Shown: positions 1 through 64,000 of the stretch, piece after piece
Layout: each line of letters begins with the position of its first letter
Numbering within the stretch: position 1 is the first letter of the stretch
NCBI GenBank assembly: GCA_052327205.1
Contig: CM126225.1
Span: 35,588,001 to 35,652,000, forward strand
From: Somniosus microcephalus
Lineage: Eukaryota
Direction: 5' to 3'
DNA length: 64,000 nt
Translations under genes and position numbers: made by a program
Notes under the pieces: model-generated
What the model was told of the DNA's origin: nothing
Databases searched by the model: none
What the model saw: the letters and a program-made list of their open reading frames with translations, nothing else

Positions 1-2
1 TT

Positions 3-1320
3 ATCAAGCAGCACTTACTCAGCAATAACCTGCTAACTGACGCCCAGTTTGGGTTCCGCCAGGGCCACTCAGCTCCTGACCTCATTACAGCCTTGGTCCA
101 AACATGGACAAAAGAGCTTAACTCAAGAGGTGAGGTGAGAGTGACTGCCCTTGACATCAAGGCAGCATTTGATCGAGTGTGGCATCAAGGAGCCCTAGCA
201 AAACTGAAGTCAATGGGAATCAAGGGGGAAACTCTCCATTGGTTGGAATCATACCTAGCACAAAGGAAGTTGGCTGTGGTTGTTGGAGGTCATTCATCTC
301 AATCACATGACATCACTGCAGGAGTTCCTCAGGGCAGTGTCCTAGGCCCAACCATCTTCAGCTGTTTCATCAATGACCTTCTCTCCATCATAAGGTCAGA
401 AGTGGGGATGTTCGCTGATGATTGCACACTGTTCAGCACCATTCGAGACTCATCAGATACTGACGCAGTCCGTGTCCATATGCAGCAAGACCTGGACAAC
501 ATTCAGACTTGGGCTGACAAGTGGCAAGTAACATTCGCACCACACAAGTGCCAGGCAATGACCATCTCCAACAAGCGAGACTCTAACCATCTCCCCTTGA
601 CATTCAATGGCATTACCATCGCTGAATCCCCCACTATCAACATCCTGGGGGTTACCATTGATCAGAAACTGAACTGGACCAGCCATATAAATACTGTGGT
701 TACAAGAGCAGGCCAGAGGCTGGGAATTCTGCGGCGAGTGTCTCGCCTCCTGACTCCCCAAAGCCTTTTCACCATCTACAAGGCACAAGTCAGGAGTGTG
801 ATGGAATACTCGCCACTTGCCTGGATGAGTGCAGCTCCAACAACACTCAAGAAGCTCGACACCATTCAGGATAAAGCAGCCCGCTTGATTGGCACTCCAT
901 CCACCACCTTCAACATTCACTCCCTCCACCGCCGGCGCACTGTGGCTGCAGTGTGTACCATCTACAAGATGCACTGCAGCAACTCGCCAAAGCTCCTTCA
1001 ACAGCACCTTCCAAACCCGCGACCTCTACCACTTAGAAGGACAAGGGCAGCAGACGCATGGGAACATCACCACCTACAAGTTCCCCTCCAAGCCACACAC
1101 CATCCTGACTTGGACCTGTATCGCCGTTCTTTCACTGTTGCTGGGCCAAAACCCTGGAACTCCCTTCCTAACAGCATTGTGGGTGTACCTACACCATATG
1201 GACTGCAGCGGTTCAAGAAGGTGGCTCACCACCATCTTCTCAAGGGCAATTAGGGATGGGCACTAAATGCAGGCCTAGCCAGCCAGCGACACCCACATCC
1301 CATCAATGAATTAAAAAAAA
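3..1320 (+). mobile_element. Non-LTR retrotransposon (CR1/L2-group LINE) 3' part, intact RT C-terminal ORF
   Basis: Frame open from 3 to stop at 1253. Motifs QFGFR, LDIKAAFDRVWH, GVPQGSVLGP, MFADD. Short 3' UTR ending in an A-run at about 1320. Confidence 0.92.
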
Positions 1321-1682
1321 CATGCATAATCTAAAGTCTACAGTGATCTGCAGTCAAAGTCTTCACCACAAACGCACAAGGAAACACAGAATAGTTCATC
1401 TTATTGCTGTTTGAGCTCTTTTTCTGTCGATAACCGTGCTTTCATTCAGACCGGGGAAGAAAGATGGTACAATAAGAAAGCATTATGTTTCTAAAAGAAA
1501 AATACTATGCTGCATATTGCTTTTGCTGTTGGAAACCAGTATAGGAGCCTTTCAAATAAGATTGAAATATTTTAGTTACATTTTAATAATAACAGTTCTA
1601 CTTTTTTTTTTAAAAGGTCAGCTCATATCTATATCTTGGGGGAATGATTAGTTTATGTTAAGACAACTCCAAGCTATAGTTC

Positions 1683-1875
1683 GATAGCAAAATACTGCAG
1701 ATGCTGGAAATCCGAAATAACAACAGAAAATACTGGAAAAACTCAGCAAGCCAGGCAACATCTGTGGAGAGAAAATAAAGTCAACCTTTGTTTGTGACCT
1801 GAAACGCTGACTCTGTTTTCTCTCCACAGATGTTGCCTGGCCTGCTGAGTTTTTCCAGCATTTTCTGTTGTTATT
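1683..1875. mobile_element. Penelope-like pseudo-LTR fragments in inverted arrangement
   Basis: About 62-bp inverted repeat (1714-1775 vs 1816-1877). Flanked by a 15-bp direct repeat tccaagctatagttc (1668-1682, 1876-1890). Same sequence recurs at 4676-4745 and 58660-58731. Confidence 0.75.
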
Positions 1876-2109
1876 TCCAAGCTATAGTTCCTGAACTTCC
1901 CTACTTCTTGAAAGGACAGCAGAACCAAAATAATCATTTCTAAAATAGAGAAGGTTTAAATAAAAAAGGAAATGCTGGAAATGTGAAATAAAAATGGAAA
2001 TACTGCAAATGATCAGGTTGATCAGGGAAAGGGGGTAATGCAGGGCACGCAATTATTTTAATTGGTGGTCCATAGAGCATAGATGTTAGTAACCCTAAGG
2101 TTCAGAGTT

Positions 2110-2230
2110 CAGAATTTAAAAAAAATGAATTCTCCTGAAGTGGGCATCACTGACAAGGCGTCAGTTATTGCCCATCCTTAGTTGTACTTGAGAAGGCGAT
2201 GATGGTGGGCTTTCTTCTTGAAACACTGTA
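2110..2230 (-). mobile_element. Degraded 3' end of the same LINE family as 3-1320
   Basis: Reverse complement resembles 1200-1300 (cagcggttcaagaag...cttctcaagggcaattagggatgggca). Confidence 0.6.
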
Positions 2231-3169
2231 ACGCTCCCCCCACCCCCCACTTCAATTCACGGAAGATACTTGTCTTTCCATGATTTGCCCCTCATACCTT
2301 CTGCTGCTGCAGGGGATCCAAATCTGCAGCGCACTGTCGGTGGGATGTCCTGACATTGGAAAGCTATGACGAGATCAGGAACTCACACTCTCAGCTTGCA
2401 GCAGAGTCAGCTCTCCGAGCATTGCAGCATCAGGACAGAGTCAGGAGCAGTGCCAAGGACCAAATCATAGAGTAAAGGGCAGCAATGTTCATGAGGTGAT
2501 CAGGAATCACCAACAAAAAAAGCACAAGTATAATTTTGCAGTGCCCCTGCTCGGTATGATGAAACGGGCAGATGGCAGTCCCGACGTAATGGCTTCCTAG
2601 CATCACTCAAAACATGAACTTGTCTTTCTCCATCAGCTACTGATCGACCTCCAATTCCCTTCCCAGTAGCGTTTTATAAGACAACATTAAGCCATTTATC
2701 TTCAGGCAAACCTTTTTTTGAGTTAAATCGTGGACTTTATCTATTTACATTTTTATTAGAACCATGTTGCCTGCCTGAAAATGATCAGCTTTCTGGCTGA
2801 CTGATCAGCAGCAGTCAATATATGTTCTTTATGTTTCTTACTCTGGATACTGAATGCAAGTCACATAAAATTGTGCATTTTTATTTCTTTGTCCAAAGAA
2901 GTTACTGAACCGTGTTTCCGCCCTTTAGCTGAATTTAATGACGGCAGCAAAAGGTTACAGTAAATGCCATTCTCTCTAACTCTGTGTGTTCATTCTGAAA
3001 TTGTGCCATAGTTTGTTCTGTGCGCAAAATAACTCTTGCCTCTACTTGCTTGTTTGCATTGCCTGACTCATAGCCCAACTTTGTGGAGTCTTGACAGTTT
3101 CAACACCTTGTTATTGTAGGGCTCAAGACTTTGAATGGAGAGACTACAGTCTCCGTGATGTCATAGAAA

Positions 3170-3480
3170 GGTAGTCCAGTGAGCAGCTGAGCCATACAAG
3201 AGCTGGAAGGTCCCCGATTCATTTCCTAGGGTGTGCTAAATGATGTGAGCTGGACTGACAGTCGGGCATGTTACAGTTAGCCTCGGTGCCCTGGGTGAGG
3301 GAGGGGGAAACCAGACCGGATTCTTGCCCTGTCCCTCATCATTATCCAGTAACCTCTGCTGGAAATATAAATGAGTGGACGTCGGGTGAGGACAAAGTGG
3401 GGTACAATTATGATGTCCCTTCTGGTCAAAGAGCCTACCAACATTGTCAAGGTTCACACATGAATAATGTTACTTAGAAA
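3170..3480 (+). mobile_element. Old SINE-like repeat; related copies near 25710-26110, 49010-49350 and 50350-51060
   Basis: Shared blocks such as ctgagcca..., tgaggaca...tgatgtccc...cacacatgaa in all copies. Family not identified. Confidence 0.45.
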
Positions 3481-3769
3481 AAAAACAGAGATTAACTTTT
3501 ACTTGTGACACCGTACCCAGCAAGTCAACAGCCTAGATTTTCCAAGCAGAAGTAGGACAAATCGCAGCTCCCGCTCATCCAATATGAAATGGGCTGACCC
3601 TGCTGCAGTATTCGGTGTTAGTCTAATTAAAATAATTCAAGGTAGCTCCAGACATCAGGAACTATTAAGTCTTCCTTCCCACAGATCAGTGGCCGTGCGG
3701 AGATAGTGGCTAGTCCAGTGGCACGGCTGGAAATTGGTTTGCATGATCCCCCCTTTCACTGCCTCTGCA

Positions 3770-4745
3770 CTTCCTTGAAACCTGTTACATCTATAACTTT
3801 TTTCCAGTTTTGACGAAGGGCCATCGACCTGAAACTAGGGGCTGGATTTTGTGAATGGAGACGTGCTGGAGGCAGAACTGCTGCTTGTCGGGTCTCAGTC
3901 CCGCCTCCATCATCTTCTGGCCAACCAGCGGGATTTTCCCTTGATTGACCTTGTTAAGCCCGCCCTGTGGGCTCAGCAGGCCAATTAGGGGGAAGTCACT
4001 GACAGAGCACGCCAACGTCTGACGTGCCATCTATCAAGACTTCTTGAAAGAACAAATGTCAGTGTTTGACAGCTCTGTGAAGCTGTCAAACACTGACATT
4101 CTGTGTAGTTTGATAAGCCCTTGTGTTCAGGACTCATCAAACCTTTCAACTTTGTAGATTTCAAACGACTGTTGGTTCAGAGGATCCAACGGCCAGTCTG
4201 TGAAATTCACAAGGAAGATGTCGGGACTCCCGATCCAGAGCGGATGAAGGCTGTAGGCAGAAACAAAGGTAAGTGAACATTGTCTAACACTTAACTCTCA
4301 CCTTACATACTTACCACTCCACACTTGCACCCATCACTCACCTCTACATCTTACTTTCAGGTCGCTCCGACCCCCGCAGACCTCCTACTCGACTCCTCCA
4401 ACCCAGCGGGGTTCTCCGAGGTCAGAAAGCCTTCAGCTGAAAAGGTAAAATGGGACTAATCCTTTTTTTTGCCTGTTAACTACCTGTTAACAGGCAGTTA
4501 AAAGGAGTCAATCCCTTTCCTGCCTCGAAGAGATGGGACCCAAAGCAGCACATCTTCCTGTCTCCTAGCAAAAGGGCATGGAGGTGGGATGGGGCGGGTT
4601 TGCCCCCACTTTCTGCTACTTTACTGGCAGTCCCGCCTCCATACCCGCCTCCTCGGGACTGAGAAAATCCAGCCCGTTAACTCTGTTTCTCTCTCCACAG
4701 ATGTTGCCTGACCTGCTGAGTATTTCCAGCATTTTCTGTTTTTAT
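3770..4745 (+). mobile_element. Penelope-like pLTR fragment with minimal hammerhead motif, split by a MITE
   Basis: agtt-ttgacga-agggc catc gacct-gaaac (3806-3835) resumes as gttaactctgtttctctctccacagatgttgcc at 4676. Confidence 0.65.
3839..4675 (+). mobile_element. PIF/Harbinger-type MITE, family M1 copy 1
   Basis: TIR gggctggatttt...aaaatccagccc, like the ends of Harbinger A. Internal 20-bp perfect palindrome 4055-4100. TSD not clean. Confidence 0.85.
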
Positions 4746-5019
4746 TGCATGATAGTGCTGTCTCTCAGGATGGCAGCACATTTGTCGCATCCTACACCTA
4801 CCTGCCTAGTGGCTGGAAGGATGCGAGGCCATGCTGCCCATCCAGCAGCAGAGGTTCAGGATTCAAGTGCTTTAAAAGCAAATTGCCTGTTTCCCAGTTG
4901 CAGGGAGTACACTGGGGGTGAAAAGCAACCAACCAGTCCTGAGGCAACAGGGAGCAGGCAGAGGTTCAGCGAATGGCTAAGAAAGGACTAGGAAAGGCTG
5001 ATGGCAGTGCAACAGAATG

Positions 5020-5530
5020 TTAAGTTTATATAAGGTAATGGTTAGGCCACAGTTAAGAGCACTGTGTGCATACAATGGAGATTTACCAGGATGATAGCAA
5101 GGATGAGAAGCCATCGTTATGAGAAGAGACTTGAGATACTGGGGCTATTTCTACTGGAACAGAGAGGGCTAAAAGATTTAATAGAGCTTTATAAAATGAT
5201 GAAAGGTTTTGATGGAATGAATAGGGAAAATCTATTTTCTTTGGTTGGGGAGTCAGTGTCAAGGGGTCATCAATTTAAAACTGTCACTAAGAGATTGAGG
5301 CGAGAGGTTAGGAGAAATCTCTTAATGCAGAGATTCATTGGCGCATGGAATGGTTTGCCAAAGGGAGTATTTGAGGCAGAGACCATTGCATCCTTTAAGG
5401 GGAAATTAAATAAACATTTGAATCAGAGGGTATGGGGAGAGAGCAGAGTAGTAGATTAGTTTTGGATTACAGGCACAAAAAGCCAGCACAGACACGATGA
5501 GCCAAGTGGCCTCCTTCTGTGCTGTAAACC
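5020..5530 (+). mobile_element. CR1 LINE 3' fragment
   Basis: ORF 5064-5459 (RFTRMI, LGLFLLEQR, SRGH) followed by a CR1-type 3' UTR. Confidence 0.85.
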
Positions 5531-5887
5531 ACGGTACTCTCATCCTATAACCCTGACCGTTCTTTTAGGGTTGCATACTGATTTCCAAAGCTCATTCTAA
5601 AAATGTAGTATAGGTTTGAGTACTGGGCATTCATTATCCGGCTCCTTGGACATTACTGAACTTAATGTACAACGTGCTGGGCTTTGCAAATCAGGTACGC
5701 ATGGGAAATAGGATGGAGATCTATAACAAGGAAAGCTTGGTGACAGATATAGTCTATTCAGGTTACTCATTTCTTTATATTATGTAAGCCAGTTCTGAAT
5801 TTTTAACTATGAAGATATGTGTGACTTTGACATATATGTAAGTGTGGAGGTTTTGCACTCAACTTCACGAAAATTATTCCAAGCTAC

Positions 5888-6209
5888 TGATATACCTATC
5901 AATTCATCCAATGAAAAGCGACGAGTTAAGAAAGTAACTATAGGTTTTTATTGGCTAAATAACAGAGCCCACCCTCGTGGGTGATCGGATCCAACAAGGA
6001 GGAATGCCAGCCAGTCGACCACCTTTATACCTGGGCAGGTAGGTGGAGCCATGGGCGGAGTCAGCAGTGGTCAGCCCAGGTATAACAGCGTGACAAGAGG
6101 CGACCTCGTATAGTGATACAACAGTGTGAACAGTGATAACCATAGAGTAACGATATAACAGTGATAACTATAGTGTAACGATAGTGAACGATAAAAGTGG
6201 TTTACCACA
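5888..6209 (-). mobile_element. Solo LTR
   Basis: TG...CA termini. Perfect 5-bp TSD GCTAC (5883-5887, 6210-6214). Minus-strand TATAAA (about 6024) followed by AATAAA (about 5946). Confidence 0.85.
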
Positions 6210-6689
6210 GCTACATGCTGAAAAAGGCTAAGGGGTATAAAAAATATATTACAGAATTGACCCGAATGATCTGCTTTGGGTAAGAACTGCAGAAAAAGAC
6301 AAGAGAAAAGTGAATATGCATCCAGGTTTAAACTACTGAAAGTGTGAACCAATTACTACATCAAAATCTTACATTTTTGATATACTTGTAAGTGGAAGGT
6401 TTAGCAGCAGAGGTTTAATTTTGAGAAGCAAGGCGTCTGTCATAGAGCCTCACTGGATGGCAACTCGGATCACAGAATCATCCGGGAGTGGCATCTTGCG
6501 AAGTTGCTCCTAAGGTACCTTATCCACAGTTTACTGTGTTTCCCATTTTTGTTTGGCTGGGGTTCTGGTTCGGAGAAGCGCTGTTGTGCAAATTGTTTAA
6601 CTTTTTGTCACACCTGGGAGGTTCTCTTTCAGCTTGGTGGCTTGTCATGCTCCCTTCTACCTTTGCCATATACTTTCCTACATGGTGTA

Positions 6690-6920
6690 AAAGAAAGAAA
6701 GACTTGCATTTATATAGCACCTTTCACGACCTCAGGACGTCCCAAATGAAGTACTTTTTGAAGTGTAGTCACTGTTGTAATGTAGGAAACGTGGCAGCTA
6801 ATCGTGCACAGCAAGCTCCCACAAACAGCAATGTGATAATGACCAGATAATCTGTTTTTAGTGATGTTGGTTGAGGGCTAAATATTGGCCAGGACACCGG
6901 GGATAACTCCCCTGCGCTTC
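6690..6920 (-). mobile_element. Deu-domain/L2-tailed SINE fragment (SacSINE1-like)
   Basis: Collinear with 62237-62440. Carries the L2-type tail gacttgcatttatatagcacc. Confidence 0.65.
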
Positions 6921-9769
6921 TGCTAATCATGCGAAATCACACAGTTTTAGAGTGGAACTCGCACTTTTCCCATCCGGCTCAGAGAACATTGATCTAAACT
7001 CAATACAAAATAAATATATTTTTTAAGTCTGGTGGATGCACCTGTATTTATAACATGCACATCCATCCATCACTGGTCTTGAAGGACTGATACTAGAAAT
7101 ACAGCTGCTTGAAGCAGTCACTGCAAAATTATTCTCTTCCTTGCTCACATTAATTGCCACTAAATTCTCCTCTATGCCCTACTGTCCTGTTCAGATTGAT
7201 GGTTCATTCTCTCCAATCTTACCCTATCCATTTTGAATTGATATAGTGCCAGCGTTGGCTGCGGTAGACTGAAGTTGACTTGAGAAAAATCCCCCCCCCC
7301 CCAAAAAACAACACAGCCCCAAGAAGCAGAAGCTGCTACCATAATGAGAATGTGACTTTCTGGGACATATGTCAATACATTTTATCTGGCATGGCACATT
7401 GGAATTCTACAATGCTACACCACTTCAAATATTGCTGTGTTGTCAGCACAATGTAGAAGCTAAAGAATGTAGCACTATTTTCTCTCATTATCACTGAATG
7501 GAAAAATATGTTTTCCGTATAACCTGAAGGGCTGCAGTCCCTCAGCTGATTTAGTGCCACAAAGAAGAAACTGTTGATTTCTTGCATATACTTTTTGCAT
7601 AATAATATTTCTCTCCAATATTTACATGGCATAAATTATTTTAATTAAGCCTAGAAATTTCTGTTGGCAGCATTAACAGGCGTGCACTTAATGCGCATGT
7701 ATGACGTTCTTCTGTCCATTATTTTAAAGGTGATAATGCTCCACTAGAATTGAGGACAAAGGAATGTAACACAAACCCGTAAAGCATTTATTCGCTAATG
7801 TTGCCAACGGTAATTTGTAGGTTTTAGTCTTTTTTCAGTCCATCCTAGACTGGGTTTGATTATATGTTCCCAGACAGATAATCGAGTGTTTTTCATAAGC
7901 TGCTTTTACCTCAGCTTCCTGAGGTGGCCATTTTCAGTATCGTAGACTTTATTTTTATTTTTATGTTGTCAATATTGTGTATGTCTGAGTGGAAATTTGT
8001 CTGGTGACTGGACTAGACTAAAAATATTGACTTTCCAACCCTTAACTGCGTCTCTTACATTAACTAGCTTGTGATTAATGGTTTCCGTGGTTGTTGGTTC
8101 AGTGAATAGTAGGAGCATTTCAAATAATGGTTTTGAATAAAAACCTTTATTCAATTGGTTTTCCTCCTATATTCATGTCCTTAGTCTTCTACACAAACAA
8201 TTCCCTCTTCCCAGCAATTTCTTGGGAAAATTCAGTGTCTAAAAAATCAATATTCTTCATGGTTTGTTGTTTCTCTTCCAAATGATCCTGGTGACCTTGA
8301 TTGCCTTTTTACCCAATTCTTGTGGAATAGTGAACAACGCAGGATTTGACTGAACTGACCACTTCAGCGTGTCATAATTCCAAACAGTCTTTGTTATTAT
8401 TAAGTGGCTCAAGCTTACTGTCTTCTAGAATGCATCTAAGAATCATCTTTGGTTAACATAAAAGAATATTGCTGGTAAAACCAATTGCAAATATTTCCTT
8501 CCTCGGCAATGTAGTTGTTCCTCTTCCATGGTCAAATTGACCTAATTATGTGGATTTTGGAGGTATATTTCCTGTCATTTACATAGATCTAGAGATCCGT
8601 GATGACTCCCCTCTCTAACTTAATCCACATATTTTCCCAACAGCAGAGCACAGATATTTCAGCTGTTGCTTTGATGAAGCTTAGTTTACTGTCCCCAATC
8701 TTGTCCAATAGTCAAGTTTGGTCTTGTGAAACTTATCAGTTCAAGTTGGTGATGATTTCAAAGCCCCCCACCCACCCCAAACCCTCCCCTCCCCTCCCTC
8801 AGTATCTCCAGGTATGTTACTGTTTCAAATTTGGGGGTTTTTGCACAAACCATATGTTCTGATATTTTTGTGCGGTCTCACGTCATTTTGTGTCATCGCT
8901 GAACAGCAATACAAAGAAAAAAGCGGTGGCATTGACAGAAGCTAAAAGAGAAAATTCCTCATAATACAAACATAAACTGAATGAAGGCAGAGGATCACAG
9001 ATATTAAATACAATTTTTGTAATTCAGATGCTGAAGCTTTACTTTGTGATTTATGATCTCATCTGAACCTCCTCAGTAGGATTACTCCTTGTAATCCACA
9101 CTCATCTTTCCTGTTTCATATATATATGAACCTGGTTTATATAATATAATATAAACCTGCTTAGGAAGAGCTTGCCATTATCACTTCAAATAGTTTTTCT
9201 TTTAAGACTTCCTATGAAATTTGATGGTCTTGTAATTATGTAATTTGCTGTTAAAGAATTACTGTAATTTTGCCTCCATCTGGGCTTCCAGGAAGAAACA
9301 TGTTTTTAAAGGAAGCCCATGTCACATTGCTGATGAATTCTGCTCAGAACCAGGTATCAGCTCCTCACATTATGGGGTGCAGAGTTCAACAGAGTACCCA
9401 ATACGCACTTGATAACCCAGAACTGCCTCGGGAATTTGGATCCTGTGTAACAATGGTGCGCTAGACTCCTTAAAGTCCTGATTCAGAAACAAATGAGGGG
9501 AGATTTTCATAATGAGAATGGAGCACCTGAGCATCTCTGCATAGATTACATGGCCATATAAATAAGGCACTGCAAGGAAGGCCACTTCCCCTCGATAAGG
9601 TCCTTGCTAATTTGCTATTTTTGGTGCAAGTCACTGTTTTCTATGTTATTTTGCTGTTGTTGAAAAAAGGAAGGCAAGGAAACTTCCTGGAGCTTCTTGA
9701 TAGCTTCTTAAAGTAATTTGTGCCTGTTTGCTCAATGGACAGCAGTTTTCTGCTGATTTGCGAGGGGCT

Positions 9770-10870
9770 ATGGGCATACCTATGGCATACCAGGTTTTGG
9801 AGAGAAGGAGGAGAATCAGAGGAGGCAAGCCAGATAGGTATATTCACAGTTTAGATACTTCATTAGAACCTGTCCTTATGCTGCTGTTTATGTGTATAGG
9901 ATCTGGCTCTCAAATCAGAACACATCAGAAGACACTTGCATGTGGAGTTTAACATTCACGAAAGGGGTCATCACCGAATTATGCACGTGATGTAGCCAGA
10001 CTTGGGAACCAGTTCCAGAACATAAACGGTTCTGTCAGTGGCTGTGAATATTACAGTTGTACTGAACTTTATATGCAGGCTCTATACTGGCACCCACAGG
10101 AGAACTCACATCTTTCAACCATCATGTGTCGTTCAGGTCACTGATGCATTGTTTGCCAGGGCCAGTGAATTCATCAGTATCCCTTTGGAAAGCAGCCAAC
10201 AACAGGAAAGAGCCCTTCATTTCTACTATGTGACAGGGTCCCCCAGAGTGCAGGGCATAATTGACTGTACTCATGTGGCCAAACATACCCTTACCCCCAC
10301 TGCTACTCCATTCATGGACAAAAAGAGTTACCACTACATGAATGTTCACTTGGTCTGTGAACATAGGAACAGAATTCTATATGAGAACTGTTAACGCCCA
10401 GGATTCTTTCATCCTATGGCAATTAACAACACTAGCATTATTTGAAGGGCCACAAAGACTACATGGATAGCTGCTGATCGACCAAGAATATGGACAGCAG
10501 CCATGGCTGCTGATACCACTGCATAACCCCGGAACAAGATCTGAACAAAAGTTCAATGCACTGCACTAGGCTCTCAGTCAAGCACGCCATCAGCACCCTG
10601 ATTTGTTTGTCTGATTATGCTCCTGTGAAGTACCTGAGGACATTTTACTATGTAAAAGGTGCTATATAAATGTAAGCTGTTGTTGAAGCAGTGATTCAGA
10701 AACCTGGACAGAGGAGTGCTGCAGTACAAGCTGACCAAGATCTCAATGATTACTGTAACCTGCAATGTTCTGCACAACTTTGCTGTACAAAAATGCATAG
10801 CCATAGAGCGGGAAGGCAGCAACAACCAAATGATGAGCCCAATCATGCGACAGGACTCTTGCCTGTTCAA
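9770..10870 (+). pseudogene. Decayed Harbinger (HARBI1-like) DDE transposase
   Basis: Peptides VAVNITVVLNF, QVTDALFARA, PRVQGIIDCTHVA, KKSYHYMNVHLVC parallel the transposase at 58090-59420. Many frameshifts. L2 tail inserted at about 10595-10690. Confidence 0.8.
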
Positions 10871-10917
10871 CAAACAGCTCAGTTAACAGGAATCATCAGG
10901 TGGGTCCAATAGACCAA

Positions 10918-11815
10918 GGGGGGAAAAGTTCAATTGGTTTGCGCCTCCCGTTAGCGCCTTAAGAGGGCGCTAATGGGGCGCAAAGCAACTAGCGCCCCGG
11001 CGCGGCGATGTTTGCGCCGCTCACGAAATTAACTAGACATTTTGCAGCAGCGCTAAACACTACCGCCACGATCTCCTGCGCCGGCACATCGTGACGGCAG
11101 TCGAGTGCGCAACACCCCGGTAGCGCCCCGCACCGGATATTGAGTGGCGGCCCCTACCTTACCGCCTGCCGCTAGCAACAACAGGTTGAGGGGAGCGTTT
11201 TGCAGTCAGGAAGGGACTGGGGGAGCGCTGTTTAAAGGCGACCGCTTCCTGCCTTTTTTTGTTGGTGACATTTTTGCACCACGCATTCTGAGAGAGAGAG
11301 AGAGAGAGACTTCTGGAGAGATTCAACGCTGTGTGAAGGAGTTTTGGGTCCTGAGCAGCACTTTGCAGGTTCATTTTGATTTGCCCTTCCTTGTATTGGT
11401 TTAGAGGAGATTGTGGGTGCTGCACTCTGAGCTCTTTCCCTGGGCCTCTCCATTATTCTTTCCAGCAGATTTGATGTACAGGTCTCTCCAGGCCGAGATT
11501 CAAGGCTGCAATGAGCAGGGTGTGGATGGAGAGCAAGATCAACCCTCCCCTTTAAGAACTGGCCAGTGCCAGTGTGTCTGTGTTCCATTGCTGACTGACA
11601 TCACATGAGCTTCGCCAGCGCTCTGAGGTAGCACCTCGCTCCTCGGCCTTTGCACCTTAAGAGAGGTGTATAGCGCCTGATTTAGCGCTCCAATCACCTC
11701 CAGGGGCGATAAAAGCCAAGTTTGCAGTTGGAGGCGATAATTAGCGGCAGGCGCTAAACTTTGCGCACGGCCGATAATCGCGCCCCAAATGGGGCGATAC
11801 TGAATTTTTCCCCCC
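10918..11815 (+). mobile_element. CpG-rich Harbinger-type MITE, family M2 copy 1
   Basis: TIR gggggaaaa(g)ttca...tgaatttttccccc. 3-bp TSD caa or aag (ambiguous). Highly similar to 55375-56050. Confidence 0.85.
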
Positions 11816-12305
11816 AAGTGCTTTATACATCCAATGCTCCAAAGTTATCACCACATGCTCCCAATAGCCTTGCCAAATAAAGCATCTCATTCATTGGGCC
11901 CAGCTATGTTAAAAATACACGAATATATGCCATTTCTCCTGATAGCCTTAATCTCCCTTATACCAAAATAATTGTCAGAACACATTCCAGTACCAATCAA
12001 CCCAACTTTTATTGATCCATACATTGGGCTGGATTTTGCCAGTGTGGGCGGGCTGGGGCGTGTCAGGTGGGAATCGTGTCAGGACCCCGACTCCAAATTG
12101 AAGTATTGAAAAAGTGGGATTTTCCCCTAATTGGGCAATTGATTTCCTGCGTGTGGGAACCCCTGGCCCATTGAGTCTTTTTATACAGAAAGTCGCCTCT
12201 GATGATGTCATCAATGCTGCTGGATTTAAGGCTTGCAAGCAGCCTTGCTTCTTCTGGAGACTGCAAATGCTTTGCAAATTGTCTGAAGGAGTTAATTTCC
12301 TGACA

Positions 12306-15300
12306 ATGTCCACGATCAAGCAAAAGTGTGCACCACCGTTTGATGAGCCCTCCCTCCAAGCTCTGGTGCAGGGAGCAAGATCTAATAAGGAGGTGCTGTT
12401 CCCTTCCTCAGGGAGAGAAAAGCCACCCCAGCAGACAAAAGCTGTGTGGCTGCAAGTGGCCGAGGAGGTCAACTCCATTTCCATGAGCCGCAGAACCTGG
12501 CTGCAATGCAGGAAGAGGTTTCATGACCTTCTCCACACAGGAAAAGTGAGTATGGCTTTCCCATCACCCTCAATCTGATCCCCATCACCTCTCCTCACCA
12601 GCACTCTGCTTTGCCAACCTCTATCCTCCACATCCCATTTGACACTTACATCCCTGCACCCTTACCCATTCCCTCTCTATGGGCACATTCACCTAACTGT
12701 TCGACCATGCAGCCCTCACTCTTCCTATCACTGTGATGCAATGACAACAACAACTTACAACACACAGGGAGGGTCCTTTGTATCCTTCTAAGCATCTATG
12801 CTATGGATTCTCTACACTCACTCCTTCATTCTCACTCAAACTTCACTTGTGTCCCTCATTGCAGGACAAGAGAGCCCACAATAAGAGGGAAAGAGCCATG
12901 ACAGGAGGAGGGCCACCCTCAGTAGCCCAGCTCACCCACTGGGAGGAGGCGGCCCTGGAAATCGCTGGGATCGAGGACGATACCCAAGTGGGGGACGGAC
13001 AGACAGGCGCCTCACAGCAAGCTGGTGACTGAATAGTTTGGCATCTCTCTCATTGACATTGCATGAGTCACTGATAATGAATCTGATGCTCTAACAGATT
13101 GACTTATGATCATCTGCACTATTCAATGTTCATGTAACCTTGACCTCATATCTCTAACTTTCCTTTACTCCCCCACAGGACCATCGAAAGCCCCCATCCC
13201 AACTGTCCAGGAAGAAGAGCCTGAGCTTCTAGACTCCTCAGAGGAAGCTGCAACCTCTGAGGGCGCAGCATCAGCAGAATTCAGCGCACCCAGCACCAAC
13301 GCAGACACTCACACCTCAGTGGGACCTTCACAAGATAGAGTAGTTTTGGCACCTGGAGTATTACAGCTCACAAGTGAGCATCAGCAGAAGGTGGAGACAG
13401 GGACAGCAATGGAGAGTCCTCGTCGGAGGGCGCAGGACTCTGCCAGCTCGGCTCAGCTGCATGTCAACCCTGTGCCTCTGGGTCCACCCAGAAGGAGAGT
13501 GGTGCTGGAACTCTAGGAACAGGTGCTGGAGTCTCTGGCAGGTTTTGTCTCCAGGGTTGCTGCGAGTGTGGAGCGAATGGATGAGTCCATCGCAAACATG
13601 AGTAGAGCCTTTGTGGAGGCATTGGCGCATGAACATAAGAACATAAGAACATAAGAAATAGGAGCAGGAGTAGGCCAATCGGCCCCTCGAGCCTGCTCCG
13701 CCATTCAATAAGATCATGGCTGATCTGATCCTAACCGCCAATCTACTATCACAGAACCATCTCCTGAATCTAACAGAATTAGACACACGAAATAGGAGCA
13801 GGATCAGGCTACACAGCCCCGGGGCCCGCTCCGCTACCCACAGGGCCATGACCGATCCGAACCTAGACTCATGTCCAAATTCCTGCCCGCTCCCCATAAC
13901 CCATTATTCCCTTTACTTCTAGGAAACTGTCTATTTCTGTTTTAAATTTATGTAATGATGTAGCTTCTACAGCTTTTTGGGGCAGCATATTCCATGGACC
14001 TACCACCCTCTGAGTGAAGTAGTTCCTCCTCATCTCAGTTTTGAAAGAGCAGCCCCTTATTCTAAGACTATGCCCCCTAGTTCTAGTTTCACCCATCATC
14101 GGGAACATCCTCCCCGCATCCACCCGATCCAACCCCTTCACAATCTTATATGTTTCAATAAGATCGCCTCTCATTCTTCTGAACTCCAATGAGTAGAGTC
14201 CCAATCTACTCAACTTCTCCTCATATGTCCATCCCCTCATCCCCGGGATTAACCGAGTGAACCTTCTTTGTACTGACTCGAAAGCAAGTATGTCTTTTCT
14301 TAAGTATGGACACCAAAACTGTATGCAGTATTCCAGGTGCGGTCTCACCAATACCTTGTACAACTGAAGCAATACCTCCCTATTTTTATATTCTATCCCC
14401 CTAGCAATGAAAGCCAACATTCCATTGGCCTTCTTAATCACTTGCTGCACCTGTATACTAACCTTTTGAGTTTCGTGCACCAGGACCTCCAGATCCCTTT
14501 GTACTTCAGTACTTTCCAGTTTCTTGCCATTAAGATAATAACTTGCTCTACGATTTTTCCTGCCAAAGTGCATAACCTCACACTTTCCAGTATTGTATTC
14601 CATCTGCCAAATCTCTGCCCACTTACTTAGCCTGTCTATGTCCCCTTGCAGGTTTTTTATGTCCTCCTCACTCACTACTTTCCCTCCCATCTTAGTATCA
14701 TCTGCAAACTTTGATATGTTACACTCGGTCCCCTCCTCCAAATCGTTAATATAGATTGTAAAGAGTTGGGGACCCAGCACTGACCCCTGTGGAACACCAC
14801 TAGTTACTGATTGCCAGTCCGAGAATGAACCATTTATCCCAACTCTCTGCCTTCTGTTAGATAGCCAATCCTCTATCCATGCCAGAATATTACCCCCAAT
14901 CCCGTGATTTTTTATCTTAAGCAATAATCTTTTGTGTGGCACCTTGCCAAATGCCTTTTGGAAGTCTAAATACACTACGTCCACTGGTTCCCCTTTATCC
15001 ACCCTATATGTTACTTCCTCAAAGAACTCCAGCAAATTTGTCAAACATGACTTCCCCTTCATAAAACCATGCTGACTTTGTCCTATTAAATTATGATTAT
15101 CCAAATGTCCTGTTACTGCCTCCTTAATAATGGACTCCAAAATTTTACCTACCACAGATGTTAGGCTAACCGGTCTATAGTTTCCAGCCTTCTGTCTACT
15201 GCCCTTTTTAAATAAGGGCGTTACATTAGCAGTTTTCCAGTCTGCTGGGACCTTTGCTGACTCCAGGGAGTTTTGGAAAATTATTACCAATGCATCCACA

Positions 15301-15953
15301 ATCCCTACCGCCACTTCCCTCAAGACCCTAGGCATCACCACGGAAAGGATGGCAACCTCCGTGGAAAGGATGGCTACGGTAGAGGAGAGGATGGCTACAG
15401 CCATGGAGGAGCTAAGTCGCCAGAGTGTTGAAAACATGGTCATTGTTCAGAATAGACTGGCATCTCTTGAGGAGCGATGGTCAGCTATTGAGCATAGAAA
15501 CCAAACCTTCATGGAAGTCCTCTGGAGTAGGACTTCCAGTGCAGAAACGGGCCCTCATGGCCCCCCTGAAGTGCAGCAAGTTGCTATCAAGCCACTTGCT
15601 AGCACGAAGTGGGGCTGACCCATGAGAGGGATGTTGGTGGCAGACAACAAGGAAGTGGGGGCTCCTCTCCAAGCACTTACATGACCATGCCACTGCGAAG
15701 CCCTCAGTCAAAGTCCCACCAGAGTCCTCACCCAACTGAGATGGGTGTCTCATCCCCTGCACAGCCGCAGGAGCAGCAGACTGTTGCCGAGCCCTCACAG
15801 GTTCGCAACCCCAGAGGATGGCCACCAAAGGTGTCGAGACAGGAGCAGCAAGAAAGTGAGCAAGGGGCTTCCACATCTGCTGAAGCCACAGGGGAAGCAC
15901 CACGTAGGAGCACGCCTAAGAGGAAGAGAATGCACAAGTGGTCACAAGGGTAG
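12306..15953 (+). pseudogene. Harbinger Myb/SANT-like DNA-binding protein gene, 3 exons (12306-12545, 12865-13024, 13179-15953)
   Basis: Trihelix motif F..(E/D)..L..LV...W..VA..V...RTW.QC.KRF.DL. GT-AG introns in compatible phases. Premature TAG at 13514, CR1 insertion, and frameshifts. Confidence 0.85.
13631..15332 (-). mobile_element. Young 5'-truncated CR1 LINE inserted in the Myb gene
   Basis: Uninterrupted RT frame 15332-13869 (YLDFQKAF, GVPQGS, KFADD). (TTCTTATG)n tail at 13631-13656. Flanks rejoin to the sequence seen in element B. Confidence 0.95.
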
Positions 15954-16200
15954 TCACTTGGGTGTTATGTTGTGTTTATTTTTGAAATGCCATCAGTTGC
16001 TTGTTGTAATAAAAATTTCTGATGGCAAACTGTTGAAGTTGTGGCCTGTGTCATTTCACAAATGGGACTTCCACATTGAGGGCTTAGAGTGACTTGCAAT
16101 TGTCAGTATGGTGGTCCGAGTGATAGGAATCTGCAGGTTCTTGTCCATTGTCGATGCTCTGCTTAGAAGGTGCGAGGCAAAAGTGTTTGATTGTGCAGGC

Positions 16201-16426
16201 TAAGCAAATCCGGCCAACATGAGTGCGTCCCTTGAATCCCAGGCAGCAATGTGGTCGCATGCTGGCGCCTTCTGGCCTGTGCAGTTTCAGGTGGGTGACT
16301 AGCAGCTTGGCGCTCCTGTTGTTGCTCCTGCTGTTGGTGCTGCTGTTTTTCATGGTTCTGCTGCTGCCGCGGCTGGTCTTCGTCCGAATCTGATGTCCAG
16401 GCGGAGAGGAAATAAATGGTTCCCAT
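16201..16426 (-). pseudogene. Harbinger transposase remnant (N-terminus fused to C-terminus)
   Basis: MGTIYFL...ARRRQ matches 57907-58032. It is joined directly to sequence matching 59360-59420. Confidence 0.85.
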
Positions 16427-17199
16427 GCTTCTACTGTATACCTCAGTTGAGGAAGCGCTCAGTCAAGGTGGGGAGAGGGGTCACACTGGAGATGGGTGTC
16501 AGGCTCCAAACTTCCACAACAATGAGTAGGCCGCTAAAAGTTCCCCCAGACCTGAGACAACAAAGTTCTGCCACCTGCAAATGGTGAAAACTCCTTTTTA
16601 ATGGTGGAGCTGCAGCTGTTACTAAGCAATCCACTTGTGAGGCCGCCATCATTACCTGGCGTGTTCCAGAGGAGGCATGTAGGATGGGGGAAATGTCTAA
16701 CAATCAGAAAGGCCTCTCAAAATGGGATTATAGAGGCAATTAAGTGGTTGATAAGGGCCGGCGGGATGAAAAGAGGGTCACGCACTTGGGAAAATTGCTC
16801 AGAGGCAGGATGGAGGCGGGATCAGGCCCGCCCGCCATTTTGGGGGATTTTACCACCTCGCACGCCTCCAAACCCGCCTCCTCGTGCTTGGCAAAATCGA
16901 GCCCATTGTGTCGTGCAAGTGTGTTTTGTCTGGTGATTTCCCTTTTGTGTAAGTATAAAGTGTGTGTACTTCCTAACTGCATACTCCTGTTAAGTGTTCC
17001 CAGTGGGAAAAAGAAATGGATAACTATTGGGTGTCACTGTCCGCTAGGGATGAAGACTGGCCCTTTACTTCCTTGCGCTGGGTGAGTAGATGGCCTTGCA
17101 TCTATAAAATGTTGATGCAGTGGCTAGTTGGGCCTGTATGTTCAGGGACACACCTGTAATTATTGAATGGCATGGGAGGGAGATGCAGATGTAACGTTA

Positions 17200-18510
17200 C
17201 CTTGGGAGACATCTTAGAAAGGGCTCAGAGGAGGTTTTCCAGGATGTTACCCGTGATGAGGGACTTCAGTCATGAGTTGGAAAAGTTACGACTGTTCTCC
17301 TTGGAACAGAGAAGGTTAAGAGGCGACCTAATAGAGGTTTACAAGATGATGTGAGGTTTTGATAGAGTAGATAGAGTTAGAGGTCATAGATTCAAAATCA
17401 TTGGCAAAAGATCTCGAGGGGAGATGAGGAGAATTTTTTTTCACTGAGTTCTCAGGATCTGGAATGCTCGACCTAAAAAGGCGGTGGAAGCTGATCCCAT
17501 AAATAATTTTAAAAGGGAGTTGGACAGGTACTCAAGGATGAGGAACTTACAGGGTTACGGACAAAAAGCAGGGATGTGGGACTGAGTACGACTGCTGTTT
17601 CAAAGGGGTAGATTTTCCCGAACCTTTCGGGAAGAAGGCGGGACTTCCCCTTTCGGGTTTGTGACCCGCCTACTTCGACGTCCAGCCAATCCGCGCGATT
17701 TTCCCTTGATTGACCTTGTTGAGCCCACCCAGCGGGCTCAGCAGGCCAATTAAGGGCCACCCGGCAACAGGTGACGTCACAGACTGCAATTTCATCTGTC
17801 AAGAGATTTTGACAGATGAAATATCAGTGTTTCACAGCTGTTTGAAGCTGTGAAACACTGACACTCTGAGTTCTACCATGAGTCATTCTGCACAGACTCA
17901 GTTAGAACTCTTACCAGCACTCAAAGCTGAAGGCTGTCACTTTTCACAGATTGCAGCCGTTCAGCTTTCAGTGCCGGCTGAGTGATGGGCTCCCGACGGC
18001 TACAGGAAGAAAGGCTGTGAAGGTAAGTACAGGTAAGTAAAAGTTCTTTACACACTTTAGACACACCAAACACACTTACCTTTGCACTCATGCACCCATC
18101 ACTCACCTGAGCGCCAACATCGCGACCCCTCCAACTCCTTCAACCCGACGGCCCACCTGCTCTAACCTGGCGTGGTTTGGAGCCGTCGGGAAACCCACAC
18201 GACACCCCTCAAAATAGGGATTAGGCTAAAAACTGCCTGTTAACTACCTGTTAACAGGCAGTTAATTGGCACTAATCCCTTCCCGCCTGGTTTCGGCGGG
18301 TCCCAGTGCGGGGCGGGTACCCGCCGCCCCTGAAACTTACGTGGGGCGGGGTTTTGGGCGGGATGGTGTCGGGACCCCCAAATTCGGGAGTTTCCCCCCC
18401 CCCCCCCACACGCCTGAAACCCCGCCTGACGGCTGGGGGAAAATCGGGGCCAAAGAGTCAGCACAGGCACAATGGGCCTCTTTCTGTGCTGTAAGTTTCT
18501 CTGATTCTGT
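17200..18510 (+). mobile_element. CR1 3' fragment interrupted by a MITE
   Basis: LERAQRRFSRM...LFSLEQRRLRGDLIEVYK. The 3' UTR resumes after 18451. Confidence 0.85.
17605..18451 (+). mobile_element. Harbinger-type MITE, family M1 copy 2
   Basis: Imperfect TIR ggggtagattttccc / gggaaaatcggggcc. TSD AAA. Double hairpin at 17789-17861. Confidence 0.88.
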
Positions 18511-19979
18511 GATCTCACTCATGCTGCTCACTCCCGCAACACAGATAGAGGTCTGTGTAAGAACAGACTGCTGGACAGCAATAAGGTTATTAAAGACCTG
18601 TGTCATGGCTGTCTCAGTCAGATTCCCTAACATGGTGAATCCAGACAAGACATACTGCTGTTTATTGAAGTCTTCAATCTGTAGAGCCTCAGTCATAGCA
18701 TTCATAATGGTAGCTATGCTTGAGTCGTACATACTACCATGCAGCATTCTGGGAGCCCAATCAACTTTCGCTGTCGAAAATCCATGCAGCCAGGTCCCTC
18801 TTCCACCGCCCCTAGTCCTGCTCCTCCTGTGTCTGATAGCTAATACATAGGAATAGTCCTTGTCTGATCCCGGGCTACTCCCAGCACTAATAGCCAGGAT
18901 TGCAGCTCTGTACAGTTAACGGGAACTCTCACATGAGCTGCCACTTATATGCAGACCCCTCCCACAAGCAAAAATAAAAGGGACATATGCTGGAACAAGG
19001 AATGTAACAGAAGATGGATGCCATTAAATGCCCAGGCAATCACTCATCTTCTAGGGTGTGTGAATGTACGACATTCAGGTTCCTTGTGCTGGCTGTATAA
19101 TTGGTGCTTATTGCTACATCAACACATCATTATGACAACATCACACAGTGTCCAGGGACAATATGAGCAGGCCTGTGCATTTAGAAAGATGAATAGTTGT
19201 CAAAGTAAAAATATATTTCCTCGCTGGTGGTTAAACAGAAGTGCAGTTAAGAAGCATCATAATCCAACATGTTAGCACACTTGCCTTGCGTAGCTCAGCC
19301 CACTTATTTCTCACTTGTTCCCAGCTTCCACTACTTATATTGCTACCTTAACCACTTTGATGAGAATACTGCCTAACAATTTGGCCACGGTATCCATTTT
19401 TCTCTACTTAATCTCCAGTGACCAGTAAACTAATTTAAGACCACACTGTAATGTTCTCCAGAATCCCATTAGAAGAGTTTTTATTAACAAGGCCTCTATC
19501 TGGCCCTACCAGTGTTAAAGTTTCCCAAGGCAGTGTTTAGTTTAAACATTACAAAATGTTTTTTTATAGATCTTGTTCAGTTCTTAAGTAGTACAGTACC
19601 AGCATTTTTGTTGGCTAAGTTTATTTAAAGCATTTTGAGTTCAACCCAGATTGTTATTAGGGAATATTTTTTCCAATGAAACTAAATGACTTTATAATTG
19701 CTTACTGTACCCCAGATAGATCATATTGATCATCATGTAATCTCTTTATACCGCACATTAAATATTTAATACTAATATTAGATGCGGGAGTCGATTTTAA
19801 CTTCAGGCGGGTGGGCGGCAGAAAGAGCACCTGCTCTACCTGCTCAAAGTCACTGCTGAGAGCAGGGTTACCAACACTGCAGGGTTGTCCTGGAGTCTGC
19901 AGGAATTAAAGATTTATCTCTTGGACACTGCTTCCAGTAACCATGGAGAAAAGTTATTGGGGCATTAAAAAAAATGTAC

Positions 19980-20270
19980 TGATGGAGTGCTGCATTGTTG
20001 GAGGTATCGCCCTTCAGATCTGCATGTCCAAGTGGATGTTAAAGATCCCATGGCATGAATAAAAGAATATAAGGGTATTCTTCTGGTGTCCTGTTCAAGG
20101 TTCTTCCCTTAACAAATACCAACCAAGGAAACAGATTAACCTCAATTCTAGTTGTGGGTCGTTGCTGAGGCAGAATGACTATCACGTTTGCCTATGTAAC
20201 AACAGGACCTGCACTCCTAAAGTAATTCACAGTGTGAAGAACTTTAACACGGAAATCACTATATAAATCC
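19980..20270 (+). mobile_element. Degraded Deu-domain SINE fragment
   Basis: Reverse-complement similarity to 6690-6920 and 62237-62530. Confidence 0.55.
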
Positions 20271-21364
20271 AAATATTGATGAGAAACAAGCATTGTACCT
20301 TTCAAAGATCTATTAGATAAATTATCAGCTCTAGGTCACATTTGGTTGGTGGTGAGAGAATGTATGTCCCCTCTTAGTTTATAGGCTCTTGAATGGTATC
20401 TTTGACTCATGCGGAATCAAAGGAGGAGGGAAAGCATGATTGCCTCCAGGCATTGTATAGATTCACATGTCAGATTCCTAGGCTACAGATGTCCCAGCAT
20501 CTTACAGGTTCAAGGTAGTCTAGACTTTTTACTATTAGGAAAGTGCTGTAAGAAAGACATGCACAGAAGGTAGAAGAGAAACAGGAGCCTGGTGAAAGTC
20601 AGAAGGATATTATCATCAAATCTGAATCTGTTGTTGTCATGAACATTGTAATTGACATTAATATATTCCATTAATGTAACATGTAAATGTGTTATTTTGT
20701 TTTGTCAACAAAACTATTTTAAAGTAATTGTTTTCTTCTTTCTCCAATTGGATCTCCCCAGCCATGCGCCATCCCCATTCAAGGTGCAAGTCTGGGTGAT
20801 CGGCCCCCAAATTTTTACTGATGCTGCTTTGCAACCAGTTGCTAGGATGTGTGAAAGAGCAACTGCTTCCTCCAGTTTTCCTCTCGCACTCTGGCAGTCA
20901 GCTCAGGGTTCCCCACATGATGTAATTAAGATTTGGAACTCTGGGCATTCATAGTGGGGAGATCATGTCATATCAATTAGTGATGCTATATGTTGGTGCG
21001 CCAACATGCTGGGAAACCAACATGTCATCTGTGTTTCACTGAAAATAAATATATATTTCTTCCTGTTTTAGTCTCCATGTCCCCTACAATATCATGCATA
21101 TGTTCCCAGTTAAGACAGCAAGCAGACAATTAGCCCCCAACCCTCTACCAATGTGACTCTTGAATGAATGACTACAAAGTGTATGAAATTAGCCTTGAAT
21201 GATGCAGCACTAAATTCCACCTCTCCTCTAAGAAGAAGCACTTATCTCTTCCCTTCGTTAGCACCATTCGGATTGTGAGGAATAAACTCGTACCCCACCA
21301 CTCTTTGGTGTAATGCATTGGAGCTCCAACTCTAGTGTGCTACCATATCGTTTTAAAACACATC

Positions 21365-22103
21365 GGCCTAGAAATTCAGTGGGCTGCGCCACCCGTTAGC
21401 GCCTTAAGAGGGCGTTAAGTGGGTCGGAAGCCACTGGCCACGCCTCCTGCTAAATTCAGCGGGACACTAATGGCGGCGCTAGCCGTTAGCGCTGCGCCAC
21501 TACCGATGACATCATCGGTGTGCGCAGCGCCCCGCTGATGCCCCGATCGCGATATTTAGATGCGCCCCCTGCTTTAACGCCGGACGCTATGTGCGACCGG
21601 TTCAGGGGGGCCTACCTGCGGCGGTAGAGGCACTAATTAAAGGAGAGGTGCGGGGCGGCCATTTTTGTTGCTGGCCGCCTGCCAGCACCTCTCCGCGCTG
21701 CCGTCCCCTGCCTCCTGAGCACCCCCCGCAGAGTGCCGGCTGCGTTCCAAGAGCCCGGCACTTCTCCTAGGTGCTGGGCTCTTTTGTCAGCACTCGCGAT
21801 TCTCGGGGGCCCAGCTGGGCCCCAGATCGCGCTGCACAAGTTCCCTCCCCTTTAAGAGGGGGAGGAAGGCCTGCAGTACCGCAGCGCGACGTGCCGCAGC
21901 ATGTGGCGCTGCGGCACGTTGCGCAGCAATATTCAGTTGCAGCGCCCCAAGAGGGATGCGGGGCGCCTCCAGTAGCGCCGCGCTTCCCTCTGGGGCGCTT
22001 CAACTGAATTTCCGGTGGGCGGCCGCGACTGCTTCCGGGGCGCTACTTTTAACGCCCTGGCGAGGCTGGCGCCCCAAACGGGGCTATAGTGAATTTCTAG
22101 GCC
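21365..22103 (+). mobile_element. CpG-rich Harbinger-type MITE, family M3 copy 1
   Basis: TIR ggcctagaaattca / tgaatttctaggcc. TSD ATC. Homologous to 61565-62233. Confidence 0.92.
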
Positions 22104-23476
22104 ATCCAGTTTTATTGTGCACTCAGTCTTTTTCCAGTGGCATTAATGAAGGATATGATTATTCTTAAGGTTCAATTCAAAGGCATTGAATTTTAAAAGA
22201 AAATCTAACCTGAGCTTGGTCCCTTGGTAATCTGCTGTGGTCAATGTCTTTTCAGACACAGTGAGATTTTAAATGTTTAGAAAGTCGAGCAAATAAATAG
22301 CCCCTATCTTGTTTCAACAGACATAGCTTGTGATGACAAGATTGTAATTGCAAAGTGAATCTTGGATGTTGTTCCCTGGAGGGCTGAATTCTCTTTTCAA
22401 TAGTAAACCTTGTCATATTTAATGATCTGATGCAAAAAAAAACTGTGCTCCAGCCTTCAGAAGGTTAATATATTATTTCCAATTTATGTAGTTTTCACTA
22501 TTTTCAAATTTCTGAATGTACCTTCTGGCATATTCAAAACTAATTTGATTGTCATGCATTAGATGAACCGAGCAGTCATTTTTTACCCTATGGTTGTTGC
22601 TTGCTTCAGGACGGTTCCTGCAAGAATTTGTGCATTCTTCCTGAAAGAGGTCACTTTTGCCTAGGAGGCAAATTCACTTCCATTGTCTTTTTTGGACCTT
22701 CAAATACATATCTAATTTAGAATAAATGCATAAATTGCATAGTGTTTTTTTGGATGTTGATTAAAGAAAAACATTGTTTGTAAAAAAAAAATTGTACTTT
22801 AATAAGAATTATATTTGATCAGGAGTTCCATCAACTCAGATAAAAATAGCTTAGAAAACCCATGTATTTCAGTCCATTGATTCAGCAAATCAGTGAAAAC
22901 ATTAAAAAGATATTAAGCCGAACATAGACATACGATTAATCAAACATCATAGGACTTCCAAAACGTGCAATTCTTTTGCTTGGAATGGGATTTTATATTT
23001 TAATGTTATACTTAGATCAAGAATTCTGTACAGTGGGAGTGAATAGGAAGTGCTTTTCCATTGCAATCTCAATAGAATGGGAATAAGTGGGAAGTGGCTT
23101 AGTCCATTGGAATTCTATAGTGAGAACAAATACTGTAGGAAGTGGTTTGTTCCATTTGTTTTCTATGCTATGATCAGAGTTTTGTTTGAATCAGGAGTAT
23201 ATTTATCTAGAGCTCATTATGTTTCCCAACACAGACAATTATCAAATGTGAACTTCCATTTTTGAAGCTGGTATGTCATGATTTTTTTTTAACTAAATTA
23301 TAATGACTTGTTAATTCATGCAAATAAAGCAGCGGTGAGGTACTTAAACTATTAAGGAAGAGAAGAGGGACAAATCTTATAGCATATGAGGGAAGGTTAA
23401 AAATCAGTACAGTGAAAGGGCCAAGCATTTTCAATTAGTAAGCTCAAGGTTATATGCAGAGATGTACATTAGGGCA

Positions 23477-23859
23477 TTGGAACTCCGGCATGGCAAGAGA
23501 GCCCCAGGTGGGCAGAGGAAACGCTTCAAGGACACCCTCAAAGCCTCCTTGAAAAAGTGTAACATCCCCACCGACACCTGGGAATCCCTGGCCCAAGACC
23601 GCACAAAGTGGAGGAGAAGCATCCGGGAAGGCGCCGAACACCTCGAGTCTCTTCGCCGGGAGCAAGCGGAAGCCAAGCGCAGGCAGCGCAAGGCGCGCAC
23701 GTCAACCCAAGCACCCCACCCACCTGTCCCTTCAACCACCGTCTGCCCCACCTGTGACAGAGACTGTAGGTCCCGCATTGGACTCACCAGTCACCTGCAA
23801 ACTCATTTTTAATGTGGAAGCAAGTCATCCTCGGTTCCGAGGGACTGCCTAAGAAGAAG
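23477..23859 (+). mobile_element. RTE-clade LINE 3' end
   Basis: GGQRKRFKDTLK...W...AQDR..WR and a terminal C2H2 finger CPTC...SHLQTH. (AAG)n tail. 11-bp TSD acattagggca (23466-23476, 23860-23870). Confidence 0.9.
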
Positions 23860-24054
23860 ACATTAGGGCAGATGGGTCATAACAAACTGTAAGGAAGAAT
23901 GCAGTGGGACATAGACAGGTTACCTGAGTGGGCCGATAAGTGGCACATACAGTTCAATGTATAGTATATTCTACTAGAAACATTGTGAAAGAAATTACAC
24001 CCTAAACAATAAGACCCTTGCTAGAGTGAAGAAAATGGGGATTTAGGTACATAT

Positions 24055-24785
24055 GGCCTTGATTTTAATCCCCCCTCACCCAGCGATAATGTTGCATGGA
24101 AAGGGTTAAGATTAGGCCGAATCGACTTAACGGCCTGAGGTCACTCTGTTCCCTTTTGGTGCTATTTCAGCTTTGCCAATTTTCAAATTGGCCAAGGCAG
24201 GCAGGCGGGGGGGCCACTTTAATTTCAAAGATCGTGGCCCTGATAACATTACCAGTGCCGCGACGTGATCCTAACGTCTAGTCAGGCTTGAGTCCCAAAC
24301 TATGTAAAACCCGAGAGCCGAACCACAGCGGGAGGTGTCACTTGGCCAGAAGAGGGCAAGGTAAATTTTAAAAATGACATTGTCAGGAGTGCTCCCCCCA
24401 AACCCCGGAAGGAGTCCTTGGGCCTCCCCAGCCCCGGTATCCCCCCCCTCCGTGAATGTGGTGGAACCCGACGCCAATCGCGGTGGAAACCCAATCCCCG
24501 ATCGTGGCTGCAACGCCCGCTCGCCTCCGGACCCCTCTCCCCACTGACTGCTGGGGACCATTCCCACGGGTCCCCGGCTGCATCCTCTAGCCGCCAAATT
24601 CCTGCTACCACCCAGCAGCCAGGTAGTAGATCTGGCCGGTTTGGGGTAGGGCGCTGGGAACATTTATGTTATTGAGATCCAGCCGTTAAAATTGGCAGGA
24701 CCTCCATGTCCCTGGACTCTCTTGGTGCGCTGCCCGCTTTGGGGCTCGCACACAATGTGCTCGTGCTCCTCTTTAAATCAGGGCC
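24055..24785. mobile_element. Harbinger-type MITE
   Basis: TIR ggccttgattttaa / tttaaatcagggcc. Interrupts the CR1. TSD imperfect. Confidence 0.75.
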
Positions 24786-27362
24786 ATAGAATCTAAAGAT
24801 GGGAGCAGGTCGAAAAGTGATTCTGGATTTTATACATGGGGCATTTAATAGAAAAACAAGAAAGTGATTTTACATTTGTGAAAGACATTGGTTAGCCCAC
24901 AATTGGAATATTGCGTGCAGTTCTAAACAACCCATTATAGGAAGAATATTAGAGCCATGGAAATGGTACAATGAAAATTCACTAGAATTATACCAGGAAT
25001 GAGAGTTATTAGGAAAGGTTTGAAAAATTTAGTTTTTTTTTTCCTGGAACAGAAAGAGTTAATGGAAGATTTAATAGAGGTTTTAAAAATTAGGAAAAGT
25101 GTTGACAAGGTAAATAGTGAAAGATTGCTTCCACTGGTTGGAGAATTGGTACCAAAGGGGCAGAGAGACAGGATTGTCACGAGAAGAATGAAGATGGATA
25201 TTAGATGGAATTTTTTTCACCACTATTGGAACCTGGAATGCTTTACCACAGGTGGCTATTGACCCAAAGTCTATAACATAATTTAAAAGGGAATTGGATA
25301 AGTAATTTGAAAAGTAATAATATAAAAGGATATAGGGAAAGGGCAGGGAAATTAGATTAGAGTAGATAGCTCCAGTTGCAAAGCTGACACTGGCACAGGC
25401 ACACCAGCCCTAATGACCTCTGTGCTGTAATTTACTTGATGCTATATTTATACCTTGACTACATTACTGGTTTATCCAGCAGCTTTAATTACTTAGCAAA
25501 ATTCCCATTGCCAAATGTGTTTGCATTACTTACATTTAGTTACATTTCCAGATTAAAATAATATTGAGTCTTGACAGTAAATTCCATCTAACCGTCCATT
25601 CTGATCTACCCAAAAGATTTTTTTTAAAAACATATTTCCGCTTGGCCGTTTTTAAATTACTGCAGCTAAAAGAAGATGCCGTTTAACCTTTCTAAAGAAT
25701 TTCAGTGCTCCCTCAATGGCATGGTTGATAAATGCACTTTCTGGTGTAGCACTGAGCCACCAAGGTCTCAGGTTTGTGCCCTGGTCTCTGCTCAGATAAC
25801 TGATCTCTGTCAGGACGGCACCAAGGATGCTGCGATTGATCTCGGTGTCTCTGCACTAGGAAGGGCAGAAATCACTCGTGGCTCCTGCTATGCACACATG
25901 CAGTTTTAAAGGACTGACTAGATAGTGATCAAGATATCAGGTGAGGACAGGATGTAATGGACTCTGATGTCCCCAAGGTTGAATAGTCTGACAGCACTAT
26001 CCAGGCTAATGCACGAATAATGACCACTTGGGTCCGATTCCATGGGCTAGTGAAACCTGTGACGCCAGCAAGTGTCAGTACCTTCAGGAGAGGAGGTGAT
26101 AAAACTGGACGGGGAAAATGACCTGAATGCTACTCTTATTAGTAATTAACAAAGAGAAACCTACAAAAGTGAATATAAAATCGACTCATTCAAAAGACCA
26201 AGAAATAAAAGTTGGCATTTGATAAATTCTTGCTTTCAGGAAACACAGTTGATTCCAGATAAATCAACAAAACAATTGTCATTTCAATTTCTGCAAATAT
26301 GTCTTTCCAGTCCGTTTCCTGTTAAAAGTTACAAGCAAATTTTAAACAATGTGTCAGCTGTAATCTGACCTATTTGATGTTTGTAACCCAGGCTGAATTC
26401 CTTCAAAATCGATGGAATTTCACCCATTAGCTAGGAATATGTGGTGAATTCTGCCCACTGACGTGCCCATGCTCTCCCGGTTCATTACAAAATGCAGGCC
26501 CCGACTGAGGCAGGGAACCCACACTTACGTTGTAGGGTAAATAAGAACATAAGAACATAAGAAATAGGAGCAGGAGTAGGCCATTCGGCCCGTCGAGCCT
26601 GCTCTGCCACTCAATGAGATCATGGCTGATCTTCTGCCCCAACTCCATTCACCGGCCCTATCGCCATATCTCTTGATGCCCTTACTAGTCAGAAATCTAT
26701 CGACTTCTGTTTTGAATATACCCAATGACTGGGCCTCCACAGCCCTCTGGGGTGGAGAATTCCAAAGATTCACCACCCTGTGTGAAGAAATTTCTTCTCA
26801 TCTCAGTCCTGAATGGCCTACCCTTTATCCTGAGGCTGTGGCCCCTGGTTCTAGACTCCCCAGCCAAGGGAAACATTCTCCCAGCATCCACCCTATCAAG
26901 CCCTGTAATAATTTTGTATACTTCAATGAGATCCCCTCTCATTCTTCTGAATTCAGGAGAATACAGGCCTAGTTTACTCAATCTCTTCTCATACGACAGT
27001 CCCGCCATCCCAGGAATCAATCTCCTGAACCTTTGTTGCACTTCCTCTATGGCAAGTATATCCTTCCTTAGGTAAGGAGACCAAAATTGTACACAGTACT
27101 CCAGGTGTGGTCTCACCAAGGCCCTATATAATTGGAGTAAGACTTCTTTACTCCTGTACTTAAATCCTCTTGTAACGAAGGCCAGCATACCATTTGCCTT
27201 CCTAATAGCTTGCTGCATCTGCACATTCACTTTCAGTGACTCATGTACAAGGACACCCAGGTCCCTTTGAGCATCTGCATTCCCCAATCTTTCACCATTT
27301 AGGAAATACTCTGCCTTTCTGTTTTTTCTACCAAAGTGGATAACTTCACATTTATCAACATT

Positions 27363-28129
27363 GGCCCTGAAATTAGGATCGGGAGCTTGCCGCGCGTGCA
27401 AGCCCCCGATGTGCACTTACCCGGCGCGCTGACATTTCAATCCTGGCCCGCATTGCATTTCCTCTCACTGGCCCGCTTGAGGTCCTGCCGCGCTGTGCGT
27501 GCATGGCCCAGCGGCGTACTTAGTGCGATGAGCTGGCTGGGATCACGTGAGCACAGGGCAACCAATGGGAGATTGCAAAAGTTCATTCATGAGTTTGATA
27601 GTGAGAGCTGTCAAACTCATGAAAACTCCTGGCCCCAAAACAGTACTTAAACTTGAAAGAAAATTTAAAAAAACATTGCACTACTTAAATGAACCATAAA
27701 TAACTGTAAAAAAACTATTTTAAACAACAATTTGGAAATTTGAAAAAAATTATTATATAAAAAATCGGGGCTAAAACTAAACTTACCTTACTGTAAATTC
27801 TTTAAAAATAATAAACCTGTGGAAATTTTTTTTATAAATTGTATTAATAGACCACTTACCTGTAAAACTAAGTACTTACGTGTGGTTTTTCAATGCATAA
27901 AAACCGGAGGCCTTTACACATGCGCAACTCTCTAAAAATAAAGGAAATCCAAGTCGCACGCGCTGCCTGTGTAGTTGCACGCGTTCAGCCTCTTGACTCC
28001 TTGGGTCAGAGGAGAGGAAATGTCGGTTTTCCCCACATGCGCTGTGCATGCTGAAAACCGGCAATTCCTCCGGGCACACGTGTGAGTACCCCGTCCATAC
28101 TCACGTGTTGGGAGAGGAATTACTGGGCC
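27363..28129. mobile_element. Harbinger-type MITE in CR1 X
   Basis: TIR ggccctgaaatt / aattactgggcc. TSD ATT. CR1 RT is continuous once it is removed. Confidence 0.9.
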
Positions 28130-29038
28130 ATTATATTCCATCTGCCATGTTCTCACCCACTCACCGAACCTGTCGAGATCCCCTTGAAGCCTCTTCACAT
28201 CCTCTTCACAACTGACACTGCCACCTAGCTTTGTATCATCAGCAAATTTGGAAATGTTACATTTAGTCCCCTCATCCAAATCATTGATATAGATTGTGAA
28301 TAGCTGGGGCCCAAGCACCGATCCTTGCGATACCCCACTAGTCACAGCCTGCCATCCTGAAAAAGACCCGTTTATCCCTACTCTTTGTTTTCTGTCTGTT
28401 AACCAATTCTCAATCCATGCTAGTATATCACCCCCAATTCCATGTGCCCTAATTTTGTTCACCAACCTCTTGTGTGGGACCTTATCGAAGGCCCTCTGAA
28501 AATCCAAATACACCACATCTACCAGTTCCCCTTTGTCTACTCCACTAGTTACATCCTCAAAGAACTCCAATAGGTTTGTTAAACAGGATTTCCCTTTCAT
28601 AAATCCATGTTGACTCTGCCCAATCTTACTATTAGTTTCTAAGTGCCCAGTTATTGCATCCTTTATAATAGATTCCAGCATTTTCCCAACTACTGATATG
28701 AGGCTAACAGGTCTGTAGTTCCTCGTTTTCTCTCTCCCTCCTTTCTTAAATAGCGGGGTTACATTTGCTATTCTCCAATCTGCAGGAACCATTCCAGAAT
28801 CTATAGAATTTTGGAAGATGACAACCAATGCGTCCACTATTCCAATGGCCACCTCTTTCAAAACCCTAGGATGTAGGTCATCCGGTCCTTGGGATTTATC
28901 GACTTTTAGTCCCATTAATTTTGCTACTACTGTTTTTTTTATAATAATTTCTTTAAGTTACTCATTCTCGCCACACCCTTGGTTTTCTCGTATTTCTGGG
29001 AGGTTTTTTGTGTTTTCCTCCGTGAAGACGGGAACAAA

Positions 29039-29873
29039 GGGCAGGATTTTCATTGGGCCGTAGAGGCGGGATTGGAGGCGTGTGGGGGGTTAAAATCCTG
29101 AAATCGGAGGGCACGAACCCATCCCGCCCCCAATCCACCTCCATGCCAGTTTCAAAGGAGGTGGGTACCCGACCCGCACTGGGACCCGCCTCCCCGAGGC
29201 GGGAAGGGGATTAGTGCTAATTAACTGCCTGTTAACAGGTAGTTAACAGGCTGTTTTTAGCCTAATCCCTATTTTCATTGGTGAAATGTGGGATTCCCGA
29301 CGGCTCCAAACCACGCCAAGTTAGCGAGGCGGGCCGTCAGGATGAAGGGCTTGGCGGGTTCGAGATGTCCGGTGTTCAGATGAGTGATGGGTGTATGAGT
29401 GCAGAGGTAAGTGTGTTTGGTGTGTGTAAAGTGTTTAAAGAAGTTTTACTTACATGTACTTACCTTTACAGCCTTCCTTCCTTCAGGTCTCGGGAGTCCC
29501 TCATCTCACCGGCAGAATAGCCGCGAGCTGTCAAAAGTTGCAGCATTCAGCTTTCTGTTCCGGGGAGATCTCTAAATCATCCTGAGAGGAAGGAATTAAC
29601 CTGGAGTACAGATTGTCAGTGTTTGACAGCTTCAAACAGCTGTCAAACACTGATATTTCATCTGTCAAAAGGTCTTGACAGATGAAATATCAATCTGTGA
29701 CATCACCTGTTGCCGGGTGGCCCTTAATTGGCCTGCTGAGCCTGCTGGGCGGGCTCAACAAGGTTAATCAAGTCAAAATCGCGTGGGTTGGCTAGAACTC
29801 GATGGAGGCGGGACTACAACCTCGAAAGTTGTAGTCCCACCCCCTACCCGCCTCCTCAATGAAAATCCAGCCC
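29039..29873 (-). mobile_element. Harbinger-type MITE, family M1 copy 3
   Basis: TIR gggcaggattttca / tgaaaatccagccc. TSD AAA. Reverse-complement homology to 17605-18451. Confidence 0.92.
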
Positions 29874-29984
29874 AAAGTATTTATTTAATTTCTCTTCCAT
29901 TTTCTCATTCACCATTATAAATTCTCCCGTCTCTGACTGTAACGGACCTACATTTACCTTCACCAGTCTCTTCCTTTTCACATA

Positions 29985-30481
29985 CTGGTTGACTATCCCT
30001 TATCTGAAAACCTTGGGACCAGCTGTGTTTCGGTTTTCGAAAATTTTCGGATTTCAGAAGGTATTATTTCAGACTGGGAAACTCTGAACATTAAGTTAAT
30101 TTGGTAATTAGTATTTGTATTTAATATAAATTAAAAAAGTTCAGGCTACCTCTTGCGACTGTTCCGTGTCTCATTCCCCTTCCTGCTTCTCTGTGCTACC
30201 GCTCACAGTCTGTTTACAGCTCCCCCTGCTCCGTATCTGAATTCCTTGACTTAGTGGGGGTCTGGGGCTCGACTGCCGCCACCAGTTGTGGGAAAGCCAG
30301 ATATCGGCTGACTCCTACGCTAAGCTGGCCCGCAAATCAGGTCAGAAAAGCATCGGCCGCGTCGGGTCATGTTTGGTGCCACTCGGGTTATGTCGTGCGC
30401 ACGACTTACGCTCCAGAAAAAAACTTTCAGTTTTCAGAGTTTTTCGGTTTTCAGAAGTGCGGATAAAGGATAGTCTACCTG
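29985..30481. mobile_element. Tc1/mariner (pogo/Tigger-like) MITE
   Basis: TIR ctggttgactatcccttatctg / cggataaggatagtctacctg. TA TSD. Confidence 0.85.
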
Positions 30482-31207
30482 TATCTATTTTACAATCCAT
30501 TTTTATATTTTTTGCTAGTTTGTGCTCATATTCCATTTTCCCTTTCTTTATCAATTCCTTGGTTCCCCCTTTGTTGATTTCTAAAAAGATCCCAATCCTC
30601 AGCCTGACTGCATTTTCTGGCAACTTTATAAGCTTCCTCCTTTGACTTAGTACTAGCTTTAATTTCTTTTGTTAGCCATGGTTGGATCACTTTTCCTTTT
30701 GGGTTTTTATGCCCTAGAGGTATATATGTTTGTTGCAAATTACGCATTCTTTCCTTGAATGTTAGCCATTGTATGTCCACCTTCATTCCTTTTAGTGTAG
30801 TCTCCAATCTACCATGGCCAACTTGTCCCTCATACCCTTGTAGTTTCCTCTGTTAAGATTGAAGACCTTAGTTTCAGATTGGACTTAATGTAAAATTCAA
30901 TCATATTATGGTCACTTATCCATAAAGGGCCCTTTACCACAAGATTGTTGATTATCCCTTTCTCATTACACAGTACCAGATCCAGAATAGCCTGTTCCCT
31001 GGTTGGTTTCTCCACATACTGATCCAGGAAACCATCTCACATGCATTCCAAGAATTCGTCCTCCACACCATTAGTGGTAATTTGATTTGCCCAGTCAATA
31101 TGTAGATTAAAGTTGCCCATGATTACCATATTGCCCTTGTGACATGCACTTCTAATTTCTTGATTGATATTGTGCCCTACATTACCACTACTGTTTGGTG
31201 GCCTATA

Positions 31208-33545
31208 ACAAGGGAAATTAGGGACAGCATAAGATCCAAGGAGAGGACATATAAATTGGCCAGAAAAAGCAGCAAACCTGAGGATCGGGAGCAGTTTAGG
31301 ATTCAGCAAAGGAGGACAAAGGGATTAATTAAGAGGGGGAAAATAGAGTATGAGAGTAAGCTTGCAGGGAACATAAAAAGTGACTGTAAAAGCTTCTACA
31401 GGAAACTTTTTTTTATCCGGCACCGACGGGACCGACATGGTGCCGGTTCATCAACAATTCCGGATAACCGAAAGCTATAGTAAAAGATACGGAGCTGACA
31501 GCTCCGTATAAAGCAACAAACCTGTTGCACAGGTTCAGAACAATGGCCACAAGCTCCAAGCATCTCTGTAGCTTAGCAACAGCTGCAGTCACACCCTTGC
31601 ACGGCAACAGATCGAGGAAGGCAAGTAATAAAACTTACCTGAACCTACTCCTGAATTTTGCCGGTTAACCGAGATTTCCGGTTATTTAGGTGCCGGTAAA
31701 TCGAAAGTTTCCTGTATAGATAGGTAAAGAGAAAAAGATTGGTGAAGTCAAGCGTAGGTCCCTTGCAGTCAGAATCAAGGGAATTTATAATGGGGAACAA
31801 AGAAATGGCTGACCAATTAAATACATACTTTGGTTCTGTCTTCACAAAGGAGGACACAAATAACCTCCCAGAGATGTCGGGAACATAGGGTCTAATGAGA
31901 GGGAGGAACTGAATGAAATCAGTATTTGTAGGGAAATGGTGTTAGGGAAATTGACGGGATTGAAGGCCGATAAATCCCCAGGGCCTGATAATCTACATCC
32001 TAGGGTACTCAAGGAAGTGGCCCTAGAAATAGCAGATGCATTGCTGGTCATCTTCCAAAATTCTATAGACTCTGGAACAGTTCCCATGGATTGGAGGGTA
32101 GCTAATGTAACCCCACTATTCAAAAAAGGTGGTAGAGAGAAAACGGGGAATTACAGACCGGTAAGCCTGACATCGGTAGTGGGGAAAATGCTAGAGTCCA
32201 TTATAAAAGATGTAATAGCAGAGCACTTGGAAAACAGTGACTGGATCGGACAAAGTCAACATGGATTTACGAAAGGTAAATCGTGCTAGACTAATCTACT
32301 GGAATTTTTTGAGGATATAACTGGTAGAATAGATAAGGGAGAACCAGTGGATGTGGTGTATTTGGACTTTCAGAAGGCTTTCGAAAAGGTCCTGCATAAG
32401 AGATTAGCATGTAAAGTTAAAGCACATGGGATTGGGGGTAAGGTACTGACTTGGATAGAGAACTGGTTGGCAGACAGGAAGCAAAGAGTTGGAATAAACG
32501 GGTCTTTTTCCGAGTGGCAGGCAGTGACTAGTGGTGTACCGCAGGGATCGGTGCTAGGACCCCAGCTATTCACAATATATATTCATGATCTAGATGAGGG
32601 AACTAGATGTAATATCTCCAAGTTTGCAGACGACACAAAGCTGGGTGGGCGTGTGTGCTGTGAGGAGGATGCCAAGAAACTCCAGTATGATTTGGACAGG
32701 TTGGGTGATTGGGCAGATGCATGGCAGATGCAGTATAATGTGGATAAATGCAAGGTTATCCACTTTGGTGACAAAAACAGGAAGGCAGATTATTATCTGA
32801 ACGGCAATAGATTGAGAGAAGGGGAAGTGCAATGAGACCTGGGTGTCCTTGTGCACCAGTCGCTGAAGGTAAGCATGCAGATACAGCAGGCGGTTAAGAA
32901 GGCAAATGGTATGTTGGCCTTCATAGCGAGAGGATTCGAGTACAGGAGCAAGGATGTCTTGCTGCAGTTGTGCAGGTCCTTGGTGAGACCACACCTTGAG
33001 TATTGTGCGCCTTATGTGAGGAAGGATGTTCTTGCCATGGAGGGAGTGCAGCGAAGATTCACCAGACTGATACCTGGGATGGTAGGAATGACGTATGAGG
33101 AGAGATTGGGCCGATTGGGCTTATATTCGCTGGAGTTTAAAAGAATGAGAGGGGATCTCATTTAAACTTATAAAATTCTAACAGGACTAGACAGACTAGA
33201 TGCAGGAAGGATGTTCCCGATGGCAGGGGAGTCCAGAACCAGGGATCACAGTCTAAAGATAAGGGGTAAGCCATTTAGGACAGAGATGAGGAGGAATTTC
33301 TTCACCCAGAGAGTGGTGAACCTGTGGAATTCTCTACCACAAAAGGCAGTTGAGGCCAATTCATTAAATATATTCAAGAAGGAGTAAGATATATTTCTTA
33401 AGGCTAAAGGGATCAAGGGATATGGGGAGACAGCAGGGACTGGGTACTGAGTTTGGATGATCAGCCATGATCTCATTAAATGGCGGAGCAGGCTCGAGGG
33501 ACCGAATGGCCTACTCCTGCTCCTATCTTCTATGTTTTTATGTTT
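31208..33545 (+). mobile_element. CR1 LINE Y nested antisense in CR1 X
   Basis: RT pieces 31936-33165. Tail ttctatgtttttatgtttcta. CTATA duplicated at 31203-31207 and 33546-33550. Confidence 0.92.
31399..31714. mobile_element. Tc1/mariner (pogo-like) MITE in CR1 Y
   Basis: TIR caggaaacttt...ccggcacc / ggtgccgg...aaagtttcctg. TA TSD. Confidence 0.85.
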
Positions 33546-34613
33546 CTATACACAACTCCCACCAATGTTTTCCACCCTTTGCTGTTTCTTAGCTCTACCC
33601 AAACTGATTCCAGTTCTACATCACGATCAGTCGAGCCAAGATCTTTTATCTCTACAGTAACAATCTCATCCCGTATTAACAGCACTACGCCACCTCCTTT
33701 TCCTTTTTGTCTGTCCTTCCTAAATGTTGAGTACCCTGGACCATTCAGTTTCCAGCTTGGCTTACCCTGCAACCATGTCTCTGTAATGGCAATTACATCA
33801 TACCCATTTACTTCTATTAGTGCCATTAATTCATCCACCTTGTTGCGAATGCTACGTGCATTTAGATAAAGTGCCTTCAACTTTGCCTGTTTAATATTTT
33901 TCTGCACTTTGACCCTCTTTACTGTTTGCCTTTTTTTCTGCTCCCTACTAGTTTTGCTGACTACTTTTCTAACTTGCACTTCCAGCTTTGTTTCTCTCCA
34001 TTCTGGGCCCACACTTAGGTTCCCAGCCCCCTGACAAACTAGTTTAAATCCTTCCCAACAGCACTAGCAAATCGCCCTGCGAGGATATGAATAGAAATAG
34101 TGAGAATTATGTTATTTTGCATCACGGTTGGTTTCGCATGGCTGTTTTCAGTGTCAGCAAAATGTGAAGAGCAGTTTTACCTTGGCAGTCCTGGTAAGGT
34201 CATTACATTTTTTATGGCTCTGCAGCCAGGTCTTGGGAAAAATGCTGCCCCACTCAGCCACTTCTCCGCTTGTCTCCTAATATATTTGGCTCGGCATCCG
34301 TCTACCATTTGAAGGAAACAGGGACTCCTTCCTGGCCCTGCCTTGTTCAATAAGCACGTCCACAGCAGTACCAAAATATTGGGATACCCTGACTGCCGAA
34401 AATTTGGCTGCTGCTCCAGGAACACAATTTCCACACCCCGCCTTTAAGAGGTGCAGGCTGGCTTTAAAAAGTGCCAGATTTCCCACCCTCCCAAACGGCG
34501 AGGTGCCTATGAGCAGTGCAATGAGTGCTCACAGCTCACCAGTCAAATTTAACTGAGGCCAGATTACGAAAATCAATTGGGCCGCCAGCTGATGTAATTG
34601 GGCAGGTGGAGCT

Positions 34614-34897
34614 GATGTAATCGGGTGGGAAGAGTGCATGTAATCGGGTGGGAAGAGCGGATGTTTTCGGGTGGGAAGAGCGGATGTAATTGGGTGGGAA
34701 GAATGGATGTCTTCGGGTGGGAAGAGCGGATGTATTCGGGTGGGAAGAGCGGATGTAATCGGGTGGGAAGAGCGGATGTAATCGGGTGGGAAGAGCGGAT
34801 GTATTCGGGTGGGAAGAGCGGATGTATTCGGGTGGGAAGAACGGATGTATTCGGGTGGGAAGAGCGGATGTATTCGGGTAGGAAGAGCAGATGTATT
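34614..34897 (+). repeat. 23-bp G-rich minisatellite, about 12 copies
   Basis: Unit gatgtawtcgggtgggaagagcg read directly. Confidence 0.95.
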
Positions 34898-35039
34898 AGG
34901 GCGGGTGCAGCAGTTGACCCACCCACCACATGCCTGATGTACGCCACACATGAAAATCAACCCCACTAATTCCTCCTTGAATTCTGGCAGCAAAGCTAGT
35001 CATGGAAAATACCATGAAGAGTTTCATGGCATGTCATAG

Positions 35040-38000
35040 GGTGAGAGCACAGGGTGGTCTAAGATAGGTTTACAGTGTATGTATGTGAACGCACAAAGCA
35101 CAGTAAACAAGGTTGGTTAGCTGCAGGTGCAAATAGCCACATGGAAATATGATGTGGCAATAACGGAAACCTGGCTCAAAAAAGGGCAGGATTGGGTATT
35201 AAATATTCCTGGATATAAGGTGTTCAGGAAAGATAGGGAAGGAAAGATAGGAGGTGGTGTGGCAGTATTGGTTAAGGAGAATGTTACAGTGCTGGAGCAA
35301 GAGGATGTCCCGGAGCGGTCAAGGACAGAATCTATATGGCTAGAGTTAAGAAATAATAGAGGTGCCATTACACTACTCGGTGTATTCTATAGGCCACCAA
35401 CTAGTGGGAAACATATGGAGGAGCAAATTTGCAGGGAAATTACAGAGAGATGCAAGAACTATAGAGTAGTGATAATGAGGGACTTCAACTATCCTAATAT
35501 AGACTAGGATAGTAATAGTGTAAAGGGCAGAGAGGGGGAAGAATTTCTGAAGTGTGTTCAGGAGAACTTTCTTGGTCAGTATGTTTCCGGCCCAACGAGG
35601 AAGGAGGCATTGCTGGATCTAGTTCTGGGGAATGAGGTAGGTCAAGTGGAGCAAGTGTCAGTAGGTGAACATTTAGAGAACAGTGATCATAGTATCATAA
35701 GGTTTAAATTAGCTGCGGAAATGGACAGGGAGCAATCTAGAGTAAAAATACTTAATTGGAGGAAGGCCAATTTCAGTGGGATGAGAACAGATCTGGCCTG
35801 AGTAAATTAGAATCAAAGATTGACAGGCAAAACCGTAATGGAACAATGGGCTGCCTTTAAAGAGGAAATAGTTCAGGTACAGTCGAGATACATTCCCACT
35901 AGGGGGAAAGGTAGGGCAACTAAAGTCAGATCTCCCTGGATGATGAAAGAGATAGAGTCAGATGAAGCAGAAAAAGAGCGCGCATGACAGATGTCAGGTC
36001 GAGAATACATCTGAGAATCAGGCTAAATATAGAAACTTCAGAGGAGAAGTGAAAAAGAAAATAATAGGGGCAAAGAGAGTATTGAGAATAGAATGGCAGC
36101 TAACATAAAAGGTAATCCAAAAGTCTTCTATAGGCATATCATTGGGGTGGGGTTGATTCAGGACCAAAAATGAGACCTATGCATGGAGGCAGAGGGCATG
36201 GCTGAGGTACTAAATGAGTATTTTGCATCTGTCTTCACCAAGGAAGAAGCTCCTGCCATAGTGAAGGAGGAGGTAGAGGAGATACTGGATGAGATAAAAA
36301 TTTATAAAGCGGAAGTACTAGAAAGGCTAGCTGCACTTAAAGTAGATAAGTCACCAGCACCAGATGGGATACATCCTAGGACGCTAAGGGAAGTGAAGGA
36401 AGAAATTGTGGAGGTACTGGCCTTAATCTTCCAATCCTCCTTAGAAACGGGGGTGGTACCAGAGGACTGGAAAATTGCAAATGTTACACCCTTGTTCAAA
36501 AAAGGGTGTAAAAATAAACCCAGCAACTATGGGCCAGTCAGTTTAAACTCAGTAGTGGGGAAGCTTTTAGAAACAATAATCGGGGGCAAAATTAACAGTC
36601 ACTTGGACAAGTGTACATTAATTAAGAAAGACCAGCACAGATTTGTTAAAGTAAATCGTGTTTAATCAACTTGATTGAGTGTTTTGATAAGGTAACAGAG
36701 AGGGTTGTTGAGGATAATGTGGTTGACATGATGTACATGGATTTCCAAAAGGCGTTCGACAAAGTGCCACATAATAGGCTTGCCAGAAAAGTTGAAGCCC
36801 ATGGAATAAAATGGACAGTGGCAGCATGGATACGAAATTGGCTAAGTGACAGGAAACAGAGAGTAGTGGTGAAAGGTTGTTTTTTGGACTGGAGGAAGGT
36901 ATACAGTGGTGTTCCCCAGGGGTCGGTTCTAGGACCACTGCTTTTCTTGATATATATTAATGACTTGGACGTGGGTGTACAGGGCACAATTTCAAAATTT
37001 GCAGATGACACAAAACTTGGAAGTATAGTGAACAGTGAGGGGGATAGTGATAGACTTCAAGAGGACATAAACAGGCTGAGTGGACACGTGGCAGATGAGA
37101 TTTAACGCAGAAAAATACAAAGTGATATATTTTTGTAGAAAGAATGAAGAGAGGAAATATAAACTAAAGGGTGCAACCCTAAAGGGGGCGCATGATCAGA
37201 GAGACCTGGGGGTATATGTGCACAAATCGTTGAGGGTCGCAGGGCAAGTTGAGAAAGCAGTTGAAAAAGCTTACGGGATCGTAGGCTTCATGAATAGAGG
37301 TATAGGGTTCAAAAGCGTGGAAATGATGATGAACCTGTATAAAACACTGGTTCGGCCTCAACTGGAGTATTGTGTCCAATTCTGAGCACCGCATTTAGAA
37401 AGGATGTGAAGGCCTTAGAGAGAGTGCAGAAAAGATTTACGCAAAAACAGGAAGGCAGATTATTGTCTGAACAGCAATAGATTGGGAGAAGGGGAAGTGC
37501 AACGAGACCTGGGTGTCCTTGTGCACCAGTCGCTGAAGGTAAGCATGCAAGTGCAGCAGGCGGTTAAGAAGGCAAATGGTATGTTGGCCTTCGTAGCGGG
37601 AGAGTTCGAGTACAAGAACAAGGATGTCTTGCTGCAGTTGTACAGGGCCTTGGTGAGACCACACCTTGAGTATTGTGTACAGTTTTGGTCGCCTTATCTG
37701 AGGAAGGATGTTCTTGCCATGGAGGGAGTGCAGCGAAGATTCACCAGACTGATACCTGGGATGGCAGGAATGACGTATGAGGAGAGATTGGGTCGATTGG
37801 GCTTATACTCGCTGGAGTTTAGAAGAATGAGAGGGGATCTCATTGAAACTTATAAAATTCTAACAGGACTGGACAGACTGGATGCAGGAAGGATGTTCCC
37901 GATGGCCGGGGAGTCCAGAACCAGGGGTCACAGTCTAAGGATAAGGGGTAAGCCATTTAGGACAGAGATGAGGAGGAATTTCTTCACCCAGAGAGTGGTG

Positions 38001-38687
38001 AACCTGTGGAATTCTCTACCACAGAAGGCAGTGGAGACCAATTCATTAAATATATTCAAGAAGGAGTTGGATATATTTCTTAAGGCTAAAGGGATCAAGG
38101 GATATGGGGAGAAGGCAGGGACAGGGTACTGAATTTGGATGATCAGCCATGATCTCATTGAATGGCAGAGCAGGCTCGAGGGGCCGAATGACCTACTCCT
38201 GCTCCTATCTTCTATGTTTCTATGTTTACGAGAATGATTCCAGGGATGAGGGACTCCAGACTGGAGAAGCTGAGTTTGTTTTCCTTAGAGCAGAGAAGAT
38301 TGAAAGGAGATTTGATAGAGGTGTTCAAAATCATGAGGGGTCTGGACCGAGTAGGTAGAGAGAAACGGTTCCCATTGGCAGAAGGGTCGAGAACCAGAGG
38401 TCACAGATTTAAGGTGATTGGCAGAAGAACCAAAGGCGACATGAGGAAAAACTTTTTAATGCAGCGAATAGATAGGGTTTGGAATGCACTGCCTGAAAGG
38501 GTGGTGGAGGCAAACTCAATCATGGCTTTCAAAAGGGATTTGAATAAGTACCTGAAGGAAAAAAATTTGCAGGGTTACGGGGAAAGGGCAGGGGAGTGGG
38601 ACTAGCTGAAGTGCTCTTGCAGAGAGCCGGCACAGGCCCGACGGGCCGAATGGCCTTCCATGCTGTAACCATTCTATGATTCTATGA
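35040..38687 (+). mobile_element. CR1 LINE Z, near-complete decayed ORF2
   Basis: YVNAQS...AITETWL endonuclease through RT (KFADDT) to the tail attctatgattctatga. Stops and frameshifts present. Confidence 0.92.
37442..38224 (+). mobile_element. Young 5'-truncated CR1 W nested in CR1 Z (same subfamily as Y)
   Basis: 6-bp TSD TTTACG (37436-37441, 38225-38230). Near-identical to 32772-33545. Confidence 0.92.
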
Positions 38688-38933
38688 GCTGATGGTAGCC
38701 ACCCCCAGCACCATAAGTGGATTTTTCTGGTTTTGATCCTCAAAGAAGTGATGGAAATAATGATATAGACTTCGACATTGATTTTGTGCTCAAATCGGCA
38801 CCACAGTAATCGACAGCAAGCAGTATTACTGTATGCGCTCCTGGATTTCCGTCAAATTAAACTTTACCGGGCCTATTTGTCAACCAGGCCTAAATAGAGC
38901 GCACCTTGTTTACAGAGATTTATATAATATTGT

Positions 38934-39680
38934 GGCCCGTAATTTGCGGTCAGCGGCGAAGCAAAGGCGTTCGGCGCTGGCCCCGAGGTAAGCTTCGCAC
39001 AAAGATCTTGCGATCCCTGTGGCGAGAAGTTCGGGTTTTTCCGATGCGTAACTGAAATCACCGGAAGCTAATGGGGATTCCCAGGGAAGAGCTACTGCGG
39101 CATCAACAAGCTGTCTAAGCAGCCAATCAAAACGCAGAATCCTCACAGGCAGCAAACCAGGACATGGGTAAGCTCCTTTGATTCTAACTTTTTTTAAATG
39201 TTAGAGAGAGCAAAATAAATATTAGGACTCCCACATGGGGAAAAGGCATACCTGAAGGAAAAATGAACAAACTTTATTTTTTTTTTAAAGTTTCTTAAAG
39301 ATTCTAATTTTTATTAAAATGAATAAGTTTGACACTCCACAGTGTCATAACCTTTGTTTAGCAGTCAATGCGTTGTTAAAATCCCAGTTACACCTAATCT
39401 GAAAGGGTCTAACTTTTAATAGGGTATTTAACAGTGGTATTACCGTGGAAGAGCCAAAGTTTTGGACAGTTTCTGCGATTTGACAGATTACACTGCTTGC
39501 CAACTCTGGGGGCGGGGGCACAGCACAGCCTGTGGAGGAGCAGTGAATGACAGACCGCAACTTCAGGATTTTCGCGTTAGGCTGCGCATGCGCTAAATCC
39601 TGATGTTGCAGTCAGTTTCAAAGGCGAAATGACGGCAAACGCTGCCAGTTCGCCGTCATCAGGGGCGCAAATTCCCGGCC
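38934..39680. mobile_element. Harbinger-type MITE
   Basis: TIR ggcccgtaatttgcg / cgcaaattcccggcc. CpG-rich ends with an AT-rich core. TSD not matching. Confidence 0.75.
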
Positions 39681-40349
39681 AATATAAATAAACAATATAT
39701 GTGATCTCAATCGGCTTCATTCACAACCCTTGAGCGCAGTGAAGGACAGAAAAAAATAACACGACCCTATTGAATTGTGAGTGTGCATTTTTTGTATCTC
39801 GCTTCCATCTGCTCCATTGAGACAAAATCACTGTTGCCTGAAGTGTACAGAAATCAAGGTTTGAGCACAGAAATTAAAATTACATTTAACATCATTTTTG
39901 CATCCACTCTCATTCACTTACTGCTTCCACTGTAGTGCTAGCAGATAGCTCTATCACTTCAGAATTCCATGTCAAGATGCAGCATAAAGAAACATCAATT
40001 CCACAGAGGTAGACCCAAAGATGTAGATTGAGAGTGGCTTAAAAACTGTACATAAAATTCACTGCCTTTGTGTATGAAGTAGAAAAAGCAACAAATGCCT
40101 TTCTTGGCGGGTTTTGGTGCCCCATTCTCTAGGATTTGTTACGAAACATAAGTCCGCTCAAGCTTTTTTGGGGGGATTTGTGACATGATCTGAACCCCAC
40201 AATGATTGGGTTATGTGCTGTATTTCACTGAAAGATGTACATAGGCTGGAAATTCACATTCACAGGACATTTTCAGCATAATTGTTGTAGTATTGGAAAT
40301 ATGAAGGTGGGGAGTTATTTACTCCAATCAAGTTAAAAATTCCCAGTTC

Positions 40350-40565
40350 AACAACAACTTGCATTTATATAGCGCCTTTAACATAGTAAAAGATTCCAAG
40401 GCACTTACAGGAGCGTTATTGAACAAGATTTGACACCGAGCCACATAAGGAGATAATAGGACAGGTGACCAAAAGCTTGGGCAAAGAGGGAGGTTTTAAG
40501 GGACATCACAGGAGGAGAGAGAGGTAGAGAGGTTCAGGAAGGAATTTCCAGTGCTAGGGGCCTAG
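40350..40565 (-). mobile_element. L2 LINE 3' end
   Basis: (CAA)n-cttgcatttatatagcgcc tail. Homologous to 49403-49640. Confidence 0.8.
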
Positions 40566-41102
40566 ACTCCCTTCAGCTGTGCTTGAGATGGGAAGCTGAT
40601 TTATCACATTAATACAGATGCCTGATATGAATCTCCAGTGGATTTCAATTGTAAATTAAAATATAGAGCAAGCATTGGACAGGTAGTTTAATTAAGGCCT
40701 CCTCTTGTATGAACTGACAGGGATCGCCTTCACTATAAATCTGGGGTTGAGCATGGGAATGTCTGTAAGTTCCTATTCAACTCACATTATTGTGAATAAA
40801 ACTGGAAGTGATGGCAAAGGAGTTTCAAACTCTAAAGGAGATTTGGAGCCAGGACAGTTGAGTCAGATATATTTTGAGTTTCTTTTTTTTAATCCATGTA
40901 GGTTTTCTCCTGCTAGTTAGGTTTCTTTATGACATTGTAGGAATCGTCAGATCCCTAGCTGAAATACTGAGGTCGAGTCAGTCCGATAATTAAACGAAGT
41001 TTAATGTAAACTAAAGAACAAACAATGGAATGCAGGAGAAACAATAAACAGGTCTTTTCTTAAGGCTGGCTTCACGAGGTCTGACCTGGGAACCTCCCAG
41101 CC

Positions 41103-41167
41103 TGACGTCATGACGTCATCACGTTTCCCGCCGTTCGGGACGTCACGTGACCAACGTGATGACGTCA
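41103..41167. promoter_or_regulatory. Cluster of CRE (TGACGTCA x3) and an E-box in the Gypsy LTR, repeated in the other LTR
   Basis: TGACGTCA at 41103, 41111 and 41160. gacgtCACGTGac at 41139-41151. Confidence 0.6.
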
Positions 41168-41489
41168 TCGCGCTGGTTCTGGAACTTACCGAGAACGGGT
41201 TATTTACAAACAGTAAACAAACATAGGTGCTGTAGCACTCTGTTAAAGGCAGTTATATAGTCATACAGGAGTCCCTTGGTGGCTTTGCCACATGCGCCCC
41301 CCCAGAAGTGTCTTTAACCACAAAAGTCAATCGCAGAGGAGGTTGGACAAGCCTGTTTGAATGACTCCGATATTCCCGGAGAGGAATGGGCTGGGCAGAC
41401 GATGAGCTGGCCTGCGGAACAGTCCGGTCAGGTGTGGCGGCAGCGGGCGGCCGCCCACGACGCGGTGGCTGTGCTGCCTCGACCGGTCG

Positions 41490-44400
41490 CTAGAGGTCCA
41501 GGTGCGCGGCCTTGAGGCAGTCCACAGAAATGTGGTCAGGCTTGCCCCCGACGTCCACTAAAAAACTCTTGGCACCCGCCTGCAGTACCTGGTAAGGGCC
41601 TGTATATGGAGATGTGAGAGGACTACGGTGGGCATCATGCCTGACAAAAATGAATTTAGCCTGTATAAGCTCCAGCAGTACATGTGACGCAGGCAAACCG
41701 TGATGTGACGTCGGAATTGGCCTAAAAGATTGAGCTGCGTCCCGGTGGGCCTCCAGTTGTTCAGCTGCCGACCAAGGTCGCGTTGGTGACGGAAGAAACT
41801 CGCCTGGCACCCGGAGTGGCTGTCCATAAACCAGCTCGGCGGCCGATGCCTGCAGGTCCTCTTTGGGCGCTGTGCGTAACCCGAGCATCACCCAAGGCAG
41901 CCTGTCTATCCATGCGCCCCCCTGGAGGCTGGCCCGCAGCGACGCCTTCAAGGACCGATGAAAGCGCTCACATAGTCCATTTGCCTGCGGATGGTAAGCC
42001 GTGGTCCGATGGAGCTTGGTGCCCAAACCCAAGGCTACGGCGTTCCACAGTGCAGACGAGAATTGCGGCCCGTGGTCCGACAAAATATCAGACGGAACGC
42101 CGAAACGTGCAACCCAGGAGGAAAGAAAAGCCCGGGCGAAATCCGCGGAGGTGGTGGACGTCAAAGGAATGGCCTCCGGCCACCTGGTGGTACGGTCGAC
42201 AATAATCAAGAGATGTGTGAAACCCTGTGACGGCGGTAGTGGGCCAACGAGGTCGACATGGACGTGATCGAAACGCCGCTCCGGTACTTCGAAAACGGCT
42301 ACGGGAGCTTTGACGTGCCGCTGCACCTTAGCCCGCTGGCGCACGACGCAGGTGTTGGCCCAGTTGCAGACATCCTTGCGCATCCCTCTCCAGACGAACT
42401 TGGACGCCAGTAGTTTTTGTGAAGCCCTCATGCCAGGGTGCGCAAGCCCGTGGATGGCATCGAAAACGTTCCTATGCCAGGACAGCGGAACGATCGGGCG
42501 GGGGTCCCCCAAGGAGACGTCGCAGAGCAAGGAGGTGCCGGCCGAGTGGAAAAGCACATCCGCTGGCTGAAGGCAGGAGGAGTCAGTACGGAAAGCTTGC
42601 GTTTCCGGATCAGCCGCTTGGTCAGCAGCATTGAGTGAGTAATCAAGTCCCAGCTGGACGGCCTGGACCGTCGCACGCGAGAGGCAATCGGCGACCACGT
42701 TGTCCTTGTCGGCCACGCGCCGGATGTCGGTAGTGAACTGAGAAATAAAGGCGAGCTGTCGTTGCTGTCGAGCTGACCACGGCTCAGCCGTCTTGGCCAT
42801 GGCAAACGTCAGGGGCTTGTGATCCACAAACGCGGTGAATTGGCGTCCCTCCAACAGAAAACGAAAATGGCGGATGGCCAGAAACAACGCCAACAACTCC
42901 CTGTCGAACGTGCTGTAGCTGCGTTCATTACGACGCAATTGGCGACTAAAAAACGCCAGCGGTTGCCACGCCCGTCAACCCATTGCTCCTGCACGGCGCC
43001 TACGGCGTAGTCCGAAGCGTCAGTCGTAGGCGGGTGCGCCAACATCGTTGCATTTGCAAGAGCATTTTTCGTGTCCACAAAAGCGCAATCCATCTCTGGT
43101 GTCCAGACCACACGTTCCTTCCCCGGTTTCCCTCTGAGTGCCTCGTAGAGTGGCTGCATAAGCTGCGCGGCCCGGGGAACAAACCGATGGTAAAAATTTA
43201 CCATACCGAGGAACTCCTGGTGCGCTTTAACGGATTGCGGGCGTGGAAAAGCAGCAATCGCCTCCACCTTCGACCGAAGTGGCACTGCTCCTTCCTCAGT
43301 GATGCGGTGGCCCAAAAAGTCGATCTGTCGCAGCCCAAATTGGCATTTGGCCGGGTTAATTATGAGGCCATGCTGATGGAGGCGGCGAAAAAGGAGGCGC
43401 AGGTGGCTGAGATGTTCCTCTTTCGAAGTACTGGCGACCAGGATGTCATCGCGATACACAAACAGGAACTTAAGATCCCGCAGCACTGAATCCATAAGGC
43501 GCTGGAACGCCTGCGCCGCATTCTGGAGCCCGAACGGCATTCGGAGGAATTCAAAAAGTCCGAACGGGGTAATGACCGCCGCCTTCTGGATGTCCTGGGG
43601 GTGGACGGGCACCTGATGGTAACCCCCGGACGGGGTAATGACCGCCGCCTTCTGGATGTCCTGGGGGTGGACGGGCACTCGATGGTACCCCCGGACGGGG
43701 TAATGACCGCGTCTTCTGGATGTCCTGGGGGTGGACGGGCACCTGATGGTAACCCCGGACGGGGTAATGACCGCGTCTTCTGGATGTCCTGGGGGTGGAC
43801 GGGCACTTGATGGTAACCCCGGACGGGGTAATGACCGCGCCTTCTGGATGTCCTGGGGGTGGACGGGCACTCGATGGTAACCCCCGGACGGGGTAATGAC
43901 CGCGTCTTCTGGATGTCCTGGGGGTGGACGGGCACCTGATGGTAACCCCGGACGGGGTAATGACCGCTGTCTTCTGGATGTCCTGGGGGTGGACAGGCAC
44001 TAGATGGTACCCCCGGACGGGGTAATGACCGCCGCCTTCTGGATGTCCTGGGGGTGGACGGGCACTTGATGGTAACCCCCGGACGGGGTAATGACCGCCG
44101 TCTTCTGGATGTCCTGGGGGTGGACGGGCACTTGATGGTAACCCCCGGACGGGGTAATGACCGCCGTCTTCTGGATGTCCTGGGGGTGGACGGGCACTTG
44201 ATGGTAACCCCCGGACGGGGTAATGACCGCCGTCTTCTGGATGTCCTGGGGGTGGACGGGCACTCGATGGTACCCCCGGACGGGGTAATGACCGCCGTCT
44301 TCTGGATGTCCTGGGGGTGGACGGGCACCTGATGGTAACCCCCGGACAAGGTCGATTTTGGAAAAAAACGAATTGCCCGCCAAATGTGCGGAGAAATTTT

Positions 44401-45823
44401 GGATGTACAGTATTGGGTACCGGTCGGGCGTCGTGACCTCATTGAGGCGCCAATAATCGCCGCAGGGCCGCCAACCACCGCCGGGCTTAGGGACGATATG
44501 AAGTGGCGAAGACCAGGGACTATCTGACCGGCGAACAATCCCCAGCCGTTCCATGGTGGCGAACTCCGCCTTCGCGGCCTCGAGTTTACTGGGTTCCAGC
44601 CGCCGAGCCCGGGCATAGACCGGAGGGACGGTCGTCACGATGTGGTGCTCCACACCATGTTTAGCGGTCGTTGCCGAGAAGGTGGGCCGAGTTAGATCCG
44701 GAAATTCCCCGAGAAGGCGGGCGAAGTCGTCAGGCGCCGGCCCGGTGCAGGAAACCGCGTGAGTCGCGCCTAAGCCCTGAAAGCACGGGATGGAGGCAAA
44801 CGTGGCAGCGTGAATCAGACGGCGATTTCATAAATCAACCAATAGGCCATTGGCACAGAAGAAGTCAGCGCCGAGGATTGCCTGTGCGATTTGGGCGGTG
44901 ATAAACTCCCATAGGAAACGTTGCCCGCCGAAACACACCTGGATCTGCCGCTTCCCGAACGTACGAATAGCACTGCCGTTGGCGGCCTGGAGTGGAGAAC
45001 CGCGCCTCCCGGCCCTGACATCGAGCAGTGAAGCGGGGAGGATGCTGCACTGGGCGCCCGTGTCACACAAAAACCGCCGGCCCGAAATGGAGTCGGTGAT
45101 ATAAAGTAACTTCCCGGAATCTCCAACCACCATCGTAGATGTAAAACCGACCTCGGGGTTGTTCTTCCGTTCACGCAGTCGGTGCTGTTGCTTTCTCGTT
45201 GCATTCGGCACGAAACTACAGGGAGCACAGCAGCATCTGGCTTTTGGGCCGAAACGGGCGTGATAGTAACAGAGACCGGATGGTGGAGGCGCCAAGGCGG
45301 GGTTCTTCGGGGCGGGACGCTTCGAGGTGGCGCAGTACTGCTGCAGCACCGCATAAATAGTGTCGGCTTCGGCCGCGAGCGCTACACCGTCCGTAGCCTT
45401 CGACCTGGTGAGGGCTGCTTGCACCTGCTCGGGGAGCTGGCTCAGGAACAGTTCCCGGAACAGAAAACACTGCGGCTCAGAACCAAGGAGCGTGAGCATC
45501 TGGCTCATCAACTCAGACGGCTTGGCGTCGCCTAACCCGGGCAGTGTGAGTAAACGTCGCGCGCGCTCCGCTTTTGTGAGGCCGAAAACCTGCGTTAGTC
45601 ACGCCTTAAGCGTATCATACTTGTTATCCACGGGTGGGTTTTCCAGCAGGCTGATGATCCTCGAAGCCGTCGAGTTGTCCAGTGCGGAGACCACGTAAAG
45701 ATAACGGGTCTGATCCAGCACGATGTTCCGAAGTTGGAACTGAGCCTCCGCTTGGACGAACCAGGAGGCCGCCTGTTGTTCCCAAAATTGAGGGAGCTTC
45801 AAGGTCACTGCATTAACATCCAT
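41490..45823 (-). pseudogene. Gypsy gag-pol, frameshifted
   Basis: gag VTLKLPQFW and CYYHARFG..C..PC. Protease FLCDTGA. RT RMPFGL/YRDD. RNaseH DASD, ELLA. Integrase H-H-C zinc region, HVDLVGP, SDHG, CERFHR and GPY. Confidence 0.93.
43564..44345 (-). repeat. Tandem array of 12 x 64-66 bp inside the Gypsy RT
   Basis: Unit encodes GYHQVPVHPQDIQKTAVITP. Unit starts counted at 43564, 43630, 43695, 43759, 43823, 43888, 43952, 44017, 44083, 44149, 44215, 44280. Confidence 0.95.
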
Positions 45824-46364
45824 CGTGCTGCATCGCGCTTCCTCCGCGAAAATCGTCCGCGAAGCTTTGGGGTCACCACTGTAGGAATCGTCAGATCCCT
45901 AGCTGAAATACTGAGGTCGAGTCAGCCGATAATTAAACGAAGTTTAATGTAAACTAAAGAACAAACAATGGAATGCAGGAGAAACAATAAACAGGTCTTT
46001 TCTTAAGGCTGGCTTCACGAGGTCTGACCTGGGAACCTCCCAGCCTGACGTCATGACGTCATCACGTTTCCCGCCGTTCAGGACGTCACGTGACCAACGT
46101 GATGACGTCATCGCGCTGGTTCTGGAACTTACCGAGAACGGGTTATTTACAAACAGTAAACAAACATAGGTGCTGTAGCACTCTGTTAAAGGCAGTTATA
46201 TAGTCATATACAGGAGTCCCTTGGTGGCTTTGCCACAACATGAGTGTATATATGTGCAATATATATTTTATTTATGATAGGGGAAAGTACTGGTTTGGAG
46301 TACTTATATATTCTTGTGTATCTGAAGACAGAAAGCAGACATATGAAGGAGTAGATATAGAGAA

Positions 46365-46662
46365 CCTATTTTCTGAGTTCTAGAACAAGGGGGCATAACC
46401 TTAAAATTAGAGCTAGGCAATTGAGGGATGATGCCGGGAAGCACTTCTTCACACAAAGGGTAGTGGAAATCTGGAACCCTCTTCCTCTAAAAGCTTCCTT
46501 CAAAAGGTCAGCTGAAAGTGTAAAGACTGAGATTGATAGTTTTTTATCAGGCAAGGGCATTAAGGGTTACAGAACCAAGGTGGGTAGATGGAGTTAAGAT
46601 ACAGATCAGGCATGATTTAATTGAATGCTGGAACAGGCTCAAGGGCCTACTCCTGTTCCTAT
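46365..46662 (+). mobile_element. CR1 3' fragment
   Basis: SRTRGHNLKI...FFTQRVVEIWNPL and a CR1 3' UTR. Confidence 0.85.
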
Positions 46663-47942
46663 GAATGTACAGCAAAATAAGTATAAATAAATATAAAGGA
46701 AATGGCTGATATGTCCTACTGGCATTCATGACAATAAACGTAAACAAATTAATCAAGTGCTTCATGACATAAGATACTTTGTGTACACTCCATCCTGGTG
46801 ACGTTGACATCAACCCAACAGCGCAATGCCATGAAGCTGATGGTTTTGGCAGCCAATGAAGCGAGAAATGGCTCTAGATAGCCACAGTGCTTGCATTTTT
46901 TAATATACAGGATGATAGTAGCTGTCAAGTGGTTAAAAGAGGTGATTTCAGTAAAATCATATTGATTCAGGCCAGCAGCTGCCATGGAGAGTTCATGCTT
47001 CAAGAGTTGCAGGTGCTGAGAAAGAACAAAACATTCTCTGCCAAATAAACAGCATCTGCTGCTGTGGGAATAAATCAGAACTGACTGAAATGGGGCAGAA
47101 AAACGGTCAAAAAAAAATTTGAGGCACAGATGCTAAATTGTATTTGTGTTCCTTTTTAGACTCGTTCCTGCTCTTTATTCCTTTCCTGGATGCAGCAGAT
47201 GTAGCTACTCTGTGGCAGAACAATTGAGGAATTCAAAATATTGCCGCTAGAAATGTCACCAGAACGAGGATTGCTCATTTTTTTTCCCTTTTGTGGCCAA
47301 GCCGTTCCTTCTTTCTCTCTGGTTTCCTTGGAACAAGCACCATCCATATTGGAGAGAACAATCCTCTTGCTCCCAGGCCACAGCACTAGGAGGTGTGTGA
47401 GGGTAGCTCTGTGATTATTCTTCCCTCACTGTAGGGAAGCAGCTTATCTCTGCTCTCTATTTCCCTGTGGTTACACGGGTTACATTAGCAGTTCAGGCAT
47501 CCACAAAGAGTAAAGATGACTCTTGGAAGGAAATGTGAAAGTGCAAAGTCATGTGACCTCCTAATAACAGTTCAGCAAACCTCAACCTCCAGAGACCGCC
47601 TCCCTCTGTGCTGAACTTGAGAGGAGAGATCCATACCAAACATCCCCTTTTCTCCCTTCCATCCTCTATTAATACTGTTCTAAACTTATTAGCATAGTTC
47701 ACTGTGTTTATCAACATGACACAATAACATAATGAATATTGCAAAAACATTATCAACCATGTCATTGTGTTGAAAGCTATGCTGAGCTCTTCCATCCTGT
47801 TTCCTTCCCTCTGGAACAGTTTCCCTTTAATGTTGGCTTGACTGCATTTTAAAAAAAGCCTCCTTGTACAAAGAGGTCATATTCGTTTCTGTAACACTAA
47901 AAGTCAAACTGCCACATTCACCGACAATTTCCATTTCTTCAG

Positions 47943-47991
47943 ACCAACAATAAACAAGGAATATGTGGCACATAGATACAGCTGTGTGCAG
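47943..47991 (+). other. Candidate small exon or alternative 5' exon
   Basis: ttccatttcttcag acceptor and consensus cag|gtaagt donor within non-repetitive DNA, 3.4 kb upstream of the ZNF385 exon. Confidence 0.25.
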
Positions 47992-49402
47992 GTAAGTACA
48001 GTTAATCAAATTCTCCCCTGGCGCCAATAACGTTTGGTGGAGGTCATGGGTTATGAATAAGGCCCATTCCTATTGGGTTTTTGGCAGTTCCACACAACTA
48101 TTTGCACAAATGCCTTTTGTGAACGTGGGCTCCAGCCGATCTGCCAGATCACTAAGTACTGTATTCATTTCTTCATTCAGTCGACAAGACTAAATTGAAA
48201 GGGTAGAAATTTAAAAACATGTGTGGAATGCTAAACTATCTGGATCACATACGTTGAGCATTGAAAAACCCTGTTTAAGAGGAATAAGGTAAGAATCAGA
48301 CATTCGCTTTTAGTTGCTTCATCCTCAAATCTGTAGGAATAAAAGTGATAAAAGGTTTAATATTTGTGAAACATCAGAATATTTTGTCAAAGGCTGTAGA
48401 TGGAAAGAACAGGACTCGTCATTTGTATGGTATAAATCGGATTTTTGTTCTGTTATATTTATTGATCACAATTTATTTCAAGTGTTTCATAAACCTCGAT
48501 ACAATGGCTGGAATATTTTGCTTCAGAACTCTGGAACATTCTGCTGAGCATATATGAGGAAATTGTACACCCCCAGCCTGTGTCTTTCAGACCATTAAAT
48601 TAATGACTGAAAAGTTACGGGCTAGGGATGTGGAAATATGTGTTCCCAGTATGCTCCTGGAACACTGAAGCAGCAAATACTGGCCAATCTGACTCATCTC
48701 CAGGCAAATGCACTGCGGTTCCCATTTAAGTTTCTGCAGTGATTTCTTTATGATCAGAGTGTTTTTTTTTTTTAAAAAAACAATAATTACTTAAATTCTT
48801 ATGAAGGTTGTTTCACATTTTAATCAGCCTAAGCAGTAAGTCTTGCATTTGATTTAATAGAGCCAAATAGTGGGAAAATGCAATGGATGCCCTGCGTACC
48901 TCCTGAGGGGAAACGGTATCTAATGCCAATTGTGAGCTTGTGTGATAGCAGTTTTGTGCTTCTCTTTCATCGTGCCCTGCTGTTGGTGATTGCAATTGCA
49001 AATGAGGTTGGTGCCAGTGGCTCTTTAGGTAAATTTGTTGCCCGGTATGGATCCCAGGAAGGTCTCGGGTCTAATCCCTGATCTGTGCTGAATTAACTGA
49101 TCTGAGCCAACCTGGCAGTAGTGGTGCTACAATTGGCCTTGGTTAAGGGGGGTGGTTGTGGGGTGAGGGTGGCAGTGCAAACAGCCAAGATCCCCGCTTC
49201 TGATTGTTATCCTGTGTGAATGTTTAGTGAGGACTTGTTTGGGCTTAGCTATGATGCCCTCCACAGTTAAATAACCTGCCAGCATTCGTTGTTTGGGTTC
49301 ACACATGAAGAATGATCTTTTGAGTAAGGTACTTGTGGGAAGCCACTGCCTACCTAGAGAAAGGAGTTCTGTTTATATACAACGTTGTCACGTCTCTCAA
49401 AA

Positions 49403-49850
49403 ACAACAACAACAACAACTTGTATTTATATAGCGCCTTTAACATAGTAAAACGCCTCAAGGCGCTTCACAGGAGTGATTAGCAAACCGAATTTGACACC
49501 GAGCCACATAAGGAGATATTAGGGCAGATGATCAAAAGCTTGGTCTCAAACAGGTAGGTTTTAAGGAGCGGCTTAAAGGAGGAAAGAGAGCTAGCGAGGC
49601 GGCGAGATTTAGGGAGGTAATTCCAGAGTTTAGGGCCTCGGCAGCTGAAGGAGCAGCCCCCAATGGTGGAGCGATGAAAATCGGGGATGATCAAGAGGCC
49701 AGAATTGGAGGAGCAGAGGAGGTTACAGAGATAGGGAGGGGGGGCGAGGCCGTGGAGAGATTTGAAAACAAGGATGAGAATTTTAAAATCGAGGCATTGC
49801 TCAACCGGGAGCCAATGTAGGCCAGCGAGCACAGGGGCGATGGGAACCAA
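49403..49850 (-). mobile_element. L2 LINE 3' end
   Basis: PVLAGLHWLPV..CLDFKILILVFKSLHGLAPPYL. (CAA)n tail. Confidence 0.9.
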
Positions 49851-50413
49851 AAGGCTTAAAGCTGAATGGGACCAGCATTTTAAACATCAGGCACTGATTC
49901 TAAATCGTTGATGGCATTTCAACCAATCAGGCTGCCAGCGGGGTGCTGAGAGTCGTATTGTAGAGTAGTGGCCTTGTGTGTATCAGCATGCAAATGAAGT
50001 GTGAAGAAAAGCAGCTGTAAACATTCTGTTCTGTTAAACAAAATATGAGGAAACGAGCAAGCGATGTGTAAAGATACAGGGCAGGGGTGAAGTGAGGATG
50101 GAATTACGCTTACTGGTACATTTTATGGATCTCTAGAGCTTTTAAGTTAAATATGGGATTTAGAAAATATATTTTATGATTAGAAATAGCACTCCATACA
50201 GCTTTAGACTGTGAGTGCTCACAGGGCCTACATAGAATCGCACTACTCAGTGCGTAGTCTTACAGTCTTTTTATACTGAACTGGCTCACACCAGTTCGAA
50301 TAAGATGGTAGTCCAATTCCAATCATTCTAAACATACACAGACCTCAGGGTAAGGACAGAATCTGGCTCATCTGAGATGTCCTTCGACGGTCACCTAGCC
50401 TGCTGACACTCAA

Positions 50414-51019
50414 GGGACGATTTTAACCCTACCTGCCCAGCGGAAAACAGGCAGCTAAAATAGTCTGGGAATTTTTACCCGCTGACATCCCACTCCCGTG
50501 CCCGCTGTCTTCTGTTGGCGTCATCGGGCCCCGACGGCAATTTTAACTGCTGGCCTGAGCAGGGAAGACGTTGTAGCTTTCCCGCCAGGTGAAGTTAGCA
50601 GGAAGAGTAGCTGAAGCCAGAAGAGGCCCAAACAGGTCATTTTTTTTTTTACGCTTCTTGTGAGGCCAGAGGAGCGGGATTATTCCCCCGGGCTCCCACA
50701 AGGAAAGTTTAGGTCTTCCCTACCCCGGGCACCACCACCACCCCCTACCCACCACCATCCCTCCCGCCCCCCCCTGATCAGGAGACTCTCTCGAAACCCC
50801 CCACCACGCGATTTATCTGAGGTCCAGCAACCATTCTTTCTGTCCCAGCCGGCGGTGAGTGTCCTCTTCCTACCGGTCTTGGGCGGGCAACTGAACCGGG
50901 CATGCAGATGAGGCTCAGAAATTAAAATCTCTGAAATTCACACTGCCGAGGTCCAAGGGGGCTCAGCTCTCACCTTGCCCTCCACCCACCCAATTCTCGC
51001 TCTGGGTTAAAATCGGGCC
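50414..51019. mobile_element. Harbinger-type MITE inserted in a SINE
   Basis: TIR gggacgattttaaccc / gggttaaaatcgggcc. No clean TSD. Confidence 0.75.
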
Positions 51020-51448
51020 TTCACTCTCCAGGTTCAACATGAACTATGGCTATTCGGTTCAGGTTATGGAGGTAGGTTTGTTTCGGATAAATCCAAAATG
51101 TGAAAAGAGTCCTTGTTTCAAAGTTCAGGGATGCAGTGCCAAGTTTTTCACGCTTATAAACAGGTGTCTGCTTTCACTTGAAGCTCAGGGGTGGCATACT
51201 CCATTGGGAAATTCTTTTTGTTTGAGATATGTTCTCGAAATAGCTTGTGACATACTTTCAAAAGGGAAGGCTCACCTGGCATTGATATCAGCAGCAAACC
51301 TTTATTTCAAAATGCTAAATACTGAACAATCATTTAAAATCTGCTACTGAAGGGGTGTCATGTGCTGTGTGTGTGTGTTTTATAAGCTTGGCACAGTTAG
51401 CAAGGCAATTATAATTAATCACTATACCTTCCTTCTGTGTTTCTGCAG

Positions 51449-51591
51449 GTTCCACAGGCCAAAACAATAGTCTTTTAGCATCCTTACAGCTGCAAGGAAG
51501 AGCCATGCAGCCAGCTCTCGATATCAAACACTTTCTACCCTTTCGACTAAACACCCCCTCCCCTGTTGGATTGTTTCCCAACTTCAACACA
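51449..51591 (+). CDS. ZNF385C: Internal coding exon of a ZNF385-family zinc-finger RNA-binding protein gene (most like ZNF385C)
   Basis: Strong acceptor (ccttccttctgtgtttctgcag) and donor (aca|gtaagt). 143 bp, phase 1 to 0. Encodes (G)STGQNNSLLASLQLQGRAMQPALDIKHFLPFRLNTPSPVGLFPNFNT, matching the ZNF385 segment before MDPVQKAV. Paralogue assignment is from recall. Confidence 0.85.
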
Positions 51592-52416
51592 GTAAGTGCT
51601 ATTGTACTTTTTCATTTTTAAGCGCTGTAAATTGCGCAGTGCTTAATACTGCATAGAGGAAAAAAATGATTATTTGCTTTTTAATCTGGCGCCTGAAATG
51701 CACGGTAGTCTATAAAGCTTCCGGGTTTAGGGGTGACCACACCTCTACCAACAGATTTAGGTGGTGACGTTGGGAAATCCGTCCCATGCCTGTGGCTCTA
51801 AAACATACTGGATAATATGGACCTAAAACGAGATCACCTGTCAGACAAGAAGAGGTATCTTCATCAGCACTACCTTCAACATGATTTTATAGACCCTAGT
51901 TGATGCTAGCTGCATTTGGCGTCTGGTGTTTTGCAGGCTTGGAATGTTTTCAGAGGATTCATTTGTTTTGGTATAAAGCACTAAAATAAGAGCAGTACAA
52001 ACTCTACCCCAGACTAGGTTTGAAAATTAATCTCAGCTTTGGGACTTGATTTTGATCCTATCATGATGGGATGAAAGTCTTTTCTCTTCATCGGATGCAA
52101 GGGACCCGCCATGAAATAATTTTGAATATATCAGTCCAGTTCCTTTGGGTGATTGACGGCAGAAAATTGGCCACAGATTTGCTCTGAATTGGCAACTTCG
52201 CTGAAAGAGACCATTAAGATGGTTGGTGTCTGAAATGGGTAAATTTGCCTTGATGAAGTTGGAAAGGTCTCCCAAAATTGAGATTAATGAAAATTGTTGC
52301 AGGTGAGCAGCAGCAACAACTAGCCTGTACTATACCTATTCTGGGAATACTTGGTCTTGACATTGTGTCCAAAGTGGGGTAGGTGTACCAATCCCCAGTA
52401 ATAACATCCCTTATTT

Positions 52417-52715
52417 CAAAGGTTTTCAAACTGGGGTCCATTGACCCTAGAGATCTTGTCATTAGATTTCCATTTGACTGTCATCAGATTTATGAATTTC
52501 TCTCTATTTGTTGATGTACCAGCATGTTATTTATGTTGCTGTGTGCTAATGGAAAAAAAATCCTCAATTGACACACCAATTTCCTTTAGACAGCTGACAC
52601 TATCCTCTGGAAGTTTGGATAGGGGTCTCTGGACCTATGTTCATATTTCAGCAGTCCTTAGAAGTACATCAAGATTTGCAGGGGTTCCCCGCACAGTAAA
52701 GTTTGAAAACTACTG
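52417..52715. mobile_element. hAT (Charlie/MER5-like) MITE
   Basis: TIR caaaggttttcaaact / agtttgaaaactactg. Confidence 0.6.
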
Positions 52716-53691
52716 CCCTACCTTAGCATCAAATTCACCAAATAAATCACTTCAATTTCCTCAAGTTATAAATTACTAAATGGTTTCATTGCTAAGGTAA
52801 CTTAGTATATGACAGGATTTACAGTTTGACTAATTGGAGTACAGATTTTAATTGGCAAGTAATTGAGCCATTGATTCTGTAAAGGACAGCCAGCCAGAAT
52901 GTTACACACATTCCACTTGATAAATGGTCACTGTATAGGGATCTGGAGCAAAAACCATGACTAATTTTTCACCTTCCTTAGCCTAGGATAACACTATTAC
53001 CATCGCTGTGGATGTGATCACCTAACTCAGTACAAACCTGGAATAAAACTTAGGACTTTCCTGGTCTGTATAGCTCAGTACCACACCAATATTCCCTGTA
53101 ATTTTTTTTTCGAGCACAGGCCCTTTAACTGGCTGTGCGACCCATTGAAATTTTCGCACATGCGCGGTTATTTCCATTGAAAAGCCGGTGAGCGGCCTGT
53201 GCGGGACCTCCAGACCGCTGCGCAGCCTAGAGGAAACGCTTGCTCCACACTGAGCACTGTCTTTACCAATCAAGCCACCAGGAGAACTCCCGGGGACTTT
53301 TATTTTAACCATTGTTTTCTATAATGGTCTGGCAGCAATCACTTTTTAAAGGTACTTTACAGGATATGAATTCACTTTTCTTTGACTGTCTTGTATTGGG
53401 TACACTCCTGCTTCCTGCCAGTCTGCTGGATGCACAGCTAGCTTTCTAGAAGACACACAGAAAAGTTTGAAAACTACTTCCCTAACTTGATGAGCATAAA
53501 AGCAACCAAAGAAATCACTTCCTTTCCCTCAAGTTATAAATCACTAAATGTTTCCATTGTCAAGGTAACCTGCTATACTACAGGATTTACAGTTTGACCA
53601 ATTGGAGTATAGATTTTAATTGGCAAGTAATTAAGCCATTGATTCTGTAAAGGCCAGGCAGCACTTTACACACATTCCACTTGATAAGTGG
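52698..53691 (+). repeat. Diverged local direct duplication, about 230 bp (52698-52927 and 53462-53691)
   Basis: Collinear blocks from aaagtttgaaaactac to acacacattccacttgataa. Confidence 0.9.
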
Positions 53692-54587
53692 ATATGTAGC
53701 CATCTTCTCCGGTATGCCTCCAACATCCTGGAAGTTTTGTTACTACGTGGCCAGATTCCTGGTGGTGCATACCCAAACAGTTTATGGGAATATGGAGGGT
53801 ACATGGCCATCTTCCTGGTAGTCTGGTTAGCATGTAAGCTTCCATGCAGCCTGATGCATGTGATCCAACTTTCTAGCTTCCTGATTAGTAAATGCCCCGA
53901 CGTGTATGCAACTGATAGCTAGTGGCCTCGAGTAGGGAGAGTTGCATCCATTTTTCTTGGTGAGTCTGTGCATCATGGTGGTCTAGATGTGGAGATGTAT
54001 CCTCGCCCCTGGTGATATAGAGGAGTGTGAGTTTTCATTCCTGAGTGGGAAAGGGATGCATCCAATTCCTAGCAGTCTGGATGGGGATATGGTTGTTCTC
54101 CCCAGCAAATTGGATGTGGTCGACATTTATATCAATCCTTATCCTTGATAGACACATGCACTTGCTGCAATGCAATGTAAATGATCTAAGTGCTGTTTTG
54201 TGTGGCATTGACACATTACTGTGCAAGATCCTGGATGCACATTTAATCAGGAGCTAGATTCAGGAACACATCTGCCATTAATTCTTTCATCACAAACAAT
54301 TCTCATTTTGTCTGTGACCTTGTGCTGAAAAAAATCTCCTGTATCTCTTATTCATTACCATGCTATTGCTTTTTCTGATAGTTGTAGTTTGATTAGTGAT
54401 AATAGAAGAATTATGTAAGATGGAGATCGAATAATGAGACTGTAATTTTAATTGAAAGGTTCAGATGACATGAGTAAGACAAGGAACTTGGTGCAGTTAG
54501 ACAACCCATGAGAAGTCAGTTGCTATTTGTAGCACCATTTGCTGCCCAAGTAGCACAATTTAGTTCTAGAGGCAATAAAAATAGCAG

Positions 54588-55173
54588 GCCCCGATATTGA
54601 CGGGCAGGTTTTCTGAGTGGAGGGCGGAGTTTTGGATGCTGTGGAATTTTGATTCCACAGTGATTGTATTTCTTTTTGACAGGATCCCCTAACTGAGAGG
54701 CTTGGCTCCCAGTCAAGCAGGGAGTGCTCCGGAGCAGGCTGCAGCTGCTAGTAGGGGCGGGGGGGGGGGAAGGTCTGATCCCGGAGGGGGCTGTGGGGGG
54801 GACCGCTCCCAGGGAAGCAAGTAAGCTTGGGGGGACCAGGAGGAAGCACTCCTGCTCCTCCTGGCTCACAAGTAATGCCATAAGGGCACTTACCTTTTCC
54901 CTGAAGCTGTCCTCGCCTCCTTTGAGCTGCCGGGTTTCCCGAGGCCTGGGAAACCCAGCCAGCCAGGGTTAAACCTGTAAGGGAAGTTAAATGTGAGGCT
55001 TCCAGCCTTATTATAATATTGAAATGGCCAACCCGCCTCCTGTGAACGGGTTGGCTGCCCGCCTCCATTAAACCTGGAAGTGGGTGGGTTGGGGTCGAGT
55101 TTGAAATGTTTAAAAAAATTTAAATCTCATCCGACCCCAACCCACCCTTTTTTGGAGGTTAAAATTCACCCCC
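54588..55173. mobile_element. Harbinger-type MITE
   Basis: Degenerate TIR (g)gccccgatattgac / gttaaaattcacccc. Possible TSD CAG. Internal similarity to 24055 and 50414. Confidence 0.65.
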
Positions 55174-55374
55174 CAGTTGCTGAATGATGACCAGTCATTT
55201 GCCACAACAAATAATTTGCCCTCATGAACCATAAGGGTGAAACTTTAGTAGTTTATCTAGGTCATCAAGTTTGATTAAACTAGCAGTGGGTGGACCAGAG
55301 TGAAGCAGGAGGCCTAGCGACAAAAGAGCATGGGCCAGGCAGAGTTAGGAGTGAGCCAAAAGTAAAAGAAAACA

Positions 55375-56050
55375 GGGGGAAAATTCAGTTGATTGCGCCT
55401 CCCGTTAGCGCCTTAAGAGGGCGCCAATTGGGCGCAAAGCAACCAGAGGCCGGGCGTGGCGATGTTTGTGCCGCTCGCAAAATTAACTAGATGTTTTGCG
55501 GTGACTCTAAACACTGCCGCCACGATCTCCTGCGCCGGCAGATTGTGACGTCAGTCGAGTGCGCAACGCCCCGTTAGCGCCCCGGACCGGATATTGAGTG
55601 GCGCCCCCTGCCTTACCGCCTGCCGCTAGCAACGACAGGTTGAGGGGAGCGTTATGCAGTCAGAAAGGGACTCGGGGAGCGCTATCTAAAGGCGACCGCT
55701 TCCTGCCTTTTTTTGTCGGTGACATTTTTGCACCATGCATTCTGAGAGAGAGAGAGAGAGACTTCTGGAGAGATTCAATGCTGTATGAAGGAGTTTTGAG
55801 TACTGAGCAGCACTTTACAGGTTTATTTTGATTTGCCCTTCCTTGCTTTGCCAGCGCTCTGAGGTAGCGCCTCACTCCTCGGCCTTTGCGCCTTAAGACA
55901 GGTGTGAAGCGCCTGATTTAGCGCTCCAATCACCTCCAGGGGCGATAAAAGCCAAGTTTGCTGTCAGAGGCGATAATTAGCGGCAGGTGCTAAACTTTGC
56001 GCACAGCCAATAACGGCGCCCCAAATGGGGCGATACCGAATTTTTCCCCC
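55375..56050 (+). mobile_element. Harbinger-type MITE, family M2 copy 2
   Basis: TIR gggggaaaattc / gaatttttccccc. aac(a) on both flanks. Lacks about 220 bp present in 10918-11815. Confidence 0.88.
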
Positions 56051-57906
56051 AACATCTCTTGGGCTGGACACCCAAGAAGACTACAAAGAGCACAATTTTT
56101 TAAAAAAGATTACAGAGATGGTCAGGGTGGGAGTTTTTTTTTACGTAGCCATAGTTGAAGTGGCCAGAGGCAGGTGGGCAGGTGCTGAAAAGTGGCAGCG
56201 GGAGACCTTGAAGAAAAAATAAATAGAATCACTTTAAAAATCATCCAAAAATTAACATAACGTATAATTTAAAGATAAAACTTGCCTGAAGAACATACCT
56301 AAAGAGAAACCAAGATGGAGGATAGAGCTCCTGAAAATTTCCAGAAGGACAATAGTAGTATTGAAAAAAAAAAGGAAAGATGAGAAAGATTGTGTGAGAT
56401 GGTTGTGATGTCATCACTTTAGCCTCATCGTACAATTCACAGTTATGGTAAGGGAATTATTCTGCAGATTTATAGAGGAATTAAAAGACCAGCTAGCCAA
56501 TAATGAAAAACATAGGCTTGTGTACCATGCAAATAATTGGTTTGCCAAGTGACAAAAAGCAAATTAGTGGAGTAGTGATTGGAATAGTAATAGTCCCAAT
56601 ACAGCTTTGAGTTCATTATTGTCACTATATCACCTTGACAGGTTATATCAGTGTTGAGGCTGAATATTTATGCTGAGCTTGCTTGCATGGTTGGTTCTAA
56701 CTAACTAACAGCTAATTAAAAATGTAATTCAAGCATCTGAGAAATCATATTGGGGCTTTACAATCCTTTAGCCACTCATGGTTTTGCTGTTGTACCACCA
56801 GTGATCTAATTTTTATTATAAAATAAAAGTATTAATAGAAATTAAAAAATTGAGAGAGTGAGCTTTATCTCATTGCCACCGCAAGGTAGCATAAGGTGGT
56901 GCTGGTTTCCATTTCTTTTGCTGACAGCCAGGCGTGTCTAAGGGCAGTCAGTATGACGGTGTGGCCAGCACTGCACAGCCTCTGCAGTCTTGCATTCTTC
57001 TTCCACATCCCAGATATCGCACGCATTTTATCCATTGTGGGGAAGGATGAAAGACTGAGTAAACCTGGCTGCTGTTCAAGTCCCGAGTTCACAGCCAATT
57101 GGGCAGCCGGGCACGGCGTAAACATTGAGCACTTGAAAATAACGTAAGGAACTATGGTTAAAAAACCATCAAATTTCATATACTGTGAAAAATACTGTCA
57201 AATGTCCAGAAAAAGAATGTTAGCAACCATTTCTAGAAGCCTTTTTAAAGAATCTTTCCCCTGTCGTTTATCAGATGAGTCCTTAAACTGTGGCCCCACC
57301 TGTCTGTTCAGGTGGGCATAAACGATGCCGTGGCACTATTCAAAGAAGAGCAGGAAAGGAAGACTTGCATTTATATAATGGCCGCGATATTGCCGGCGCT
57401 CAGAGGGCAGGTTTGGAGTCGGGTCAGGTGGTAAAATTGCAAATAATGACAGCGGGTTCCGATCCCGTCGTCAACCCGCCTCCGTCCAGCTTTGCCGAAG
57501 GCAGGCTCCCAGACTCCCGATCGGTCCCGCCACCAAGCGGCGGGATAGGCCCTTAAGACAGTTAACTGCTTGTTAACTGCCTGGATAATGCTATTTTGAC
57601 AGCCCTTTTAGATTTTGCCAGTTTTTCTGCGTGTTCCACGCCGTTCCCAAACCATGCCAACTGATTGTGTTGGGTTCACAAGCGGCTGCCTGCTTGACAG
57701 CTGAAGCTCCAGCATAAAAACGGAGCTCTCAACAAGGATCAGTTACAGGTGGCAGAACTTTGTTTTTTCAGGTCTTGGAAAATTTTTTGCAGGTCTACTG
57801 ATCTTGGAAGTGGTGAAGCTGAGATCCATCTCCACTGTGACTTCCTGGGAAAACCCTCTCCCCACATTGACTGAGTGCTTCCTCAACTGAGATATCTACC
57901 AGCAGC

Positions 57907-59420
57907 ATGGGAACCATTTATTTCCTTTCATCCTGGTCCTCAGATTTGGAGGAAGAGCAGCTGCGGCAGCAGCAGAACCAGGAACAACCTCCTGCTCACC
58001 CACCTGATGCTGCACAGGGCAGAAGGCGTCAGCGCAGGAATGCACGTCGCCGCAGGTGATACCCCCAACACAGGGTTTACAGGCCAAGGATGATCTTCCT
58101 CAACATGACTGAGCAGCAGTGCCAAAGGAGGTTGAGACTTTCGCGAGAGGTAGTCGCTGACATCTGCGCAATTCTGCACCAACACCTGGAGCCCAGAGGA
58201 ACGTGTGGACACTCCTTACCAGTGGCTGTCAAAGTCACCACCGCCCTCAATTTTTTTGCTTCAGGGTCCTTCCAGGGCTCATCAGCAGACATCAGCGGCA
58301 TCTCCCAGTCAGCTGCACACACTTGCATCATGCAGGTTATCGATGCCCTCTTTGCAAAGGCGCACTTTTTTCCTTTTAATTTTTTCCACCCCTTTGTTTT
58401 GGGTCCTCCTTCCCCCCCCCACCCCCACCCCCCCCCCCTCCTTTCCTTTTGTTTCTCTCTCTCACCTGGCAGCTGTCCTTATCCTGCCAGTACACTTCAC
58501 ACCTAATCTCAGCTGCCTTTTGTCTCCACGGGCCCATTACCATCTCATCTGGCTTCTAATACCTTTTATTGTCTCCTTTTCTTCTTTTGTTCGATCGCAG
58601 CTTTGCCTTCGATCTTTTTATTTTCTTTCCAGTTTTGAAGAAGGGTTTCAACCCGAAATGTCAACTCAAATTTCTCTCCACGGATGTTGCCTGACCTGCT
58701 GAGTTTTTCCAGCATTCTCTGTTGTTATTTCGCACAATTACATCTACTTCTCAACAGATCAAGCAAGTGTAACCACGCGTGCGGTTGGCTTTGCAAATAT
58801 AGCAGGCTTGCCAAGGGTGCAGGGCATCGTAGACTGCACACATGTGGCTCTTAGGGCACCCCATCACAACCCAGCTGTTTTTGTCAACCACAAGGGCTTC
58901 CACTCCCTTAACGTGCCACTGGTGTGTACCCTGGCAGTTGTCATGACTCGTTCATCCTGTGGCAGTCTAGTGTGCCTCCGCTCTTCAATCTGCCAATCCA
59001 ACTTTCCAGATGGCTACTTGGAGACAAGGGCTGAAGATGTGGCTGATGGCGCCATTGAGGAGGCCATCAAATGAAGCTGAGGAGCACTACAATGCCAGCC
59101 ACATTTCAACCAGATCCATCATCGAGTAAACCATTGGCTTGCTGAAGATGCGATTCAGATGCCTTGACAGATCAGGTGGAGCCCTACAGTATTTAGCAGC
59201 CAGGGTCTCCAGAATCATCGTGGTCTGCTGTGCACTACACAACATCGCACAGCTGCATGACGAACAAATGGCTCAACGCATAACCTCCTCAGATGAGGAG
59301 GAGGAGGATGAGGATGAGGAAGAAGACCTTGCGGAGGCGGATCAGCCAGCTGCAGCAGCACGCGAGCACATTGCTGCCCGGGATGCAAGGGATGCACTAA
59401 TATTTGCCAGATTCGCTTAG
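57907..59420 (+). pseudogene. Harbinger DDE transposase (HARBI1-like)
   Basis: [54 protein letters not shown]. Frameshifts and a Penelope insertion. Confidence 0.93.
58366..58731 (+). mobile_element. Penelope-like fragment with a minimal hammerhead motif (58631-58666)
   Basis: Pyrimidine-rich tract plus pLTR. CGCAC duplicated at the flanks. The transposase rejoins (AKAH|NYIYF). Confidence 0.75.
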
Positions 59421-59679
59421 GTAGACTAATCAAACACATGTGGCTGGCACCTTCTTATCACACCATACACAATGAACAAGAAGCTGTGGGTTCCTCTCAC
59501 TCTGACCACCATCATTAGAAATGCAAGTCGCCCTGAGCCCTCAATGTGCAACTTCCATTTCCCAGATCACATAGGCCAGAACTTCAACTGTTTGCCATCA
59601 CTTCTGTTTAATCCATTCACAAAAGGATGACAATGGCAAAATTTATACACAACAGAACACCCAAGTGACTACACTTGTG

Positions 59680-61332
59680 ACTAATTGTGCTTTATCTTCC
59701 TCTTACGCGTGCTTCTACATGGTGCTTCCCCTGTGGCTTCAGCTCACTTTCATGTTGCTCCTGCTTCGACATCTTTGGCGGACGCCCTCTGGGTTTGCAA
59801 GCCTGTGAGGGCTCGGCAGCAGTCTGCTCCTCCTCCGGAGATGTCAGTCTATTCTGCAAGTTCACCGTGTTTTCCAGACTCTGGTGACTTATTCCCTCCA
59901 AGGCCATAGCCATCCTCTCCTCTACCCTAGCCATCCTTTCCAGAGAGGTAACCATCCTTACCACGGAGGTTGCCATCCTTTCCATGGTGGTGCGTTCATG
60001 CGCCTTTGCCTGCACAAAGGCACTGCTCATGTTAAGAGATGGACTCCTCCTTCCTCTCCACACTCGCAGTAACCCCGGAGACAAAACTTGCCAGAGACTC
60101 CTGCACTTGTTCCTGGAGTTCCAGCACCACTCTCTTTCTGGATGGACCCAGAGGCACAGGGTCAACATGCAGATGAGCCGAGCTGGAAGCACCCTGCTGC
60201 CTCCGACGAGGCCTCTCCATTGCTGTCCCTGTCTCCACCATCTTCTGATGCTCACTTGTGAGCTGTGATACACCAGGTGACAACACTACTCTATCTCGCG
60301 AAGGTCCCACCGAGGTGTGCGTTTCTGCGCTGGTGCTGGGTGCACTTAATTCTGCTGAAGCTGCACCCTCAGAGGTTGCAGGTTCATCTGAGGAGTCTTC
60401 CAGCTCAGGCTCATCCTCCTGGACAGTGGGGAGGGGGGCTGTCAATGGTCCTGTGGGGGAGTAAAGGCATGAGTTACACATGTGGTATTAATGTAGCGTG
60501 TACATGGAATAGTGCAGATCATCATAAGTCAATCTGTTTGGGCATCAGATGCCATATCAGTCACTCATGCAATGTAAAAGAGAGATGCAAATCTATTCTG
60601 TCACCAGCTTGCTCTGCTACGCCCGTCTGACCGTCCCCCACTTCCAGATCATCACCTCCAGTTATTTCCAGGGCCGCCTCCTCAGCATTGGTGAGATGGG
60701 CTATGGAAGGTGGCCCTCCTCCTGTCATAGCCCTCTCCCTCTTATTGTGGGCTCTCTTTTCCTGCAATGAGGGACATAAGTGGAGTTTGAGTGAGAATGA
60801 TGGAGTGAGTGTAGAGAATCCATAGCATAGATGTTTAGAAGGAGACAAAGATGGAGTGAGGTGCCAAGACCAAGGGCCCTCCCTGTGCGTTGTTAGTTGT
60901 CATAGCATAACAGTGATAGCGAGTGTGAGGGCAACATAGTCGAATAGTGAAGTGATTGTGTACATAGAGAGAGAGGGATGGTTAAGGGTGTAAGGGTAAA
61001 GTGGGATGTGCAGGAGTAGGTTGACAATGCAGAGTGCTGGTGATGAGACGAGAAGGGCAGCAGATTGAGGCCAAGTGTGATGTTATATTCACTTTTCCTG
61101 AGCGGGCCAGGTCATTGAACCTTTTTCTGCACTGTATCCAGGTTCGAGTGCACATGGATCTGGAGCTCACCTCCTGTGCAATTTGCAGCCAGGCTGTTTT
61201 TGTTTACTGTGGTGGCTTCTTCCTCCCAGAGGATGGGAACAGGACCTTCTTGCAACCTCTGACTCCCTCCACAAGAGCATGGAGGGAGGCATCATCAAAT
61301 CGGGGAGAGACCTTGGCCCTTGAGGCAGTCAT
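59680..61332 (-). pseudogene. Harbinger Myb/SANT-like gene, 3 exons (61332-61093, 60761-60605, 60450-about 59680)
   Basis: PRFDDASLHALVEGV...WLQIAQEV...RTWIQCRKRFNDL. Same intron positions as element A. In-frame TAA near 61205. Confidence 0.88.
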
Positions 61333-61564
61333 GTCAGCAGTTGTCAGTATGAAATCCAGCAGCAAAAAATGAGAGCATGAACCAAGGCTGCATGGACCCC
61401 TTAAATGCAGCTGACTAACAGACGTCAGCAGAGGCGAGTTACAGACTCAAAAGACTAATTGGCAAAATCGCAAATTTTTACCGGCTGAAAGCGGCACGGG
61501 ACCGGAACCCGCCGACCACTTGACCCACACCCAACCCGCCACCAATGGGAAAATCGCGGCCAAT

Positions 61565-62233
61565 GGCCTAGAAATTCGGTGGGCTGCGCCACCAGTTAGC
61601 ACCCAAAGAGTGCACTTAGTGGGTTTAGCGCCACTGGCCACGCCTCCCGTGAAATTTAGCGGGGCGCTAACGGCGGCATTAGCCTGTAGCACTGCGCCGC
61701 CACCGATGACGTCATCAGTGTGCGCAGCGCCCCGCTACCGCCCCGATAGCGATATTTGGTCGCACCCCCCGCTGTAACGCCAGTCGCAATTTGCGACCGG
61801 TTCGGGGGGCCTACCTGCGGCGGTAATGGTGCTCATTAAAGGGGAGGTGCAGGGCGGCCATTTTTTTTGCTGGCCGCCTGCCAGCACCTCCTCGCGCCAC
61901 CGTCCCCGGCCTCCTGAGACCCCCCCCCCGGGCAGTGCCAGCTGTGTCCCAAGAGCCCGGCACTTCTCCTCGGTGCCAGGCTCTTTTGCCGGCACTCGCG
62001 ATCTCTGATCGCGCTGGTGCAGGCCCCTCCCCTTTAAGAAGGGGAGGAAGGCCTGCAGTACCGCAGCGCGCCATGCCGCAGGGTGTGGCGCTGCGGGACG
62101 TTGCGCTGCAATATTCAGTTGCAGCGCCCCGCTTCCGTTTGGGGCGCTGAAACTGAATATTGGGCTGGAGCAAGTGATTCCGTCCGGAGTGGTAATTTCG
62201 GCGCCCAGGTGGGCGCCACCGAATTTCTAGGCC
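61565..62233 (+). mobile_element. Harbinger-type MITE, family M3 copy 2, abutting element B
   Basis: TIR ggcctagaaattcggtgg / ccaccgaatttctaggcc. TSD AAT shared with element B. Confidence 0.92.
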
Positions 62234-62650
62234 AATGTCTTTCATGACCTCAACACTTTACAGCCAATGAAGTATTTTTGAAGTATAGGCACTGTTGTAG
62301 GAAACACGGCAGTCAATTTGAGTACAGCAAGGTCCTACAAACAGCAATGTAATAATGACCAGATAATATGTTTTTGTGATGTTGGTTGAGAAAAAAGTAC
62401 TGGCTAGTACATCTGGGAGAGCTCCCCTGCTCTTCTACGAAATAATGCCATGGTTTCTTTTATGTCCACTTGAGAGGGCAGATGGAACTTCTAGTTAACA
62501 TCTCAGAATCTCCGACAGTGCAGCACTCCCTCTGTACTGCACTGAAATGCTAGCCTAGACTTTGTGCTCAAGTCTCTGAAGCGGGACTTGAACCAACAGC
62601 CTTCCGCTCAGAGGGAGGAGTAGCTGCCCATTGAGCCACTGCTGACAACT
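62234..62650 (-). mobile_element. tRNA-derived Deu-domain SINE (SacSINE1-like); its tail is displaced to 57355-57379
   Basis: Minus-strand A box TGGCTCAATGG and B box GGTTCAAGTCC near 62640-62583. Body matches 6690-6920. Confidence 0.75.
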
Positions 62651-62854
62651 AGAATATTCTCCCTGTGTCCAGGCCAACATTCTTCCTGCAACCAACACAA
62701 CCGAACAACAGATTATCTGATCATTCAGCTAACTTACTGTTGGATTTTGCTGGGCAGAAATGGGCTATCACATACGCCTACATAGCAATATTGACTACGT
62801 TTCAAAAATAATTAATTGGCTGTGAAATAGTTTGTGACATCCTGAGGACATAAT

Positions 62855-63687
62855 GGGCTCGATTTTCCAAGCCCCGAGGAGGCGGGTTTGGAGGCGGGAG
62901 TGGTGGGAAAATTGCAAAATCGGGGGGCAGGAACCCATCCCGCCCCCCCAACCTGCCTCCATGCCAATGTCCCAGGAGGCGGGGACCCGACCTGTGCTGG
63001 GAGCCGCCTCCCCGAGACGGGAAGGGGATTAGTGCCAATTAACTGCCTGTTAACAGGTAGTTAACAAGCAGTTTTCTGCCTAATCCCTATTTTTAAGCCC
63101 TGAAGTGTGGGCTTCCCGACAGCTCCGAACCACGCCAAGTTAGCGAGGCAGACCGTGGGTCTGAAGGGGTTGGAGGGGTCGAGATGTCCGTTGTGCAGGT
63201 GAGTGATGGGTGCATGTGTGCAGAGGTAAGTGTGTGAGGTAAGTGTAAAGTGTTTAATAAGTTTCACTTACCTTTACTTTCTCCTGCAGGCTTCCTTGCT
63301 TCAGTTCTCGGGAGTCCCTCAGCTCACCGGCACAGAAAGCAGAATGGCCGCTGAACTGTCAAAAGCTGCAGCCTCTGCTTTCTGGTCTGGAGAGATCTCT
63401 AACTGAGTCTGAGTAGAAGGACTCAAGTTAGAAGACAGATTGTCAGCGTTGCAGCTTCACAGAGCTGTCCAACGCTGATTTTTCATCTGTCAAAAGCTCT
63501 TGACAGATGAAATGTCAATCGCTGACATCACCAGTAACCAGGTGTCCCTTAATTTGCCTGCTGAGCCCGCTGGGTGGTCACTCAAGGGAAAATAGTGTGA
63601 GTTGGCCACAAGTCAATGGAGGCGGGACTACAACCCAAAAAGTGGGAGTCCCGCCTCCAAAAGCTCCCCATTGACAAAATCCAGCCC
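62855..63687 (-). mobile_element. Harbinger-type MITE, family M1 copy 4
   Basis: TIR gggctcgatttt / aaaatccagccc. Collinear with 29039-29873. Confidence 0.9.
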
Positions 63688-63882
63688 ATATAAGTCACTA
63701 TATAATTGCAGGATGGCTTTTAAAAAAAATAATTTTATGATTCTCAAGGCAGGAGATTTGAGTGCTGAAGAATACAACATTTTCTCACTTTGGTATCGAG
63801 TGTCAGCATGAAGCATATTTATGACAGTTTCAGAAAGAGCTAAATTAAGGGTACATCTCCCTCTGTATTACTGTGACAGTAT

Positions 63883-64000
63883 GGCCAGAATTTTGTCAGC
63901 GCTCAGGGAGCGGGTTTGGAGGTGGGACATCTGGCAAAATCGCAAAGATTGACAGCGGGTCAGAAACCTGCTGTCAACCCGCCTCCAAACAATCTTCCCA
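63883..64000 (+). mobile_element. Left end of another Harbinger element, running off the window
   Basis: Collinear with 57380-57485 (ggcc..att.t...gcgctcag...tgacagcgggt...gtcaacccgcctcc). Confidence 0.8.

Follow-up and report, generated by a model that had tools for sequence, protein, structure and literature searches.

Constrained donor-like motifs in the core of a Harbinger-type MITE of Somniosus microcephalus

Introduction

Why should a short, non-coding DNA transposon carry a cluster of 5′ splice-site motifs in its middle? The question is raised by M1, a family with four copies in a 64,000-nt stretch of the Somniosus microcephalus genome (assembly GCA_052327205.1, contig CM126225.1, forward-strand positions 35,588,001 to 35,652,000; hereafter the window). 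The initial annotation described donor motifs facing each other on both strands of the core. It proposed either a portable promoter, first exon and donor working in both orientations, or a U1 landing pad within host introns.

MITE interiors are commonly taken for neutral filler between protein-binding ends. M1 instead shows a fixed length and a constrained internal cassette. Its copies are young, number in the tens of thousands and stem from many source lineages, so that selection at the level of transposition can be separated from decay after insertion.

Results

M1 is a non-coding Harbinger-type MITE

M1 is classed as a Harbinger-type MITE because its ends match those of the two-gene elements A and B, it is flanked by 3-bp target duplications and its terminal inverted repeats (TIRs) are short. 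Genome searches with the four window copies each gave at least 40 scored, nearly full-length relatives, and 30 per search were analysed. Of these 120 copies, 81 lie between identical 3-bp flanks, most of them rich in A/T. The target is palindromic, with A at −7 in 108 and T at +7 in 99. All four groups have imperfect, G-starting TIRs of about 12 bp, as PIF/Harbinger elements do. The GC boxes, which had been placed inside the TIR, are thus subterminal. The initial list of four copies stands, with the boundary of copy 3 corrected to 29039 (Table 1).

The element is short, uniform in length, high in copy number and without coding capacity. The four window copies represent four different subfamilies, whose majority sequences measure 844–845 bp and are only 63–86% identical to one another; individual copies diverge from their own group majority by 2.8–4.5%. 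A coding remnant was considered and rejected, as the four subfamilies share no open reading frame and give no translated transposase or Myb match. Exact motif matches in the genome, strand-balanced, number 18,210, 27,935 and 22,989; these are lower bounds, and the second, for an 18-mer of the D1 block, sets M1 at a minimum of 27,935 copies. CpG sites decay fivefold faster than other sites (9.0% vs 1.8%), and most M1 copies are therefore germline-methylated.

Unlike 3-bp flanks occur in 39 of the 120 copies analysed (L001–L120), more than 3–4% decay would give; the excess may come from recombination between copies. M1 insertions also recur at identical spots of other repeats, such as a SINE-tail-like site in L003, L004, L045, L052, L072 and L086.

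Table 1. Positions in the window of M1, its internal features and the two-gene elements
Feature	Position	Strand	Remarks
M1 copy 1	3839..4675	+	most distant subfamily; three right-to-left donors
Element A, defective two-gene Harbinger	12026..16904		Myb/SANT exon at 12306 (+), transposase start on −
Left target site duplication AAA, copy 2	17602..17604		3 bp
M1 copy 2	17605..18451	+	847 bp; short imperfect TIRs
Left CCAAT/GC-box block	17704..17753	+	7 lineage changes vs 60.9 expected; left end resembles element A Myb-gene end
CRE-like palindrome TGACGTCA (name presumptive)	17772..17779		from sequence
Two DNA inverted repeats of TGACAG/CTGTCA words	17787..17863		29 changes vs 95.3 expected, a partly circular count as the hairpin is the sampling motif for 61 copies
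One-stranded RNA coverage zone	17875..18126		left to right if the usual library convention holds
Arm complementary to D1 block	17976..17991	+	unconstrained; complementarity greater in copy-2 lineage
Second acceptor-like YAG, A2	18000..18002	−	kept in 51/61 copies
Acceptor-like CAG, A1	18015..18017	−	YAG kept in 59/61 copies
Predicted GT-AG intron, D1 to A1	18015..18106	−	92 nt; no splicing seen in two RNA runs
Two plus-strand 'donors'	18020..18038	+	complement of branch-point-like ACTTAC and pyrimidine tract; unconstrained as donors
Donor D2	18074..18082	−	lineage-constrained
Donor D1 and 10 further conserved bases (+7 to +16)	18091..18109	−	27,935 exact 18-mer genome matches
33-bp right-hand inverted repeat	18233..18265		invariant in four majorities; 18,210 exact matches; kin of element B transposase-side end
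Right target site duplication AAA, copy 2	18452..18454		3 bp
M1 copy 3	29039..29873	−	sits within CR1-like fragment
Element B, defective two-gene Harbinger	57378..61562		transposase +, Myb −
M1 copy 4	62855..63687	−

Donor-like motifs are clustered and in excess

The donor-like motifs that the initial annotation had listed are present in all four M1 copies. In copy 2 the donor GT lies at 18023 and 18033 on the plus strand and at 18079 and 18106 on the minus strand. Copy 1 has motifs at 4269 (plus) and 4297, 4309 and 4336 (minus), and copy 4 at 63196, 63223, 63236 and 63265. Copy 3 has one on window-plus (29404) and one on window-minus (29457), and its outer donor near 29379 is mutated.

The window contains 13 perfect MAG/GTRAGT donors; 100 shuffles averaged 2.41, and none had as many as 13. 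Eight of the 13 fall within the M1 copies, which make up about 5% of the window. Four lie in three unrelated small elements (27781, 27854, 31633 and 54888), and one ends an apparent host exon (47989). Clusters of three or four donors (at least 8/9 match) within 110 bp arose in 1, 0, 0 and 0 of 1000 dinucleotide shuffles of the respective subfamily majorities.

The core reads right to left as a probable intron

Read from right to left, the M1 core is likely a 92-nt intron with two or three donors. Donor D1 comes first and D2 27 nt on, then ACTTAC (or a variant of it), pyrimidines and a CAG (A1), with a second YAG (A2) beyond; a third donor is present in the copy-1 and copy-4 lineages. The complement of the donor GTRAGT is ACTYAC, which matches the branch-point consensus yUnAy, and the plus motif at 18033 is therefore read as the complement of a putative branch point. 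The facing plus-strand 'donors' are thus likely just the complement of a branch point and its pyrimidine tract. The other plus motif, at 18023, arose within the tract of the copy-2 and copy-3 lineages.

Several details fit this reading. The A of the putative branch point lies 20 nt from the AG in all four majorities, though the intervening bases differ. This A and the next base are unchanged on internal branches while their neighbours vary. The variants CTAAC, CTCAC, ATTAC and ATGAC are poor plus-strand donors. In A2 the AG is nearly fixed, −3 toggles between C and T, and −4 is variable.

A pattern search of 61 copies recovered the ordered signals of a U2-type intron (GT donor, branch point, pyrimidine tract and YAG) on one strand; removal from RNA was not found in two runs mapped on copy 2. 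D1 and an acceptor occur together in 50 of the 61, and a branch-point word lies 15–35 nt upstream in 36. Among the 50 copies with both ends, the predicted intron measures exactly 92 nt in 22 and 82 nt in 10; in 10 of the 61 a tract shorter by 10 nt brings A1 too near the branch point. A lineage only 79% identical (L373) retains D1, D2 and A1. Precise loss of the predicted intron was found in none of 181 aligned copies.

In copy 1 and its related lineages, a mirror intron can also be read on the plus strand at 4269–4360, with donor 4269, CACTCAC, pyrimidines and a CAG at 4358–4360; it too measures 92 nt and overlaps the minus-strand one. Its acceptor is lost in the other three subfamilies, and the RNA end at about element position 523 (see below) falls there. 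As a general reading of M1, the mirror intron was rejected, its acceptor being confined to copy-1-like lineages.

Right-to-left donors are constrained along source lineages and decay almost neutrally after insertion

Changes were assigned by parsimony to internal and terminal branches of trees, using non-CpG columns. One set comprised 181 copies, the 120 best matches and 61 full-length hairpin-sampled copies, with 30 partial copies and one duplicate excluded. A second comprised 77 copies (61 + 16) selected solely by motifs outside the core.

The right-to-left donors hardly change along source lineages. In approximate counts, affected by subfamily recombination and by gap placement round a 10-nt repeat, the 181 copies have one internal change in D1 and three in D2 against 11.9 expected, and 11 and 15 in the plus-strand motifs. 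The 77 copies have one and two against 12.0, with 10 and 19 for the plus-strand motifs, and the lowest of 217 background 9-column windows has three. The 10-nt repeat may raise the plus-strand counts but does not affect a G-to-T loss of the +5 G from the plus-strand motif in 16 of 61 copies. The acceptor A1 has no change against 4.0 expected in the larger set (P 0.019) and one, C to T, against 4.0 in the smaller (P 0.09). The symmetry between strands that the initial annotation had seen is therefore not borne out: only the donors read right to left are constrained, and the left-to-right motifs change at the background rate. Its suspicion that the donors are more than passively decaying sequence holds at the level of element lineages.

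After insertion, donors decay at a neutral or nearly neutral rate. Pooled, 60 of 4200 donor sites changed vs 1573 of 85,677 (P 0.058). Base-matched counts are 15 vs 20.6 expected for D1 and 12 vs 19.3 for D2, and singleton changes give 8 vs 11.9 and 12 vs 11.5. Motifs that served the host, as a U1 landing pad or portable first exon, should stay conserved once inserted; the near-neutral singleton changes speak against this, and the constraint is therefore not host-level conservation. Selection on source copies with neutral decay afterwards implies that the cassette aids the element's own movement.

Constraint also passes beyond the donor consensus. Positions +7 to +16 of D1 have three changes against 13.4 expected, and a donor-less AAGTG at columns 450–454 is likewise fixed (both in the 77 copies). 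These observations favour the main rival of an intron, which we consider unlikely but weigh most heavily among the alternatives: the core would be an array of DNA-binding sites, CACTYAC-like words spaced 12–13 bp apart, that mimic donors by coincidence. Such sites would serve the element's Myb/SANT protein or a host factor and would be kept for assembly of the transposition complex. Selection on DNA needs no RNA step, and splicing was not seen in two RNA runs. For the Harbinger-derived protein MSANTD3, a CACTCAC-like motif would also favour binding; our literature search did not confirm that motif. Passages of PMC9392472 and PMC2836001 describe a Harbinger Myb-like protein that binds element DNA and recruits the transposase, which fits this rival, and part of PMC9179366 likewise reports binding of element DNA by such a protein. 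However, the same words on the opposite strand are unconstrained. Binding sites predict neither the acceptor-like CAG nor the C/T toggle of A2 nor the fixed −20 spacing. Other invariant repeats of M1, the TGACAG/TTAACAG hairpins with counterparts in element B, suit a binding role better, and perfect donors also occur in a TA-flanked, non-Harbinger element (31398–31716).

RNA from the M1 core is strongly one-stranded, with no donor use among the joints listed

Two raw-read RNA runs of one study, X9 and X10, were chosen by species label, and 24–31% of each was read; they were mapped twice, at 85% to copy 3 and at 90% to the middle part of copy 2. The M1 core is transcribed, with one-stranded coverage in both runs. 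One pair orientation dominates at 18065–18083 (4445 vs 269 in X10, 2209 vs 554 in X9), and the ratio is about 1:1 at the right hairpin in both. A 10- to 20-fold peak of RNA at the core was rejected as it stood: all subfamilies share the core, and part of the peak is the resulting mapping bias. Simulation left a broader one-stranded zone. That simulation, of 92 genomic matches for X10 only with blastn as aligner stand-in and unreliable in the left third, gave dominant-strand values of 4.3–5.0 over 18008–18121, 2.2–3.6 over 17875–18007 and 0.15–0.33 beyond 18198. Several subfamilies feed the RNA, with copy-2-like alleles over-represented, partly through reference bias.

A discrete read start lies at 18126, with 404 molecules against an adjacent depth of 2020 in X10. 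Reads from other subfamilies clipped at 18110 carry only 16–17 loose letters in both runs. The RNA end at 18126 is therefore real, or else a strong priming site. If the library follows the usual convention, in which the first mate is antisense, the RNA is read left to right; it is then antisense to the predicted intron and ends 20 nt past the complement of D1. Under the opposite convention, it starts 20 nt before D1 and is unspliced. As a strand calibrator, reads of the flanking CR1 disagree between X9 and X10.

Under neither convention do these runs give evidence that the intron or a plus-strand donor functions. Both joints listed for copy 2 are non-GT-AG in the two runs (tissues not specified), and no 18015–18106 junction is among the 15 of 85 joints shown for the copy 3 mapping. 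Junctions from any M1 donor are likewise missing from the joints and best loose ends listed in both mappings. On copy 2 the six best-supported loose-end rows of each run, out of lists with 259 further rows, are all M1 sequence. If rows are ranked by read count, donor use below about 76 reads (X9) or 188 reads (X10) would go undetected.

These data bear on the two original proposals, which we now regard as very improbable: a portable unit of promoter, first exon and donor that works in both directions, or a U1 landing pad that serves host introns. GC and CCAAT boxes at both ends speak for a two-way unit, as do a plus-strand G/GTRAG kept in 50 of 61 copies, the copy-1 mirror acceptor and facing donors about 65 nt apart in the separate family M3. 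Under the usual convention, left to right is also the transcribed strand, and one test after insertion gave a somewhat low joint count for D1 and D2 (27 vs 39.9). Against it, the plus-strand motifs change at the background rate and the low D2 count is gone when singleton changes alone are used. Beyond the plus-strand donors, RNA depth climbs rather than drops, and the clipped reads at 18027 run on as M1 sequence.

Promoter-like blocks, inverted repeats and folding

The promoter-like blocks proposed for M1 are real and constrained, as the CCAAT block illustrates (Table 1). The palindrome at 17772..17779 we take to be CRE-like. From their words, we infer that the TGACAG/CTGTCA repeats are candidate sites of a Myb/SANT protein.

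The core also folds. In copies 2 and 4 the plus motif can pair with D2 and the upstream arm with the D1 block (z −1.97 and −2.12), a marginal fold equalled by 11 and 5 of 200 shuffles. In the copy-2 lineage, the duplex of upstream arm and D1 went from −18 to −32 kcal/mol. Together with an RNA that has a discrete end, this pairing argues for a fold-back, either an imperfect central palindrome whose arms have been copied onto each other or a structured non-coding RNA read left to right. We consider the fold-back the least probable of the readings. Apart from the marginal folding, pairing in copy-1 lineages is no better than in controls, the left arms are unconstrained, and a single fixed arm is left unexplained. 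None of 11 Rfam matches comes near its cut-off (best E 0.095, 25.5 bits vs 83), and U1 snRNA or another RNA family was accordingly rejected as the identity of M1.

Relation to the two-gene elements A and B

Elements A and B are defective two-gene Harbingers, and their genes converge, as first described. Element A has a Myb/SANT exon and a PF13873 match above cut-off; element B has a weak match to PF13359 (DDE_Tnp_4) below cut-off (E 5e-4). The right end of element A is 79% like that of M1 over 107 bp, and matches of the M1 right end to A- and B-family ends reach E 1.6e-19, as expected of homology to two-gene elements. Compared with the transposase-side ends of A and B, the right 340 nt of M1 give z scores of 22–28 for nt 13–180 and at most 5.5 for nt 180–340. 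By kinship of sequence, these alignments show the right end of M1 to be the transposase-promoter end. At the left, the copy-1 subfamily resembles the Myb side of element A (z 7.2), and copy 4 does not. No match to families A or B was detectable for the intron region (z about 0–1), and alignment of the ATG region with A and B was not significant.

A search for an autonomous parent returned M1 copies throughout: 92 right-hairpin matches (90 loci), all 30 for D1 and all 30 for the left block, in three overlapping samples from the first 45 Mb of one contig. Some of the copies so sampled are partial or interrupted. No coding element with the M1 core appeared among the 60 Myb or transposase loci listed for PF13873 and transposase-exon queries, or through the end of element A.

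A parent matters for the possibility, which we judge improbable, that the core is a passive remnant. It would be the 5′ untranslated intron of a rare autonomous element and selected there only, with the right halves of M1 refreshed by gap repair or recombination. The identity of the right end argues for such a remnant. So does an ATG that follows A2 by about 55 nt in the subfamilies of copies 3 and 4, 489 from the end vs 480 in element A, a likeness not significant by alignment. Two different right termini within the copy-2 group are an apparent sign of exchange. Set against these, the hairpin, D1 and left-block matches offer no autonomous context, and families A and B are without the cassette. 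All M1 lineages, moreover, are collinear and 844–845 bp long at up to 37% divergence, which indicates long evolution as a MITE.

Elsewhere, loci L126–L150 represent a Myb-bearing Harbinger family, very young and high in copy number, whose first Myb intron contains a 54-bp tandem repeat that varies in number. At G000:C2:378883040-378893489, four transposase-exon matches about 3.4 kb apart form a tandem array of a B-family element.

Discussion

Our favoured explanation, held tentatively and at somewhat less than an even chance, is that the M1 core is a promoter-intron cassette from the transposase side, maintained because selection acts on the copies that transpose. It may have begun as the 5′ untranslated intron of a transposase gene. 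Copies with promoter boxes and U1-binding or intron signals would be transcribed in the germline, and transcribed copies would stay open and unsilenced. Transposase and Myb protein acting in trans would, in turn, cut out open copies at a higher rate, and selection on the signals would thus serve the element rather than the host. With donors so close together, the intron would for the most part remain unspliced in ordinary tissue, as happens with the extra U1 sites of the P element.

In favour of the promoter-intron cassette we count the three unrelated small elements that hold four more of the 13 perfect donors. Against it we count the lack of a junction for the predicted intron among the joints listed in two RNA runs, the constraint on A1, weak when taken alone, the conservation beyond the donor consensus and RNA that is antisense under the usual convention. 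To these are added an intron region without a match in A or B, the missing parent and the germline methylation of most copies. The idea can be widened: non-coding DNA transposons here may be selected for promoter boxes and U1 or intron signals, their own RNA-level activity raising the chance of cut-and-paste. We hold this less likely than not. It is suggested as a general rule in this genome because four mutually unrelated small elements, M1 included, account for 12 of the window's 13 perfect donors, and because a discrete RNA from one strand crosses the M1 cassette.

M1 resembles Tourist-like PIF/Harbinger MITEs, such as mPing and zebrafish Harbinger3N_DR, in being short and non-coding with 3-bp target duplications and short TIRs. 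It is about twice the length of mPing. It differs in its putative donor, branch point and acceptor, an internal cassette under lineage-level constraint. The full-text literature searched, which leaves aside most subscription papers and Repbase, listed no paper on such constraint of splice signals within animal MITEs. Tourist-like MITEs need transposase and a Myb-like protein in trans, according to a portion of PMC2836001.

The third intron of the Drosophila P element offers a likeness: there too, a DNA transposon has extra 5′ splice-site-like motifs near a donor. U1 binding at pseudo-donors in the P element exonic silencer blocks splicing in the soma, as an excerpt of PMC7776569 has it. By analogy, this silencer may be the nearest precedent for clustered U1 sites. 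In the P element, which is autonomous, the silencer sits upstream within a coding exon; the extra donors of M1 lie 27 and 40 nt downstream in a non-coding element, and an upstream donor-like word of the silencer type is confined to copy-1 lineages.

Introner elements are non-autonomous DNA transposons with splice sites at their own ends, and the whole element is spliced out. M1 is likewise a non-autonomous DNA transposon with putative splice sites. Unlike in introners, these lie about 340 and 410 nt inside the ends (element positions 412–503 of 845).

Introns can shield transgenes from HUSH silencing even when unspliced (in the portion of PMC8770142 available). In the same portion, longer introns protected better, engineered splice sites gave no protection by themselves, and the targets were long intronless transcripts; protection was poor from both short introns and spliced stuffer sequences. 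HUSH escape is thus no ready explanation for M1, an 845-bp MITE whose predicted 92-nt intron makes a poor fit.

If the constraint acts on RNA, then transcription and U1 engagement would be part of mobilising a cut-and-paste parasite. If it acts on DNA, a Harbinger Myb site mimicking the donor consensus would seed perfect donors genome-wide. In both cases, new exons could be built from some 30,000 or more ready-made donors.

Other elements in the window

Three further small elements contain donor motifs. M2 (27370–28135) is a young MITE family with GGCC-type ends and at least 39 other copies at 94–97%, within a CR1-like fragment. On one strand it has three donors and several acceptor-like words, and a donor-like word lies near one end. 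M3 (54480–55185) is an older MITE family whose 20 aligned copies are 75–83% like the window copy; most of the 20 pair a perfect donor with a donor-like word that faces it from about 65 nt away, with no acceptor 20 nt beyond. The third, at 31398–31716, is about 315 bp long with TA flanks, CAGGAAACTTT inverted ends and a perfect donor. Its ends are non-Harbinger, and we take it to be Tc1/mariner-like.

Apparent host exons lie on the plus strand at 51449–51591 and 47943–47991. The peptide of the former ends in GLFPNFNT, presumably from the ZNF385 family of proteins; the host exon gave no match in Pfam or Atlas. Two copies of a GC-rich Harbinger-like MITE, 89–92% alike in aligned blocks, occupy 10920–11817 and 55375–56051, and a further pair lies at about 21365 and 61565. 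A Gypsy-like LTR element at 40983–46208 has identical 283-bp terminal blocks, and its reverse transcriptase region is broken by a 65-bp tandem array (43557–44360). A second tandem array, of a 23-bp repeat, spans 34541–34954.
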